Assembly: GCF_000018105.1 (NCBI RefSeq)
Contig: NC_009925.1
Span: 5,940,001 to 5,972,000, forward strand
Reading direction: 5' to 3'
Source of the DNA: Acaryochloris marina MBIC11017
Lineage (GTDB): Bacteria; Cyanobacteriota; Cyanobacteriia; Thermosynechococcales; Thermosynechococcaceae
Length of the DNA: 32,000 nt
Under the pieces are notes generated by a model. That model saw only the letters and a program-made list of their open reading frames with translations, did not search any database and had not been told where the DNA came from. Of this stretch, positions 1 to 32,000 are shown piece by piece (positions within the stretch are counted from its first letter, which is position 1; each line of letters begins with the position of its first letter). Position numbers and translations under genes: made by a program.

Positions 1-1334
1 AAACGAGTCCAACTCGTTGCTGCAGACGTTTTATGGGACGCTGAGGTAACTACAACACCAGAATCTGTTAACAGTTGCTTCATTGCATTGGGGACCGTAA
101 TTTCAGCAGTGTTAGAGCTTGAGCCATCCCACTCTCTGACCCAAATGGCACCTCGTATATCAGGATTGCTGCTGCCACCATTAATTCCCATACGGGCATC
201 TGGAGCATGAATGAAAACATTGGTGGCTGTGGCTCCACCATTCAATATGAAGTCTTGATCGGAGAAGCTATCACCATCATCGGCGTTGCCATATATTCGA
301 AAGCGTTCTGGGCTACCTAAACCACTCCCATAAGTTCCGCAATTATTAGCAGAACCTGAACAGGTATGGGCCAACGTGGCTTGGCCGCTCATTGCAATAT
401 CACCCGTAACGTAAAAATAGATGGGGGCTGAGGTGGTATCCACTGTGACCTGATCGCTACCACTAAGGGTGATGTCACTTACTTGATAGTGGTAAGCACC
501 ATCGGCACCTACTGAGTCTCCAGTCCGTGGGAAGCTGGTGGCGCTACTAATCGAGACATTGATCGCGCCTGAGGGAATCGCGGGAACAGGAGGCCACGTC
601 ACATCTCGAACATAAATTTGCCCCTGCACAACACTATTATTGAGCGCATCAATGGCTGTTCGCAGTCCTGCATTTGTTGGTTGACCATTGACACATCCAC
701 TAACCGGCACTACACAGTTGAGGGTATCTGTGCAAACGACATTCCCCGAGATTGCACCTAATACGTCATTATTGCCCAAGGTAATATCTTGAGCCATCAG
801 TCCTGGGAAACTAGCTAGAGAAGTTGACTGAGAAATATTCATCGTCTGCTGAATCCGCGATACTGCAGATGAATTAGGCGGATGACCTTTGACAATTAAG
901 GTTCCAGTCTCATCTCCAGAATTGGAGATGCCATCTGGATCACTGTAGCGATACGCTTCGACTGTATAGGTGTCGGCAGGTGCGTTGGTGGGAATCTTGC
1001 CTGTGAGGATATCATTCACTCCTGTAAAACAGGGAGGAGGCTTGGTGAGAAAAGACCATTCATCAGGACTATCTGATCCTAGGAGACTGTTGGGGTCGTA
1101 ATTCGATCTCAACAGCATGTGATAGTTGTGATTTAAGAATCCGAGGGTGCGAGAGATTCCACCTTCTGCAACGGTCGTACTGGCTGTTGTTTGCTTTTGA
1201 GAAACGGCTGAGACTTGATCATCCCTGGACTTAATGCTTAAAGTCAGGGCTACCAGCACCATGATTAACCCAAAACCGATGGCAATGGGTAAGGCAAACC
1301 CTTCATCGGTCGTCTTTCTTCTGGACTTCAACAT
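1..1334 (-). CDS. Large PilX-N / pseudopilin-like protein, partial (C-terminus lies beyond window start); paralog of 4006..5565
   Basis: Absent from the supplied track because it runs off the edge. I read the minus strand codon by codon from ATG at 1334..1332 and found no stop down to base 1 (444 codons). The N-terminus MLKSRRKTTDEGFALPIAIGFGLIMVLVALTLSIKSRDDQ is a short basic leader, then G/FALP, then a hydrophobic helix. It shares motifs with the 519-aa ORF: GFALPxA, AEGG, YTVxAYR and FPGL. Confidence 0.8.
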   Translation of the reverse strand, partial: MLKSRRKTTDEGFALPIAIGFGLIMVLVALTLSIKSRDDQVSAVSQKQTTASTTVAEGGISRTLGFLNHNYHMLLRSNYDPNSLLGSDSPDEWSFLTKPPPCFTGVNDILTGKIPTNAPADTYTVEAYRYSDPDGISNSGDETGTLIVKGHPPNSSAVSRIQQTMNISQSTSLASFPGLMAQDITLGNNDVLGAISGNVVCTDTLNCVVPVSGCVNGQPTNAGLRTAIDALNNSVVQGQIYVRDVTWPPVPAIPSGAINVSISSATSFPRTGDSVGADGAYHYQVSDITLSGSDQVTVDTTSAPIYFYVTGDIAMSGQATLAHTCSGSANNCGTYGSGLGSPERFRIYGNADDGDSFSDQDFILNGGATATNVFIHAPDARMGINGGSSNPDIRGAIWVREWDGSSSNTAEITVPNAMKQLLTDSGVVVTSASHKTSAATSWTR

Positions 1335-2024
1335 ATTTCGATGATAAAGAGAAATATAAATTGGATATGTTTATGTCGCTCTATCTAATCTGAGATAGGT
1401 TGCAGCGAACCCTCAATGAACCAAGAAAGAGGATGACATCACCTTAGTTAAATTGGATTTACTTGTTGATAAGCCAGATGAACGTGAAAAGAGTTGATTG
1501 AAATTTTTATATGAATTTATTTTCGAGATAAGCCAATCGCATTCTAAATATATAATAACAATTACTTAAAATATTGTTCTGAATGTTTTTATTGTAAATG
1601 TTTGATTTATGTATATTTTTAGTATACGAAGTAAAATAGGACCTTTCTTCAGTGATCATACGTAGATCGTAGTGTAAACGGATATATATTCTAGGTAAAA
1701 TCACTGAAAATCTGATACTTTTCATTGTGAATCGAGTCTTGGGCTAGTCTGATAAATCCTGATTTGTGCAGAATAGTTGAGCATGGATAAGAATATATAA
1801 GCCTCGGAAATAAAGTATATAGTTAGAATAAAAAACCAAGTATTTGATGCTTATAGAAAATATTTTCTTGAATTAGCTATAAAATCCAAGATTTGATAGC
1901 AATATATTTATTAATAAAGACTTCGGTATCAGCACAAACAGCACTTAGTGATTAGACCTCTTGCATAATTAATTTTGCGATATGGTATTGAGCCTGATGT
2001 TCTTCCTATTCAGTCCCATATCCA

Positions 2025-2854
2025 ATGAATTACGAAACAGCCCAAGCGCTAAGTGCAAAAGATTTCAAGCGACGAACTGGGGTCTACAAGCAAACCTTCA
2101 AACGCATGCTCCACGCATGGCACACCTATCACCTGAGTCATTCTAATGCAGGGCGACCTCCGAAGTTGTGCCGTCCCGATCAACTATTAGTGGCCCTTCA
2201 ATATTGGCGAGAATATCGGACCTATTTCCACATTGCTGGAGATTGGGAAGTCTCTGAATCAACGGTTTGCCGTATAGTCCACCAGGTCGAGACCGCTCTG
2301 ATGAACTCAGGACTCTTCCGCCTACCCGGCAAGAAACATCTAATACAAGGATTTGAGCGGCCTGATGTTGTCGTGATGGATGTGACTGAGACACCGATTG
2401 AACGTCCCCAAAAAGGACAAAAAGCGTATTATTCAGGAAAAAAAAGAGACATACCCTCAAATGCCAGATTATTGCTGACCGCAACACTTTAGAGGTTATC
2501 TGTCTGAGCTTTGGCCCAGGCCGTCGGCATGATTTTCAGATATTCAAGGGTTCAGGTATCCATATCCATCCAAATACCGAGAGTTTGCAAGATAGCGGAT
2601 ATCAAGGGATTGCAGCCTACCACGCCAACAGCTATGTTCCTTTCAAGAAGCCACAACATGGTGAACTGACTTCCTTGCAGCGAGAGTATAACTGTGCACT
2701 GAGTCAGGAACGAATGGGCATTGAACACATTAATCGCAGCCTGAAGATTTCCAGAATTCTGTCGGAGCGCTATCGCAATCGTCGTTGTCGCTACGCGCTG
2801 CGGTGTAACTTGATTGCAGCCCTCTATAACCATGAGCTATCTTTGGCTGCTTAA
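2025..2854 (+). CDS. IS5-family (DDE_Tnp_4 / Harbinger-like) transposase, split over two frames and joinable by a -1 shift
   Basis: ORF A (2025..2492) carries VVVMDVTETPIERP, the first catalytic D context. The -1 frame is open from the A8 run to 2854 and carries LQDSGYQG (second D) and MGIEHINRSLK (E). A -1 slip at 2438..2445 gives the family-typical junction YYSGKKKRHTLK. Confidence 0.8.
2438..2445 (+). other. A8 homopolymer: candidate -1 slippery site (A AAA AAA/G type), or a frameshift mutation
   Basis: ORF A frame reads GGA AAA AAA AGA. The frame one base back reads AAA AAA AAG AGA CAT. ORF A stops 47 nt downstream at 2490..2492. Confidence 0.5.
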
Positions 2855-3045
2855 GGGATGAAAAACAGCGATACCACATCGTGAAATGAATATTGCAAGA
2901 GGTCTATTGACAGAATCTTCTAAACTAAAGCCTTAGTAGAGAAAAGGCTGTGCCACAAGTGGTAGTTTCGTAAGGCTTTAATCACTGTGCGAGGGAGGCT
3001 CTTAGCTCAGCAGCTCTTTTCAAACTTTATCCCTCTACTCGCCTA

Positions 3046-3861
3046 TTACTGATCTTCCCAGTTATCAGCTGTACAACGGCCTGCATCAGTAATGGCAATG
3101 GGTTGGATATCACCTTTGTAAGTACCGATTCGGGTTAGGCCCAAGGTGTTGGAAATAGCGATGCAGTGCTTTTTTCCACTAGCATTGTTTGGATTGAAAA
3201 AAATAATCTTGCCACTGGGGTCGGTTGGACTGGCTTGAGCGCTAATGATGGCAAACTCTGGATTTCCTAAAACGCCATATTTAATGGGAATGAGCTGATC
3301 TTTACAAGTCCCTAGCCCTAAGCCTTCATCAATATTCCCTTTGCATTTTTCAGCAATAACCTGAACCACCATACCTGCGTCGGTCCATTGGCTTTTATGC
3401 TCGGGTGCAGATGCCATGGCAATCTGCGAAATGTTCTCTCCGTCATTGAGGCCAAGGGAGGGTGCTTGGACATCTGAACTGATCCACACAGGCTGACTTT
3501 CATCGTCTTGGGCTGTGTTGGCTGTGGGATCAATCAAATTTGTCGCGATAGCCACACTGGTTTCCAAACTGCGATCGCTAACTTTAAGACAAGATCCCGA
3601 AATTTGTCCTGCATCAAAATTAAGGGTCAGAGTGCAGATTTTATTACCTTTGATCGCTTCTCGTTGCGTTTCATTCAACGCGGCCTGTACTTTAGCCATC
3701 GTCTGTTTTACTTTGGCTCGATTCATTGCAGCCATAATACTGGGAGCTGAAACAGCAGCGGCAATGCCGATAATGGCAACAATTACCATTTTTTCAGCCA
3801 GGCTAAACCCTAATTCTGAAGACGAAGACCTAAGTGCAATGAAGGGATGTAAACGAAACAT
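3046..3861 (-). CDS. Prepilin-type pseudopilin, GspH/FimT-like
   Basis: The track ORF is 3046..3924. I prefer the internal ATG at 3861 (MFRLHPFIALRSSSSELG/FSLAEKMVIVAIIGIAAAV). This is a prepilin cleavage/methylation motif: G then F, Glu at +5, then a hydrophobic helix. The following AALNETQREAIKGNKICTLTL resembles the GspH/FimT fold region. Confidence 0.75.
   Translation of the reverse strand: MFRLHPFIALRSSSSELGFSLAEKMVIVAIIGIAAAVSAPSIMAAMNRAKVKQTMAKVQAALNETQREAIKGNKICTLTLNFDAGQISGSCLKVSDRSLETSVAIATNLIDPTANTAQDDESQPVWISSDVQAPSLGLNDGENISQIAMASAPEHKSQWTDAGMVVQVIAEKCKGNIDEGLGLGTCKDQLIPIKYGVLGNPEFAIISAQASPTDPSGKIIFFNPNNASGKKHCIAISNTLGLTRIGTYKGDIQPIAITDAGRCTADNWEDQ
3571..3578. repeat. HIP1 octamer GCGATCGC (one of nine dispersed copies)
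   Basis: The copies start at 3571, 5359, 10397, 14255, 21711, 23007, 23265, 25652 and 28203. About 0.5 would be expected by chance. This is a cyanobacterial genome signature. Confidence 0.9.
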
Positions 3862-4005
3862 GGCAAATTCCAGGGGAAGGAAACAAAGACTAAAGGGTGA
3901 CCACTTGATTAGTGGGGCACCCATGAAAAAAACTCCTCATCACCCATAAGAATTGCTAAAACTTGAACTGAGTAGATACGAGAAAACTGGTTTAAAGCAT
4001 CGTTG

Positions 4006-5565
4006 TCATAACCTCACCCGTTGCCATTGCAAAACACCTCCAAATCGATACCGTACTGGGTAGTCTACATATTTCAGCAGGTCGATCAAACTGCTAACAT
4101 CTTCAGGTACTGCGATGCCAGAGGTCGCATTGGGGGTGATAACGGTATCGTAGGGGGCACCTACTTCCCCAATGAAATTAATGTCTCGATTGTTGGGGTC
4201 GTTTTTAGAACTGAAAATGCCTTCTGCCCATACCACACCTTCAATATTGGTATTTTGCCCACCTGGGCAACCAGGACCAGAGGTCAGTAATTGCACTTCA
4301 TCCCATGCGGACCAAATGAAGGCATTTTGAATGCAAGTTTGGTCATACAGTAAAACCGTGTCGTCTCCACCCCTCAAATGTATTCGTAGATCGCCAACAC
4401 GAGGCGGTTGGCCATCCGTACGAACGTTAAGGATTTGGGCCATATCCTTTAACTGAATGGCTTGTTCGGGGGCACTATCTTCGATGAAATCTAATACGAC
4501 AGAGCCATTGGTGGTGTCGACCGTCAATACATCAGTTCCAGCTAGGTCAATTTGTTCAATCTGGAAAAGGGTTGGTGTATGGCCTCCGACCCCGCTTAGG
4601 GTTTGGCTGCTGGTGATGGTTCCAAAATTGGTGCCTTTTATCCCATCAGGAATAGTTGGTGTCAACAAACAAGCAAACAGCGTGCCTGAGACGGTATCGC
4701 CTGTTGCCCCATCCGATGCTGAAGAAGAGAATATGGCATTCAGATAACTAGCCCGGTCTATATCTCCCGAAGTTGAATTCGAAGTCAAAGAGGAATCTTG
4801 TGATCCTTGAGGATAGTAGTAAACATTGCCTTTACTACCTAGGATTTGGCGACCCCGTAATGCCAAAACACCGACATGCCAAGGGTCATCAGGTTCAGGG
4901 TCATGAAGAACTAAGCCTGGAAAATCGTCTAAATCGGACCGTACGGCAATCCTGATTTGAACACCTGTGGTTTTTCCATCTTTACTAGCTTCAACAAATA
5001 GTGTTCCTTGTTGCTCCGCCGGATTAAAACGATAAGCTCTAACGGTGTAGGAACCAGTGTTACCCATTGACCCCGTCGTTGCAAAGTTGGGACTGCCCCA
5101 CCCTTTTTGTTGATAGCAAGGGTGGTTACTCGGGTCATAGCTCGTCCATTCGTCAATAGCACTGGCTTCTTCGTCGCCACTATTGAACATGCCGTCGGGG
5201 CCGAGATAAGTTTTTCCTGTTTTGGGGTTAATCGTATCGTAATTGCGATTGAGCAATACGGCGTTATTGGGAGCGGTTAGTTGGGCTAAGGATCGAGCCA
5301 TTCCCCCTTCAGCGATGGCCAAACTGGCCCCTGCTTGTTTGCGATTAAATGCAGATGTGCGATCGCTTTGGGCAACCATTATCGTGGACAAGCCCAAAAT
5401 GACCATCACAAACCCTAAACCCAGGGCAAGAGGCAACGCAAATCCCTGCTCCTGCCGCTTAGAATTCAAGCCTCGAGAACAAAAAACAACTAAGTAATAG
5501 AGGAGTTCTGACAATGGCATACTTTGGATGTTCGTTGCAGCCGATAGTCTGTCCCCAGACAGCAT
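4006..5565 (-). CDS. Large PilX-N / pseudopilin-like protein (HpsA-like architecture)
   Basis: 519-aa ORF. KRQEQGFALPLALGLGFVMVILGLSTIMVAQSDR has the same G/FALP + helix layout as the clipped paralog and lacks Glu+5. An alternative start is M16 (5520). The rest is Gly/Ser/Thr/Asp-rich and predicted extracellular. Confidence 0.75.
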   Translation of the reverse strand: MLSGDRLSAATNIQSMPLSELLYYLVVFCSRGLNSKRQEQGFALPLALGLGFVMVILGLSTIMVAQSDRTSAFNRKQAGASLAIAEGGMARSLAQLTAPNNAVLLNRNYDTINPKTGKTYLGPDGMFNSGDEEASAIDEWTSYDPSNHPCYQQKGWGSPNFATTGSMGNTGSYTVRAYRFNPAEQQGTLFVEASKDGKTTGVQIRIAVRSDLDDFPGLVLHDPEPDDPWHVGVLALRGRQILGSKGNVYYYPQGSQDSSLTSNSTSGDIDRASYLNAIFSSSASDGATGDTVSGTLFACLLTPTIPDGIKGTNFGTITSSQTLSGVGGHTPTLFQIEQIDLAGTDVLTVDTTNGSVVLDFIEDSAPEQAIQLKDMAQILNVRTDGQPPRVGDLRIHLRGGDDTVLLYDQTCIQNAFIWSAWDEVQLLTSGPGCPGGQNTNIEGVVWAEGIFSSKNDPNNRDINFIGEVGAPYDTVITPNATSGIAVPEDVSSLIDLLKYVDYPVRYRFGGVLQWQRVRL

Positions 5566-5757
5566 GGGTAAAAGATTCTTTCCATGACCGATGGATTAAA
5601 GCCAAGCTTCTAAAAAGCTAGCCATCTTCAGACATATGGAAAGAATGAATGCCATTCATGGTTATTGACTTTGCAAACAAAGACCATTCTCTCTTGATAA
5701 TGGCTTTTGTCCAATGCAATTGGCGACAGGGAATACACTCAATTCCCTGCCTGATCA

Positions 5758-5767
5758 GTCTATAGAT
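5758..5767. repeat. Left copy of the 10-bp target-site duplication GTCTATAGAT of the IS4 element
   Basis: Identical decamer at 7251..7260, immediately outside each IR. Confidence 0.9.
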
Positions 5768-7250
5768 CAATGGCACTGACTTAAGCTCAATCAAACAGCT
5801 AGCTTAGCTTTGAGAGCAGAGCGAGGTTGTCGCATTCGCGGGAAAGATTTGGGTCTGCGTTTGACGACTCTCGGTTCGTGCCGATTCGGTCGAGAGGGTA
5901 ATAGATCGGCTGCCATGGTCTCAAGTAGATGAGTAAACAACCGCTTTCTGGTCGCACGGTTGGCTGTCGCCAACAAAGCAAGCATCTGATTGAAGTGTTG
6001 TCGTGCTCCTTGCACAGACAGTTGAGTTCTAGCATTATCTGCTAGCGGTGCCGCAAGTTCCATGAGACTTCTGAGTAGGTTATAGCCCAACAAATGTACC
6101 CAAATGTCCTTGCGCACCATATCCGGAGTTTTGGCACTGAGCATCTCCATTTTTAAGGTGGTTTTGAGATGGCGCAGATTGACTTCCGCCACTGGCCAAC
6201 GCCAGCCATACAAGCGAGTCAGTTGCCCAGCGCTGTAGCGTTGAGCATCCAGCAGCGTCGTCACCACAATAATGTGCTGGTCGCGAAAGCCCTTAAGGGA
6301 TAAGCGCAAACACACCTCTCTAACGACCAATGTTTGAGGAATCAGGGCAAAATCTTGCTCACTCATGTGCTCAGGCCGTTGGGCTGGCTTATGCCATGTC
6401 ACCTGATGATCACCAATGCCATGCTTGTTGCCTTTGCGGAAATCAGTCTTGCGAGCATGATGTTTACGCAACACTCCATCAGCCCTGTGTTGTTGAATGA
6501 TGGCTAGATCAACATAGCTGCCATAAGCTTGGTCCGCCATGACCACATCACCGACCTCAAGGTCTTGATAGAGCAAACGACTCATGACAATTTCACTGGT
6601 GTCCCAGGAGGCAATACAAGCTGACGCCACTGCACCGGTAACCAAACAGAAGAACACTACCAAGCGAGCGATGGGAAAACCACAGCCTGCTGTTTGATTG
6701 CCATGTTGTGGATATGATGCTTGGTTGGCCGCACTATCAGCCATCAACACGGTGGTTCCGTCGTAGACCTTGACGGGCCGACCACACCAGAGGTGCTCTG
6801 GGGAGAGGGGTTGCGCTAAGCACTCAGCGCTTTCGGGAATTAAACGTTGCAACAGTGACTCTGGAAAGCGACTTCTGGCTTTGCTGTAGGCTCCGGTATC
6901 AGATGAGGGCGGTTGGATGCCAGCCGCTGTGAGCCAAGTCGTGATGCATTTGACTGTGTTACGAAGGCTTTTATCGGCTGATAGCACTTGGTAAAGCATG
7001 GCCCACAGCGTAACGATGGGGCTATATATCCGGTTGCGATAGGAGAATGCTTCTTCTTTCAGGAGTTCCTCTAACCTTGAGGCTGGAAGGATATCTGTCC
7101 ACGGTAAACCCAGGCTTTGGGAAAATTGCTGCTTGAGAATTTCGGCTGACTCAGACATAGTGAAAGGCAGAAGTTTATGGCGTGCAAGTCTTGATCCTAT
7201 ATCTATCAAGACTTGTAGCCTTTTCCTGACTTCTTAAGTCAGTGCCATTG
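5768..7250 (-). mobile_element. IS4-family insertion sequence, 1483 bp, perfect 18-bp IRs
   Basis: 5768..5785 is CAATGGCACTGACTTAAG, the exact reverse complement of 7233..7250. A single 472-aa DDE transposase fills the element. It is flanked by a perfect 10-bp direct repeat. Confidence 0.92.
5791..7209 (-). CDS. IS4-family DDE transposase
   Basis: VKVYDGTTVLMAD and GDVVMADQAYGSY are the D contexts. YGWRWPVAEVNLRHLKTTLKME is a YREK-like E region. The likely true start is MSESAEILKQ at 7158. Confidence 0.9.
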   Translation of the reverse strand: MIDIGSRLARHKLLPFTMSESAEILKQQFSQSLGLPWTDILPASRLEELLKEEAFSYRNRIYSPIVTLWAMLYQVLSADKSLRNTVKCITTWLTAAGIQPPSSDTGAYSKARSRFPESLLQRLIPESAECLAQPLSPEHLWCGRPVKVYDGTTVLMADSAANQASYPQHGNQTAGCGFPIARLVVFFCLVTGAVASACIASWDTSEIVMSRLLYQDLEVGDVVMADQAYGSYVDLAIIQQHRADGVLRKHHARKTDFRKGNKHGIGDHQVTWHKPAQRPEHMSEQDFALIPQTLVVREVCLRLSLKGFRDQHIIVVTTLLDAQRYSAGQLTRLYGWRWPVAEVNLRHLKTTLKMEMLSAKTPDMVRKDIWVHLLGYNLLRSLMELAAPLADNARTQLSVQGARQHFNQMLALLATANRATRKRLFTHLLETMAADLLPSRPNRHEPRVVKRRPKSFPRMRQPRSALKAKLAV

Positions 7251-7260
7251 GTCTATAGAT
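7251..7260. repeat. Right copy of the 10-bp target-site duplication GTCTATAGAT
   Basis: See 5758..5767. Confidence 0.9.
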
Positions 7261-7368
7261 GCTTTGAAAATTCAGTAATTATAAGGAAGAAAAATAGGTT
7301 TCTAATTTCTTCGAGTTTAAGGAAGGGATTGAATATTTGAGCCGATGCTGAAAGGGCAGTACCCGAAT

Positions 7369-7842
7369 TCAGATTATACCTAGAACTCTATCAATTTGAA
7401 CGAGGGCCTCTTTCAGTTGGTTCACCATAGAACGGGTGATCATCATGCCTTCTTGCACCAGAACAGTTCCATTCAGTGGATGAAGAATATGCTCCTGAAT
7501 TTTTTTCCCAATTAACGTATCCAGATTGTCAATCTCGCTCAGATACATTCCCACAGGTAGTTCTACAACAACCCCTTCTCCTAATACTCTGGCTTGACAC
7601 GCCAATCGAGAATTTTTTTGGCTATTCGAGATTAACTCTAGGGTTTGCACCTCTCTTTTACTTTTTGGAGATAAGCTCTCTTCTCCGGATTGAATGAAAA
7701 TATGGCAAGTGGCACATCTTCCCCTGCCACCGCATTTCCACTGAACATCTAGCTTCTCTTGGAGTAGCACTGCCAAAAGATGATCATTCGTCTTAATAGA
7801 GGCCTGAGACTCGATGGGTTCCAGCGTAATTTTTTTCGCCAT
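7369..7842 (-). CDS. 2Fe-2S ferredoxin-domain protein with a roughly 60-aa C-terminal extension
   Basis: Cys pattern C-x5-C-x2-C-x35-C (WKCGGRGRCATCH...RLACQ). I favour the MAKKITLEP start at 7842. The track ORF extends to 7938. Confidence 0.65.
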   Translation of the reverse strand: MAKKITLEPIESQASIKTNDHLLAVLLQEKLDVQWKCGGRGRCATCHIFIQSGEESLSPKSKREVQTLELISNSQKNSRLACQARVLGEGVVVELPVGMYLSEIDNLDTLIGKKIQEHILHPLNGTVLVQEGMMITRSMVNQLKEALVQIDRVLGII

Positions 7843-8492
7843 ATTTTTGGGGAGTGAACGCTTACCTGTGAATTGCAGTAATGGAATAAAAGCCTGTCTA
7901 AGCTGGGGAACACTACTTCCCTCTATGTTGCCCATCAACCAACAACCCTCTACAGAGATGTGCTCTCGGACATCCCTATCATCTTGATTTAGACGGTTAC
8001 ACTCGCATCATTCATACTGTCTTCGTCTAAGTCGAGTAGGAGAAAGCTGTTAATTTCTTCATTGGATAAAAAAAGGGACTGTTCAGAATTGGCAGGTGTG
8101 ATAGTCATTGGATTTGGGTTAGAAGAGAAAATAAAAAGTGCTGCAATCGTTAGAAGATTTTCGGCTGTTGATAGGAACAGCCTAACCATTGCAGCAAGCT
8201 TGAAGGTCAATAGAATAATGTATAAGAATAAGTTATACTTCGCAGTTTATGGGTATACTTCACGGTCTAAACCCCTTTCGCAGAAAGCTTCTATGGCAAA
8301 GCTAGTGTTCGTTTTAAGTGTATATGGTGCAAACAGACACAGCTGATTTTGGATTTCTTGTCTTACTAACAAGTACAAATCACTGTTGAATCCAATAGGA
8401 GTCGCAGAAATAGATTATTTCACTGAGGCCCTATGGGTGGGTGTGGCAAGACAAATGCCGGTTGGTTTCAGAATTCATTGGGTATGGCTCAA

Positions 8493-9089
8493 CTAGAGTA
8501 CCCGTTGTTTCAGTACCTGAATTTCTTTTTCCTTTTGCTGCAGTTGTCCTTCCAACTGCGATTTCTCATGGGCGAGTTGGCTGACTTTCTGCTGTTCTAG
8601 CGAAAGCCGCATCTTGCAGGCATCTAGTCTTTGAAGCTGAATTTCTAGCAGTTCTGTTACTTCCATCAGCTTCGTGACATCCACATGGGCTCCTAACATT
8701 CGAACGGGCTGGTCAAACTGATCTCGAATGGCAATCCCTCGACATCGGACCCACACTATCTTTCCATTTTTCTTGGTATACCTAACGATTTGATCGTAGG
8801 GGTGAGCTGGATTGTCAAGATGCTTTTCTAAATTTTTGCGGGCAATGACTAAATCTTCTGGGTGGATTAAATCTTGCCACTCTGATGCTAGATGCTGTTT
8901 TTGGGCTGGAGAATACCCTAAAAAAAGCCAAAACTCAGGACTCATCCACTCATGCTCTGGGTTAACCAAATCCCAATACCAAACTCCATCTAAGGTCGCC
9001 CCCTGTAAAAAATCAAAGACGGAGGGGTCATTTAGGATCAATTCATACAGTTCCTGACGGAGATAATGAGAATCTTCAGCTGGCTTCAT
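8493..9089 (-). CDS. Stand-alone PAS domain protein with C-terminal coiled coil
   Basis: The PAS core is WYWDLVNPEHEWMSPEFWLFLGY...IHPEDL...VRYTKKNGKIVWVRCRG...VRMLGAHVDVT. The tail is heptad-rich (QLQRLDACKMRLSLEQQKVSQLAHEKSQLEGQLQQKEKEIQVLKQ). It starts 15 nt after the stop of the upstream kinase, so it is probably co-transcribed. Confidence 0.8.
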   Translation of the reverse strand: MKPAEDSHYLRQELYELILNDPSVFDFLQGATLDGVWYWDLVNPEHEWMSPEFWLFLGYSPAQKQHLASEWQDLIHPEDLVIARKNLEKHLDNPAHPYDQIVRYTKKNGKIVWVRCRGIAIRDQFDQPVRMLGAHVDVTKLMEVTELLEIQLQRLDACKMRLSLEQQKVSQLAHEKSQLEGQLQQKEKEIQVLKQRVL

Positions 9090-9103
9090 CGTTACTTCGG
9101 CGA

Positions 9104-12100
9104 CTATTGCAATATCGGCACCACAGGCTGCAAGGGGAATTGGAGGATAAAGGTTGCCCCTTTACCTGGGGCGGATGTGCACGTCAGGGTTCCCCCATAG
9201 CTTTCGATAACTTTGCGACATAATGCCAATCCAATTCCTGTCCCTGGGTATTGATTGGAATAATGCAAGCGTTGAAACATGACAAAAACACGCTCCAAAG
9301 AGTCTTCAGGAATTCCAATTCCATTATCCTTAACCAAGATTGTCCAAGATTCAGGTTGTTGTTCTGCAGAGATCTGAATCCGCGGTGGAGTAGAAGAGCG
9401 AAACTTGATGGCATTATTGATTAGATTTTCAAAAACTTGAGTAATCTCTACGGTATGGGCATGAATAGAGGGGAGTGAGTCAAATTCAATAACAGCCTGA
9501 CTTTCTTCTATCGCTAAACTTAAATCGGATTGCACAATTTCGATCACGTGTTTCAAATCGATCAACTCTAGGGGTTGGTCGCTTCGTCCAACCCGAGAGT
9601 ATTGCAGCACATCTTGAATGAGACATTGCATCCGCTGTGCCCCTGACATGATGTACCCAAAGTATCGGCTTTGATCTTGATCCAGCTTTGTCGATAAATC
9701 GTCTTGTAACAGCTCGGCAAAACTTTGGATTTTACGGAGCGGTTCCCGTAAATCGTGGGAAGCGATATAGGCAAACTGCTCTAGCTCCTGATTCGATCGT
9801 TGTAGCTCTTGAATCGCTTGCTCTAATCTCTTTTGAGAATGCTTGATATCGGAAATATCCATACAGGAACAAATCAAACCAGCAAACTGATCGGCTGCTA
9901 TCCTAGGGACTCCCGTTGCCAAAATCCAACGATAGACGCCATCTGCTCTGGCTTGTCGAAATTCCTGCTCAAAGGGACATTGTTGAGCACAGCTCTCTTG
10001 GAATAAGGTTTTTACTCGATCACGATCCTCTGGATGAATGGTCTCTAGCCATCCGTCACCCAGTTGGGACTCCAAAGATTGGCCGGTCAAATTCTCCCAG
10101 GTTTGATTGACATAGGTACAGTTCCCTTGAGCATCACTGAGCCAGATTAAAACTGGAGCATTGTCTGCTAGGGAGTAAAATCGAGCCTCACTTTCTTGTA
10201 AATTACCTTCAATGGTATGTAAAGAGGCATCTTTTTCAGCTAAATCAGCTTCCAGATTGAGGTTGGATAATTCTAAAGCTGCTTCGGCTTGTTTCTGTAG
10301 GCTGATATCAATACAAGACCCAATCATGCCGGCAAATTCCCCTGTGGGTAGAAATCGAGGCTTGGCGGTATCTAAGATCCAACAATAGGTGCCGTTGCGA
10401 TCGCATCGTCGATACTCTAAACGCAAGGGCTGGCGTTCGGTAACGGCCTGTTGGTAAGCCGCCACACTTTCCTCTAAATCCTCCGGGTGAATTCTATCTT
10501 GCCAACCTCGTTCTAACGCTTGTTCTAGAGAATCCCCGGTAAACCTCAGCCACTCTTGATTCAGATAAGTGCAATGTCCTGGAGCTTCCGTGAGCCAGAT
10601 CATCACAGGTGCATGGTCCGCCATGGAGCGAAATCGCTGTTCGCTCTCTAGTCTCGCAGCTTCTGCCAATTTGCGTTGGCTAATATCGACCGAAACCACT
10701 AAGCATCGAGACACTTCTCCTAGATCATCACGCTCGGCAATCATTGATTGCAACACATCAATGATCTCACCTGATTTGGTCTGTATCTGCATCGGTATAT
10801 CAATGCTCAAACCAGACTCTAGAAAACGCGGCCATAGCTTTTGAAACCGCTTTTGGGACTCTAGGTTGAGAAATATATCGACGGTTGCCCCCAACGTCAT
10901 ATTGCGGGGATACCCTAATTTGGAGAGCCAGAAATTACTGACTTCTATAATCACTCCTCGAGCATCCAAGGAGTACATCATCACCGGGGTTTCATGGTAG
11001 AGCTGCTGATAGCGCTCTTGAAAAACCTCTAGGGTATCCTGGGCTAGCTTGGCTTTAATGCGCTGAGATTGGAGTTCAATCTGGACCTTGCGAGTGGCCG
11101 TAATATCAATAATTGACATCACCACTCCCTGTTGCTCATTATCGTTATCCACATAGGGATGGATCCGAATCAGCAAGTGTTGTCCATGGGCGTTAATTTC
11201 CTGCTCGGTGACTTTGCCAGTGCGGGCTGTTTCCGAGAGGACTTCAATCAACGAGGGATAGTTGACATTGATGGCTAAATTTCGAATCGGACGCCCCACA
11301 TCCGTGGGTAGAAATTGAAAAATTTGATTCGCAGCGGGGGTAAATTTCCGCACTTGCAAACTCTGGTCTAGAAACACCACGCCAATTTCTGTGCTGCGGA
11401 ACAGGTTATCAATGTCATTACTCAGAGCTGTCAATTCCTGAATTTTAGATTGATGTTCATTATTAACGGTGTACAGTTCTTCGTTGACGGCATGTAGTTC
11501 TTCATTGGTACTCTGCAGCTCTTCATTAGAGGCAATCAGTTCCTCGTTAGTAGCCTGCTGCTCTTCATTGGTACTTTCTAACTCCTCAATGGTGGCCTGT
11601 AGATTTTCGCGAGTATAAGACAGTTCCAACTCCAGCTGCTCAATCCGGTTGATCACCTCCGTACTACTTTCTACAGCCTGATCTTGTGCAGGGGGAGAAT
11701 TGCGGGAGCTAGCGGAGATCTCAAGTCTCAAGAACATCGATTCTCGGCAATTGGATTGGCAGGGGCTAACCTTGAACCTTAAGTCAAGCGGTCCATCCTT
11801 GTGCTCCCACAAGAGGCTGCTAAACTGTACTGGCTGCTTTTCTCGAAGGACTCGACTCATCGCCGAGATAAAGGGCAAATGCATCACCTCGGGGAGCAAG
11901 GATCTGACATTTTCAGTGGCTGGCCCCTCTGGGATACGTAAAATATCCAGGTGATCGGCACAAACCCGAAGTAACTTCTCGTCCGTATCCAGCAACAGAC
12001 AAGTCATGTTCAGTTCTTCAAGATGGGCTTTAAACGCATTCTCAGTCAGAGGGTCAGCTTGACGGCGGTAGCGAGGATCTCGCCCCGACACGACTGGTGT

Positions 12101-13612
12101 AGCAATCGTTTTAGTTCGAAAATAGTTTAGATTCAGGCGTTGATCCCTGAATTTCGAAAATATCTTATTTTTAGAATGTAAAACCTCAAATTCAGGCTCT
12201 AGTTCACCTAGGTCTTCAGAGGTTCCCAATAATAGAACTCCGCCCTTATTTAGGGAAAAATGCAGATTGCGCAGTACATACTGCTGCAAAGTAGGCTGCA
12301 TATAGATCAGCACATTCCGACAGCACACGACATTCATGCGGGTCAGACTGGCATTTTTGGTTAAATCATGGGGCGAGAAAATCAGCATTTCTCGCAAGGT
12401 TCGTTTAATCGTGAAGTGACCGTTATTGTAGGTGAAATATTTCTGCAGCCGGTCTACACTCACATAATCCGCAATAGACTCATCAAAGCTCCCTAATGCA
12501 GCTTTGTCTAGAGCAGTCTGATCGATGTCTGTTGCAAAGAGCTTAATGGGCATCTGTCGTCCCAGTTCCTCGCACAGCTCTCGAACAATAATCGCCATGG
12601 AATAAGCTTCCTGACCTGTCGCGCAGGCGGTTACCCATATCCTTAAGGTTTCTGCTGCGGGAAAATCTGCAATGATAGGACGCAAAACCTTATCTTTTAG
12701 GTATTCCCAAACCTTCTCATCTCGAAAGAATTGGGTGACATTAATCAGTAAATCCCGGCGTAGTAGGGAACGTTCATCGGCAGATTCGGTTAAGAGGCTG
12801 GCATAGTCGTTCAGTGAATTGTTTTGGGTTAAGAGTCGGCGGCGTTCGACTCGGCGGCCCAGAGTGGATGGTTTATATTGGGAAAAATCGATATCTTCAT
12901 GCTTGGCTAGCAACTCTACAATTTTTTGGAGTTGATGGGCTTCTGCACCTAAGTTGCTGCTAAATTTCACTAAATCTGCTGGAACGATGGCAGGATTTCC
13001 TAAATCGTTCACCATTTGCGCCAGAACTTTTGGAGCTTCTACATAATCAATACATCCAGTACTGATAGCGGTATGGGGCATACCATCGAATTCAGCCGTA
13101 TTGGGGTCTTGAACTAACGTAATCCCCCCACTTTCATGGATATGTTGGAGCCCATGGGTACCGTCGCTCCCTGTACCAGAGAGAACAATACCAATAGCAC
13201 GTTCTTGAATATCATCTGCCAAGGACTGAAAAAATAAATTAATAGGAAAGTTCGGCTTTTGGTCTCGCTTCTGGCGATAGAGGTAAAGGCAACGGTCCCG
13301 AACAATCATATTTTGACCTGCCGGGATCAAATAGATTGAATTGGGCTGAAGTGCCATCCCTTCTTCTGCAATCTGAATGCCCATTTGGGTACGACGGCCC
13401 AAAATTTCATTCATTAAACTCTTAAAATCTGGGGACAAATGTTGAATAACAACAAAAGCCACCCCCGAGTCAGGAATTATATTTTCAAAGAAAACTTCAA
13501 GAGGCTTCAGGCCACCTGCGGATGCTCCAACGGCAACGACATAGAATGAAGGAGCAATAGTGTTTAGCGTATTTGAATCAGCATTTAGGGATGGGTGATC
13601 GTTAGAATTCAT
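9104..13612 (-). CDS. CheB methylesterase - CheR methyltransferase - multi-PAS - HisKA/HATPase hybrid sensor kinase (1502 aa)
   Basis: The N-terminus has CheB motifs ([28 protein letters not shown]). A CheR SAM-methyltransferase region follows ([26 protein letters not shown]). Then come a NEEL coiled coil, several PAS/PAC units (IHPEDL x2), the H-box [16 protein letters not shown], and the N/G boxes NLINNAIKF and DNGIGI...GTGIGLALC. Confidence 0.9.
11432..11599 (-). repeat. In-frame 21-nt (heptad) repeat array encoding EExx[AS][ST]N units
   Basis: My translation gives [56 protein letters not shown], starting at about aa 672 of the 1502-aa protein. It is coding periodicity, not a CRISPR or VNTR. 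Confidence 0.9.
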
Positions 13613-13833
13613 TATTTAGAAAATCCATTCCGATTGGCCTAAAACTCCACAAAAAAGAAGTGTAGAGATACTAATAGAAAATATTAACTATAGATGCCAA
13701 ATCTCGATATAAATTGCTTTGGGTTTGCGCACATTCTAAAACAACATTAATTGCTTTGGCAGTTAACTGAAGATTCTTTTAACCCAGTATCTAAAACAAT
13801 CATAGTCTTTACTTTTAGCTGCTGACTGGACTT

Positions 13834-13870
13834 AACATTTATATAGAAATTCTATATTGCTTTAAATGTT
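13834..13870. promoter_or_regulatory. Nested palindrome in the divergent control region between the CheB-CheR kinase and the phytochrome
   Basis: The outer 8-bp arms are AACATTTA (13834..13841) and TAAATGTT (13863..13870). They enclose a perfect 7-1-7 palindrome, TATAGAA-A-TTCTATA (13842..13856). Confidence 0.4.
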
Positions 13871-14223
13871 GACAAGAGTAAAAAGCTGAGATTTTTTTTT
13901 ACTTGTGGTGTTCCCTAACTTATTTTCAAAGAATAATCATCTTCTCTCTGAATTTGCTATGTGCAATGAGATATTTTTATCCCATCTATCTAAATAAAAC
14001 ATAAATAATAAAAGAAAAGTAAAGTCTGCTCGTCAAACAAGTTACGGGACTAAAATTGCTTCATCACCTAATCCCTTATGATGACGATAGACGCCCCAAA
14101 AATTAGGTTCAATTGTCTTAAAGAGTGGTAAGTATTTTTGCTCTTTGGCAAAAAAATAGATGTTCAATCGGTTCAGTTATCTTACTTATTTGAGGTTGCA
14201 TTATTGATGCATTCAGTTAAGGT

Positions 14224-16767
14224 ATGGAAATTAGAGAACTAGCGATTTCTAATTGCGATCGCGAGCCCGTTCATATTCCGGGTCGCATCCAAATCTTTGG
14301 GGCTCTGATTGCTACAGATAAGCATCTTGAGTCCATCACTCATGTTTCCAGTAATATCAGTGATTTTTTGGGAGTCACCCCTGCGGATGCTCTAGGACAA
14401 TCTCTCAGTATTTTGCTGCCAGAAGAGGTGATTCATACCCTCAGAAATATCGCAGGCCATCCCACCATCGCAACTCATCGGGAGCGAGCAGGGGTCTATC
14501 CACTCCATCAGTCCATGCTAGATATAAGTTTGCATCGATTGGGGCCTCATTTTCTAATTGAACTAGAGTCAGTTCCCTCGGCACAGCTCAACAGCCAATC
14601 CGCTTTTACTAAAATCCAAATGCTTCTGGCCCGTCTGCAAGATGAAACGGCAACCTCAGCCCTACTGCAACTAGCCGTCAAAGACTTGCAGCAAGTGACA
14701 GAGTTCGATCGAGTTATGGCGTATCAATTTCTACCCGATGGGGCTGGGGAAGTTGTCGCCGAAGCCATGGTAGATGAGTTGGAACCCAATCTTGGCCTCA
14801 GATACCCCGCTTCAGATATCCCTCAACAGGTCCGTGGGATTGCCTTAAAGATGCCTATCCGTGCGATCTCCGATATTGATGCTCCCACCGCCGACTTAAT
14901 TGCCGCCGATCCAACCGCAGATCCCCTAGACCTTACCCTGACCCATGTGCGGGCTGTATCTCCCATTCATCTGGAGTATTTAGCCAATATGGGGGTTCAA
15001 TCCTCCATGAATGTGGCCATTATTGTCCATAGGGAACTATGGGGGCTTTTTGCGTTTCACCACAACAGTGTCAAATTATTGCCCCCTGATTACCGATCCA
15101 TCTGCGATTTGTTTGGCCAACTTTTTTCCCTCAAATTCCAGTTGGTTTTGGAAGAAGAGCGGTTCAATAACCGCAAACACATTATTTCAGCGATCTCTCA
15201 GATCACCCAAAAACTGACGAGCAGTGGCAGTTTTACGCTAACCATACAAACTTTAGGGCCACAACTCTGCTCCATGCTCTCGGCCCAGGGGTTGGCCGTT
15301 ATTGACAAGCAAGAGATTCAAACCTATGGGGATGTTCCAGCGCTCGATATCATTCAAGAACTGGTTCATCAGGTTCAAACCCATCCCAGTCCTGAACTGG
15401 TGCCCCTAGAAAACCTATCCCACCTCGACCGTATCGATGCAAACCAACTGGGTAAAACGGCCGGTGCCCTCTGCCTTGGTATATCCCCCCTCGACGAAGT
15501 CTTCGTTATTTTCTTTCGCAATGAAATTATCCATGAAGTTCGCTGGGCCGGATCGCCAGAAAAACAGATAGTCGAAGGGCCAAACGGCCCCCGATTACTC
15601 CCCCGTTCCTCCTTTGCAGAGTATCGGGAAACGGTTGCAGGCCAATGCCAATCTTGGTCGTCCCTCGACACAGAAGCGGCCTTGGAATTGCGGACTGGGC
15701 TAATGCAGCTAGCGATCAGTCAAGGAGAAAACCAGCAGCAGGAATGGTTAAGACAACAGCGACAACAAGATCTCTTAATTGCTGAACTTAACCACCGCGT
15801 TAAAAATATTCTGGCCTTAATCCGGTCCATCTCCCGCCAAACCCGCCACTCCACTACTTCCGTCGAGGAATATACCTTACTGTTAGACCGCCGCATTGAA
15901 GCTCTAGCCCATGCCCATGATTTGGTGTCTGGGCATGGCTTGGAATGGCCCAATCTACAAAACTTGTTAACAACTGGACTCCGGCCTTACCTAGCAAAAC
16001 CCAAGCACCAAGTTAGTTTCTCTGGCCCAGAAGTGGGGTTAAAAGCCAACTTTGTTCCCATGTTTGCCTTAGTCATTCATGAACTGATGACGAACTCTGC
16101 CAAGTATGGGGCTTTATCAGTTCCTACCGGAAAAGTTGATGTCTGTTGGCGGGAACAGGATGGAGGGTTGGCATTTGATTGGGAGGAATCGGATGGACCG
16201 ACCGTCTTGCCGCCCCAGCGTAAGGGGTTTGGACAGACGTTAATCGAGCGAGCAATACCGTTTGAGTTTGAAGGAGAGGCAACGCTTCGCTTCCTCCACA
16301 CAGGCATTCAAGTCAATTTTTGGCTGCCTGCCCACCTGATCCTGCTCCAGAATGACCCATCAGAAATTTCCCCTCCTTCAATGTCCACCCCCCAGAACGA
16401 GGAGGAGCCTGACATTGCTCCTGGTACGGTTCTTCTTGTTGAAGACAACATGTTACTGGCCCTCGAAATGGAAAATCTTCTAGAGTCTTTAGGATTTAGC
16501 GATATAGATACGGCCCCCAGGGTCAAGCAGGCCATTAAACTCCTAGACCAAAAGCAATACATCATGGGTATATTAGACATCAACCTCAAGGACGAGAATA
16601 GCTTTGGCGTAGCAGAAGAACTGATCAAGCGACGAATACCATTCCTATTTACGACTGGCTATAATTCCAAATTTACTCTTCCAGAATCTCTAGCCACAGT
16701 CCCCATGCTCAAGAAGCCCATTGATGGGAATCAATTAAACAACACCATTCATCAACTCTTAGCCTAA
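14224..16767 (+). CDS. Bacteriophytochrome (PAS-GAF-PHY) with HWE-type histidine kinase and C-terminal receiver
   Basis: There is an N-terminal Cys in SNCDREPVHIPG (Cys11, 14254..14256) and the DIP motif YPASDIPQQVR. SPIHLEYLANMGV has no GAF Cys, and LWGLFAFHH follows. The PHY tongue has WAGSPEK and PRSSF. The HWE signature is ELNHRVKN plus FDWEESDGP...KGFGQTLIE. The receiver has LLVEDN...ILDINL...KKP. Confidence 0.9.
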   Translation: MEIRELAISNCDREPVHIPGRIQIFGALIATDKHLESITHVSSNISDFLGVTPADALGQSLSILLPEEVIHTLRNIAGHPTIATHRERAGVYPLHQSMLDISLHRLGPHFLIELESVPSAQLNSQSAFTKIQMLLARLQDETATSALLQLAVKDLQQVTEFDRVMAYQFLPDGAGEVVAEAMVDELEPNLGLRYPASDIPQQVRGIALKMPIRAISDIDAPTADLIAADPTADPLDLTLTHVRAVSPIHLEYLANMGVQSSMNVAIIVHRELWGLFAFHHNSVKLLPPDYRSICDLFGQLFSLKFQLVLEEERFNNRKHIISAISQITQKLTSSGSFTLTIQTLGPQLCSMLSAQGLAVIDKQEIQTYGDVPALDIIQELVHQVQTHPSPELVPLENLSHLDRIDANQLGKTAGALCLGISPLDEVFVIFFRNEIIHEVRWAGSPEKQIVEGPNGPRLLPRSSFAEYRETVAGQCQSWSSLDTEAALELRTGLMQLAISQGENQQQEWLRQQRQQDLLIAELNHRVKNILALIRSISRQTRHSTTSVEEYTLLLDRRIEALAHAHDLVSGHGLEWPNLQNLLTTGLRPYLAKPKHQVSFSGPEVGLKANFVPMFALVIHELMTNSAKYGALSVPTGKVDVCWREQDGGLAFDWEESDGPTVLPPQRKGFGQTLIERAIPFEFEGEATLRFLHTGIQVNFWLPAHLILLQNDPSEISPPSMSTPQNEEEPDIAPGTVLLVEDNMLLALEMENLLESLGFSDIDTAPRVKQAIKLLDQKQYIMGILDINLKDENSFGVAEELIKRRIPFLFTTGYNSKFTLPESLATVPMLKKPIDGNQLNNTIHQLLA

Positions 16768-16781
16768 AAGGATCTGGACAA

Positions 16782-17189
16782 TTGGCTAATATCCTGATAT
16801 TTGAAGACGATTTAATACTGGCAGAGTCTTGGCACAAAACCCTTAGTGCTCAAGGGCACCAGGTTGAACATACCACCAATGTCGATACGGCAATGTCCAA
16901 AATTTATGAAGGATATCTAGACATTGCTTTCATCGATATTTTTATTCAAAAGAACAATCAAGAGAGTCTTAGGGGAGGGATTTTGCTGATTTCCAAAATC
17001 AACATGCTCTCCCTAGGGTATAAACCATGGCTTATTGCCATTAGTGGACGTTCTCATGATCCCAGTTGTTCAGTCTTAGAAATTGCCAAGACAGTCGGTG
17101 CAGATGAATATCTGAAGAAACCGATCGATTTGGAGGAGTTAATTGCTGCAGTCGAACGAGTGACAAGTGCCCAGGTCAAAGAGCAGTAG
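16782..17189 (+). CDS. Single-domain response-regulator receiver (CheY-like)
   Basis: TTG start 14 nt after the phytochrome stop. Motifs are ILIFEDD, IAFIDIF and YLKKP. No output domain. Confidence 0.8.
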   Translation: MANILIFEDDLILAESWHKTLSAQGHQVEHTTNVDTAMSKIYEGYLDIAFIDIFIQKNNQESLRGGILLISKINMLSLGYKPWLIAISGRSHDPSCSVLEIAKTVGADEYLKKPIDLEELIAAVERVTSAQVKEQ

Positions 17190-17216
17190 ATCGGCTCAAG
17201 TCAGTCTGTGATCTCG

Positions 17217-17645
17217 TTACATATCATGGGGAGGCAACTTTACAATCGTAAACCAAAAGTCCTCCAGTAAATTGACCACCTTAACCAATCCCTTCAGTCC
17301 CACTGGTTTGGTGACATACGCATTTGCCCCGATCTTATAACTCTTCAGAATATCTTCATCTGCGTCTGATGTTGTCAGTACGACCACTGGTATTTGCTTA
17401 AACCGATCACTCTCTTGCATATCAGTCAATACTTCTCGGCCATCCTTGCGCGGTAAGTTGAGATCAAGCAACATCAAATCGGGAGTCCTTGCTGTCTCAA
17501 ATTCCCCTTTTTTTTGTAGATAGTCCAAAGCTTCTATACCATCTCTAACCACATTAACTCTGAGGGCAACTTTTGAACGATTAAAGGCTTCCAAGGTGAG
17601 TTCTATATCCCCCTCATCATCCTCCACCAGCAAGATTTCAATCAT
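17217..17645 (-). CDS. Single-domain response regulator, Rcp1-like (phytochrome-associated type)
   Basis: Motifs are ILLVEDDEGD, DLMLLDLNLPRKDGREVL, PVVVLTTS and NAYVTKP. The Rcp-typical C-terminus FWFTIVKLPP is present. Confidence 0.88.
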   Translation of the reverse strand: MIEILLVEDDEGDIELTLEAFNRSKVALRVNVVRDGIEALDYLQKKGEFETARTPDLMLLDLNLPRKDGREVLTDMQESDRFKQIPVVVLTTSDADEDILKSYKIGANAYVTKPVGLKGLVKVVNLLEDFWFTIVKLPPHDM

Positions 17646-17805
17646 CTATTGCACCAAAGTTTAAACTCGGCTAGCTATTCAATATCATAAACAAATTTAT
17701 AAAAATCGCATGAATTATAATTTATTGGCCAGATAAATTTAATTATGGATGATTTTGACGGTCATTTAACGAATTAAGGATTCTTTGAAGGCTTTATAAA
17801 AAATT

Positions 17806-20241
17806 TCATTTAGGTAGGGTAAAGGAAAAGTTCGCCCCTTTACCTTCTTCAGAATCTACCCAGATTTGCCCCCCATGACGTTCAACTAGTTTTTTACAAA
17901 TGGCTAAACCAATTCCGGTGCCCGAATATTCTTCTCGATGGTGTAATCGCTGAAAAATGACAAATATCCGATCAGTAAACTGTGGATTGATGCCAATTCC
18001 ATTGTCTTGAACTGAAATAGTCCAAAATTTTTGATCTTGAGTGGCTCGAATATAAATCCTCGGACGATCGGCTTGGCAATACTTAATGGCATTAGAAATC
18101 AAATTTTGGAATACCTGCCCCATTAGCACGGGATCGACAGCAACGGTTGGCAAGGAATCTATAATAATCTCGACCTGGCGTTTTTCAATGACCTTTTCTA
18201 AGTCAGATTTTACCTTTTCAAGGATGGACGATAATGCTGTGGGTTGAACTTTCAGTTCGGCTCGTCCGACGCGGGAATAGTTCAGGAGATCATCTATTAA
18301 CCCCTGCATACGCATTGCCCCATCGGTGATGTAGCGAATATAGCGATCTGCTGTCTCGTCGAGTTGCCCCTGATAGCGATCGGCCAGTAAATCGGTAAAA
18401 CTCCCAATTTTCCGTAAGGGTTCCTGCAAATCATGGGAGGCAACATAGGCGAAATGGCCCAACTCTTGGTTGGAACGAATTAATTCACTGTTTATTCTTT
18501 GCAGTTCTTGCTCTGCCTGTTTGCGCTCACTAATATCATGGTGCATTCCCACCATGCGAAGGGGTTCCCCCTGATCATTCCAGGCTACGACTTTTCCCAT
18601 TGCCGAAATCCATTTCCATTGCTCGGATTTCGTGCGGACCCGATAGTCAAACACATAGGGGATGGAAGGGTCTTGTAAATGCTTCTTCAGCAGAGTCTTT
18701 ATTCTGAGTAAGTCATCTGGATGGGTCCAGCTTTGCCAAGTTTTAAACGAGGAAGGCAATTCTTCCAATTCATACCCCAGTATTTGATAGAACTGAGTGC
18801 TCCAGCTGGTTTCATCGGTGAGAATGTTCCAATCCCACCACCCATCTCCAGAAGCCTCTAATGCCAACTCCAAACGGGATTCACTCTCTTTTAGGGACTG
18901 AACGGCAATTTGTAAAGCCAACGTGCGATTTTTAACCCGCTCTTCCAACTCAGCATTCATTTGCTTTAATTGGTTCTCTAAGCGTTTACGCTCAGAGATG
19001 TCTCTCCAGCTTGAACGGCTGTACTTCAGCTTGCCTTGCTGATCTCGAAACCCCTGAGCATTGAGACTGACATTCAAGGTCGTTCCATCTTTGCGTTGTA
19101 CCAATAGGTTGCCATTCCTGACTTCACCTTTTTCCAAAAAGGTTTGGAAGGATTCTTTGGCATCTGATCGAGAATCAGGATGATATAGATCAAGCACTGA
19201 GCGTCCAACTAACTCTGGATAGCTGTATCCAAGCTCTTTCATTAATGTTTGGTTACAACGCAAAATCTTTGTGCTATCAACATCAACCGATAGATACATA
19301 TCTGGAGCGTTGTCATAAAGATCTTGATACTGAGCAGCAGATTTTTTCAAGTTTGAGTAAGCTGTATCTAATTCTGAAGAGCGATCTTTTATGGCAAGAT
19401 TCAACTGCCCAATGATCAATTTCAAATCTGTTTCAACCTGTTTGTGTTCAGAGATATTATCGATTTCAGCAATTAGATATAAGGGCTGACCCATGGAATC
19501 TCTGACTAAAGAGAGACTTAACGAGACCCAAACAATATGGCCTTGCTTGTGGCAATATCGCTTTTCAACACGACAGGCTGAAATCTCTCCAGATAATAAT
19601 TGGTCACGATAATGTTGATCAGCGGCTAAATCCTCAGGATAGGTAATATTTCTAAGATTGGTCTGCAATAAATCTGCTTCTGAATACCCCAAGATTTTAT
19701 AGAAGGCTGGATTAACCCTGATCCAGTCTTCATCAGGAGTGAGAATCGCCTTGCCGATCAAGGAATATTCAAAGATATTATTTAAAGTCTGCTGGTTTTC
19801 CCACCATACTGACTCTTGTTGCCGACTTCCTTCATTTTCCTGATTAACGAGTTGACTTTTATTCGCAGAGGATGTCCTATGACTTGGAGATAAAGTCTGT
19901 AAAGTATTTGCTATGAATTCCCTGGTCGTCCATATTGCAATCGCAGCAGATAGTAATTTTATACCTCCTTGTACCCTAGCCAGAGGAATATACAAAGAGG
20001 CTATATCCAGAATCGAAATGAGGCTAAAAGTAACCAATAACGCGATAAATAAAGTAAAAAGCTTGGGATGGCTAAAGAACTGATGACAATAGGCTATATA
20101 GCCTATTAGGAAAGCCGAACTCCCAAATACTAAAGCAATTGCTATATCTGGAATAATTGTAAAGGGGAACTGCTCCAGTTGAATTGAAAGATTAGCAAAT
20201 AATAAATAATATGAGAGAAAAAAAATATTTAGGAGAGTCAC
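17806..20241 (-). CDS. Membrane-anchored multi-PAS sensor histidine kinase (811 aa)
   Basis: About 110 aa of hydrophobic N-terminus (about 4 TM segments), three PAS/PAC units, the H-box FAYVASHDLQEPLRKI, and NLISNAIKY / DNGIGI / GTGIGLAICK. Confidence 0.9.
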   Translation of the reverse strand: MTLLNIFFLSYYLLFANLSIQLEQFPFTIIPDIAIALVFGSSAFLIGYIAYCHQFFSHPKLFTLFIALLVTFSLISILDIASLYIPLARVQGGIKLLSAAIAIWTTREFIANTLQTLSPSHRTSSANKSQLVNQENEGSRQQESVWWENQQTLNNIFEYSLIGKAILTPDEDWIRVNPAFYKILGYSEADLLQTNLRNITYPEDLAADQHYRDQLLSGEISACRVEKRYCHKQGHIVWVSLSLSLVRDSMGQPLYLIAEIDNISEHKQVETDLKLIIGQLNLAIKDRSSELDTAYSNLKKSAAQYQDLYDNAPDMYLSVDVDSTKILRCNQTLMKELGYSYPELVGRSVLDLYHPDSRSDAKESFQTFLEKGEVRNGNLLVQRKDGTTLNVSLNAQGFRDQQGKLKYSRSSWRDISERKRLENQLKQMNAELEERVKNRTLALQIAVQSLKESESRLELALEASGDGWWDWNILTDETSWSTQFYQILGYELEELPSSFKTWQSWTHPDDLLRIKTLLKKHLQDPSIPYVFDYRVRTKSEQWKWISAMGKVVAWNDQGEPLRMVGMHHDISERKQAEQELQRINSELIRSNQELGHFAYVASHDLQEPLRKIGSFTDLLADRYQGQLDETADRYIRYITDGAMRMQGLIDDLLNYSRVGRAELKVQPTALSSILEKVKSDLEKVIEKRQVEIIIDSLPTVAVDPVLMGQVFQNLISNAIKYCQADRPRIYIRATQDQKFWTISVQDNGIGINPQFTDRIFVIFQRLHHREEYSGTGIGLAICKKLVERHGGQIWVDSEEGKGANFSFTLPK

Positions 20242-20639
20242 ATTTATTATCTCCTGTTAAATCATCCAAATACCTGACAAGATAGAAAACTTTTTCAATA
20301 GATCAATCCATTTTTGACTTGTGCATAAAGGTTTTATCTTGCAAGGATAAATAAAGATATCATCAATATGTAACTGTCAACATTGTAATCATTCGATTGA
20401 GATTGAAGATAATATTTTTGGCTATCTTTTGCCTTAAGATAGCATCAGAAAGATCTCCGTCAACAGTATCCAATGTTGTAATTTTTTCTTAAAACCTCTA
20501 AATCCAAATGGAGGTTATGATTCTACTGCTTTTTTTGTCTAATCTCTTTGGGGAATCTACTACGCTTAATTTGGAATATCTTTTTCAAAAAGAAATTCTT
20601 CATCCCTTTGTTGAATTTGTTGTCAGATAGAATACTTTT

Positions 20640-21131
20640 TCACTTCTCAAATGAGCCTAATAGCTTTCGGAGTAACTGAGTAAGACGGTCTATTTCAGAT
20701 TTCTCGAGTGCACTCAGAAGAAGGTGTTCATGGGTGACATGAGTTTCAACGGTTTTTTCAATTAGCTCAAATCCTTTATCCGTTAACTGAACCAGGTTTC
20801 CTCGACGATCGTTAGGGTCGGGGATACGTTCAACCAACGCGGCTTTTTCCAAACAATCAATGCGATGAGTCATGGTCCCGGAGGACACCATCATGGCGTG
20901 AAATAACTGGGTGGGTGAAAGCTGATAGGGCTGCCCAGACCGTCGCAAAGTGGCGAGGACATCAAACTCGCCTGAATTCAAGCCAAATTTAGCAAAGGTG
21001 TCTCCCATTGCCCCTTGGAAATGTTTGGCCAATCGGGTCATGCGGCCAATTGTCCCCATGGGCGACACATCTAAATCAGGGCGTTCTCTCCGCCATTGGG
21101 CCAAAATTTCGTCGACTGCATCGGTATCCAT
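20640..21131 (-). CDS. MarR-family transcriptional regulator (PecS-like, divergent from an EamA transporter)
   Basis: The winged-helix core is FDVLATLRRSGQPYQLSPTQLFHAMMVSSGTMTHRIDCLEKAALVERIPDPNDRRGNLVQLTDKG. Confidence 0.88.
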   Translation of the reverse strand: MDTDAVDEILAQWRRERPDLDVSPMGTIGRMTRLAKHFQGAMGDTFAKFGLNSGEFDVLATLRRSGQPYQLSPTQLFHAMMVSSGTMTHRIDCLEKAALVERIPDPNDRRGNLVQLTDKGFELIEKTVETHVTHEHLLLSALEKSEIDRLTQLLRKLLGSFEK

Positions 21132-21180
21132 GGGAACAGATGGCTCAGCATTTGAATGCCGATTATCTTAACATCTGATA

Positions 21181-21257
21181 AATCTTAATTCCAAGATACT
21201 TGACATCAAGATAAATGCTAGAATCTCGACATAAAGTATCTTAATGTCAAGATAAAT
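21181..21257. promoter_or_regulatory. Repeated pseudo-palindromic operator candidates in the marR/eamA intergenic region
   Basis: CTTGACATCAAGATAAAT (21199..21216) recurs as CTTAATGTCAAGATAAAT (21240..21257), 15/18 identical. The second copy abuts the eamA ATG. A third related palindrome, AATCTT-AATTCC-AAGATA, lies at 21181..21198. The common core is CTT-N6-AAGATA. Confidence 0.55.
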
Positions 21258-22133
21258 ATGAATGCTCCCTCAGCTCGGCTGTTCAATATCTTGTTGACAG
21301 CTTTAGCCCCAATCGCTTGGGGGACCACCTATGTGATAACGACGGAGTTACTACCGCCAGGACATCCCTTGTTAGTGGCAGCTCTGAGAACACTTCCCAT
21401 GGGTCTGATCCTAATCCTTAGCCTGAGGCAGCTCCCCCAAGGTATCTGGTGGGGACGGATGTTGATTTTGGGGGGACTCAATATTGGTCTTTTCCAAGCC
21501 CTCTTGTTCGTGGCGGCCTATCGACTCCCAGGGGGAGTAGCAGCAACCGCGGGTTCGATTCAGCCCTTGCTCGTGGTCTTGTTTGCATGGCAACTCTTGG
21601 GAGAGAAGCCATCACGGAGATCAATCCTAGCTGCCATCACTGGATTTATGGGCGTGGGTCTATTGGTGTTGGGACCCGAAGCTCAGCTGGATAGTGTGGG
21701 GATTGTGGCTGCGATCGCAAGTGCTGCAACCATGGGTTTGGGAACGGTTTTGGTGAAGCGATGGCAATCTCCCGTGTCCCTGATGGTGTTTACGGCCTGG
21801 CAACTCACGGTAGGGGGACTGATGCTACTCCCCATTGCCCTGATTGTGGAAGGCCCCTTCGAGCAAATTTCGGGAACGAACCTATTAGGGTTTCTCTATT
21901 TAGGACTGATCGGCACTGGGCTGGCCTATGCCTTGTGGTTTCGAGGTATCCGTAAACTCAATGCTACTGCTGCTTCCTATCTGGGGTTACTAAGCCCCAT
22001 CGTGGCGACGCTGCTGGGGTATCTCTTTCTCCAGCAAACCCTGACCTCCCTTCAACTGTTGGGTGTTGTGATCGTGTTGAGTAGCATTTTCTTAGGACAA
22101 CAAACGTTTCGGAGATCAAGAGGGGCAGACTAG
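21258..22133 (+). CDS. EamA/DMT-family transporter (PecM-like)
   Basis: 291 aa, about 10 TM segments, with two EamA halves. The N-terminus LLTALAPIAWGTTYVITTELLPPGHPLLVAALRTLP is typical of PecM-type exporters. Confidence 0.88.
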   Translation: MNAPSARLFNILLTALAPIAWGTTYVITTELLPPGHPLLVAALRTLPMGLILILSLRQLPQGIWWGRMLILGGLNIGLFQALLFVAAYRLPGGVAATAGSIQPLLVVLFAWQLLGEKPSRRSILAAITGFMGVGLLVLGPEAQLDSVGIVAAIASAATMGLGTVLVKRWQSPVSLMVFTAWQLTVGGLMLLPIALIVEGPFEQISGTNLLGFLYLGLIGTGLAYALWFRGIRKLNATAASYLGLLSPIVATLLGYLFLQQTLTSLQLLGVVIVLSSIFLGQQTFRRSRGAD

Positions 22134-22398
22134 GGTCTAAGGGGCTCTTCTCCTCTTGCGGTTATCGCAATTTACCTTCTGTCTGATGGATCCAAATCTC
22201 CAATCGCGAGATACCCTCGTACCGTAGATTTACCTATTCACAGTAGTTTGCGGGCCATGTACATAGGTTAAGTTATGTGTTTTGTATATGATCTGATAGT
22301 GGGTTGCTGAACGATAAGCGTAGAATTGGAAATATTCAAATCTAAAGAAAATATTAAAAATTAGATAAAAAACCTTTTCTGAAAAACACTCACCTAGG

Positions 22399-22698
22399 GT
22401 GAATGTAATGAAACCCAACCTTCTCCGGCAAGTCTGGGAAGTTATTGAAACGACTCAGACCGATATGTTGACCCAGCTCAACGACAATCAACTCGTCCAG
22501 GTTCTGGTGACCAATCTTAAAAACCGCAACCAACTGCCTCAGGACGAAGAAGCCAATGCAAAAGCCTATATTCGCTCTCGGCTCCTGCTGATTCGCGAGC
22601 TGGCCCAATCTCGGAAGGATCTCTGTTGCCCTCTCAAAGTAAAAGTTGCTATCCACCCGCCCCTGGAAGTTCACACACGGGACTTGATTGCGGGTTAG
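22399..22698 (+). CDS. Small hypothetical protein (about 96-99 aa)
   Basis: Start is GTG at 22399 or ATG at 22408 (MKPNLLRQVWEVIE...). I prefer it over the fully overlapping antisense ORF 22390..22674 because its sequence looks more protein-like and amphipathic. There is no recognisable family. Confidence 0.4.
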   Translation: MNVMKPNLLRQVWEVIETTQTDMLTQLNDNQLVQVLVTNLKNRNQLPQDEEANAKAYIRSRLLLIRELAQSRKDLCCPLKVKVAIHPPLEVHTRDLIAG

Positions 22699-22750
22699 AA
22701 CGTCTGACGTCAGAACACCACAAAAAACTAACTGTGGGCATACTGCCTTA

Positions 22751-23110
22751 CTAGCTGGCTGAGGGGGATTCTTCCGGTAAATACTGATTCAAGAACGCAT
22801 TCACTACCGACAAGGCAATCGGCCCTAGAAAGAATGCCAATAGGCCATCCACTCGGAAGCCGGGTACAAAAGCGGCGGCGAGGGAGAAGCATAACCCATT
22901 CAGCACGAGCAAAAAACCACCCAGGGACAGCAAGGTCAATGGGAAAGACACCACTTTCAGCACGGGTTTGACAATGGCATTCACCAAGCCAATGGCAATT
23001 GCAGCTGCGATCGCAGTGGGGATACTGTCCAAATCAACCCCAGCAAACACGTAATCCACCACCAGTAGACTGAGGGCTGTAGCCAAAATAGTTAACAGAA
23101 GTCCACGCAT
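22751..23110 (-). CDS. Phage_holin_4_2 / DUF360-family small membrane protein
   Basis: 119 aa with 3-4 TM segments. The characteristic motifs are LLVVDYVFAGV and LVNAIVKPVLKVVSFPLTLLSLGGFLLVLNG. Confidence 0.75.
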   Translation of the reverse strand: MRGLLLTILATALSLLVVDYVFAGVDLDSIPTAIAAAIAIGLVNAIVKPVLKVVSFPLTLLSLGGFLLVLNGLCFSLAAAFVPGFRVDGLLAFFLGPIALSVVNAFLNQYLPEESPSAS

Positions 23111-23386
23111 TTCGATATCCTCTGAATCTGTGAGGTTGCCATAAAAGCTTCCTTTGGAGTAGGAAGCTGGGGAATGTAGCTGCTAAACATGAAACTGTCT
23201 TAACTTTAGAAGACAAATCCGTTTCCCTCCTTGAAAATAAAGATCATTTCACCTTTACCTTCGTGCGATCGCTCAGCAATCGTCCTTCGTCGATTCAGTC
23301 TTGACCAATTTAGGTAAGGTCCAATAGGTCAGAGCAAAGCCGTCTTTCACCATCGTGCGCCCACCCATCCATAGGAGATTCAGATC

Positions 23387-24388
23387 ATGGGTAAATCTCT
23401 CCCCCCCAAAGCCATCATCAGCTTGGGTAAGTTTGTTTGGACCACGATGTGGAATGTGATGATGTCGAATATGGCCCCTCGGAGTAAAGCTGGAGCCTAT
23501 ATTCGCCCTGAGAGTCAGTTCCGAAACACCATTGGTAGCGAGTCCTTCCCGGCAGAATCTCAGCGGTATCGACTCTATGTGGGCTTAGGCTGTCCTTGGG
23601 CCCATCGCACCCTAGTGGTTCGTGCCTTAAAAGGGTTACAAGATGTTATCGATGTTGTTGTGGTTCAACCCTCGGATACAGAAGGGGGTTGGGTTTTTGC
23701 CTCAGAGCATCAAGGGTGCCATAACCTTCGAGACCTCTATCTGCTAGCCCAACCTGGATATGAAGGCCGCTGCACTGTACCCGTGCTTTGGGATATCCAA
23801 ACCCAAAAGATCGTCAACAACGAAAGTTCCGAGATCATCGTCAATTTGAATTCCGCCTTCAACGACCTGGCTCAGCAGCCAGATCTAGATCTCTACCCAG
23901 AAGCCCTACGTCCTCCCATCGACCAGTGGAATGAAAAAATCTATCATGCCGTCAATAATGGCGTGTATCGCTGTGGATTTGCCCAAACCCAAACCGCCTA
24001 CGATCAGGCCTGCAGGGAGCTGTTCGAAGTACTAGACGAAATCGATACAGCCTTGGCCCAGCAACGGTATCTCTGTGGTGATACGTTGACCCTCGCGGAT
24101 GTACGGCTTTTTCCAACTTTATTTCGCTTCGATGTCGCTTACTACGGCCTCTTCAAGTGCAATCGACGACGCATTCAGGACTACCAGCATTTAGGCCCCT
24201 ATTTGCGGGACCTCTACCAACTCCCTGGTGTAGCAGACACCTGCAACCTAGAAGCCGTCAAACAAAGTTACTACGGTTTTCTTTTTCCCTTAAATCCTGG
24301 CGGCATTATTCCTGCGGGGCCTGATATAACCAGCTTGACTGACCCCCATGGCCGTGAACAGATAGGCAAAGCGCCTCAAGCGGTGTAG
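23387..24388 (+). CDS. Xi-class glutathione transferase / glutathionyl-hydroquinone reductase (YqjG/ECM4 family)
   Basis: Active-site context RYRLYVGLGCPWAHRTLV (CPWA motif). GGAGA lies 8 nt upstream of the ATG. Confidence 0.85.
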   Translation: MGKSLPPKAIISLGKFVWTTMWNVMMSNMAPRSKAGAYIRPESQFRNTIGSESFPAESQRYRLYVGLGCPWAHRTLVVRALKGLQDVIDVVVVQPSDTEGGWVFASEHQGCHNLRDLYLLAQPGYEGRCTVPVLWDIQTQKIVNNESSEIIVNLNSAFNDLAQQPDLDLYPEALRPPIDQWNEKIYHAVNNGVYRCGFAQTQTAYDQACRELFEVLDEIDTALAQQRYLCGDTLTLADVRLFPTLFRFDVAYYGLFKCNRRRIQDYQHLGPYLRDLYQLPGVADTCNLEAVKQSYYGFLFPLNPGGIIPAGPDITSLTDPHGREQIGKAPQAV

Positions 24389-24426
24389 AAGATACAGCAT
24401 TCCCTTGAAAACGGCCTTGGCTGAAG

Positions 24427-25713
24427 TTACTTTTGGCACCACTGCCGAGCGATTTGCCCGACAAGGCTGCCGTAGCTGGAACTAAACGTACCCAGTCCAG
24501 CTAGCTCTGACACGGGGCACCGCTTTTGCATCGCTAAAGCGATCAGATGAACCACTTCGGCTGCCCCAATACCCACCATATGAGCCCCCAGTATTTGTCC
24601 GTTCTTGTGGACAAGGACCTTACACCAACCCGTCTGCTCCTGGAGTTGGCCTTTGTCTGACTGTTGATAGGTGTGATAAAAACACCGAAAGGGGATGGAT
24701 GCTTCTTGGACCAGAGTCTCTGTTAACCCCACTCTGGCTAGCTCTGGCATGGTCGGGATAGTCCAGGGTAGGATGCCATATTTAATCGCCTGCCTAGCCC
24801 CCAAGGCATTATTTACCGCTACCCCGGCCTCATGCCGAGCAATATCTGCCAGGGTATATCCTCCTAGCACAGACCCGCAGGCATACACTTGGGAGCATGA
24901 GGTTTGCAATCGCGGGTTCACCCACAAACCTTGAGCGGTATGGCGAAGATCCACAGCAATTTGATTGGGATTGATGATGGCTGACGTTGTTTCTACGGCC
25001 CAAACTAAGGATCCGGCCATCAATTTGCCTTGATTTGTTGTTACCTGATAGGAGCTGGATGATGGAGTAACGTCTTTGATCTGGCTGTGGGTGTGAATAT
25101 TGACATGATCGGCCTCTAGGTGGGCTTGCACTCGCCAAGCCGCTTCAGCATCTTCCCCAGGCAAAATTTGGTTCAGGGGACAAAGTAAGTGAACAGAATG
25201 CCCCAATCGCCCTAAGGATTGGCTCAGGGAAACGGCCACCGGACCATCCCCCACCACCAGCACTGGATCGGCTAACGGTTGATGAAGATTTTCTAGTCGG
25301 GTAAGGACATCTGCTGGACTAAGCCAGTCCGCTGAACCGGGAACATCTGGTGCAGATAAATCGGCATCTAAACAGAGAAGATACCGGTGGGCCAGCAATA
25401 CCCGATTCTGACAATGCACCTGAAATTGCGGTTTGGTTTTAAATTGAGCGATACCATCGATCTGTTCAATGCCCAAACTGGCTAATTTGGCTGGCGAATA
25501 AGGTGCCTGTACCCGCGAGGCCATGGCCTTAACCCATTCGGCCAAAGCCATAGACGGCTGGGTCTGTACCCACTGTCGCAACAGCAAATGATACGGGATG
25601 GGGGCTGGCGCAACAGCAATAAATGCCACTCGGGCCGACTGTTCTTTGGCTGCGATCGCAGCCCAGGGAGCCACCGCATTATTACCCACCACCACCAAAT
25701 CATAATCAGCCAT
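24427..25713 (-). CDS. Pyridine-nucleotide-disulfide-oxidoreductase-family protein, degenerate (no CxxxxC redox pair seen)
   Basis: It has YDLVVVGNNAVAPWAAIAA in place of GxGxxG, an NAD-type VLVVGDGPVAVSLSQ, and the C-terminal dimerisation-domain motif IPWTIPTMPELARVGLTE. Confidence 0.7.
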   Translation of the reverse strand: MADYDLVVVGNNAVAPWAAIAAKEQSARVAFIAVAPAPIPYHLLLRQWVQTQPSMALAEWVKAMASRVQAPYSPAKLASLGIEQIDGIAQFKTKPQFQVHCQNRVLLAHRYLLCLDADLSAPDVPGSADWLSPADVLTRLENLHQPLADPVLVVGDGPVAVSLSQSLGRLGHSVHLLCPLNQILPGEDAEAAWRVQAHLEADHVNIHTHSQIKDVTPSSSSYQVTTNQGKLMAGSLVWAVETTSAIINPNQIAVDLRHTAQGLWVNPRLQTSCSQVYACGSVLGGYTLADIARHEAGVAVNNALGARQAIKYGILPWTIPTMPELARVGLTETLVQEASIPFRCFYHTYQQSDKGQLQEQTGWCKVLVHKNGQILGAHMVGIGAAEVVHLIALAMQKRCPVSELAGLGTFSSSYGSLVGQIARQWCQK

Positions 25714-25746
25714 TGTCTACTCCCCAGGCGTTTATGCCTCTCTCAT

Positions 25747-26850
25747 CTAAACAGATAACCGAGGTAGGCAATCGGCCAAAGCAGTCAGTAACCGTTGATT
25801 GTCTGCTTGGGTTCGTACCGCAATCCGAAAATACTGATCTCCTAATTCGGGAAAGCTAAGACAATCTCGAATGAGAATCCGATGATGCTTTAAAAGCAGC
25901 TCCTGCAGCAAAGGGACTGAAACCTTCGTTTGTACTAAAAGAAAATTCGCTGCCCCCTCCAGGGGATAAGCCCCCAACGCCACCAAACCTTGCATCAGTT
26001 CGGTACGGACAGGGGGCAACCAAGATAGAGTTTTGTTCTGAAAAGCGCGATCTCCCAGCACCGCTATCCCCGCCATAACGGCCAGAGAGTTTACAGACCA
26101 GGGATCACGGCATTGCTGCCAGGGCCGTAGTTGATCGGGGTGACCAATGGCATACCCCAACCGCAACCCAGGCAAACTATAAAATTTGGTCAGGGAACGC
26201 AAGATCACGAGATTTGGAAAATCTTGCACTTTAGAGATCAAGCTGTAGTCAGCATCTACAGGCAGAAAGTCCATAAATGCTTCATCCACTACCACCAAAG
26301 GGAACTGCTCTAGAAACGGTTCGATTTGATGGATGCTGATTAGCCCCCCAGTGGGATTGTGGGGGTTATTCAGTAATAGCCCAGCTTGAGCTGAATCGGC
26401 AGACTGACGAGCGATCTGTAATGCCTGCTCGATCAACTCACTGGAAGATTGATGTTGAATCTGTCTAAGATTCAAAGGTAATGGCCGAATTTGAGCTTGA
26501 AACGCCTTCAGTGCCCGTTGATAGTCAGCAAAGGCAGGCTTTAGAACCCCAGTCCATGCCAATTGGGCCAAATCACGGCAGGCCCAAGTGAGTAATTCAG
26601 CTGAACCATTTCCCGGCAAAAACCAGTCAACGGGGAGTTGATGAACCTCACTCAACACCTGGCATATTGACTGATAACTAGGATCTGGATAAGCCGTGAG
26701 GGTATCGAGATGAGTTTGAATGGCTGAAATCGCTGATTCAGGCGGCCCAAGTGGGTTGATACTTGCCGAAAAATCAAGGATACAGTTGGGAGAACAACCT
26801 GCTATGTCTGCAGCCCACCGCAGGTTGCCTCCATGTAAAGGGCGACTCAA
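25747..26850 (-). CDS. cobD: Threonine-phosphate decarboxylase (CobD-type) / class I-II aminotransferase family
   Basis: The N-terminal HGGN motif is present (MSRPLHGGNLRW). The PLP-Lys context is ILRSLTKFYSLPGLRLGY. TTG start, so the exact start is uncertain. Confidence 0.7.
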   Translation of the reverse strand: MSRPLHGGNLRWAADIAGCSPNCILDFSASINPLGPPESAISAIQTHLDTLTAYPDPSYQSICQVLSEVHQLPVDWFLPGNGSAELLTWACRDLAQLAWTGVLKPAFADYQRALKAFQAQIRPLPLNLRQIQHQSSSELIEQALQIARQSADSAQAGLLLNNPHNPTGGLISIHQIEPFLEQFPLVVVDEAFMDFLPVDADYSLISKVQDFPNLVILRSLTKFYSLPGLRLGYAIGHPDQLRPWQQCRDPWSVNSLAVMAGIAVLGDRAFQNKTLSWLPPVRTELMQGLVALGAYPLEGAANFLLVQTKVSVPLLQELLLKHHRILIRDCLSFPELGDQYFRIAVRTQADNQRLLTALADCLPRLSV

Positions 26851-26880
26851 TAGTGACGCCTCATCCAGAAAATTAAGGAA

Positions 26881-27162
26881 TTACTTTTTAGGAGCAACTT
26901 TTTCCTTAAATAGCTTACCTGCAGAGAAAGCTGGAACTTTAGTTGCGGGAATCTTCATTTTCGCACCGGTCTTGGGGTTACGTCCTTCCCGGGCCTTGCG
27001 TTCGCGAGGTTCAAATGAGCCAAATCCCACCAATGTGACTTTTTCTCCTGATGAGACAGATTCAACAATGGCCTCTAAGGCGGCAGTCAGAACTGCATCT
27101 GCCTGCTTTTTCGTGACACTTGCCTTATCAGCAACGGCGTCGACGAGTTCTCCTTTATTCAT
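26881..27162 (-). CDS. hup: HU-family DNA-binding protein
   Basis: MNKGELVDAVADKASVTKKQADAVLTAALEAIVESVSSGEKVTLVGFGSFEPRERKAREGRNPKTGAKMKIPATKVPAFSAGKLFKEKV is a canonical HU. Confidence 0.95.
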   Translation of the reverse strand: MNKGELVDAVADKASVTKKQADAVLTAALEAIVESVSSGEKVTLVGFGSFEPRERKAREGRNPKTGAKMKIPATKVPAFSAGKLFKEKVAPKK

Positions 27163-27855
27163 TGATTGACTCCTATTGTTCAGTTAAGCGTGAGCAAAAA
27201 AAATCGAGTCTGCAGTTCCAGAAAAATATAGATAAAACATTAGATTTATCTGGAGTGTGACTACAGTCTAACTGGCTGAAATGTCGCAACCACGTCGATT
27301 TAATGGAATATTCTAAATGCTATTCGCTAAATATAGATCGACAGAACCTTGATAATCTCTGGATTTCAGGTTTTTTTTGGTAATTACGAGTTTATGGCTA
27401 GAAAATTTTGGAGTGTTTCGGCAAAAGTTACAGACAAGTAAAAACCCCAGGATTCTTATTATATATGCATTTCAGGTATTCTTGTTCTAATGATTCTCGA
27501 TTGTTAATGACTAACAGGTTTTATTTGTCAGAAGAAATTTAATCCTGTAAAAAATTATTAAGTTAAGGCTCTTTTGGCGGTCTCAGCTGATAACAAGCTG
27601 TCCTTACAGTTGAAAAAAGTGAATGAAGTCTGAAAATTATTCTGCTTTTACCCACCCGTTTATATCCGCTAGGTAAAGTTCTGCTTGAAATTTAATTTCT
27701 TAACGACCGATGGATTGCTGGCTATATTTACTGAAATTTTATCTTTTGTTAATAATTGACGGAGCCAAAACGCAAAGTATTCTGATTAGAAAGCTAAGAA
27801 ATATGCACGGCTTCTTCTCGCTTCTGATAAATCTGAGAAAGAGATAGATGGTCGA

Positions 27856-27939
27856 TTAGACCTTTTTATCGATCACATCTTCTATTGATATAGAAAGCAG
27901 GTGCCAATTTAGACCTCTTTGAAGGTTGCAGTTAGACCT
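27856..27939 (+). promoter_or_regulatory. Three same-orientation copies of TTAGACCT(Y)T upstream of the tube operon
   Basis: Copies lie at 27856..27863, 27909..27916 and 27932..27939, with start-to-start spacings of 53 and 23 bp. They sit 116-199 bp upstream of the ATG at 28055. A random octamer is expected about once per 65 kb per strand. Confidence 0.45.
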
Positions 27940-28054
27940 TTGGCTACTATCAGTCGCTCTGTTTGCTCCATAGAGTGAAGCTGGTCCCTTATACCTTGTC
28001 CGAAGCAGGGGGATTGGGGGTTGGCGGGGAGAGTTGTGAATAGGTACTTGCCAT

Positions 28055-28276
28055 ATGAACCATGAGAATCAGTCTCTAGGAGGAAACTGGGGAATTTCAG
28101 GGGGGAACGGTTCGCCTAGACTGTCTGAGCTATCTGAAAGAGATAGGGTTTTCAGATTAGCAGCCCAGATTTTGCAAGATCCTCTGGCGCAATCTAATTT
28201 ATGCGATCGCATCTATGAATTGATGCAAAACGACTTGCATTATCAGCGCGAGCGAACCTACGGTGGAGGGTACTAG
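28055..28276 (+). CDS. Small hypothetical protein (73 aa), translationally coupled to the tube gene
   Basis: The Gly-rich N-terminus (LGGNWGISGGNGSP) is followed by a predicted helical C-terminus (RVFRLAAQILQDPLAQSNLCDRIYELMQNDLHYQRE). Its TAG stop overlaps the GTG start of the next gene (TAGTG at 28274..28278). Confidence 0.55.
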   Translation: MNHENQSLGGNWGISGGNGSPRLSELSERDRVFRLAAQILQDPLAQSNLCDRIYELMQNDLHYQRERTYGGGY

Positions 28277-28839
28277 TGGCTAGCAACAGTGAAACCCATA
28301 ACCTTAACTACGTCACCGCCAATCGCTTCTATGTCGAAATCCAAGAAAAGAGCTACATCAGTGCTTGCTTTACTGAATGTTCGGGGTTAAGCGCCAAAAT
28401 TAAGCATGACACCTATTTTGAAGGCGGCGTCAACAACCAGCAGCGGATCATACTCGGTCAAACTGAATTTTCTGATGTCACCCTCAAGCGGGGGATCACT
28501 AATGATCTGGTGTTTTGGGGGTGGGCCAGTCGTGTGCTTACCCAATTAGAACCGACCGATCGTAATGTCAATCCCCAACGTCGCAACATCAACATCCTCT
28601 TGTTCAATCAAGCGGGAGAAACCATTCAAACCTGGACCTTAATTGGTGCCGTCCCTGTGGCTTGGCAAGCACCCGCCCTCCAAGCAGACACCTCTACCGT
28701 TGCCATCGAAGAACTCACCTTGGCTTACGAAGGTCTAAAGGTTGTTGCCAATCTGCAACCCAGCAGCAATGCAGGTGGTGGGGCCACCTTCTTACAAGGT
28801 AGAGATGCAAATGCTGGAGGATTCTATCCCAGTAATTAA
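28276..28839 (+). CDS. Contractile-tail tube protein homolog (T4 gp19 / Afp1-Pvc1 / conserved phage-tail-region family)
   Basis: The family pattern is present: FYVEI...F.ECSGL...Y.EGG.N...L.G...FSDVTLKRGI....W.W, then RRNINILLFNQAGETIQTWTLIGAVPVAWQAPALQADTSTVAIEELTLAYEGL. A non-family tail of about 35 aa follows (ANLQPSSNAGGGATFLQGRDANAGGFYPSN). Confidence 0.85.
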   Translation: MASNSETHNLNYVTANRFYVEIQEKSYISACFTECSGLSAKIKHDTYFEGGVNNQQRIILGQTEFSDVTLKRGITNDLVFWGWASRVLTQLEPTDRNVNPQRRNINILLFNQAGETIQTWTLIGAVPVAWQAPALQADTSTVAIEELTLAYEGLKVVANLQPSSNAGGGATFLQGRDANAGGFYPSN

Positions 28840-28851
28840 CCTGCAAAGTTT

Positions 28852-31800
28852 ATGGATGCTAATTCAGGCCAAGGTCATCAATCTCCATCGGAAGAGATCC
28901 CTTCCTTAGACTCGCTTGGCCTTCAGCATCCATTGCTCCCTCCTCCGGCTCTAGGACAATCCTTTCTCCAACCCCATACCCTATCTCCCTTGGGCGCTGT
29001 ATCCCTAATCAATTTGGATACCCCTCTGCCGACCGAAACGGCTTGGGCAAATTCTCTAGGTAGTCAGGTTCCTAACCAGGTGCCAGGGGAAGCCATTGGC
29101 AACGGCTCCACGGGCCTTTCCAACATTTCTGATTCCTTCGTAACTCAGTCTCCAGAAACCCAACCCAACACTCTTGCTCCGAAAGTACCCACCGAAAGTC
29201 TGCAACCCAAATTAGAACAAACACCCTCCCATCAGCGACAGTCAAGCGCTCAGAACAACCCTGGCAAAATCGATAGTAATGCCGCTAGTACACCAAAAGT
29301 GCAACAGGCACCCTCTCTTGAGACTGGTGCAGTCATTAATAATGACCAACCCCAAATATCAGCCCCTTCTATTCAGCCTGCTCAGGATAGAGAACAAGAG
29401 ACTAGGGAAAGACCTGTTACTAAGCAAGCTGAGTCAGGAACACAGATTGCCCAAGAACAAAACAGCCCTGAAATAACGCTCCAACCCAAACTAAACAAGG
29501 CTCAACAGTTTAGCCCTCCACCCGCGAAATCCCATCTTCAACAATCAACCCTTTCCCCTGTTTCTCCCTCACAGGACGAAACTACTGGAGACCAGACATC
29601 ATCAGAGGTGGTTTCTAAGCAGACTATTTCTGAATCCAAACAGAAGTCTGAACAAACGACTAACCCAATCGTCCATTCCACCTCTAACGCAATATCTCCA
29701 GAGGTGAGTACTTCTGCGGAAGCACCAGATGGGTCCCCCCTCCAAGCGAAGCACCAGAATATCCTGGAAACTAAAGTTGCTTCTGAACCCTCCATAATCC
29801 AAGAGAGTCTCCCCCAGTCTCATGAACAATCCACTTCTCCTAACTCAGAAGTTAAATCTTCAGGCCCAAAACCTTCACCTTCTGCTAGGGCTACAAATGA
29901 TGATCCGTCGCCAACCCAAGACTCAGTCATCTCTGCCCCCAATCAGCCCAGCATCCAAAAAGCTTCGGCTACCAATGACCATTCTTTAGATCGATCTGCA
30001 CAAACAGCCCAGGTTGCCCAAAGTAAAGAAGTCTCCCTTCCAACAGCATCTCCACCTTCGAGTCAAAAACCAGTTATCTCTGCTCAACCCAACCAGGAAC
30101 CGCAAGTATCTAGCACTCAACCTAACAAATCCCAATCCGTTTCAATCCAAACTTCGCTGGAAGCCATAGCTCAAAGCAATAAGGAGGTAGCCACTAAATC
30201 ATCCCAACAAGGGACTGACACCTCAACGGACTTACCTAATAGTCAACCTATCGAATCTCAATCCATTTCTCAAACTTCACTGGAGACCACAGCTCACAGC
30301 GAGCAGGTTAGTACTAAACCATCCCAACAAGGGACTAACAGCAACACAGCTAAACCAGCTAGTGAGACTATCCAGTCATCTCCAATTCCCCCTATCGATC
30401 TGCAACCTAGCAACTCACAGCTTTCCCTCACAAATTCCAAAGAAGACGCTAACCCAAGTAGCTCAACTGATAGCAGCTCTTCAACTGAGACACCCATAAC
30501 ATCTAGCTCTCCCACCATACCTAGGGGGAAATCAATAGAAACAACACCTATTGAACAAGTCGCCCAAGCATCTCCTCAGCAATCTCTAGGTGAGAAGCCT
30601 TTATTGATTGAGAATTCCGAGACACCAAACTCAACAGCCCAGAGTAGCGAGAGTCAAACAGATACAACTGTTATTCAAAAAATAGAAAGTTCGGCAGCTC
30701 AGCAATCTTCTACTGACCACCCGCATACATCGAAGATAGAAACGAACCAAACTAGTCCGACTAGTCCCTCTTCCTCATCAAATGAAACTCCCCCTACATC
30801 CAGCACTACCCAAAAAACTGATGAGGATGCGGCACGGGCAACCGTTATTCAAAGAGCAGACGAACCATCTCCCGAGGCATCCACTAAAACAACTTCAAAA
30901 CAACAGATTAAAAAAAACAAACAGAAAAAGATTCCCTTACAAGCGCAGCTATCGCGCATGGGGAAACGAGCTAAACAGGATATTCATAAAGTTGGGATTC
31001 AGCTCAAGCAGGCATCTCATTCATTCCCCACTGGTCAATCTAGAGCCAAAACAAAAGGGTTGCAGAAATCCACTAGTGATTCTCCCCAACCGTCAAATCC
31101 TCCATCTATCCAAACCAAATCATCTCCCGACTCAAAGCAATCACCCTCTGAAGTACCTTTAGTCCAAAGTGAAGCCGAGGCTATAGAACAAGTTTCTCCT
31201 CAGGAATCTGTCAGGGAAGAGGCTTTACTAGAGAAAACTGAGATTGCTAACCATGAACAGAATTCTCTAACGGTTCAAGCAGCCCCTGAGTCTAAAGACT
31301 CACCCCAAAAGCATCCTCATGCTACTCCAGCGACCTCTGAACCGACGATTGAACCGACGATCGATCAAGACATACAATCTGACTCAGTCACAGATCTCCA
31401 AAAGAAGTCTGAGTCGGCCTCAGATTTTACAATTACTGGACAGCATCGAAATAATTCTGAATCTTCAACACCCGAGGTTAGTGTTAATCAGCTAAAGACG
31501 ACTTCATCGCCTAGTGCTACTTCAAGTGCTGGGACTGAAACTTCCCGACTAAAAACAAAGAAGTGGGGACAATTACCAGCACACCCCCTAAAACGGCTGA
31601 CCCATCTCAGTCAGCAGGTCATGGACACGGTTAGTCGTCAACTTGAACCTCATCCGAATGAAGAGTTCAATCCATTTCAAAGGCAAGAGCAGAATTTACC
31701 TAAAAACTCAAACCAGAAGCGTGAAGATCAGACCATTAGCCCTGCCTCACTTCACAGATCTGTAAATGGAGATCCCCAACCCTTACAAGATAGTGGTAGT

Positions 31801-32000
31801 GAAAATAAATCCGCAGCAACGTCCATTCAATCAGACATTCAAGCGAAGTCCTATTTACCCAATGCAAGTCTAGACACCGCTAGTCTATCAAAGCCTGAAC
31901 TTAGTTCAGATGAACAAGCGCATCTCAACAGTCAAACAGATTACCTCACCGATGTAAGTGCTGAAGAGCATCGCCAAACTCAAGAATTACCCACTGTACA
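28852..32000 (+). CDS. Giant low-complexity Ser/Gln/Pro/Thr/Glu/Lys-rich protein, partial (>1049 aa, continues beyond window end)
   Basis: Absent from the track because it runs off the edge. Every sequence line from 28861 to 31981 starts in this frame. I read all of them as triplets and found no TAA, TAG or TGA. The ATG is at 28852, 12 nt after the tube stop. I noticed no Cys codon and only two Trp codons. Confidence 0.8.
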   Translation, partial: MDANSGQGHQSPSEEIPSLDSLGLQHPLLPPPALGQSFLQPHTLSPLGAVSLINLDTPLPTETAWANSLGSQVPNQVPGEAIGNGSTGLSNISDSFVTQSPETQPNTLAPKVPTESLQPKLEQTPSHQRQSSAQNNPGKIDSNAASTPKVQQAPSLETGAVINNDQPQISAPSIQPAQDREQETRERPVTKQAESGTQIAQEQNSPEITLQPKLNKAQQFSPPPAKSHLQQSTLSPVSPSQDETTGDQTSSEVVSKQTISESKQKSEQTTNPIVHSTSNAISPEVSTSAEAPDGSPLQAKHQNILETKVASEPSIIQESLPQSHEQSTSPNSEVKSSGPKPSPSARATNDDPSPTQDSVISAPNQPSIQKASATNDHSLDRSAQTAQVAQSKEVSLPTASPPSSQKPVISAQPNQEPQVSSTQPNKSQSVSIQTSLEAIAQSNKEVATKSSQQGTDTSTDLPNSQPIESQSISQTSLETTAHSEQVSTKPSQQGTNSNTAKPASETIQSSPIPPIDLQPSNSQLSLTNSKEDANPSSSTDSSSSTETPITSSSPTIPRGKSIETTPIEQVAQASPQQSLGEKPLLIENSETPNSTAQSSESQTDTTVIQKIESSAAQQSSTDHPHTSKIETNQTSPTSPSSSSNETPPTSSTTQKTDEDAARATVIQRADEPSPEASTKTTSKQQIKKNKQKKIPLQAQLSRMGKRAKQDIHKVGIQLKQASHSFPTGQSRAKTKGLQKSTSDSPQPSNPPSIQTKSSPDSKQSPSEVPLVQSEAEAIEQVSPQESVREEALLEKTEIANHEQNSLTVQAAPESKDSPQKHPHATPATSEPTIEPTIDQDIQSDSVTDLQKKSESASDFTITGQHRNNSESSTPEVSVNQLKTTSSPSATSSAGTETSRLKTKKWGQLPAHPLKRLTHLSQQVMDTVSRQLEPHPNEEFNPFQRQEQNLPKNSNQKREDQTISPASLHRSVNGDPQPLQDSGSENKSAATSIQSDIQAKSYLPNASLDTASLSKPELSSDEQAHLNSQTDYLTDVSAEEHRQTQELPTV

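What the first reader, a model, noticed from the sequence alone, without database searches (positions are those of the whole stretch)
11432..11599. CheB-CheR sensor kinase carries its own array of MCP-methylation-site-like heptads
Between the CheR domain/first PAS and the later PAS units, the protein reads [42 protein letters not shown]. That is six consecutive Glu-Glu pairs at exact 7-residue spacing.

Four of them fit the classical chemoreceptor methylation consensus Glu-Glu-x-x-Ala/Ser-Ser/Thr. Compare E. coli Tar EETAAS / EQLTAT, which are also heptad-spaced.

No MCP, CheA or CheW gene is in the window.

My hypothesis is that the fused methyltransferase and methylesterase act on this coiled coil of the same polypeptide or dimer. 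That would give a histidine kinase built-in, receptor-independent methylation adaptation.
Basis: partly seen in the sequence, partly recalled or inferred. Interest (0 to 1): 0.75.

Follow-up and report, generated by a model that had tools for sequence, protein, structure and literature searches.

The report
Known CheB-CheR kinase with methyl-accepting coil
The six evenly spaced Glu-Glu pairs are real and very strongly conserved, but they are the hallmark of an already described, still untested family (MAC1, "methyl-accepting coiled-coil" kinases) proposed in 2010 to methylate itself, so the idea is sound but not new.

Summary
Window 11432-11599 (minus strand) encodes aa 672-727 of a 1502-aa protein, Acaryochloris marina AM1_5892. 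Its domain order is CheB, CheR, PAS-like domain, long helix, PAS_10, three PAS units, HisKA, HATPase. Six Glu-Glu pairs sit exactly 7 residues apart (aa 676-712), and four fit EExx[AS][ST].

The array is a family hallmark, not a local oddity. There are 3,625 50%-identity clusters at E<=1e-30, spread over at least ten phyla, and almost all carry exactly six heptads. All seven heptad positions are conserved, whereas the flanking helix conserves only its core positions. The array always follows an intact CheB-CheR module (105/105 long representatives). CheB and CheR catalytic motifs are near-invariant. MCP, CheA and CheW genes are absent from the window and from 77 of 80 related loci.

The preprint calls that class experimentally uncharacterised. 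I found no later experimental work.

The array differs from chemoreceptors. It is one continuous 93-residue helix between two PAS domains, not a hairpin bundle. It has no MCPsignal homology and does not fit the 10-residue methylation consensus. The CheB domain has no receiver domain.

Verdict: a real feature, with a plausible but unproven mechanism that is already in the literature.

The parts
9104..13612 (-). Whole gene: 1502-aa CheB-CheR-PAS-coiled coil-PAS_10-PAS x3-HisKA-HATPase_c sensor kinase (Acaryochloris marina AM1_5892 / WP_012166037.1; eggNOG K13924)
13016..13537 (-). CheB methylesterase catalytic domain (aa 26-199). No receiver domain precedes it. Catalytic triad is S31, H58, D150.
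   Evidence: Pfam E=6.9e-53. Triad mapped on the 1A2O alignment. Conserved in 69-71 of 71 homologues.
12785..12934 (-). CheR_N all-alpha domain (aa 227-276)
12167..12742 (-). CheR SAM-dependent methyltransferase domain (aa 291-482). Motifs VTxFFRD, RxW..C.TGxEAYS, ATD, CRNxLIY and LxxGxSE are conserved.
   Evidence: Pfam E=6.1e-49. Alignments to CheR structures 5FTW and 5XLX. Family conservation.
11708..12052 (-). PAS-like alpha/beta domain (aa 521-635), not detected by Pfam when scanned alone
   Evidence: AF2 model with pLDDT mostly above 80. Foldseek hits to tandem-PAS sensors. No Pfam hit.
11390..11668 (-). One continuous predicted helix of 93 residues (aa 649-741) linking the PAS-like domain to PAS_10. 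This is the 'methyl-accepting coiled coil' (MAC) helix.
   Evidence: AF2 H165-257 of the model, pLDDT 95-98
11462..11587 (-). Six heptads [42 protein letters not shown] (aa 676-717). These are the candidate methyl-accepting Glu pairs.
11099..11413 (-). PAS_10 domain (aa 734-838), at a fixed heptad-quantised distance from the array across the family
   Evidence: Pfam E=2.7e-25. Spacing counts.
9824..10984 (-). Three further PAS units (aa 877-1263)
9128..9784 (-). HisKA (aa 1277-1341) and HATPase_c (aa 1388-1495) kinase core
8493..9089 (-). 198-aa single-PAS protein, 15 nt downstream on the same strand. Probably co-transcribed (inference).

Best explanation
What it is. The gene is an ordinary member of the MAC1 class of CheB-CheR fusion sensor kinases (KEGG K13924). 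The heptad array is that family's conserved 'methyl-accepting coiled coil'.

Most likely mechanism (inferred, not shown). The protein dimerises through a long parallel helix between two PAS domains. The fused CheR uses SAM to methyl-esterify Glu side chains of the six EE pairs, giving up to 12 sites per dimer. It could act on the same dimer or on a neighbouring one. The fused CheB has no receiver domain, so it is not gated by phosphorylation, and it removes the methyl groups. Neutralising these charges would change the packing or register of the helix. That would reset how strongly the PAS sensors drive the HisKA/HATPase core, giving a chemoreceptor-independent adaptation or memory loop inside a two-component kinase.

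Shown here: domain architecture, intact catalytic motifs, extreme conservation of every face of the helix, obligate coupling of the array to CheB-CheR, and absence of MCP/CheA/CheW nearby.

Inferred: that the Glu pairs are the substrate, that methylation tunes kinase output, and whether the enzymes act in cis or in trans.
For: 1. Architecture. The order is CheB, CheR_N, CheR, PAS-like, helix, PAS_10, PAS x3, HisKA, HATPase_c.

2. Conservation of number. 116 of 120 word-search hits and 130 of 137 50%-cluster representatives have exactly six [EQ][EQ] heptads. The array is about 90% identical between phyla, while the surrounding region is 35-45% identical.

3. Conservation of all faces. Across 193 distinct sequences, column entropy within the array is about 0-1 bit at most of the seven heptad positions, and the fifth position is more variable (up to about 2.5 bits). 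The two heptads just upstream in the same helix show the usual coiled-coil pattern, with a conserved core and surface positions above 3 bits. This points to a constraint beyond helix packing, such as recognition by an enzyme. One caveat: two heptads are invariant by construction of the anchor.

4. Substitutions. Q is the commonest replacement at most EE positions. The E/Q interchange is typical of chemoreceptor methylation sites (established knowledge). Counts are small.

5. Coupling. In 80 loci from at least ten phyla, every locus with 2 kb or more of upstream sequence has CheR at a fixed distance before the array. All but one also have CheB. All 105 representatives with the array 600 aa or more from the N-terminus carry CheB plus CheR, and no other N-terminal module was seen. 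Array proteins called without CheB-CheR had a CheB-CheR ORF abutting them in 2 of the 3 checked.

6. Active enzymes. CheB S31/H58/D150 and the CheR motifs are near-invariant.

7. Not in a che cluster. There is no MCP, CheA or CheW in the window. MCP-like genes were found in only 3 of 80 loci and CheW in 1.

8. Motif resemblance. The best BLASTP alignment of the helix against full-length E. coli Tar lands on methylation helix 1 in register with sites 295, 302 and 309 (42% identity over 36 aa, E=0.032 for the single comparison).

9. Literature. [quoted passage not shown] Some proteome clusters have MAC components but no other chemotaxis system. MiST 3.0 lists MAC as a class identified by Wuichet and Zhulin.
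Against: - No experiment exists. [quoted passage not shown]
- The predicted geometry is a single uninterrupted helix, so the substrate would be a two-stranded coiled coil. CheR and CheB are known to work on an antiparallel four-helix bundle.
- There is no sequence homology to MCP signalling domains. Pfam at E<=10 gives only generic coiled-coil families. A profile of the helix against all PDB sequences returns coiled coils and no MCP.
- None of the six sites fits the 10-residue pattern [ASTG]2xx[EQ]2xx[ASTG]2, which all four Tar sites fit. The heptad position that is small in Tar is E/Q/I/Q/H/Y here, and an invariant Asn has no Tar counterpart.
- The Tar alignment is only marginally significant (E=0.032).
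- One homologue (L079) keeps an intact array although its CheB domain is degenerate.
- One array protein (P0008) has no CheB-CheR within 6 kb.
Confidence: 0.6

Rival explanations
1. The array is only a structural or signal-transmitting coiled coil between two PAS domains. An Asn/Leu/Glu-rich helix of this kind could switch register. Under this reading the fused CheB and CheR act on other proteins, such as conventional chemoreceptors, with the kinase part merely regulating or localising them.
For: The helix is continuous with PAS_10 and resembles tandem-PAS sensors such as DosP, LOV-PAS-HK and FixL. Length variation comes in whole heptads: anchor-to-PAS_10 distances are 51, 65, 44 and 72 residues, as expected for a helix that must keep its phase. 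There is no homology to MCPs, and the 10-mer consensus is not met. [quoted passage not shown]
Against: A purely structural coiled coil does not need invariant surface residues, yet nearly all positions of the array are conserved while the adjacent heptads of the same helix vary freely on the surface. The array never appears without CheB-CheR in long representatives. MCP genes are almost never nearby. Some proteome clusters carry MAC components but no other chemotaxis system. Cyanobacterial Tfp-type chemotaxis systems are generally described as lacking CheB and CheR (my own knowledge, not tested here).
Confidence: 0.2
2. The array is a docking site or pseudosubstrate for the fused enzymes, analogous in role to the NWETF tether of Tar and Tsr. 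It would hold or inhibit CheR and CheB rather than being turned over, or the modification would occur only in trans between neighbouring dimers in a higher-order assembly.
For: The same conservation and coupling data fit recognition without catalysis. The 2022 preprint itself raises the possibility of modification of adjacent receptors in arrays. L079 keeps the array with a dead CheB.
Against: Six identical, heptad-spaced EE pairs that match the short methylation motif and align in register with Tar sites are more than a tether would need. Both catalytic centres are under strong purifying selection, so some substrate must be turned over.
Confidence: 0.15
3. The array is a chance low-complexity stretch or a recent DNA slippage product with no specific function.
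For: None beyond its repetitive look.
Against: The expected number of such arrays by composition is about 1e-10. There is no DNA tandem repeat, and the heptads use different synonymous codons. The array is conserved in thousands of clusters across phyla.
Confidence: 0.01

Closest known systems
MAC1 class of methyl-accepting coiled-coil proteins (Wuichet and Zhulin 2010; profile HMMs in MiST 3.0); KEGG K13924 'two-component system, chemotaxis family, CheB/CheR fusion protein'
   Same: CheB and CheR domains sit in one polypeptide with sensor (PAS) and histidine-kinase domains and a conserved coiled coil proposed to accept methyl groups. The gene is not part of a CheA/CheW cluster. The window protein is itself annotated K13924.
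   Different: Nothing of substance, so I file it as a member. I could not read the 2010 paper, so I cannot say which of these it already reported.
Methyl-accepting chemotaxis proteins (for example E. coli Tar, sites Q295/E302/Q309/E491)
   Same: Both have heptad-spaced [EQ][EQ] pairs followed by xx[AS][ST]. The local alignment is in register with Tar methylation helix 1. Both are associated with CheR and CheB enzymes.
   Different: There is no MCPsignal domain and no CheA/CheW-binding hairpin tip. The structure is a single continuous helix rather than an antiparallel four-helix bundle. There are six sites on one helix. The 10-residue consensus is not met, and each heptad carries an invariant Asn. 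The enzymes are fused in cis. The output is a HisKA kinase rather than CheA.
Tandem-PAS sensor kinases and phosphodiesterases with helical PAS-PAS linkers (Brucella LOV-PAS-HK 6PH4, FixL 8JS5, DosP 9CMF)
   Same: The fold of aa 521-850 is PAS, helix, PAS. These are the top Foldseek hits.
   Different: TM-scores are low (0.22-0.28) because the linker helix here is 93 residues long. It carries a repeat that is conserved on every face and is always preceded by CheB-CheR.
Canonical CheB (REC plus methylesterase) and CheR
   Same: The catalytic triad and SAM-binding motifs are conserved. The window protein is 27-28% identical to E. coli CheB and CheR.
   Different: The CheB domain has no receiver domain, so it is not controlled by phosphorylation. 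The MAC1 CheB and CheR domains of different phyla are closer to each other (34-61% identity) than to E. coli CheB and CheR.

Membership tests
MAC1 (methyl-accepting coiled-coil protein, CheB-CheR incorporated) | CheB and CheR related domains within the same polypeptide | tested here: met
   Pfam CheB_methylest 6.9e-53, CheR 6.1e-49, CheR_N 3.1e-10
MAC1 (methyl-accepting coiled-coil protein, CheB-CheR incorporated) | Conserved coiled coil carrying methylation-site-like Glu pairs | tested here: met
   Six EE heptads in a 93-residue helix, conserved family-wide. That this helix is the 'MAC' of the 2010 paper is an inference, because that paper could not be read.
MAC1 (methyl-accepting coiled-coil protein, CheB-CheR incorporated) | Kinase function in the same protein | tested here: met
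   HisKA 5.8e-14 and HATPase_c 2.8e-27. 88 of 118 long representatives have a detectable kinase core.
MAC1 (methyl-accepting coiled-coil protein, CheB-CheR incorporated) | Match to the MiST3 MAC1 profile HMM | not testable with these tools
   The profile is not in Pfam, NCBIfam or the other libraries on hand (one search says no Pfam model exists).
MAC1 (methyl-accepting coiled-coil protein, CheB-CheR incorporated) | Actual methylation and demethylation of the coiled coil | not testable with these tools
   Needs mass spectrometry or SAM labelling. The literature reports none.
KEGG K13924 CheB/CheR fusion protein | Orthology assignment | tested here: met
   The source annotation of the identical protein reads 329726.AM1_5892 COG0642, COG2201, COG2202, COG1352, K13924. 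Many homologues are named 'two-component system CheB/CheR fusion protein'.
Methyl-accepting chemotaxis protein (MCP) | MCPsignal (PF00015) cytoplasmic signalling domain | tested here: not met
   No hit at E<=0.01 for the whole protein or at E<=10 for the helix. phmmer with Tar aa 261-520 finds nothing in 137 representatives. A profile against PDB returns no MCP.
Methyl-accepting chemotaxis protein (MCP) | Helical hairpin forming an antiparallel four-helix bundle in the dimer | tested here: not met
   The AF2 monomer model gives one uninterrupted helix, aa 649-741, pLDDT 95-98. The dimer was not modelled.
Methyl-accepting chemotaxis protein (MCP) | Short methylation motif [EQ][EQ]xx[AS][ST] | tested here: met
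   Four of six heptads fit (aa 676, 683, 690, 697), with no match elsewhere in the protein.
Methyl-accepting chemotaxis protein (MCP) | Extended motif [ASTG][ASTG]xx[EQ][EQ]xx[ASTG][ASTG] (consensus recalled from Alexander and Zhulin 2007; that paper was not readable here) | tested here: not met
   0 of 6 array sites fit, against 4 of 4 known Tar sites.
CheB methylesterase | Ser-His-Asp catalytic triad (S164/H190/D286 in Salmonella CheB) | tested here: met
   S31, H58 and D150 align with the triad of 1A2O and are conserved in 69, 70 and 71 of 71 homologues.
CheB methylesterase | N-terminal receiver domain controlling the esterase | tested here: not met
   The CheB domain starts at aa 26, and there is no Response_reg hit in the protein.
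CheR methyltransferase | SAM-binding and class-specific motifs | tested here: met
   Aligned with 5FTW and 5XLX. F295, F296, R297, W326, G333, E335, D362, C431, R432, N433, I436, Y437 and G463 are invariant in 71 homologues.

The most novel reading that the evidence does not exclude
The most novel reading still open is that the array really is reversibly methylated by its own fused enzymes. In that case a PAS histidine kinase of a cyanobacterium would carry a complete, receptor-independent adaptation loop on a two-stranded inter-PAS coiled coil. It would have 12 sites per dimer and an esterase with no phospho-control. Here the gene sits beside a bacteriophytochrome and an ethylene-receptor-like kinase. 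This would be the first experimental proof that CheR/CheB chemistry works outside four-helix chemoreceptor bundles. The idea itself dates from 2010, so the novelty would lie in the proof and the structural mechanism, not in the concept.
Probability: 0.55. Interest if true: 0.6.

Novelty: already known. Interest (0 to 1): 0.33.

Why it matters
If the coiled coil is truly methylated, thousands of two-component kinases in at least ten phyla have a built-in memory of the chemotaxis type. Many of these lineages are not known for chemotaxis, for example Mucilaginibacter, Pedobacter and cyanobacteria. That would extend methylation-based adaptation from motility control to general gene regulation.

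It would also show that CheR and CheB can act on a simple two-stranded coiled coil. The class has been catalogued for over a decade without an experiment. The A. marina protein, or a soluble CheB-CheR-PAS-helix-PAS_10 fragment, is a reasonable test object.

For the scan itself the lesson is that the feature is real. However, both the feature and the hypothesis are already described.

Tried and rejected
- Primary source. I tried to read Wuichet and Zhulin 2010 (PMC3401578, PMID 20587806) and Alexander and Zhulin 2007 (PMC1797150). Neither is held. The MAC1 definition therefore rests on two papers that cite it, and the 10-mer consensus rests on memory plus a check on real Tar sites.\n- Literature. 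Searches for experimental work found none (one search failed on syntax). Mentions of cheBR fusions in the Geobacter and Rhodospirillum centenum genome papers are counts only.\n- Homology of the helix to MCPs. The PDB sequence search of aa 485-850 gave no relevant hit. The permissive Pfam scan gave only generic coiled-coil families. The profile of the helix against PDB gave coiled coils, with an engineered EELKAIK tag on a viral glycoprotein construct as top hit. I rejected homology and kept only motif-level resemblance.\n- DNA slippage origin. Rejected.\n- Array proteins without CheB-CheR. Of the three checked, P0017 and P0075 have the CheB-CheR ORF abutting or overlapping upstream, which indicates a split or frameshifted call. 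P0008 has none within 6 kb, and its downstream genes are fragmented, next to a recombinase. I treat it as a probable remnant and an unexplained exception.\n- Full-length or dimer structure prediction. I did not attempt this to test docking of the helix on CheR or CheB. The tool returns no coordinates, contacts or PAE and does not model multimers.
Full report
**1. The observation**

The finding lies on the minus strand. Window 11432-11599 translates to [56 protein letters not shown]. This is aa 672-727 of a 1502-aa ORF at 9104..13612(-).

Glu-Glu pairs start at aa 676, 683, 690, 697, 704 and 711, exactly seven apart. They make up 6 of the 11 EE pairs in the protein. From the protein's own Glu content, about 1e-10 such arrays are expected by chance.

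The short chemoreceptor motif [EQ][EQ]xx[AS][ST] matches the first four heptads and nothing else in the protein.

I fetched the real E. coli K-12 tar gene.

The repeat is not a DNA-level repeat. Tandem Repeats Finder reports nothing, and the six heptads use different synonymous codons.

**2. The protein and its surroundings**

Pfam gives this domain order:
- CheB_methylest, aa 26-199
- CheR_N, aa 227-276
- CheR, aa 291-482
- PAS_10, aa 734-838
- PAS_9, aa 877-979, and two more PAS units up to about aa 1263
- HisKA, aa 1277-1341
- HATPase_c, aa 1388-1495

No receiver domain precedes the CheB domain.

I ran an AlphaFold2 model of aa 485-850 with a 51-sequence alignment (mean pLDDT 86.7). It shows three things:
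- aa 521-635 form a PAS-like alpha/beta domain that Pfam misses.
- aa 649-741 form one uninterrupted 93-residue helix (pLDDT 95-98), with the array in its middle.
- The helix runs straight into PAS_10.

Foldseek against the PDB returns tandem-PAS sensors (DosP, Brucella LOV-PAS-HK, FixL, PpsR, NifL) and no chemoreceptor.

The identical protein is Acaryochloris marina AM1_5892 / WP_012166037.1. Its source annotation lists COG2201 (CheB), COG1352 (CheR) and KEGG K13924, the CheB/CheR fusion protein.

Neighbouring genes:
- a small PAS protein 15 nt downstream
- a divergent bacteriophytochrome with an HWE kinase and a receiver domain
- two single-domain receivers
- an ETR1_N-PAS kinase
- transposases

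No MCP, CheA or CheW is found by Pfam or by tblastn with the E. coli proteins.

**3. Comparative evidence**

*Family size and spread.* A word-indexed search with aa 500-850 found more than 6,235 relatives. Many are named 'two-component system CheB/CheR fusion protein'. An exhaustive HMMER search of 1.84 billion cluster representatives with aa 646-850 found 3,625 clusters at E<=1e-30 and 11,301 at E<=1e-10. The 80 loci it returned come from Cyanobacteria, Planctomycetota, alpha-, beta-, gamma- and delta-Proteobacteria, Bacteroidota, Bacillota, Chloroflexota, Gemmatimonadota, Acidobacteriota, Spirochaetota and Thermotogae.

*Number of heptads.* Exactly six [EQ][EQ] heptads occur in 116 of 120 hits and in 130 of 137 representatives.

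*Conservation pattern.* In 193 distinct sequences, most positions of the heptad unit N-E-E-L-x-[SA]-[TSV] have entropies of about 0-1 bit. The fifth position is more variable. The two heptads immediately upstream in the same helix show the usual coiled-coil pattern. Their core positions are conserved and their surface positions exceed 3 bits. This internal contrast is the strongest sign that the array is constrained by something that reads its surface. Two heptads are invariant by construction of the anchor I used. The others are not.

*Substitutions and length.* The commonest replacement at most Glu positions is Gln, though counts are small. Length variation between the array and PAS_10 comes in whole heptads. 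Distances are 51 residues in 258 sequences, 65 in 35, 44 in 5 and 72 in 1.

**4. Coupling to the enzymes**

tblastn with the window's own domains shows a consistent pattern. Every one of the 80 loci with at least 2 kb of upstream sequence has CheR at a fixed distance before the array. All but L079 also have CheB.

Among representatives, 105 of 105 with the array at least 600 residues from the N-terminus carry CheB plus CheR. No alternative N-terminal module was seen. The rest are N-terminally short proteins, many probably truncated.

I checked three array proteins that had been called without CheB-CheR:
- Two have a CheB-CheR ORF abutting or overlapping upstream.
- One, P0008, has none within 6 kb and sits among fragmented genes.

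*Catalytic residues.* I mapped the CheB triad on the alignment to Salmonella CheB 1A2O as S31, H58 and D150. It is conserved in 69, 70 and 71 of 71 homologues. The CheR motifs are invariant. The exception, L079, has a visibly degenerate CheB domain but an intact array.

*Chemotaxis genes nearby.* MCP-like genes occur within 10 kb in only 3 of 80 loci, and CheW in 1.

*Outputs.* Among 118 long representatives, 88 have a detectable kinase core, 41 of them with a receiver as well. The rest are unresolved. None carries an MCP signalling or CheW domain.

**5. How it probably works**

The best-supported reading has five steps:
1. The long helix forms a parallel coiled coil in the kinase dimer.
2. 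The fused CheR methylates the Glu pairs.
3. The fused CheB, which has no receiver and so no phospho-control, demethylates them.
4. The resulting charge changes alter helix packing.
5. This resets the coupling between the PAS sensors and the kinase core, giving adaptation without chemoreceptors.

Architecture, conservation, coupling and intact catalytic centres are shown. Substrate identity, the effect on the kinase, and cis versus trans action are inferred. I put about 0.6 on this mechanism and about 0.9 on the family assignment.

Rivals:
- A purely mechanical signalling helix, with the enzymes aimed at other substrates (about 0.2).
- A docking or pseudosubstrate element, or strictly trans modification within arrays (about 0.15).
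- Chance or DNA slippage (excluded).

**6. Comparison with what is known**

*Published class.* The hypothesis is already published. [quoted passage not shown] A 2022 preprint gives a fuller description (10.1101/2022.05.07.491037):
[quoted passage not shown] - Some proteome clusters have MAC components but no other chemotaxis system.

The window protein meets every MAC1 feature I could test. I could not run the MiST HMM or read the 2010 paper.

*Not an MCP.* It is not a chemoreceptor:
- It has no MCPsignal domain.
- It has a single helix instead of a hairpin bundle.
- None of its six sites fits the extended 10-residue consensus that all four Tar sites fit.

The resemblance to Tar is at motif level only. 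The best BLASTP alignment against full-length Tar does land on methylation helix 1, in register with sites 295, 302 and 309. However, its E-value is 0.032 for that single comparison.

**7. Verdict**

It is nevertheless a catalogued family and a catalogued hypothesis, so a specialist would not be surprised. The open point is experimental, and nine of the ten allowed literature searches, eight of them completed, found no such work up to mid-2026.

Novelty: already known. Interest: modest (0.33). This reflects an unresolved, directly testable mechanism rather than a discovery.

Noticed in passing
window 14224-20241: A dense sensory cluster lies divergent from the MAC1 gene. It holds a bacteriophytochrome (PAS_2-GAF-PHY-HWE_HK-REC, 14224-16767 +), two single-domain receivers (16782-17189 + and 17217-17645 -), and a kinase with an ethylene-receptor-like ETR1_N domain plus PAS units (17806-20241 -). 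Whether the MAC1 kinase signals to these receivers is unknown.
   Followed up: no
window 28276-32000: A T4 gp19-like tail-tube gene (28276-28839 +, Pfam 7.6e-37) is followed directly by an open frame of more than 1,050 codons that runs off the window end. The frame is P/Q/S/T/N-rich and low in complexity, with one 123-bp tandem repeat at 30117-30340. This explains the strong skews (GC skew about -0.3, AT skew +0.2 to +0.3) over 29-32 kb. It may be part of a phage-tail-like (contractile injection) locus.
   Followed up: partly
L002 8048-15139; L070 3125-10582: Two complete CheB-CheR-array-PAS_10 genes lie in tandem within about 5 kb in an uncultured cyanobacterium and in a Tepidimonas MAG. This shows paralogous expansion of the family.
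   Followed up: no
L079 8039-11600 (Bacillales bacterium UBA4100): In this homologue the CheB domain is degenerate. GASAGG becomes IAVAHD, the catalytic His is replaced, and tblastn finds no CheB hit. CheR and the six-heptad array are intact, although the first pair is D-E. It could be a methylation-only variant or a decaying gene.
   Followed up: partly
L081 6001-7467 (protein P0008): An array-PAS_10 protein with no CheB or CheR within 6 kb. The downstream PAS, GAF and HATPase pieces are called as separate short genes, and a resolvase lies upstream. It is probably a rearranged or frameshifted remnant, and it is the one clear exception to the coupling rule.
   Followed up: partly
193 array segments from L001-L080 and P0001-P0120 (window aa 676-790 equivalent): The distance from the array to the PAS_10 core varies only by multiples of seven residues (51, 65, 44, 72), and a few proteins have 8 or 9 heptads. 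The helical phase between array and PAS_10 is therefore preserved.
   Followed up: yes
window 2025-2492 and 5791-7209; 22751-23110: There are transposase genes (HTH_Tnp_4; DDE_Tnp_1) a few kb downstream of the MAC1 operon, and a Phage_holin_4_2 family gene at 22751-23110. Two ORFs, 3046-3924 and 4006-5565 (292 and 519 aa), have no Pfam match.
   Followed up: no

Follow-up and report, generated by a model that had tools for sequence, protein, structure and literature searches.

We found that six neighbouring genes of Acaryochloris marina MBIC11017, AM1_5907 to AM1_5912, probably constitute the spike/hub module of a dispersed contractile injection system (CIS), with the giant protein AM1_5909 in the tape-measure slot. 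The locus is the edge of an ordinary CIS whose genes are dispersed over three chromosomal places in this genome, namely this spike/hub module, a sheath module around AM1_0271 and, by published annotation, a wedge module, AM1_6402–AM1_6406. The only undescribed parts are the giant, predicted disordered protein in the tape-measure slot and its small paralog, AM1_5907, for which we infer the roles set out below.

The window that we analyzed, 32,000 nucleotides in length, ends within this module. It contains the small ORF AM1_5907 (28055..28276, + strand; 73 aa, exact sequence ABW30846.1), which is the first gene of the module, the tube gene AM1_5908 (28276..28839, + strand, GTG start; 187 aa) and codons 1–1049 of the 2418 codons of AM1_5909 (28852..32000, + strand), whose full length was read on a 102-kb contig, L001, that carries an identical tube protein (window coordinate = L001 coordinate + 18275). 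All statements of the initial annotation about the sequence of this trio were confirmed. The stop codon TAG of the small ORF (28274–28276) overlaps the GTG start of the tube gene (28276–28278), and a GGAGG ribosome-binding site (28265–28269) lies 6 nt upstream; this TAGTG overlap (the element as a whole spans 28265..28278, + strand, as read from the sequence) couples the two genes, and overlaps or gaps of a few nucleotides are also seen in relatives. The ATG of AM1_5909, at 28852, follows the tube stop by 12 nt, and the frame is open for 1049 codons to the end of the window and for a further 4.1 kb past it, as an intact 7.3-kb ORF annotated "hypothetical protein". On the other side, the gene for HU (93 aa, minus strand), divergent from the small ORF, ends at 27162, so that 27163..28054 comprises, as originally described, 892 bp without a credible ORF. 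This region presumably holds the promoters of both genes; it matches no Rfam family, and its promoter-like matches (5 vs. 3.6 ± 1.8 in shuffles) are not above expectation. The HU-proximal ~125 bp (about 27262–27385) are conserved with another Acaryochloris strain, and the 300 bp adjoining the small ORF are not conserved with that strain. Transposase genes lie elsewhere in the window, at 2025–2492 and 5791–7209.

The initial annotation had suggested that the window might hold only the clipped 5′ edge of a CIS locus that begins with a tube and a disordered protein, and this was essentially right. On the 102-kb contig, the giant ORF is followed, in the usual order, by genes for a Cis7-type PF19266 CIS_tube protein, VgrG (NF033848, E = 2.3e-109; also PF04717 and PF05954) and a DUF4280 PAAR-like tip protein (E = 1.3e-36), which complete the six-gene block of small protein, tube, giant, Cis7-type protein, VgrG and PAAR-like tip. 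The Cis7-type protein (191 aa, without LysM) matches the solved tube initiators 8kea_P, Alg7, Afp7 and Pvc7. Past the PAAR-like gene, on the opposite strand, are the housekeeping genes holB and tmk. All five proteins compared with A. marina MBIC11017 entries match them exactly. Of a standard sheath/baseplate/spike set, the spike genes do lie directly downstream, whereas the sheath and wedge genes are not adjacent. The remaining 28 kb of the window likewise contains no sheath, baseplate, spike or ATPase gene, in agreement with the initial annotation.

AM1_5908 was confirmed as a clear tube homolog by profile searches (PF06841, E = 7.6e-37; TIGR02241, E = 1.7e-40; PHROG tail tube, 6.5e-17). Sequence alone does not tell Cis5 from Cis1 for this protein, since its PDB matches include Cis1-type and Cis5-type chains with similar E-values and since its NCBIfam scores (75 bits for CIS5_fam vs. 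29 bits for CIS1_fam) are both under the curated cut-offs. By position, we assign it as a tube initiator of the Cis5/Afp5 type; with it, the genome has four tube paralogs, of which the other three adjoin the sheath.

That sheath is encoded, together with Pvc16_N caps, the three gp19 tubes and two chaperone-like proteins, in the module around the sheath gene AM1_0271 (sheath P0179 is ABW25357.1 of MBIC11017), which also includes DUF6760, an AAA+ ATPase, a DUF4157 (eCIS_core) protein and a LuxR response regulator with a kinase. Both proteins encoded after the tubes give weak matches (1.6e-4 and 3.2e-4) to a tail assembly chaperone family, PHROG 508. An IS1 transposase gene adjoins the module. 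In sample DRR194264, the tube is on contig L002 and the sheath on L097; in another Acaryochloris strain, the spike and sheath modules lie ~40 kb apart on a single 74.7-kb contig. The wedge module is headed, by published annotation, by AM1_6406, a GPW/gp25 family protein (PMC11633204).

Furthermore, published RNA-seq data show that the three modules are co-expressed, with increased levels in low far-red light (PMC11633204). The log2(WL/FR) values for AM1_5907 to AM1_5912 are, in order, −2.55, −1.93, −1.42, −1.31, −0.90 and −0.62, and those of AM1_0275 and AM1_6406 are −1.92 and −2.29, all of them significant (PMC11633204). AM1_5907 is the top far-red-induced gene of the spike module. Its ortholog in strain MU13 reaches −4.46, and the sheath, AM1_5907 and AM1_6406 orthologs are all within the 35 most induced genes of that strain (PMC11633204).

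The same block recurs in other cyanobacteria. Across 80 cyanobacterial loci, it takes the form of a small ORF, a tube, a variable protein, a Cis7-like protein, VgrG and a PAAR-like protein, and the trio of small ORF, tube and giant is syntenic, with the small ORF abutting the tube gene, in 22 of the 27 informative loci. Genes for gp25, TIGR02243 and TIGR02242 come after the block in 24 of 56 loci; in other loci, the cap, the sheath, three tubes and two ~120-aa proteins precede it. Relatives carry the trio within contiguous sheath-to-baseplate CIS clusters, and the split arrangement is also common.

Could the tube fold instead have been co-opted, with the small ORF and the giant, into an undescribed, sheath-less, non-CIS machine, as the initial annotation also considered? 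The 32-kb window and the six-gene block are devoid of sheath, gp25, baseplate J and ATPase genes, and 32 of the 56 related loci have no gp25 within 4 kb past VgrG. However, the same genome encodes the sheath, caps, three main tubes and AAA ATPase at one locus and has the gp25-led block annotated at another, the three blocks are co-induced, and relatives have the block contiguous with sheath and wedge genes. Moreover, the block's own Cis7-type initiator, VgrG and PAAR-like tip are sensible only on a sheath-driven tube. This reading is largely refuted, and we regard it as highly improbable. Nor is there much reason to see in the genes the decaying remains of a prophage tail or CIS, dispersed by transposition and now functionless. 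The transposase genes in the window and beside the sheath module, and the breaking of the gene set over three places, would fit such decay, but every ORF is intact, including the 7.3-kb one, several Acaryochloris strains have conserved the module together with its flanks, the expression is co-ordinated and condition-dependent, and other cyanobacteria commonly share the split; we give a remnant scarcely any credence.

The giant protein itself has 2418 aa, a mass of 260 kDa, a pI of 4.8 and a net charge of about −125. It is its composition (S+Q+P+T, 46%; F/Y/W/C/M, 1.7%) that supports the intrinsic disorder proposed initially; in a charge-hydropathy plot, 44 of 47 windows of 100 aa lie on the side predicted to be disordered. 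Searches of Pfam, NCBIfam and PHROG gave no matches, and no enzymatic or toxin domain, transmembrane segment or DUF4157 was found. The short motif [ILVM]Q[RK] occurs 18 times, compared with 3.1 ± 1.7 in shuffles; five occurrences are wholly in the window (residues 368, 608, 666, 737 and 849), and one more, at residue 1049, starts on its last codon. IQR-type repeats are enriched in most giant homologs (e.g., 73 vs. 4.9 expected).

Both ends of the protein are conserved. In an alignment of 9 homologs of 1105–3110 aa, nine columns are invariant; besides M1, these are L22, G23, P27, L28, G35, P46, L47 and G48, all within an N-terminal PLG motif, LG..HPLL....LGQSFLQP....PLGAVSL (residues 22–55; 28915..29016, + strand). 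A C-terminal motif of ~35 aa, LExLAxEIYxxLRQRLxIERERxGxxYxGRLPW, is present in nearly all 64 slot proteins regardless of length (183–3123 aa for complete copies), the main exceptions being five Nostocales loci in which the slot is filled by an unrelated 163-aa protein. The amphipathic character of the C-terminal helix was not significant compared with shuffles. Between the ends, a 123-bp tandem duplication (30117..30340, + strand; Tandem Repeats Finder, L001 11842–12065; 1.8 copies, 78% matches) is a trace of length change via repeat expansion, and the giant evolves fast within Acaryochloris (2418 vs. 2188 aa; alone in its own 90% cluster).

Could such a chain serve as the tape measure? We propose that the AM1_5908 ring would join the Cis7/VgrG hub to the main tube and that AM1_5909 would stand in for the tape measure. 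Its conserved C-terminal helix would dock in the cavity of the Cis7/VgrG hub, by analogy with phage tape-measure C-termini and the Cis6/Alg6 plug, while the acidic, putatively disordered [ILVM]Q[RK]-repeat body would thread up the tube lumen. The N-terminal PLG motif might then lie at the cap end, or be bound to the chaperone-like proteins, and the chain would be expelled upon firing. No homology of AM1_5909 to Cis6/Alg6 or to any tape measure was detected, and its predicted disorder contrasts with the alpha-helical centre of known eCIS tape measures (bioRxiv 10.64898/2026.05.27.728243). With 0.2156 nm per residue, as published, a chain of 2418 aa would correspond to a tail of ~520 nm and the 183–3123 aa across relatives to about 40–670 nm, a span that makes a plain ruler implausible. 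Packed at crystal density, three copies of the giant (780 kDa) would take up ~75% of the lumen in a tube of 100 nm, a point that we counted against such an arrangement.

The 17-fold length spread in close relatives, a poor fit for a ruler, would suit a giant that serves chiefly as a spike-tethered cargo or effector for ejection, with tail length set otherwise, in the manner of Tme, a tape-measure-related effector from the CIS of Streptomyces davawensis. Tme is likewise the largest ORF and ~70% disordered, its gene directly precedes those of the hub, and it has the spike and the tube initiator as interaction partners (PMC11126660); the disordered, acidic character of AM1_5909, which resembles the loading regions of eCIS cargos, and its fast evolution point the same way. 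On the other hand, the giant has, as noted above, no recognizable enzymatic or toxin domain, transmembrane segment or DUF4157, it is conserved at both termini rather than at one loading signal only, contiguous clusters such as L085 contain no other tape-measure candidate, and the separate DUF4157 protein beside the ATPase is the likelier cargo. We consider the cargo role unlikely; it overlaps with the preferred tape-measure reading, since a tape measure is also ejected.

AM1_5907 belongs to a family of small proteins (64–116 aa; 47 representative clusters among 1.84 billion proteins) whose motif is C-terminal in all members. AF2, from a 46-sequence alignment, predicts helices at residues 24–41 and 43–70 (pLDDT >90 for about residues 31–60), which suggests a helix, Pro kink, helix arrangement (residues 24–70; 28124..28264, + strand). 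The second helix and the QRER..YG tail are homologous to the C-terminus of the giant (hhalign of the two families: probability 94.6%, E = 6.5e-8), and the giant C-terminal HMM also picks up small ORFs in 4 loci. AM1_5907 may therefore be the same docking helix minus the long body, and it would probably fill plug positions in the hub cavity, or compete for them. Alternatively, it could be a chaperone or regulator of the giant, or a competitor limiting the number of giant chains in the hub, rather than a structural plug. Such a role would agree with its being the first gene of the module and the one with the strongest induction, with its position upstream of cis5 (cis6 lies between cis5 and cis7), with its absence from five Oscillatoriales-type loci with short giants (227–325 aa) and with the lack of similarity to the Alg6 or Cis6 chains in the PDB. 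However, the motif that it shares with the giant argues for the same binding site and not for binding the giant itself, separate chaperone-like proteins are already encoded in the sheath module, and the small ORF is also present beside short giants in L037, L078 and L058; we find this alternative somewhat doubtful.

The closest known systems are the thylakoid-anchored CIS of Anabaena (tCIS, all3313–all3327; PMC8894136) and the Algoriphagus eCIS (AlgoCIS; PMC8894135). Like A. marina, which is known from genes and RNA-seq, they have a Cis1 tube, Cis2 sheath, Cis5 and Cis7 initiators, Cis8 VgrG-like spike, PAAR-like tip, gp25, wedge, Cis16 cap, AAA ATPase and DUF4157, and the local order cis5, (gene), cis7, cis8. 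In both, assembly requires a small plug, Cis6/Alg6, which has a C-terminal helix and sits within the spike cavity; the motifs of the A. marina small protein and giant C-terminus have no sequence similarity to the solved chains. Both are single contiguous operons, whereas A. marina has its genes at three sites. Between cis5 and cis7, Anabaena has a gene for 50 aa and A. marina one for 2418 aa, predicted disordered; A. marina also has the 73-aa paralog upstream of cis5 and a Cis7 without LysM. Furthermore, tCIS and AlgoCIS have a separate helical Cis14 tape measure, whereas none was seen in A. marina.

The gene order of phage P2 and R-type pyocins (tube, assembly chaperones, tape measure, gpU/X, gpD hub) is similar to that of the contiguous relatives, in which tubes, two weak assembly-chaperone matches, the long protein, the tube initiator and the hub follow one another, and the conserved C-terminus of the long protein fits the pattern as the expected hub-docking end. 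Unlike in P2 and pyocins, however, the long protein is not predicted to be helical, has no tape-measure homology and varies 17-fold in length in related species, and an extra tube paralog and the small ORF are inserted ahead of it. Tme resembles AM1_5909 in being mostly disordered and in lying just upstream of the tube initiator and spike, but it has DUF4157, transmembrane helices, coiled coils and a C-terminal endonuclease, none of which AM1_5909 has; AM1_5909 consists instead of two conserved ends with short [ILVM]Q[RK] repeats in between. Finally, the orphan vgrG/PAAR islands of T6SS likewise encode spike genes apart from the sheath and baseplate genes of one machine. Unlike these islands, the A. 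marina spike block is the only one in its genome rather than an additional copy, its genes include essential core parts (the tube initiators and the protein of the tape-measure slot), and its lineage, with the Pvc16 cap, AAA ATPase and DUF4157, is eCIS-like and not T6SS.

At the end of the window, the stop codon of a 73-aa ORF (AM1_5907, 28055–28276) overlaps the GTG start of a 187-aa gene (AM1_5908, 28276–28839) in the sequence TAGTG (28274–28278), in keeping with the translational coupling described in the initial annotation, and a GGAGG lies 6 nt 5′ of the GTG. The identification of the 187-aa product as a tube homolog was borne out by its matches to PF06841 (E = 7.6e-37), TIGR02241 (E = 1.7e-40) and the PHROG 4542 tail tube (6.5e-17). 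The giant ORF reported after it (AM1_5909) begins at 28852, 12 nt past the tube stop, and stays open for 1049 codons to base 32000. The 892 bp of non-coding DNA described 5′ of the small ORF likewise held: the minus-strand HU gene (93 aa) extends up to 27162, no credible gene lies between, and Rfam and promoter/terminator scans of this region returned nothing above chance. Two blocks within it (about 27262–27385 and 27535–27568) are near-identical between two Acaryochloris strains and probably correspond to the promoter and leader of HU. Between the same strains, the 300 bp adjoining the small ORF could not be aligned.

Does the window clip the edge of a contractile injection system (CIS) locus, or has a tube fold been co-opted into an undescribed, sheath-less module? 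The reported absence of any sheath, baseplate, spike or ATPase gene beside the tube holds for the window, whose remaining 28 kb encodes transposases, sensor kinases and response regulators besides housekeeping genes, without a tail gene. Among the housekeeping genes, 5 kb upstream of the trio, is a Phage_holin_4_2 family protein (119 aa, 22751–23110, minus strand), with no further phage gene near it. The window also encodes a 1502-aa fusion of a CheB methylesterase, a CheR methyltransferase, several PAS domains and a histidine kinase (9104–13612, minus strand), followed by a 198-aa PAS protein (8493–9089, minus strand).

The sequence past base 32000 favors the first reading. On a 102-kb public contig (L001) that encodes an identical 187-aa protein, the giant ORF is 2418 aa long and is followed by a 191-aa PF19266 CIS_tube protein (1.2e-18), a 652-aa VgrG (NF033848 VgrG_rel, 2.3e-109; PF04717, PF05954) and a 130-aa DUF4280 PAAR-like protein (1.3e-36). 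The PDB matches of the 191-aa protein are the solved tube initiators 8kea_P, Alg7, Afp7 and Pvc7; its sequence is shorter than theirs and showed no LysM domain. In two near-identical Acaryochloris contigs, holB and tmk come directly after the PAAR-like gene on the opposite strand, so the spike block ends there, bounded by HU on one side and holB/tmk on the other. By exact sequence match, the genes are AM1_5907 to AM1_5911 of Acaryochloris marina MBIC11017, annotated in turn as hypothetical, phage tail protein, hypothetical, CIS tube protein and VgrG-related protein. That this six-gene spike/hub module (AM1_5907 to AM1_5912) is part of a CIS is very probable.

The sheath was traced from that of a relative to a conserved cyanobacterial sheath family and from there by cluster membership, two high-ranking matches having proved to belong to other organisms. 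It is a 566-aa protein of MBIC11017 itself (P0179, ABW25357.1; PF04984 and PF17482), encoded in locus L096 (assembly AP026075.1). The minus strand of this locus carries a DUF4157/eCIS_core protein, an AAA+ ATPase (a WHD+AAA protein of 664 aa), two small ORFs, a Pvc16_N cap, a LuxR-type response regulator and a histidine kinase. On the plus strand are a small Pvc16_N protein, the second of the two in the module, the sheath, three gp19 tube paralogs, 139-aa and 110-aa proteins with weak matches to PHROG 508 (tail assembly chaperone), DUF6760 and a 731-aa protein with a PBP-like domain. The tube contig (L002) and the sheath contig (L097) were present together in sample DRR194264, and in another Acaryochloris strain the two modules lie ~40 kb apart on one 74.7-kb contig, the spike module with the same HU and holB/tmk flanks. 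With sheath, caps, tube paralogs and AAA+ ATPase in the same genome, the sheath-less reading fails, and the trio is the edge of a CIS module that the window had cut.

Several further features of the sheath module deserve mention. The DUF4157/eCIS_core protein beside the ATPase (L096 711–2726, minus strand; L087 1–2700, minus strand) has 672 aa in one Acaryochloris strain and >1063 aa in another, the larger version with a weak DUF3990 match; such a size difference is as expected for variable cargo. The last gene of the module in A. marina (L096 14330–16782; also L099 2623–5481) belongs to a cluster (C9) of ~730–850-aa proteins whose N-terminal part resembles a kinase and whose C-terminal domain is PBP-like (PstS-type). 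This cluster is conserved beside CIS blocks in many loci, usually accompanied by a divergent gene for a Nif11-like leader peptide; its place in relatives is directly upstream of the small ORF.

Is the trio an oddity of A. marina? Around VgrG homologs, we collected 80 cyanobacterial loci, clustered their ORFs and annotated the cluster representatives. The same block recurred throughout: small ORF, tube, a protein of variable length, Cis7-like, VgrG and PAAR-like. The suggestion that the trio might be syntenic across cyanobacteria was upheld, as a sensitive HMM search placed the small ORF against the tube gene in 22 of the 27 informative loci (those with a complete long protein and the adjacent tube visible), in most of which the long protein begins 2–15 nt past the tube stop. 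Where enough sequence followed the PAAR-like gene (56 loci), 24 continued with gp25, TIGR02243 (Baseplate_J), TIGR02242 (Cis12-like), Cis13-like, Cache/HAMP and WD40 proteins, the wedge families PF04965, TIGR02243 and TIGR02242 being shown directly in these relatives, and 32 lacked wedge genes at this place. In another set of loci, cap, sheath, three tubes and two ~120-aa proteins come before the block; stand-alone sheath modules are present in other cyanobacteria too. An annotated Pseudanabaena plasmid, retrieved by tblastn with a Cis11 homolog, carries the trio and then wedge genes, its small and giant proteins called hypothetical; the same search found no such wedge gene on Acaryochloris plasmids. 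This recurrence in contiguous clusters indicates that the trio belongs to the interior of an ordinary CIS cluster, one that has often been split into modules. In A. marina, the break separates the PBP-like gene from the small ORF, two genes that adjoin each other in many relatives. Two transposase genes in the window (2025–2492, plus strand, and 5791–7209, minus strand; HTH_Tnp_4 and DDE_Tnp_1) and an IS1 transposase at the edge of the sheath module (L096 1–375) fit a scattering of the CIS modules by rearrangement. A different hub-module variant is found in five Nostocales loci (L025, L029, L030, L048 and L077), where an unrelated 163-aa protein occupies the slot upstream of the Cis7-like gene, after a 545-aa protein, and the hub module has neither a tube gene nor a giant.

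Published expression data tie the separated modules together. A transcriptome paper on this species, whose tables contain the CIS genes and whose discussion does not, annotates AM1_6406 as a GPW/gp25 family protein with AM1_6402 to AM1_6405 as neighbors (PMC11633204). From this annotation, co-expression and the gene order in relatives, AM1_6402 to AM1_6406 would be the wedge block of A. marina. In strain MU13, the top 35 genes by induction in low far-red relative to high white light include orthologs of AM1_0269 to AM1_0274, a set that contains the sheath AM1_0271, of AM1_0278, of the regulator AM1_0267, of AM1_6406 and AM1_6403, and of AM1_5907, the last at log2 −4.46 (PMC11633204). For MBIC11017, the supplementary table of the same paper gives log2(WL/FR) values that are all significant: −2.55, −1.93 and −1.42 for AM1_5907, AM1_5908 and AM1_5909, followed by −1.31 (AM1_5910), −0.90 (AM1_5911) and −0.62 (AM1_5912); −1.92 for AM1_0275; and −2.29 for AM1_6406 with −1.5 to −1.9 for AM1_6402 to AM1_6405. 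The co-expression for which RNA-seq had been proposed as the check is therefore seen in far-red light, the small ORF and the giant are transcribed, and the co-induced three blocks behave as one regulon. Low far-red induction in Acaryochloris also offers a simple handle for making particles for structural work.

The LuxR/GerE-type response regulator and histidine kinase between the cap and sheath genes (L096 6784–8642, minus strand) are a candidate regulator of all three modules; AM1_0267 is co-induced with the cap and sheath genes (PMC11633204). Compared by eye, the DNA upstream of the spike module and that upstream of the sheath module showed no convincing cis-regulatory motif in common. About 11 kb upstream of the far-red-induced spike module, the window encodes a bacteriophytochrome-type sensor (PAS_2, GAF, PHY, HWE histidine kinase and receiver; 14224–16767, plus strand) beside two single-domain response regulators (16782–17189, plus strand; 17217–17645, minus strand), a proximity that is perhaps coincidence.

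Which tube does AM1_5908 represent? It scores 75 bits against CIS5_fam and 29 bits against CIS1_fam, both below the curated cut-offs (260 and 220), and its PDB E-values are alike for Cis1-type and Cis5-type chains. Its position is Cis5-like: in A. marina and 27 related loci, a tube-fold gene stands directly upstream of the cis6/cis7/cis8 genes. The three gp19 tube paralogs adjoining the sheath score weakly as CIS1.

The giant AM1_5909 is rich in S (16%), Q (11%), P (10%) and T (9%), with F/Y/W/C/M making up only 1.7%, and is acidic (260 kDa, pI 4.8, net charge about −125). Its description as disordered stands on composition and the charge-hydropathy plot only, in which 44 of the 47 100-aa windows fell on the disordered side. 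One window not predicted disordered is explained by one of four short, basic, helix-like islands in the acidic chain (residues about 690–740, 935–965, 1170–1215 and 1330–1365; examples are LSRMGKRAKQDIHKVGIQLKQ, LKRLTHLSQQVMDTVSRQLE, LADRITNLGSEIRQRVDRSILKQ and ISKLRTTIVQQLTNLKPKK), of which the first two lie inside the window at about 30920–31750. In the low-complexity middle, [ILVM]Q[RK] occurs 18 times, compared with 3.1 ± 1.7 in shuffles; in a Pseudanabaena homolog, it occurs 73 times (4.9 in shuffles) and recurs at multiples of ~20 residues. A 123-bp tandem duplication is present inside AM1_5909, and the length of the giant differs among Acaryochloris strains (2418 vs. 2188 aa).

AM1_5909 has the architecture and position of a tape measure. 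A long ORF between the tube/chaperone genes and the hub genes, one per cluster, was found in 58 loci. Whatever their length (complete copies range from 183 to 3123 aa), nearly all of 64 slot proteins end in a ~35-residue motif, LExLAxEIYxxLRQRLxIERERxGxxYxGRLPW, and an N-terminal motif, PLG...PLL...PLGQ...PKF..PLGA.SL (residues 22–55 in AM1_5909), is also conserved. A profile search of 5.8 billion proteins with the C-terminal motif retrieved only 8 short fragments, probably because of a word-index limit. In the contiguous clusters, chaperone-like genes lie upstream of the slot protein, as they do upstream of the tape measure in P2-like tails, and no other tape-measure candidate was seen.

Could AM1_5909 then be a plain ruler? 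Scans of Pfam, NCBIfam and PHROGs gave no family match for it or for AM1_5907, and comparison with tape-measure families in Pfam, NCBIfam, PHROGs and PDB sequences gave no homology. The tape measures of eCIS are mostly alpha-helical in their centers (bioRxiv 10.64898/2026.05.27.728243), whereas the center of AM1_5909 is disordered by composition and the charge-hydropathy plot. At the published 0.2156 nm per residue, it would specify a tail of about 520 nm. For want of homology, because of its composition and because of this predicted length, AM1_5909 fits a plain ruler badly. By computation, three chains at crystal density would take up about three quarters of a 100-nm lumen. Taken with the misfits, this filling leads us to describe AM1_5909 best as a hub-anchored lumen protein in the tape-measure slot, a role to which we give an even chance.

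How might the giant be anchored? The small protein offers a clue. The AM1_5907 family comprises 47 representative clusters, nearly all of 64–116 aa, with the motif C-terminal. AF2 (46 sequences) predicted a disordered N-terminus, a helix at 24–41, a proline kink and a second helix at 43–70, with pLDDT >90 across ~30 residues. This second helix and the QRER..YG tail align with the C-terminal motif of the giant (hhalign 94.6%, E = 6.5e-8), whose HMM matches small ORFs directly in four loci. As the two proteins share this motif, we infer a common binding site in the hub for both. For the shared helix, the hydrophobic moment was not significant compared with shuffles. The small ORF does not occur only with a long giant: it is absent from five Oscillatoriales loci with 227–325-aa giants, but present with 280–364-aa giants elsewhere.

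A precedent for such docking is Alg6/Cis6 of AlgoCIS and tCIS, a small protein (50 aa in Anabaena) whose gene stands between those of cis5 and cis7; as a helical trimer it occupies the spike cavity, and assembly depends on it (PMC8894135, PMC8894136). In A. marina, the gene at that position encodes 2418 aa, and the small gene is found upstream of cis5. PDB chains were searched by sequence and by profile with the giant's C-terminal motif, the small-protein family and DUF6760, which gave neither a Cis6/Alg6 nor a tape-measure match, and Foldseek of the 73-aa model against the PDB returned zero matches. A plug-like role of AM1_5907 is thinkable, if somewhat short of probable.

Put together, these observations allow a joint scheme that we advance as speculation and consider rather unlikely as a whole. 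In this lineage of cyanobacterial CIS, the helical tape measure would be replaced by a disordered, acidic repeat protein anchored in the spike by its short C-terminal helix, its length (183–3123 aa) either decoupled from that of the tube or setting it in a new way. The 73-aa paralog would supply the remaining hub-plug subunits, such that only one or a few giant chains need fit the lumen. If true, a contractile tail would here be built and loaded in a new way, and the arrangement could serve as a natural scaffold on which a very long unfolded polypeptide is packed for injection. A hypervariable slot protein with conserved ends and a paralog sharing its presumed docking motif bears in any case on how the length of eCIS is determined and how unfolded cargo is kept inside the lumen.

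How does this system compare with those already known? Catalogue definitions demand a contiguous core cluster, and the sheath module of A. marina lies elsewhere on the chromosome than the spike module. With core genes in three chromosomal places, such systems will be missed or mis-scored by these catalogues; among related loci, 32 of 56 show a split after the spike genes. The CIS is a known kind of machine, and existing annotation already labels its genes here as phage tail, CIS tube and VgrG proteins. Undescribed are the three-way dispersal of its genes with co-regulation by light quality, and a disordered, length-hypervariable protein in the tape-measure slot with two conserved ends, together with its small paralog.

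Follow-up and report, generated by a model that had tools for sequence, protein, structure and literature searches.

A giant open reading frame of Acaryochloris marina MBIC11017, which begins within a 32,000-nucleotide stretch of contig NC_009925.1 (hereafter, the window), occupies the tape-measure position of a contractile injection system (CIS), with the tube gene on one side and the hub/spike genes on the other. The explanation that we favour, on balance rather than firmly, is that a CIS of the Streptomyces/cyanobacterial lineage has the encoded protein of 2,418 aa as its tape-measure-position protein; this protein would fill the tube lumen, be anchored at the spike and carry repeated hydrophobic-Gln motifs as loading or docking sites.

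The giant gene and its module

The reading frame starts with an ATG at position 28852 of the plus strand and stays open to the end of the window, giving 1,049 codons without interruption. The full gene lies at L001:10577-17833 and runs about 4.1 kb past the window; L001 and the window differ at 1 of 13,725 bases. The features of the gene and its upstream neighbours are as follows.

28055..28276, plus strand: small ORF of 73 aa, which opens the module; dN/dS 0.56
28276..28839, plus strand: tube-family protein of 187 aa (Phage_T4_gp19; PF06841, E=7.6e-37); dN/dS 0.055
28852..32000, plus strand: giant ORF, first 1,049 codons; assigned by sequence to the unannotated 'ERER-tail' CIS family; predicted to be almost wholly disordered
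28894..29016, plus strand: N-terminal island, aa 15-55 (EIPSLDSLGLQHPLLPPPALGQSFLQPHTLSPLGAVSLINL); 90% identity among divergent homologues
30937..31014, plus strand: basic amphipathic helix, aa 696-721 (LQAQLSRMGKRAKQDIHKVGIQLKQA); conserved, predicted as a helix by AF2 with a block-mean pLDDT of 59-75
31582..31644, plus strand: second helix, aa 911-931 (HPLKRLTHLSQQVMDTVSRQL); predicted by AF2, with a conserved island at aa 919-934

The preliminary description of this DNA had characterised the giant ORF as free of Cys, with two Trp, and as composed mostly of S, Q, P, T, E, K and N. Indeed, the window part contains no Cys and two Trp, and these seven residues account for 66% of it. AF2 gave a mean pLDDT of 35 for the window part, with values below 50 at 970 of the 1,049 residues, and the two short conserved helices listed above were the only helices predicted there. 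When the C-terminal 260 aa were modelled, one confident helix was predicted (aa 2383-2407, pLDDT 73-88) and the remainder was disordered. The mean hydropathy is -0.96, and no transmembrane-like segment was found (the top 19-residue Kyte-Doolittle hydropathy was 0.81). Fifteen homologues of 2,188-2,476 aa were obtained, and all of those named by organism were from Acaryochloris. The gene has a dN/dS of 0.59 and its indels are exclusively in-frame. The giant ORF encodes a real, fast-evolving and almost completely disordered protein.

No family was found for the complete 2,418 aa in Pfam (hmmscan, E≤10) or NCBIfam, and no sequence match to the known tape-measure families of Pfam, NCBIfam and PHROG was observed. 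Conservation is concentrated in islands. The N-terminal one holds the family hallmark PLG..PLL...LGQ..LQP.FL.PLGA.S together with the first motif copy, and this PLG hallmark was also observed in P0016, P0020, P0024, P0025, P0044, P0053, P0071 and L016. The island around the basic amphipathic helix (aa 692-723) shows 84% identity.

The gene had been placed in a CIS locus, and this placement is borne out by a six-gene module in the order small ORF, Cis5-like tube protein, giant, tube initiator (CIS_tube), VgrG spike and PAAR-like tip. The giant is the largest ORF of the cluster and lies directly upstream of the tube initiator and the spike; the downstream genes gave a weak Phage_P2_GpU match and a clear Phage_GPD match. 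The giant module is kept in A. marina, L011, L013, L014 and L016. For L018, the PLSDB table lists no tube-initiator gene, though an ORF is present at that place. Furthermore, the module of L016 and L018 is located within complete clusters containing sheath, cap, AAA+ ATPase and gp25/Baseplate_J genes and DUF4157 effectors. The tape-measure position had gone unnoticed in the preliminary description, and the conserved, putative C-terminal anchor was absent from it because the anchor lies past the window.

The two upstream genes were also examined. The stop codon of the 73-aa ORF overlaps the start codon of the tube gene (TAGTG), and in an alignment its helix-like C-terminus (...DRIYELMQNDLHYQRERTYGGGY) looks similar to the giant's C-terminal helix. 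No match to this ORF was found in Pfam, NCBIfam, PHROG or PDB, and a small ORF of 49-91 aa is present upstream of the tube gene in L011, L012, L013, L016 and L018. The tube protein is closer to Cis5, the tube adaptor, than it is to the main tube Cis1: it scored 75 bits with CIS5_fam versus 29 bits with CIS1_fam of NCBIfam, both under the cut-off. Its C-terminal tail lies outside the family and has a conserved portion, GGGAT..GR..GGF[FY][PS]SN.

A search for tube homologues gave only orthologues of this tube among the matches listed, with no second Acaryochloris paralogue. When Baseplate_J was searched against plasmids by tblastn, no Acaryochloris was seen among the 25 records and 10 organism names listed, and a pattern scan of the genome contigs for CIS loci, with patterns that were too specific, returned two loci. 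An Rfam scan across the window matched nothing. In the region 27000-29000, no terminator was found, and promoter-like sites were not more frequent than in shuffles.

The ERER-tail family

As judged from sequence profiles, the giant belongs to a large unannotated family, here termed the 'ERER-tail' CIS family. Its hallmarks are an invariant, amphipathic C-terminal helix, LAREIYxxLRQRLEIERERxG..GRLPW, and a WSS[IV]E[ED]L element ('WSSIEELL'). The A. marina giant has the helix, the element and the position downstream of a Cis5-like tube gene. A profile of the last 260 aa matched at least 255 representative proteins/clusters and, among the matches listed, the hits were at or near the C-terminus. 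The family is defined here, and at present its members are labelled 'hypothetical protein'. Those that look complete range from 228 to 2,500 aa, that is, tenfold in length.

A subclass of 31 of 161 members carries a stretch, GYATGG..SDTVPAMLTPGEFVIN, which matches three PHROG tape-measure families and is 50% identical over 65 aa (E=2e-9) to annotated tape-measure proteins of Nodularia cyanophages. In this subclass, the hydrophobic-Gln motif is weakly enriched (O/E 1.9). The A. marina giant is without the stretch; its tie to tape measures consists only of the shared C-terminal module and the gene position.

We also compared the C-terminal helix with PDB using phmmer and a 45-sequence profile. 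At E≤10, no CIS or phage chain was matched, plug proteins included, and the matches of the helix or of the 73-aa ORF were chance ones such as FOXP3 and LENG1. Plug-sized members were considered as a sign of a Cis6 origin; this idea was rejected, since the plug-sized member that was checked, P0058 (70 aa), proved to be a gene call cut short: its ORF extends, still open, as far as the start of the contig.

The hydrophobic-Gln motif

The copies of the motif in the window part, of which there are 16 of the strict form [ILV]Q[RKPAT] when SLQPK at 29197 is counted, are located as follows.

29197..29211, plus strand: motif copy SLQPK, aa 117; L117 and Q118 invariant in 15 homologues
30844..30858, plus strand: motif copy VIQRA, aa 666; Q667 and R668 nearly invariant in homologues
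nt 28963, 29368, 29476, 29737, 29950, 30142 and 30397: other [ILV]Q[RKPAT] copies
nt 30670, 30934, 31057, 31105, 31270, 31393 and 31834: other [ILV]Q[RKPAT] copies

About two dozen [ILV]-Q sites had been reported, with ten peptides quoted (SLQPKL, VIQRAD etc.). All ten were found, at aa 116-995, and the window part has 26 such sites, which lie 38.9 aa apart on average. The motif frequency exceeds that of composition-preserving shuffles: 17.1 [ILV]Q sites were expected in the window part (P=0.01), and the full giant has 64 versus 38.8 expected. For the strict form [ILV]Q[RKPA], 14 copies were observed versus 4.2 expected in the window part and 40 versus 9.7 in the full giant, numbers reached by none of 2,000 shuffles. 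The reversed motif, used as a control, was flat (12 versus 9.8 expected), and the controls [ILV]N[RKPA] (1 versus 4.6) and [ILV]Q[DE] (2 versus 5.1) were depleted. The spacing was more regular than random (CV 0.57 versus 0.96, P<2e-4). Across the family, 852 motifs were counted versus 243 expected, and the median distance between motifs was 43 aa.

The motif positions are conserved as well. Among 10 divergent Acaryochloris homologues, identity was 77% at the motif Gln, 56% at other Gln and 43% on average over the body, and in the set of 15 homologues the motif Gln was the best-conserved residue of the disordered body. The body thus contains about 45 conserved and roughly even copies of [TP]-x-[ILV]-Q-[RPAK]-[KQ]-x-[ED]. 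The dN of motif codons was halved relative to the rest, but dS was lower as well and just 117 codons were compared.

The same motif had been noted in the tail of the tube protein. Two [ILV]Q sites are indeed present there (0.26 expected, P=0.013), but they are not conserved: of 95 orthologous tails, only 7 contain an [ILV]Q site. Its occurrence in this tail is a lineage-specific coincidence, and we dropped it as a shared feature.

Peptides of this type had further been described as typical of the N-terminal regions of DUF4157 (eCIS_core) proteins, and a metallopeptidase-like DUF4157 domain had been expected further C-terminal, beyond the window. The description was accurate: in 120 cyanobacterial DUF4157 proteins, 681 motifs lie upstream of the domain versus 143 expected, and the density is 2.94 per 100 aa upstream and 0.55 downstream (1.65 in the giant). 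VIQRA is an example of the IQR variant, which is likewise typical of these regions, and two DUF4157 proteins beside the family member in L011 show the same upstream-rich pattern. The expectation failed. The complete protein gave no match to PF13699 at E≤10 (hmmscan) and none in NCBIfam, a regular-expression search for H[ED]xxH found neither HExxH nor its variant, and the domain was present in none of 36 long family members. Hence, despite the common motif type, the idea that the giant is a DUF4157 effector is almost certainly wrong; the recovered full-length sequence rules out a domain past the window.

Interpretation and comparison with known systems

According to the explanation that we favour, the C-terminal helix would anchor the giant in the tube-initiator/spike hub, like the C-termini of phage tape measures and the Cis6 plug, and the disordered chain would occupy the tube lumen and be expelled at firing. 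The repeated motif may be a short linear docking site for a partner that is common to cargo; candidates are the tube lumen, the Cis15 AAA+ loader and the DUF4157 domain. In that case the giant would serve as a multivalent scaffold in the lumen, or as a loading tape, and not as a folded enzyme, and its best reading is that of a putative tape-measure-derived protein. Several observations stand against this explanation. Neither in the window nor at a distance of up to 10 kb from the A. marina module was a sheath, baseplate-wedge, ATPase or cap gene found, and the module genes were the only CIS genes obtained from A. marina. In Gloeothece PCC 7424, the tube and tube-initiator genes are adjacent, with no gene between them. 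The giant is predicted to be disordered with few short helices, whereas classical tape measures are long helical/coiled-coil proteins whose length scales with that of the tail. The tenfold length range of the family, the weak motif enrichment in the subclass with the tape-measure-like stretch and the lack of that stretch in the giant count against the explanation as well. Lastly, its putative anchor helix resembles no solved CIS or phage chain detectably.

A bolder version, which we regard as conceivable but doubtful, is that the hydrophobic-Gln-basic peptide is a general loading or docking signal of this lineage and that the giant is a new, disordered, multivalent and spike-anchored 'tape'. 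Its roughly 45 motifs might dock ring by ring, as a disordered ruler, or recruit DUF4157 cargo into the tube, and the tape might substitute for the helical tape measure that is apparently absent in this lineage.

Three other explanations address the motif itself. The sharply conserved single Gln and the regular spacing could mark cleavage sites of a polyprotein-like cargo, at which a DUF4157-type metallopeptidase or another protease would cut the giant into some 45 peptides, each about 50 aa long, or free cargo from a loading region. In DUF4157 proteins the motif occurs on both sides of the HExxH-bearing domain, and the authors of the PROCIS preprint propose 'cargo processing' as a possible function of DUF4157 (bioRxiv 10.64898/2026.05.27.728243). 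We nevertheless consider cleavage unlikely. Neither the A. marina module nor the DNA up to 10 kb from it encodes a protease, and the inter-motif segments are poorly conserved, so that the products would be without conserved content. Moreover, DUF4157 is dispensable for loading, growth inhibition by Cgo1 does not rely on the metalloprotease motifs carried by its DUF4157 and C-terminal domains, and no DUF4157 proteolysis is reported in the CIS literature examined.

The same regularity (about 43-52 aa) could instead reflect a length ruler, in which one motif of the disordered chain corresponds to one tube ring and motif number, not helix length, sets tube length. The gene is in the tape-measure position with no other tape-measure candidate present; by our own estimate, a disordered segment of 50 residues would span about 5 nm (r.m.s. 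end-to-end distance), near the 4-nm ring rise; and protein length in Acaryochloris stays within 2,188-2,476 aa despite about 45% identity and many indels. Yet the tenfold length range of the family makes a simple ruler hard to accept, motif number varies too, the SD of the spacing is 30 aa and the tape-measure-motif subclass has few motifs, which leaves this explanation similarly improbable. Finally, the motif might be functionless, a relic from a time when an ancestral unit of about 45 aa was duplicated again and again within a low-complexity spacer that gives bulk or flexibility. P0025, P0026, P0037 and P0053 are plain tandem repeats with the motif in every unit, and the body evolves fast. 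However, the repeat units differ in sequence between family members while the motif is retained, conservation of the motif Gln clearly exceeds that of its flanks and of other Gln, the motif is enriched also in the unrelated DUF4157 N-terminal regions, and self-BLAST of the A. marina giant found no internal repeats at E<1e-3. A relic therefore seems quite improbable.

How cargo enters the eCIS tube is an open question that limits the engineering of these systems as protein-delivery tools. This locus yields a concrete conserved short motif, which many cyanobacterial DUF4157 effectors have in their loading regions and which recurs about 45 times in a giant at the tape-measure position, as a testable candidate recognition element and a lead to its partner. 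Afp14-type tape measures are reported to be absent from lineage II eCIS (PMC6899500), and the giant is a candidate for the 'missing' tape measure of these systems.

Among known proteins, the spike plug Cis6/Alg6/Afp6 is likewise encoded between Cis5-like and Cis7-like genes and ends in a C-terminal α-helix; it is a trimer in the spike cavity, and a flexible region before the helix reaches the tube lumen (PMC8894135, PMC8894136). The plug, which has only a strand at the N-terminus, a short loop and the helix at the C-terminus, is far smaller than the giant, which shows no similarity to a PDB chain at E≤10 and no NCBIfam match. DUF4157 cargo resembles the giant in its loading regions: those of cyanobacterial eCIS_core proteins are also disordered and share the [ILV]Q[RKPA] motif family, with IQAKL, IQRQE and VQRK among the variants. 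The loading sequences of AlgoCIS Cgo1/Cgo2 are likened to the giant for disorder, the motif comparison being with the cyanobacterial proteins. In AlgoCIS, a disordered N-terminal domain of the cargo is needed for loading into the tube lumen, and the same work concludes that what loading sequences have in common is disorder only, not sequence (bioRxiv 10.64898/2026.05.27.728243). Such cargo has a loading region of about 100-200 aa followed by DUF4157 and an effector domain, whereas the motif region of the giant spans about 2,100 aa without DUF4157 or a recognisable effector domain.

The order tube - X - GpU-like - GpD-like corresponds to FII - T - U - D of phage P2, and with the tape measures of phages and eCIS (P2 gpT, T4 gp29, Afp14/Cis14) the giant shares the gene position from tube to hub/spike and a conserved C-terminal end. 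A common GYATGG...PAMLTPGEFVIN stretch links a subclass of its family to annotated cyanophage tape-measure proteins; the length range of the ERER-tail family is unlike that of classical tape measures. In gene arrangement, the giant also resembles Tme of the Streptomyces davawensis CIS (BN159_7576; PMC11126660), likewise the largest ORF of its cluster and directly upstream of the tube initiator and VgrG spike. We place the giant and Tme in the same general CIS lineage because the Baseplate_J proteins of this cyanobacterial type and of the Streptomyces CIS share about 37% identity. Tme is a giant, about 70% disordered protein that co-purifies with the spike and tube initiator, and is proposed to originate from phage tape-measure proteins and to be ejected. 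Its defining features are a DUF4157 domain in the N-terminal region, predicted transmembrane helices, coiled coils and, at the C-terminus, an EndA-like nuclease (PMC11126660). The A. marina giant has no DUF4157, predicted transmembrane helices, coiled coils or nuclease domain and instead carries the ERER helix at its C-terminus, the PLG motif in its N-terminal part and an array of about 45 short motifs.

The module around the giant reading frame

The giant ORF starts with an ATG at 28852 and has no stop by 32000, leaving 1,049 codons within the window. The window DNA was found again on a 102-kb assembly contig (L001; 1 mismatch in 13,725 bases), and there the ORF has 2,418 codons (L001:10577-17833). 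The identical protein is already in the database, recorded as 'hypothetical protein [Acaryochloris marina]'. Its locus is a compact module whose genes are all co-directional.

Genes of the module
28055-28276, +, ORF of 73 aa, first gene
28276-28839, +, Phage_T4_gp19 tube-family protein; its start overlaps the stop of the 73-aa ORF
28852-32000 and on, +, giant ORF, third gene
Past the window end, after the giant ORF, CIS_tube protein, 191 aa
Past the window end, after the CIS_tube gene, VgrG-like spike, 652 aa
Past the window end, after the VgrG-like gene, DUF4280 PAAR-like protein, 130 aa

The NCBIfam score of the module 'tube' was 75 bits for the Cis5 tube adaptor versus 29 bits for the Cis1 main tube, both below the cut-off. 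Sheath, wedge, ATPase and cap genes were absent from the 10 kb on either side of the module, and no other injection-system gene was found in the rest of the window, where housekeeping, sensor-kinase and transposase genes lie.

Other genes of the window
2025-2492, +, HTH_Tnp_4 ORF
3046-3924 and 4006-5565, -, two unassigned ORFs between the HTH_Tnp_4 and DDE_Tnp_1 genes
5791-7209, -, DDE_Tnp_1 transposase
9104-13612, -, CheB-CheR-PAS-histidine-kinase fusion, 1,502 aa
14224-16767, +, bacteriophytochrome with HWE kinase and receiver domain, adjoining the CheB-CheR fusion

The region 2025-7209 is a mobile-element remnant. Two single-domain response regulators flank the bacteriophytochrome gene, and the genes at 9104-16767 form a light/chemosensory cluster unrelated to the module of the giant. 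Approximately 880 bp of AT-rich, non-coding DNA (27170-28054) separates a divergent HU gene from the first gene of the module; the GC content was 0.37 at 27001-28000 versus ~0.49 in the adjacent windows. This interval showed no Rfam match and no terminator-like site, and its promoter-like matches were at chance level. Over the giant ORF (29001-32000), a GC skew of -0.21 to -0.31 and an AT skew of +0.20 to +0.30 were observed, with values of ~0 in the remaining window. This asymmetry comes from codons rich in C and A, those for Ser, Gln, Pro, Thr, Glu and Lys; it is not a replication signal.

A conserved motif array in a disordered chain

The preliminary description had reported a chain almost purely of Ser, Gln, Pro, Thr, Glu, Lys and Asn with no Cys and two Trp, ten hydrophobic-Gln peptides, and about two dozen [ILV]-Q sites. 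A recount agreed on each of these points, with 26 sites at a mean spacing of 38.9 aa in the window part. The informative form was [ILV]Q with R, K, P or A as the next residue, which occurred 14 times in the window part (4.2 expected) and 40 times in the full protein (9.7 expected); no shuffle out of 2,000 that kept the composition reached either count. Control patterns (the tripeptide reversed, with Asn for Gln, or with an acidic residue following) were at or below expectation. In the flanks, P or T was favoured at the second position ahead of the core, K after its third residue, and an acidic residue at Gln+4. The motifs were spaced at a median of 49 aa (SD 30), more evenly than random placement (CV 0.57 vs 0.96, P<2e-4). 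Fifteen homologues of 2,188-2,476 aa were found, from Acaryochloris wherever the organism was named. In ten divergent ones, the motif Gln was 77% conserved, versus 56% for other Gln and a mean of 43% for the disordered body, and the conservation profile around the motif peaked sharply at the Gln. From its enrichment, even spacing and conservation, we conclude that the motif is real, non-random and under selection.

The motif had also been claimed for the C-terminal tail of the tube protein. Both tail sites are unconserved, and any [ILV]Q is present in just 7 of 95 orthologous tails; the conserved feature of the tail is GGGAT..GR..GGF[FY][PS]SN. The observations of the preliminary description stood except for the tube tail, and its interpretation was partly right.

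The full protein matched no Pfam, NCBIfam or PHROG family and contained neither HExxH nor a hydrophobic segment. AlphaFold2 predicted the window part with a mean pLDDT of 35 and only two helices (aa 696-721 and 911-931), both on islands of high conservation. In the last 260 aa, a single helix was confidently predicted (aa 2383-2407), inside the invariant end EILAREIYHVLRQRLEVERERHGGYQSGRLPW; the N-terminal island (aa 15-55) is likewise ~90% conserved. Four short conserved basic amphipathic stretches, which could bind membrane or tube, break the disordered body ~200 aa apart.

Basic amphipathic stretches of the giant (AlphaFold2 helix in two)
aa 692-723 (30925-31020)
aa 911-934 (31582-31653)
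aa ~1100-1135, past the window
aa ~1312-1345, past the window

Compared with Acaryochloris sp. CCMEE 5410, the giant had a dN/dS of 0.59 and 82 gap columns, every one in frame; the adjoining tube, tube-initiator and spike genes had values of 0.02-0.06. The giant is a genuine coding gene that evolves like a disordered region. At aa ~1920-2180 (L001 ~16330-17110, past the window), a degenerate ~100-aa unit was seen by eye twice at length and once in a shorter, partial form (..HRRIIEIPAQRPD.. / ..LQRRVIEIAAQSPE..), with motif copies in each; these units were not picked up by self-BLAST at E<1e-3.

A DUF4157 (PF13699, eCIS_core) domain had been expected beyond the window. It is absent from the full 2,418-aa protein, and with neither a Pfam or NCBIfam match nor HExxH the giant is not a DUF4157 effector. 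The occurrence of the motif in the N-terminal regions of DUF4157 proteins, put forward in the preliminary description, was borne out. In 120 cyanobacterial eCIS_core proteins, [ILVM]Q[RKPA] occurred 681 times upstream of the domain versus 143 expected (2.94 per 100 aa) and at 0.55 per 100 aa downstream. These proteins are mutual relatives and the counts are non-independent; nonetheless, the concentration upstream of the domain is a general pattern among cyanobacterial eCIS_core proteins. Two eCIS_core proteins beside a family member on L011, a JGI metagenome contig, carry QIQKKA, PIQAKLTIGQPNDQYEQEAD, PIQRQE, IVQRQS and TMQRK around the domain. Cargo loading into the AlgoCIS tube lumen needs the disordered region ahead of DUF4157, and DUF4157 itself is dispensable for loading (bioRxiv 10.64898/2026.05.27.728243). 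With the shared motif, the giant therefore resembles a very long loading-region motif array, differing from DUF4157 cargo in having neither that domain nor an effector domain.

The ERER-tail family and its gene order

A profile of the last 260 aa of the giant was searched against 1.84 billion representative proteins (E<=0.001). It matched 255 proteins, at or near the C-terminus among the matches listed. We call this unannotated group the ERER-tail family after its terminal helix (consensus LExLAREIYxLLRQRLEIERERxGxYSGRLPW). A 'WSSIEELL' element is common to the members, and many also have 'ITVAQLL', 'LVFTPEGF' and an N-terminal 'PLG..PLL..LGQ..LQP.FL.PLGA.S'. Complete-looking members have 228-1,480 aa, besides giants of 2,188-2,500 aa. 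The very short 'member' P0058 proved to be a truncated gene call, with its ORF open to the contig edge (L017:1-318) and IIFTPEGF still present. Such calls can arise on short metagenome contigs, and length statistics of the family need complete genes only.

Tandem repeats make up many members, with the motif in every unit. Across 146 non-Acaryochloris members, the motif occurred 852 times versus 243 expected, at a median spacing of 43 aa. Thirty-one of them carry a 'GYATGG..SDTVPAMLTPGEFVIN..HINxGG' stretch and are weakly enriched in the motif (O/E 1.9); in the other 115, the class to which the A. marina protein belongs, enrichment is strong (O/E 4.15). Matches to the 'GYATGG' stretch came from three PHROG families labelled 'tail length tape measure' and from annotated tape-measure proteins of Nodularia cyanophages (the latter with 50% identity over 65 aa, E=2e-9).

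On L011, on the high-GC contig L013 and in Phormidesmis (L016), a small ORF is again followed by Cis5-like tube, family member, CIS_tube and VgrG genes, and by PAAR where the locus reaches that gene. The Brasilonema plasmid L018 has the same series except that CIS_tube is missing from the PLSDB gene table, with an ORF present in the gap; the family member there, QDL19174.1, is annotated 'hypothetical protein'. The Phormidesmis and Brasilonema modules are parts of complete clusters, in which DUF4157 effectors accompany sheath, Pvc16_N/DUF4255 cap, AAA+ ATPase, gp25 and Baseplate_J. Among Baseplate_J proteins, this cyanobacterial type comes nearest to that of the Streptomyces CIS (~37% identity). 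The locus L012 has the first three genes of the module on their own. In Gloeothece citriformis PCC 7424, DUF4280 lies upstream of the orthologous tube gene, and no family member was found between the adjacent tube and CIS_tube genes (L015:10001-11141); either a member lies elsewhere in this genome or the system functions without one.

A small ORF always lies ahead of the Cis5-like tube gene, with a helix-like end (..[IV]YEL[ML]..DL.[YLQ]Q[RK][ED][RK]..).

Small ORFs before the tube gene
Window, 28055-28276
L011:9243-9437
L012:9328-9477
L018:11926-12168

This end aligns weakly (20-34% identity) with the terminal helix LAREIYxxLRQRLEIERER of the giant. The small ORF may be a paralogous short form, or it may encode a protein that joins the same coiled coil.

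Genes directly upstream of the module also drew attention: a Ser/Thr protein kinase and an FHA-domain protein (L018:8783-11618), a faint PBP_like_2 protein and an FHA protein in the same place (L013:6358-9095), and a PBP_like_2 protein (L012:6982-9255). An ORF near the Gloeothece tube gene on the opposite strand is possibly kinase-like (L015:6678-8876). Such neighbours recall the PpkA/Fha threonine-phosphorylation switch of type VI secretion. Ser and Thr make up 25% of the giant; no kinase/FHA pair adjoins the A. marina module.

Possible role and comparison with known systems

By analogy with tape-measure C-termini and the spike plug, the C-terminal helix of the giant would be anchored in the tube-initiator/spike hub. 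The chain would lie inside the tube lumen and be expelled at firing, and the motifs may be docking sites for a partner that cargo uses too. By our own order-of-magnitude estimate, with a lumen assumed to be ~4 nm wide, one 266-kDa chain at protein density would fill ~25 nm and three chains ~76 nm. The latter is comparable to the 22-ring tube in the 119-nm Anabaena CIS, and therefore a trimer could occupy most of a standard tube.

Other accounts of the motif array were weighed against docking to a shared partner. The motifs could instead be cleavage sites, as the preliminary description had allowed, which we regard as improbable. A disordered ruler that docks ring by ring is about as improbable, and so, by a small margin more, is a functionless relic of repeats, a reading that has the tandem repeats of the family on its side and the selection on the motif against it.

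In phage P2, FII, T, U and D follow one another as tube, X, GpU-like and GpD-like do here, and therefore X, the family member, is in the tape-measure slot. Afp14-type tape measures were reported absent from lineage II, that of the Streptomyces CIS (PMC6899500). The equivalent slot in S. davawensis belongs to Tme, a giant effector that is related to tape measures, is ~70% disordered and co-purifies with spike and tube initiator (PMC11126660); none of the domains that define Tme is present in the A. marina protein. The Cis6/Alg6 spike plug equally occupies this slot, between cis5 and cis7; inside the spike cavity its C-terminal helix forms a trimer, with the flexible part extending into the tube (PMC8894135, PMC8894136). 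Taken together, the giant is a tape-measure-position, Tme-like protein of a CIS known here from a six-gene module, and its family, so far undescribed, has a conserved array of short motifs.
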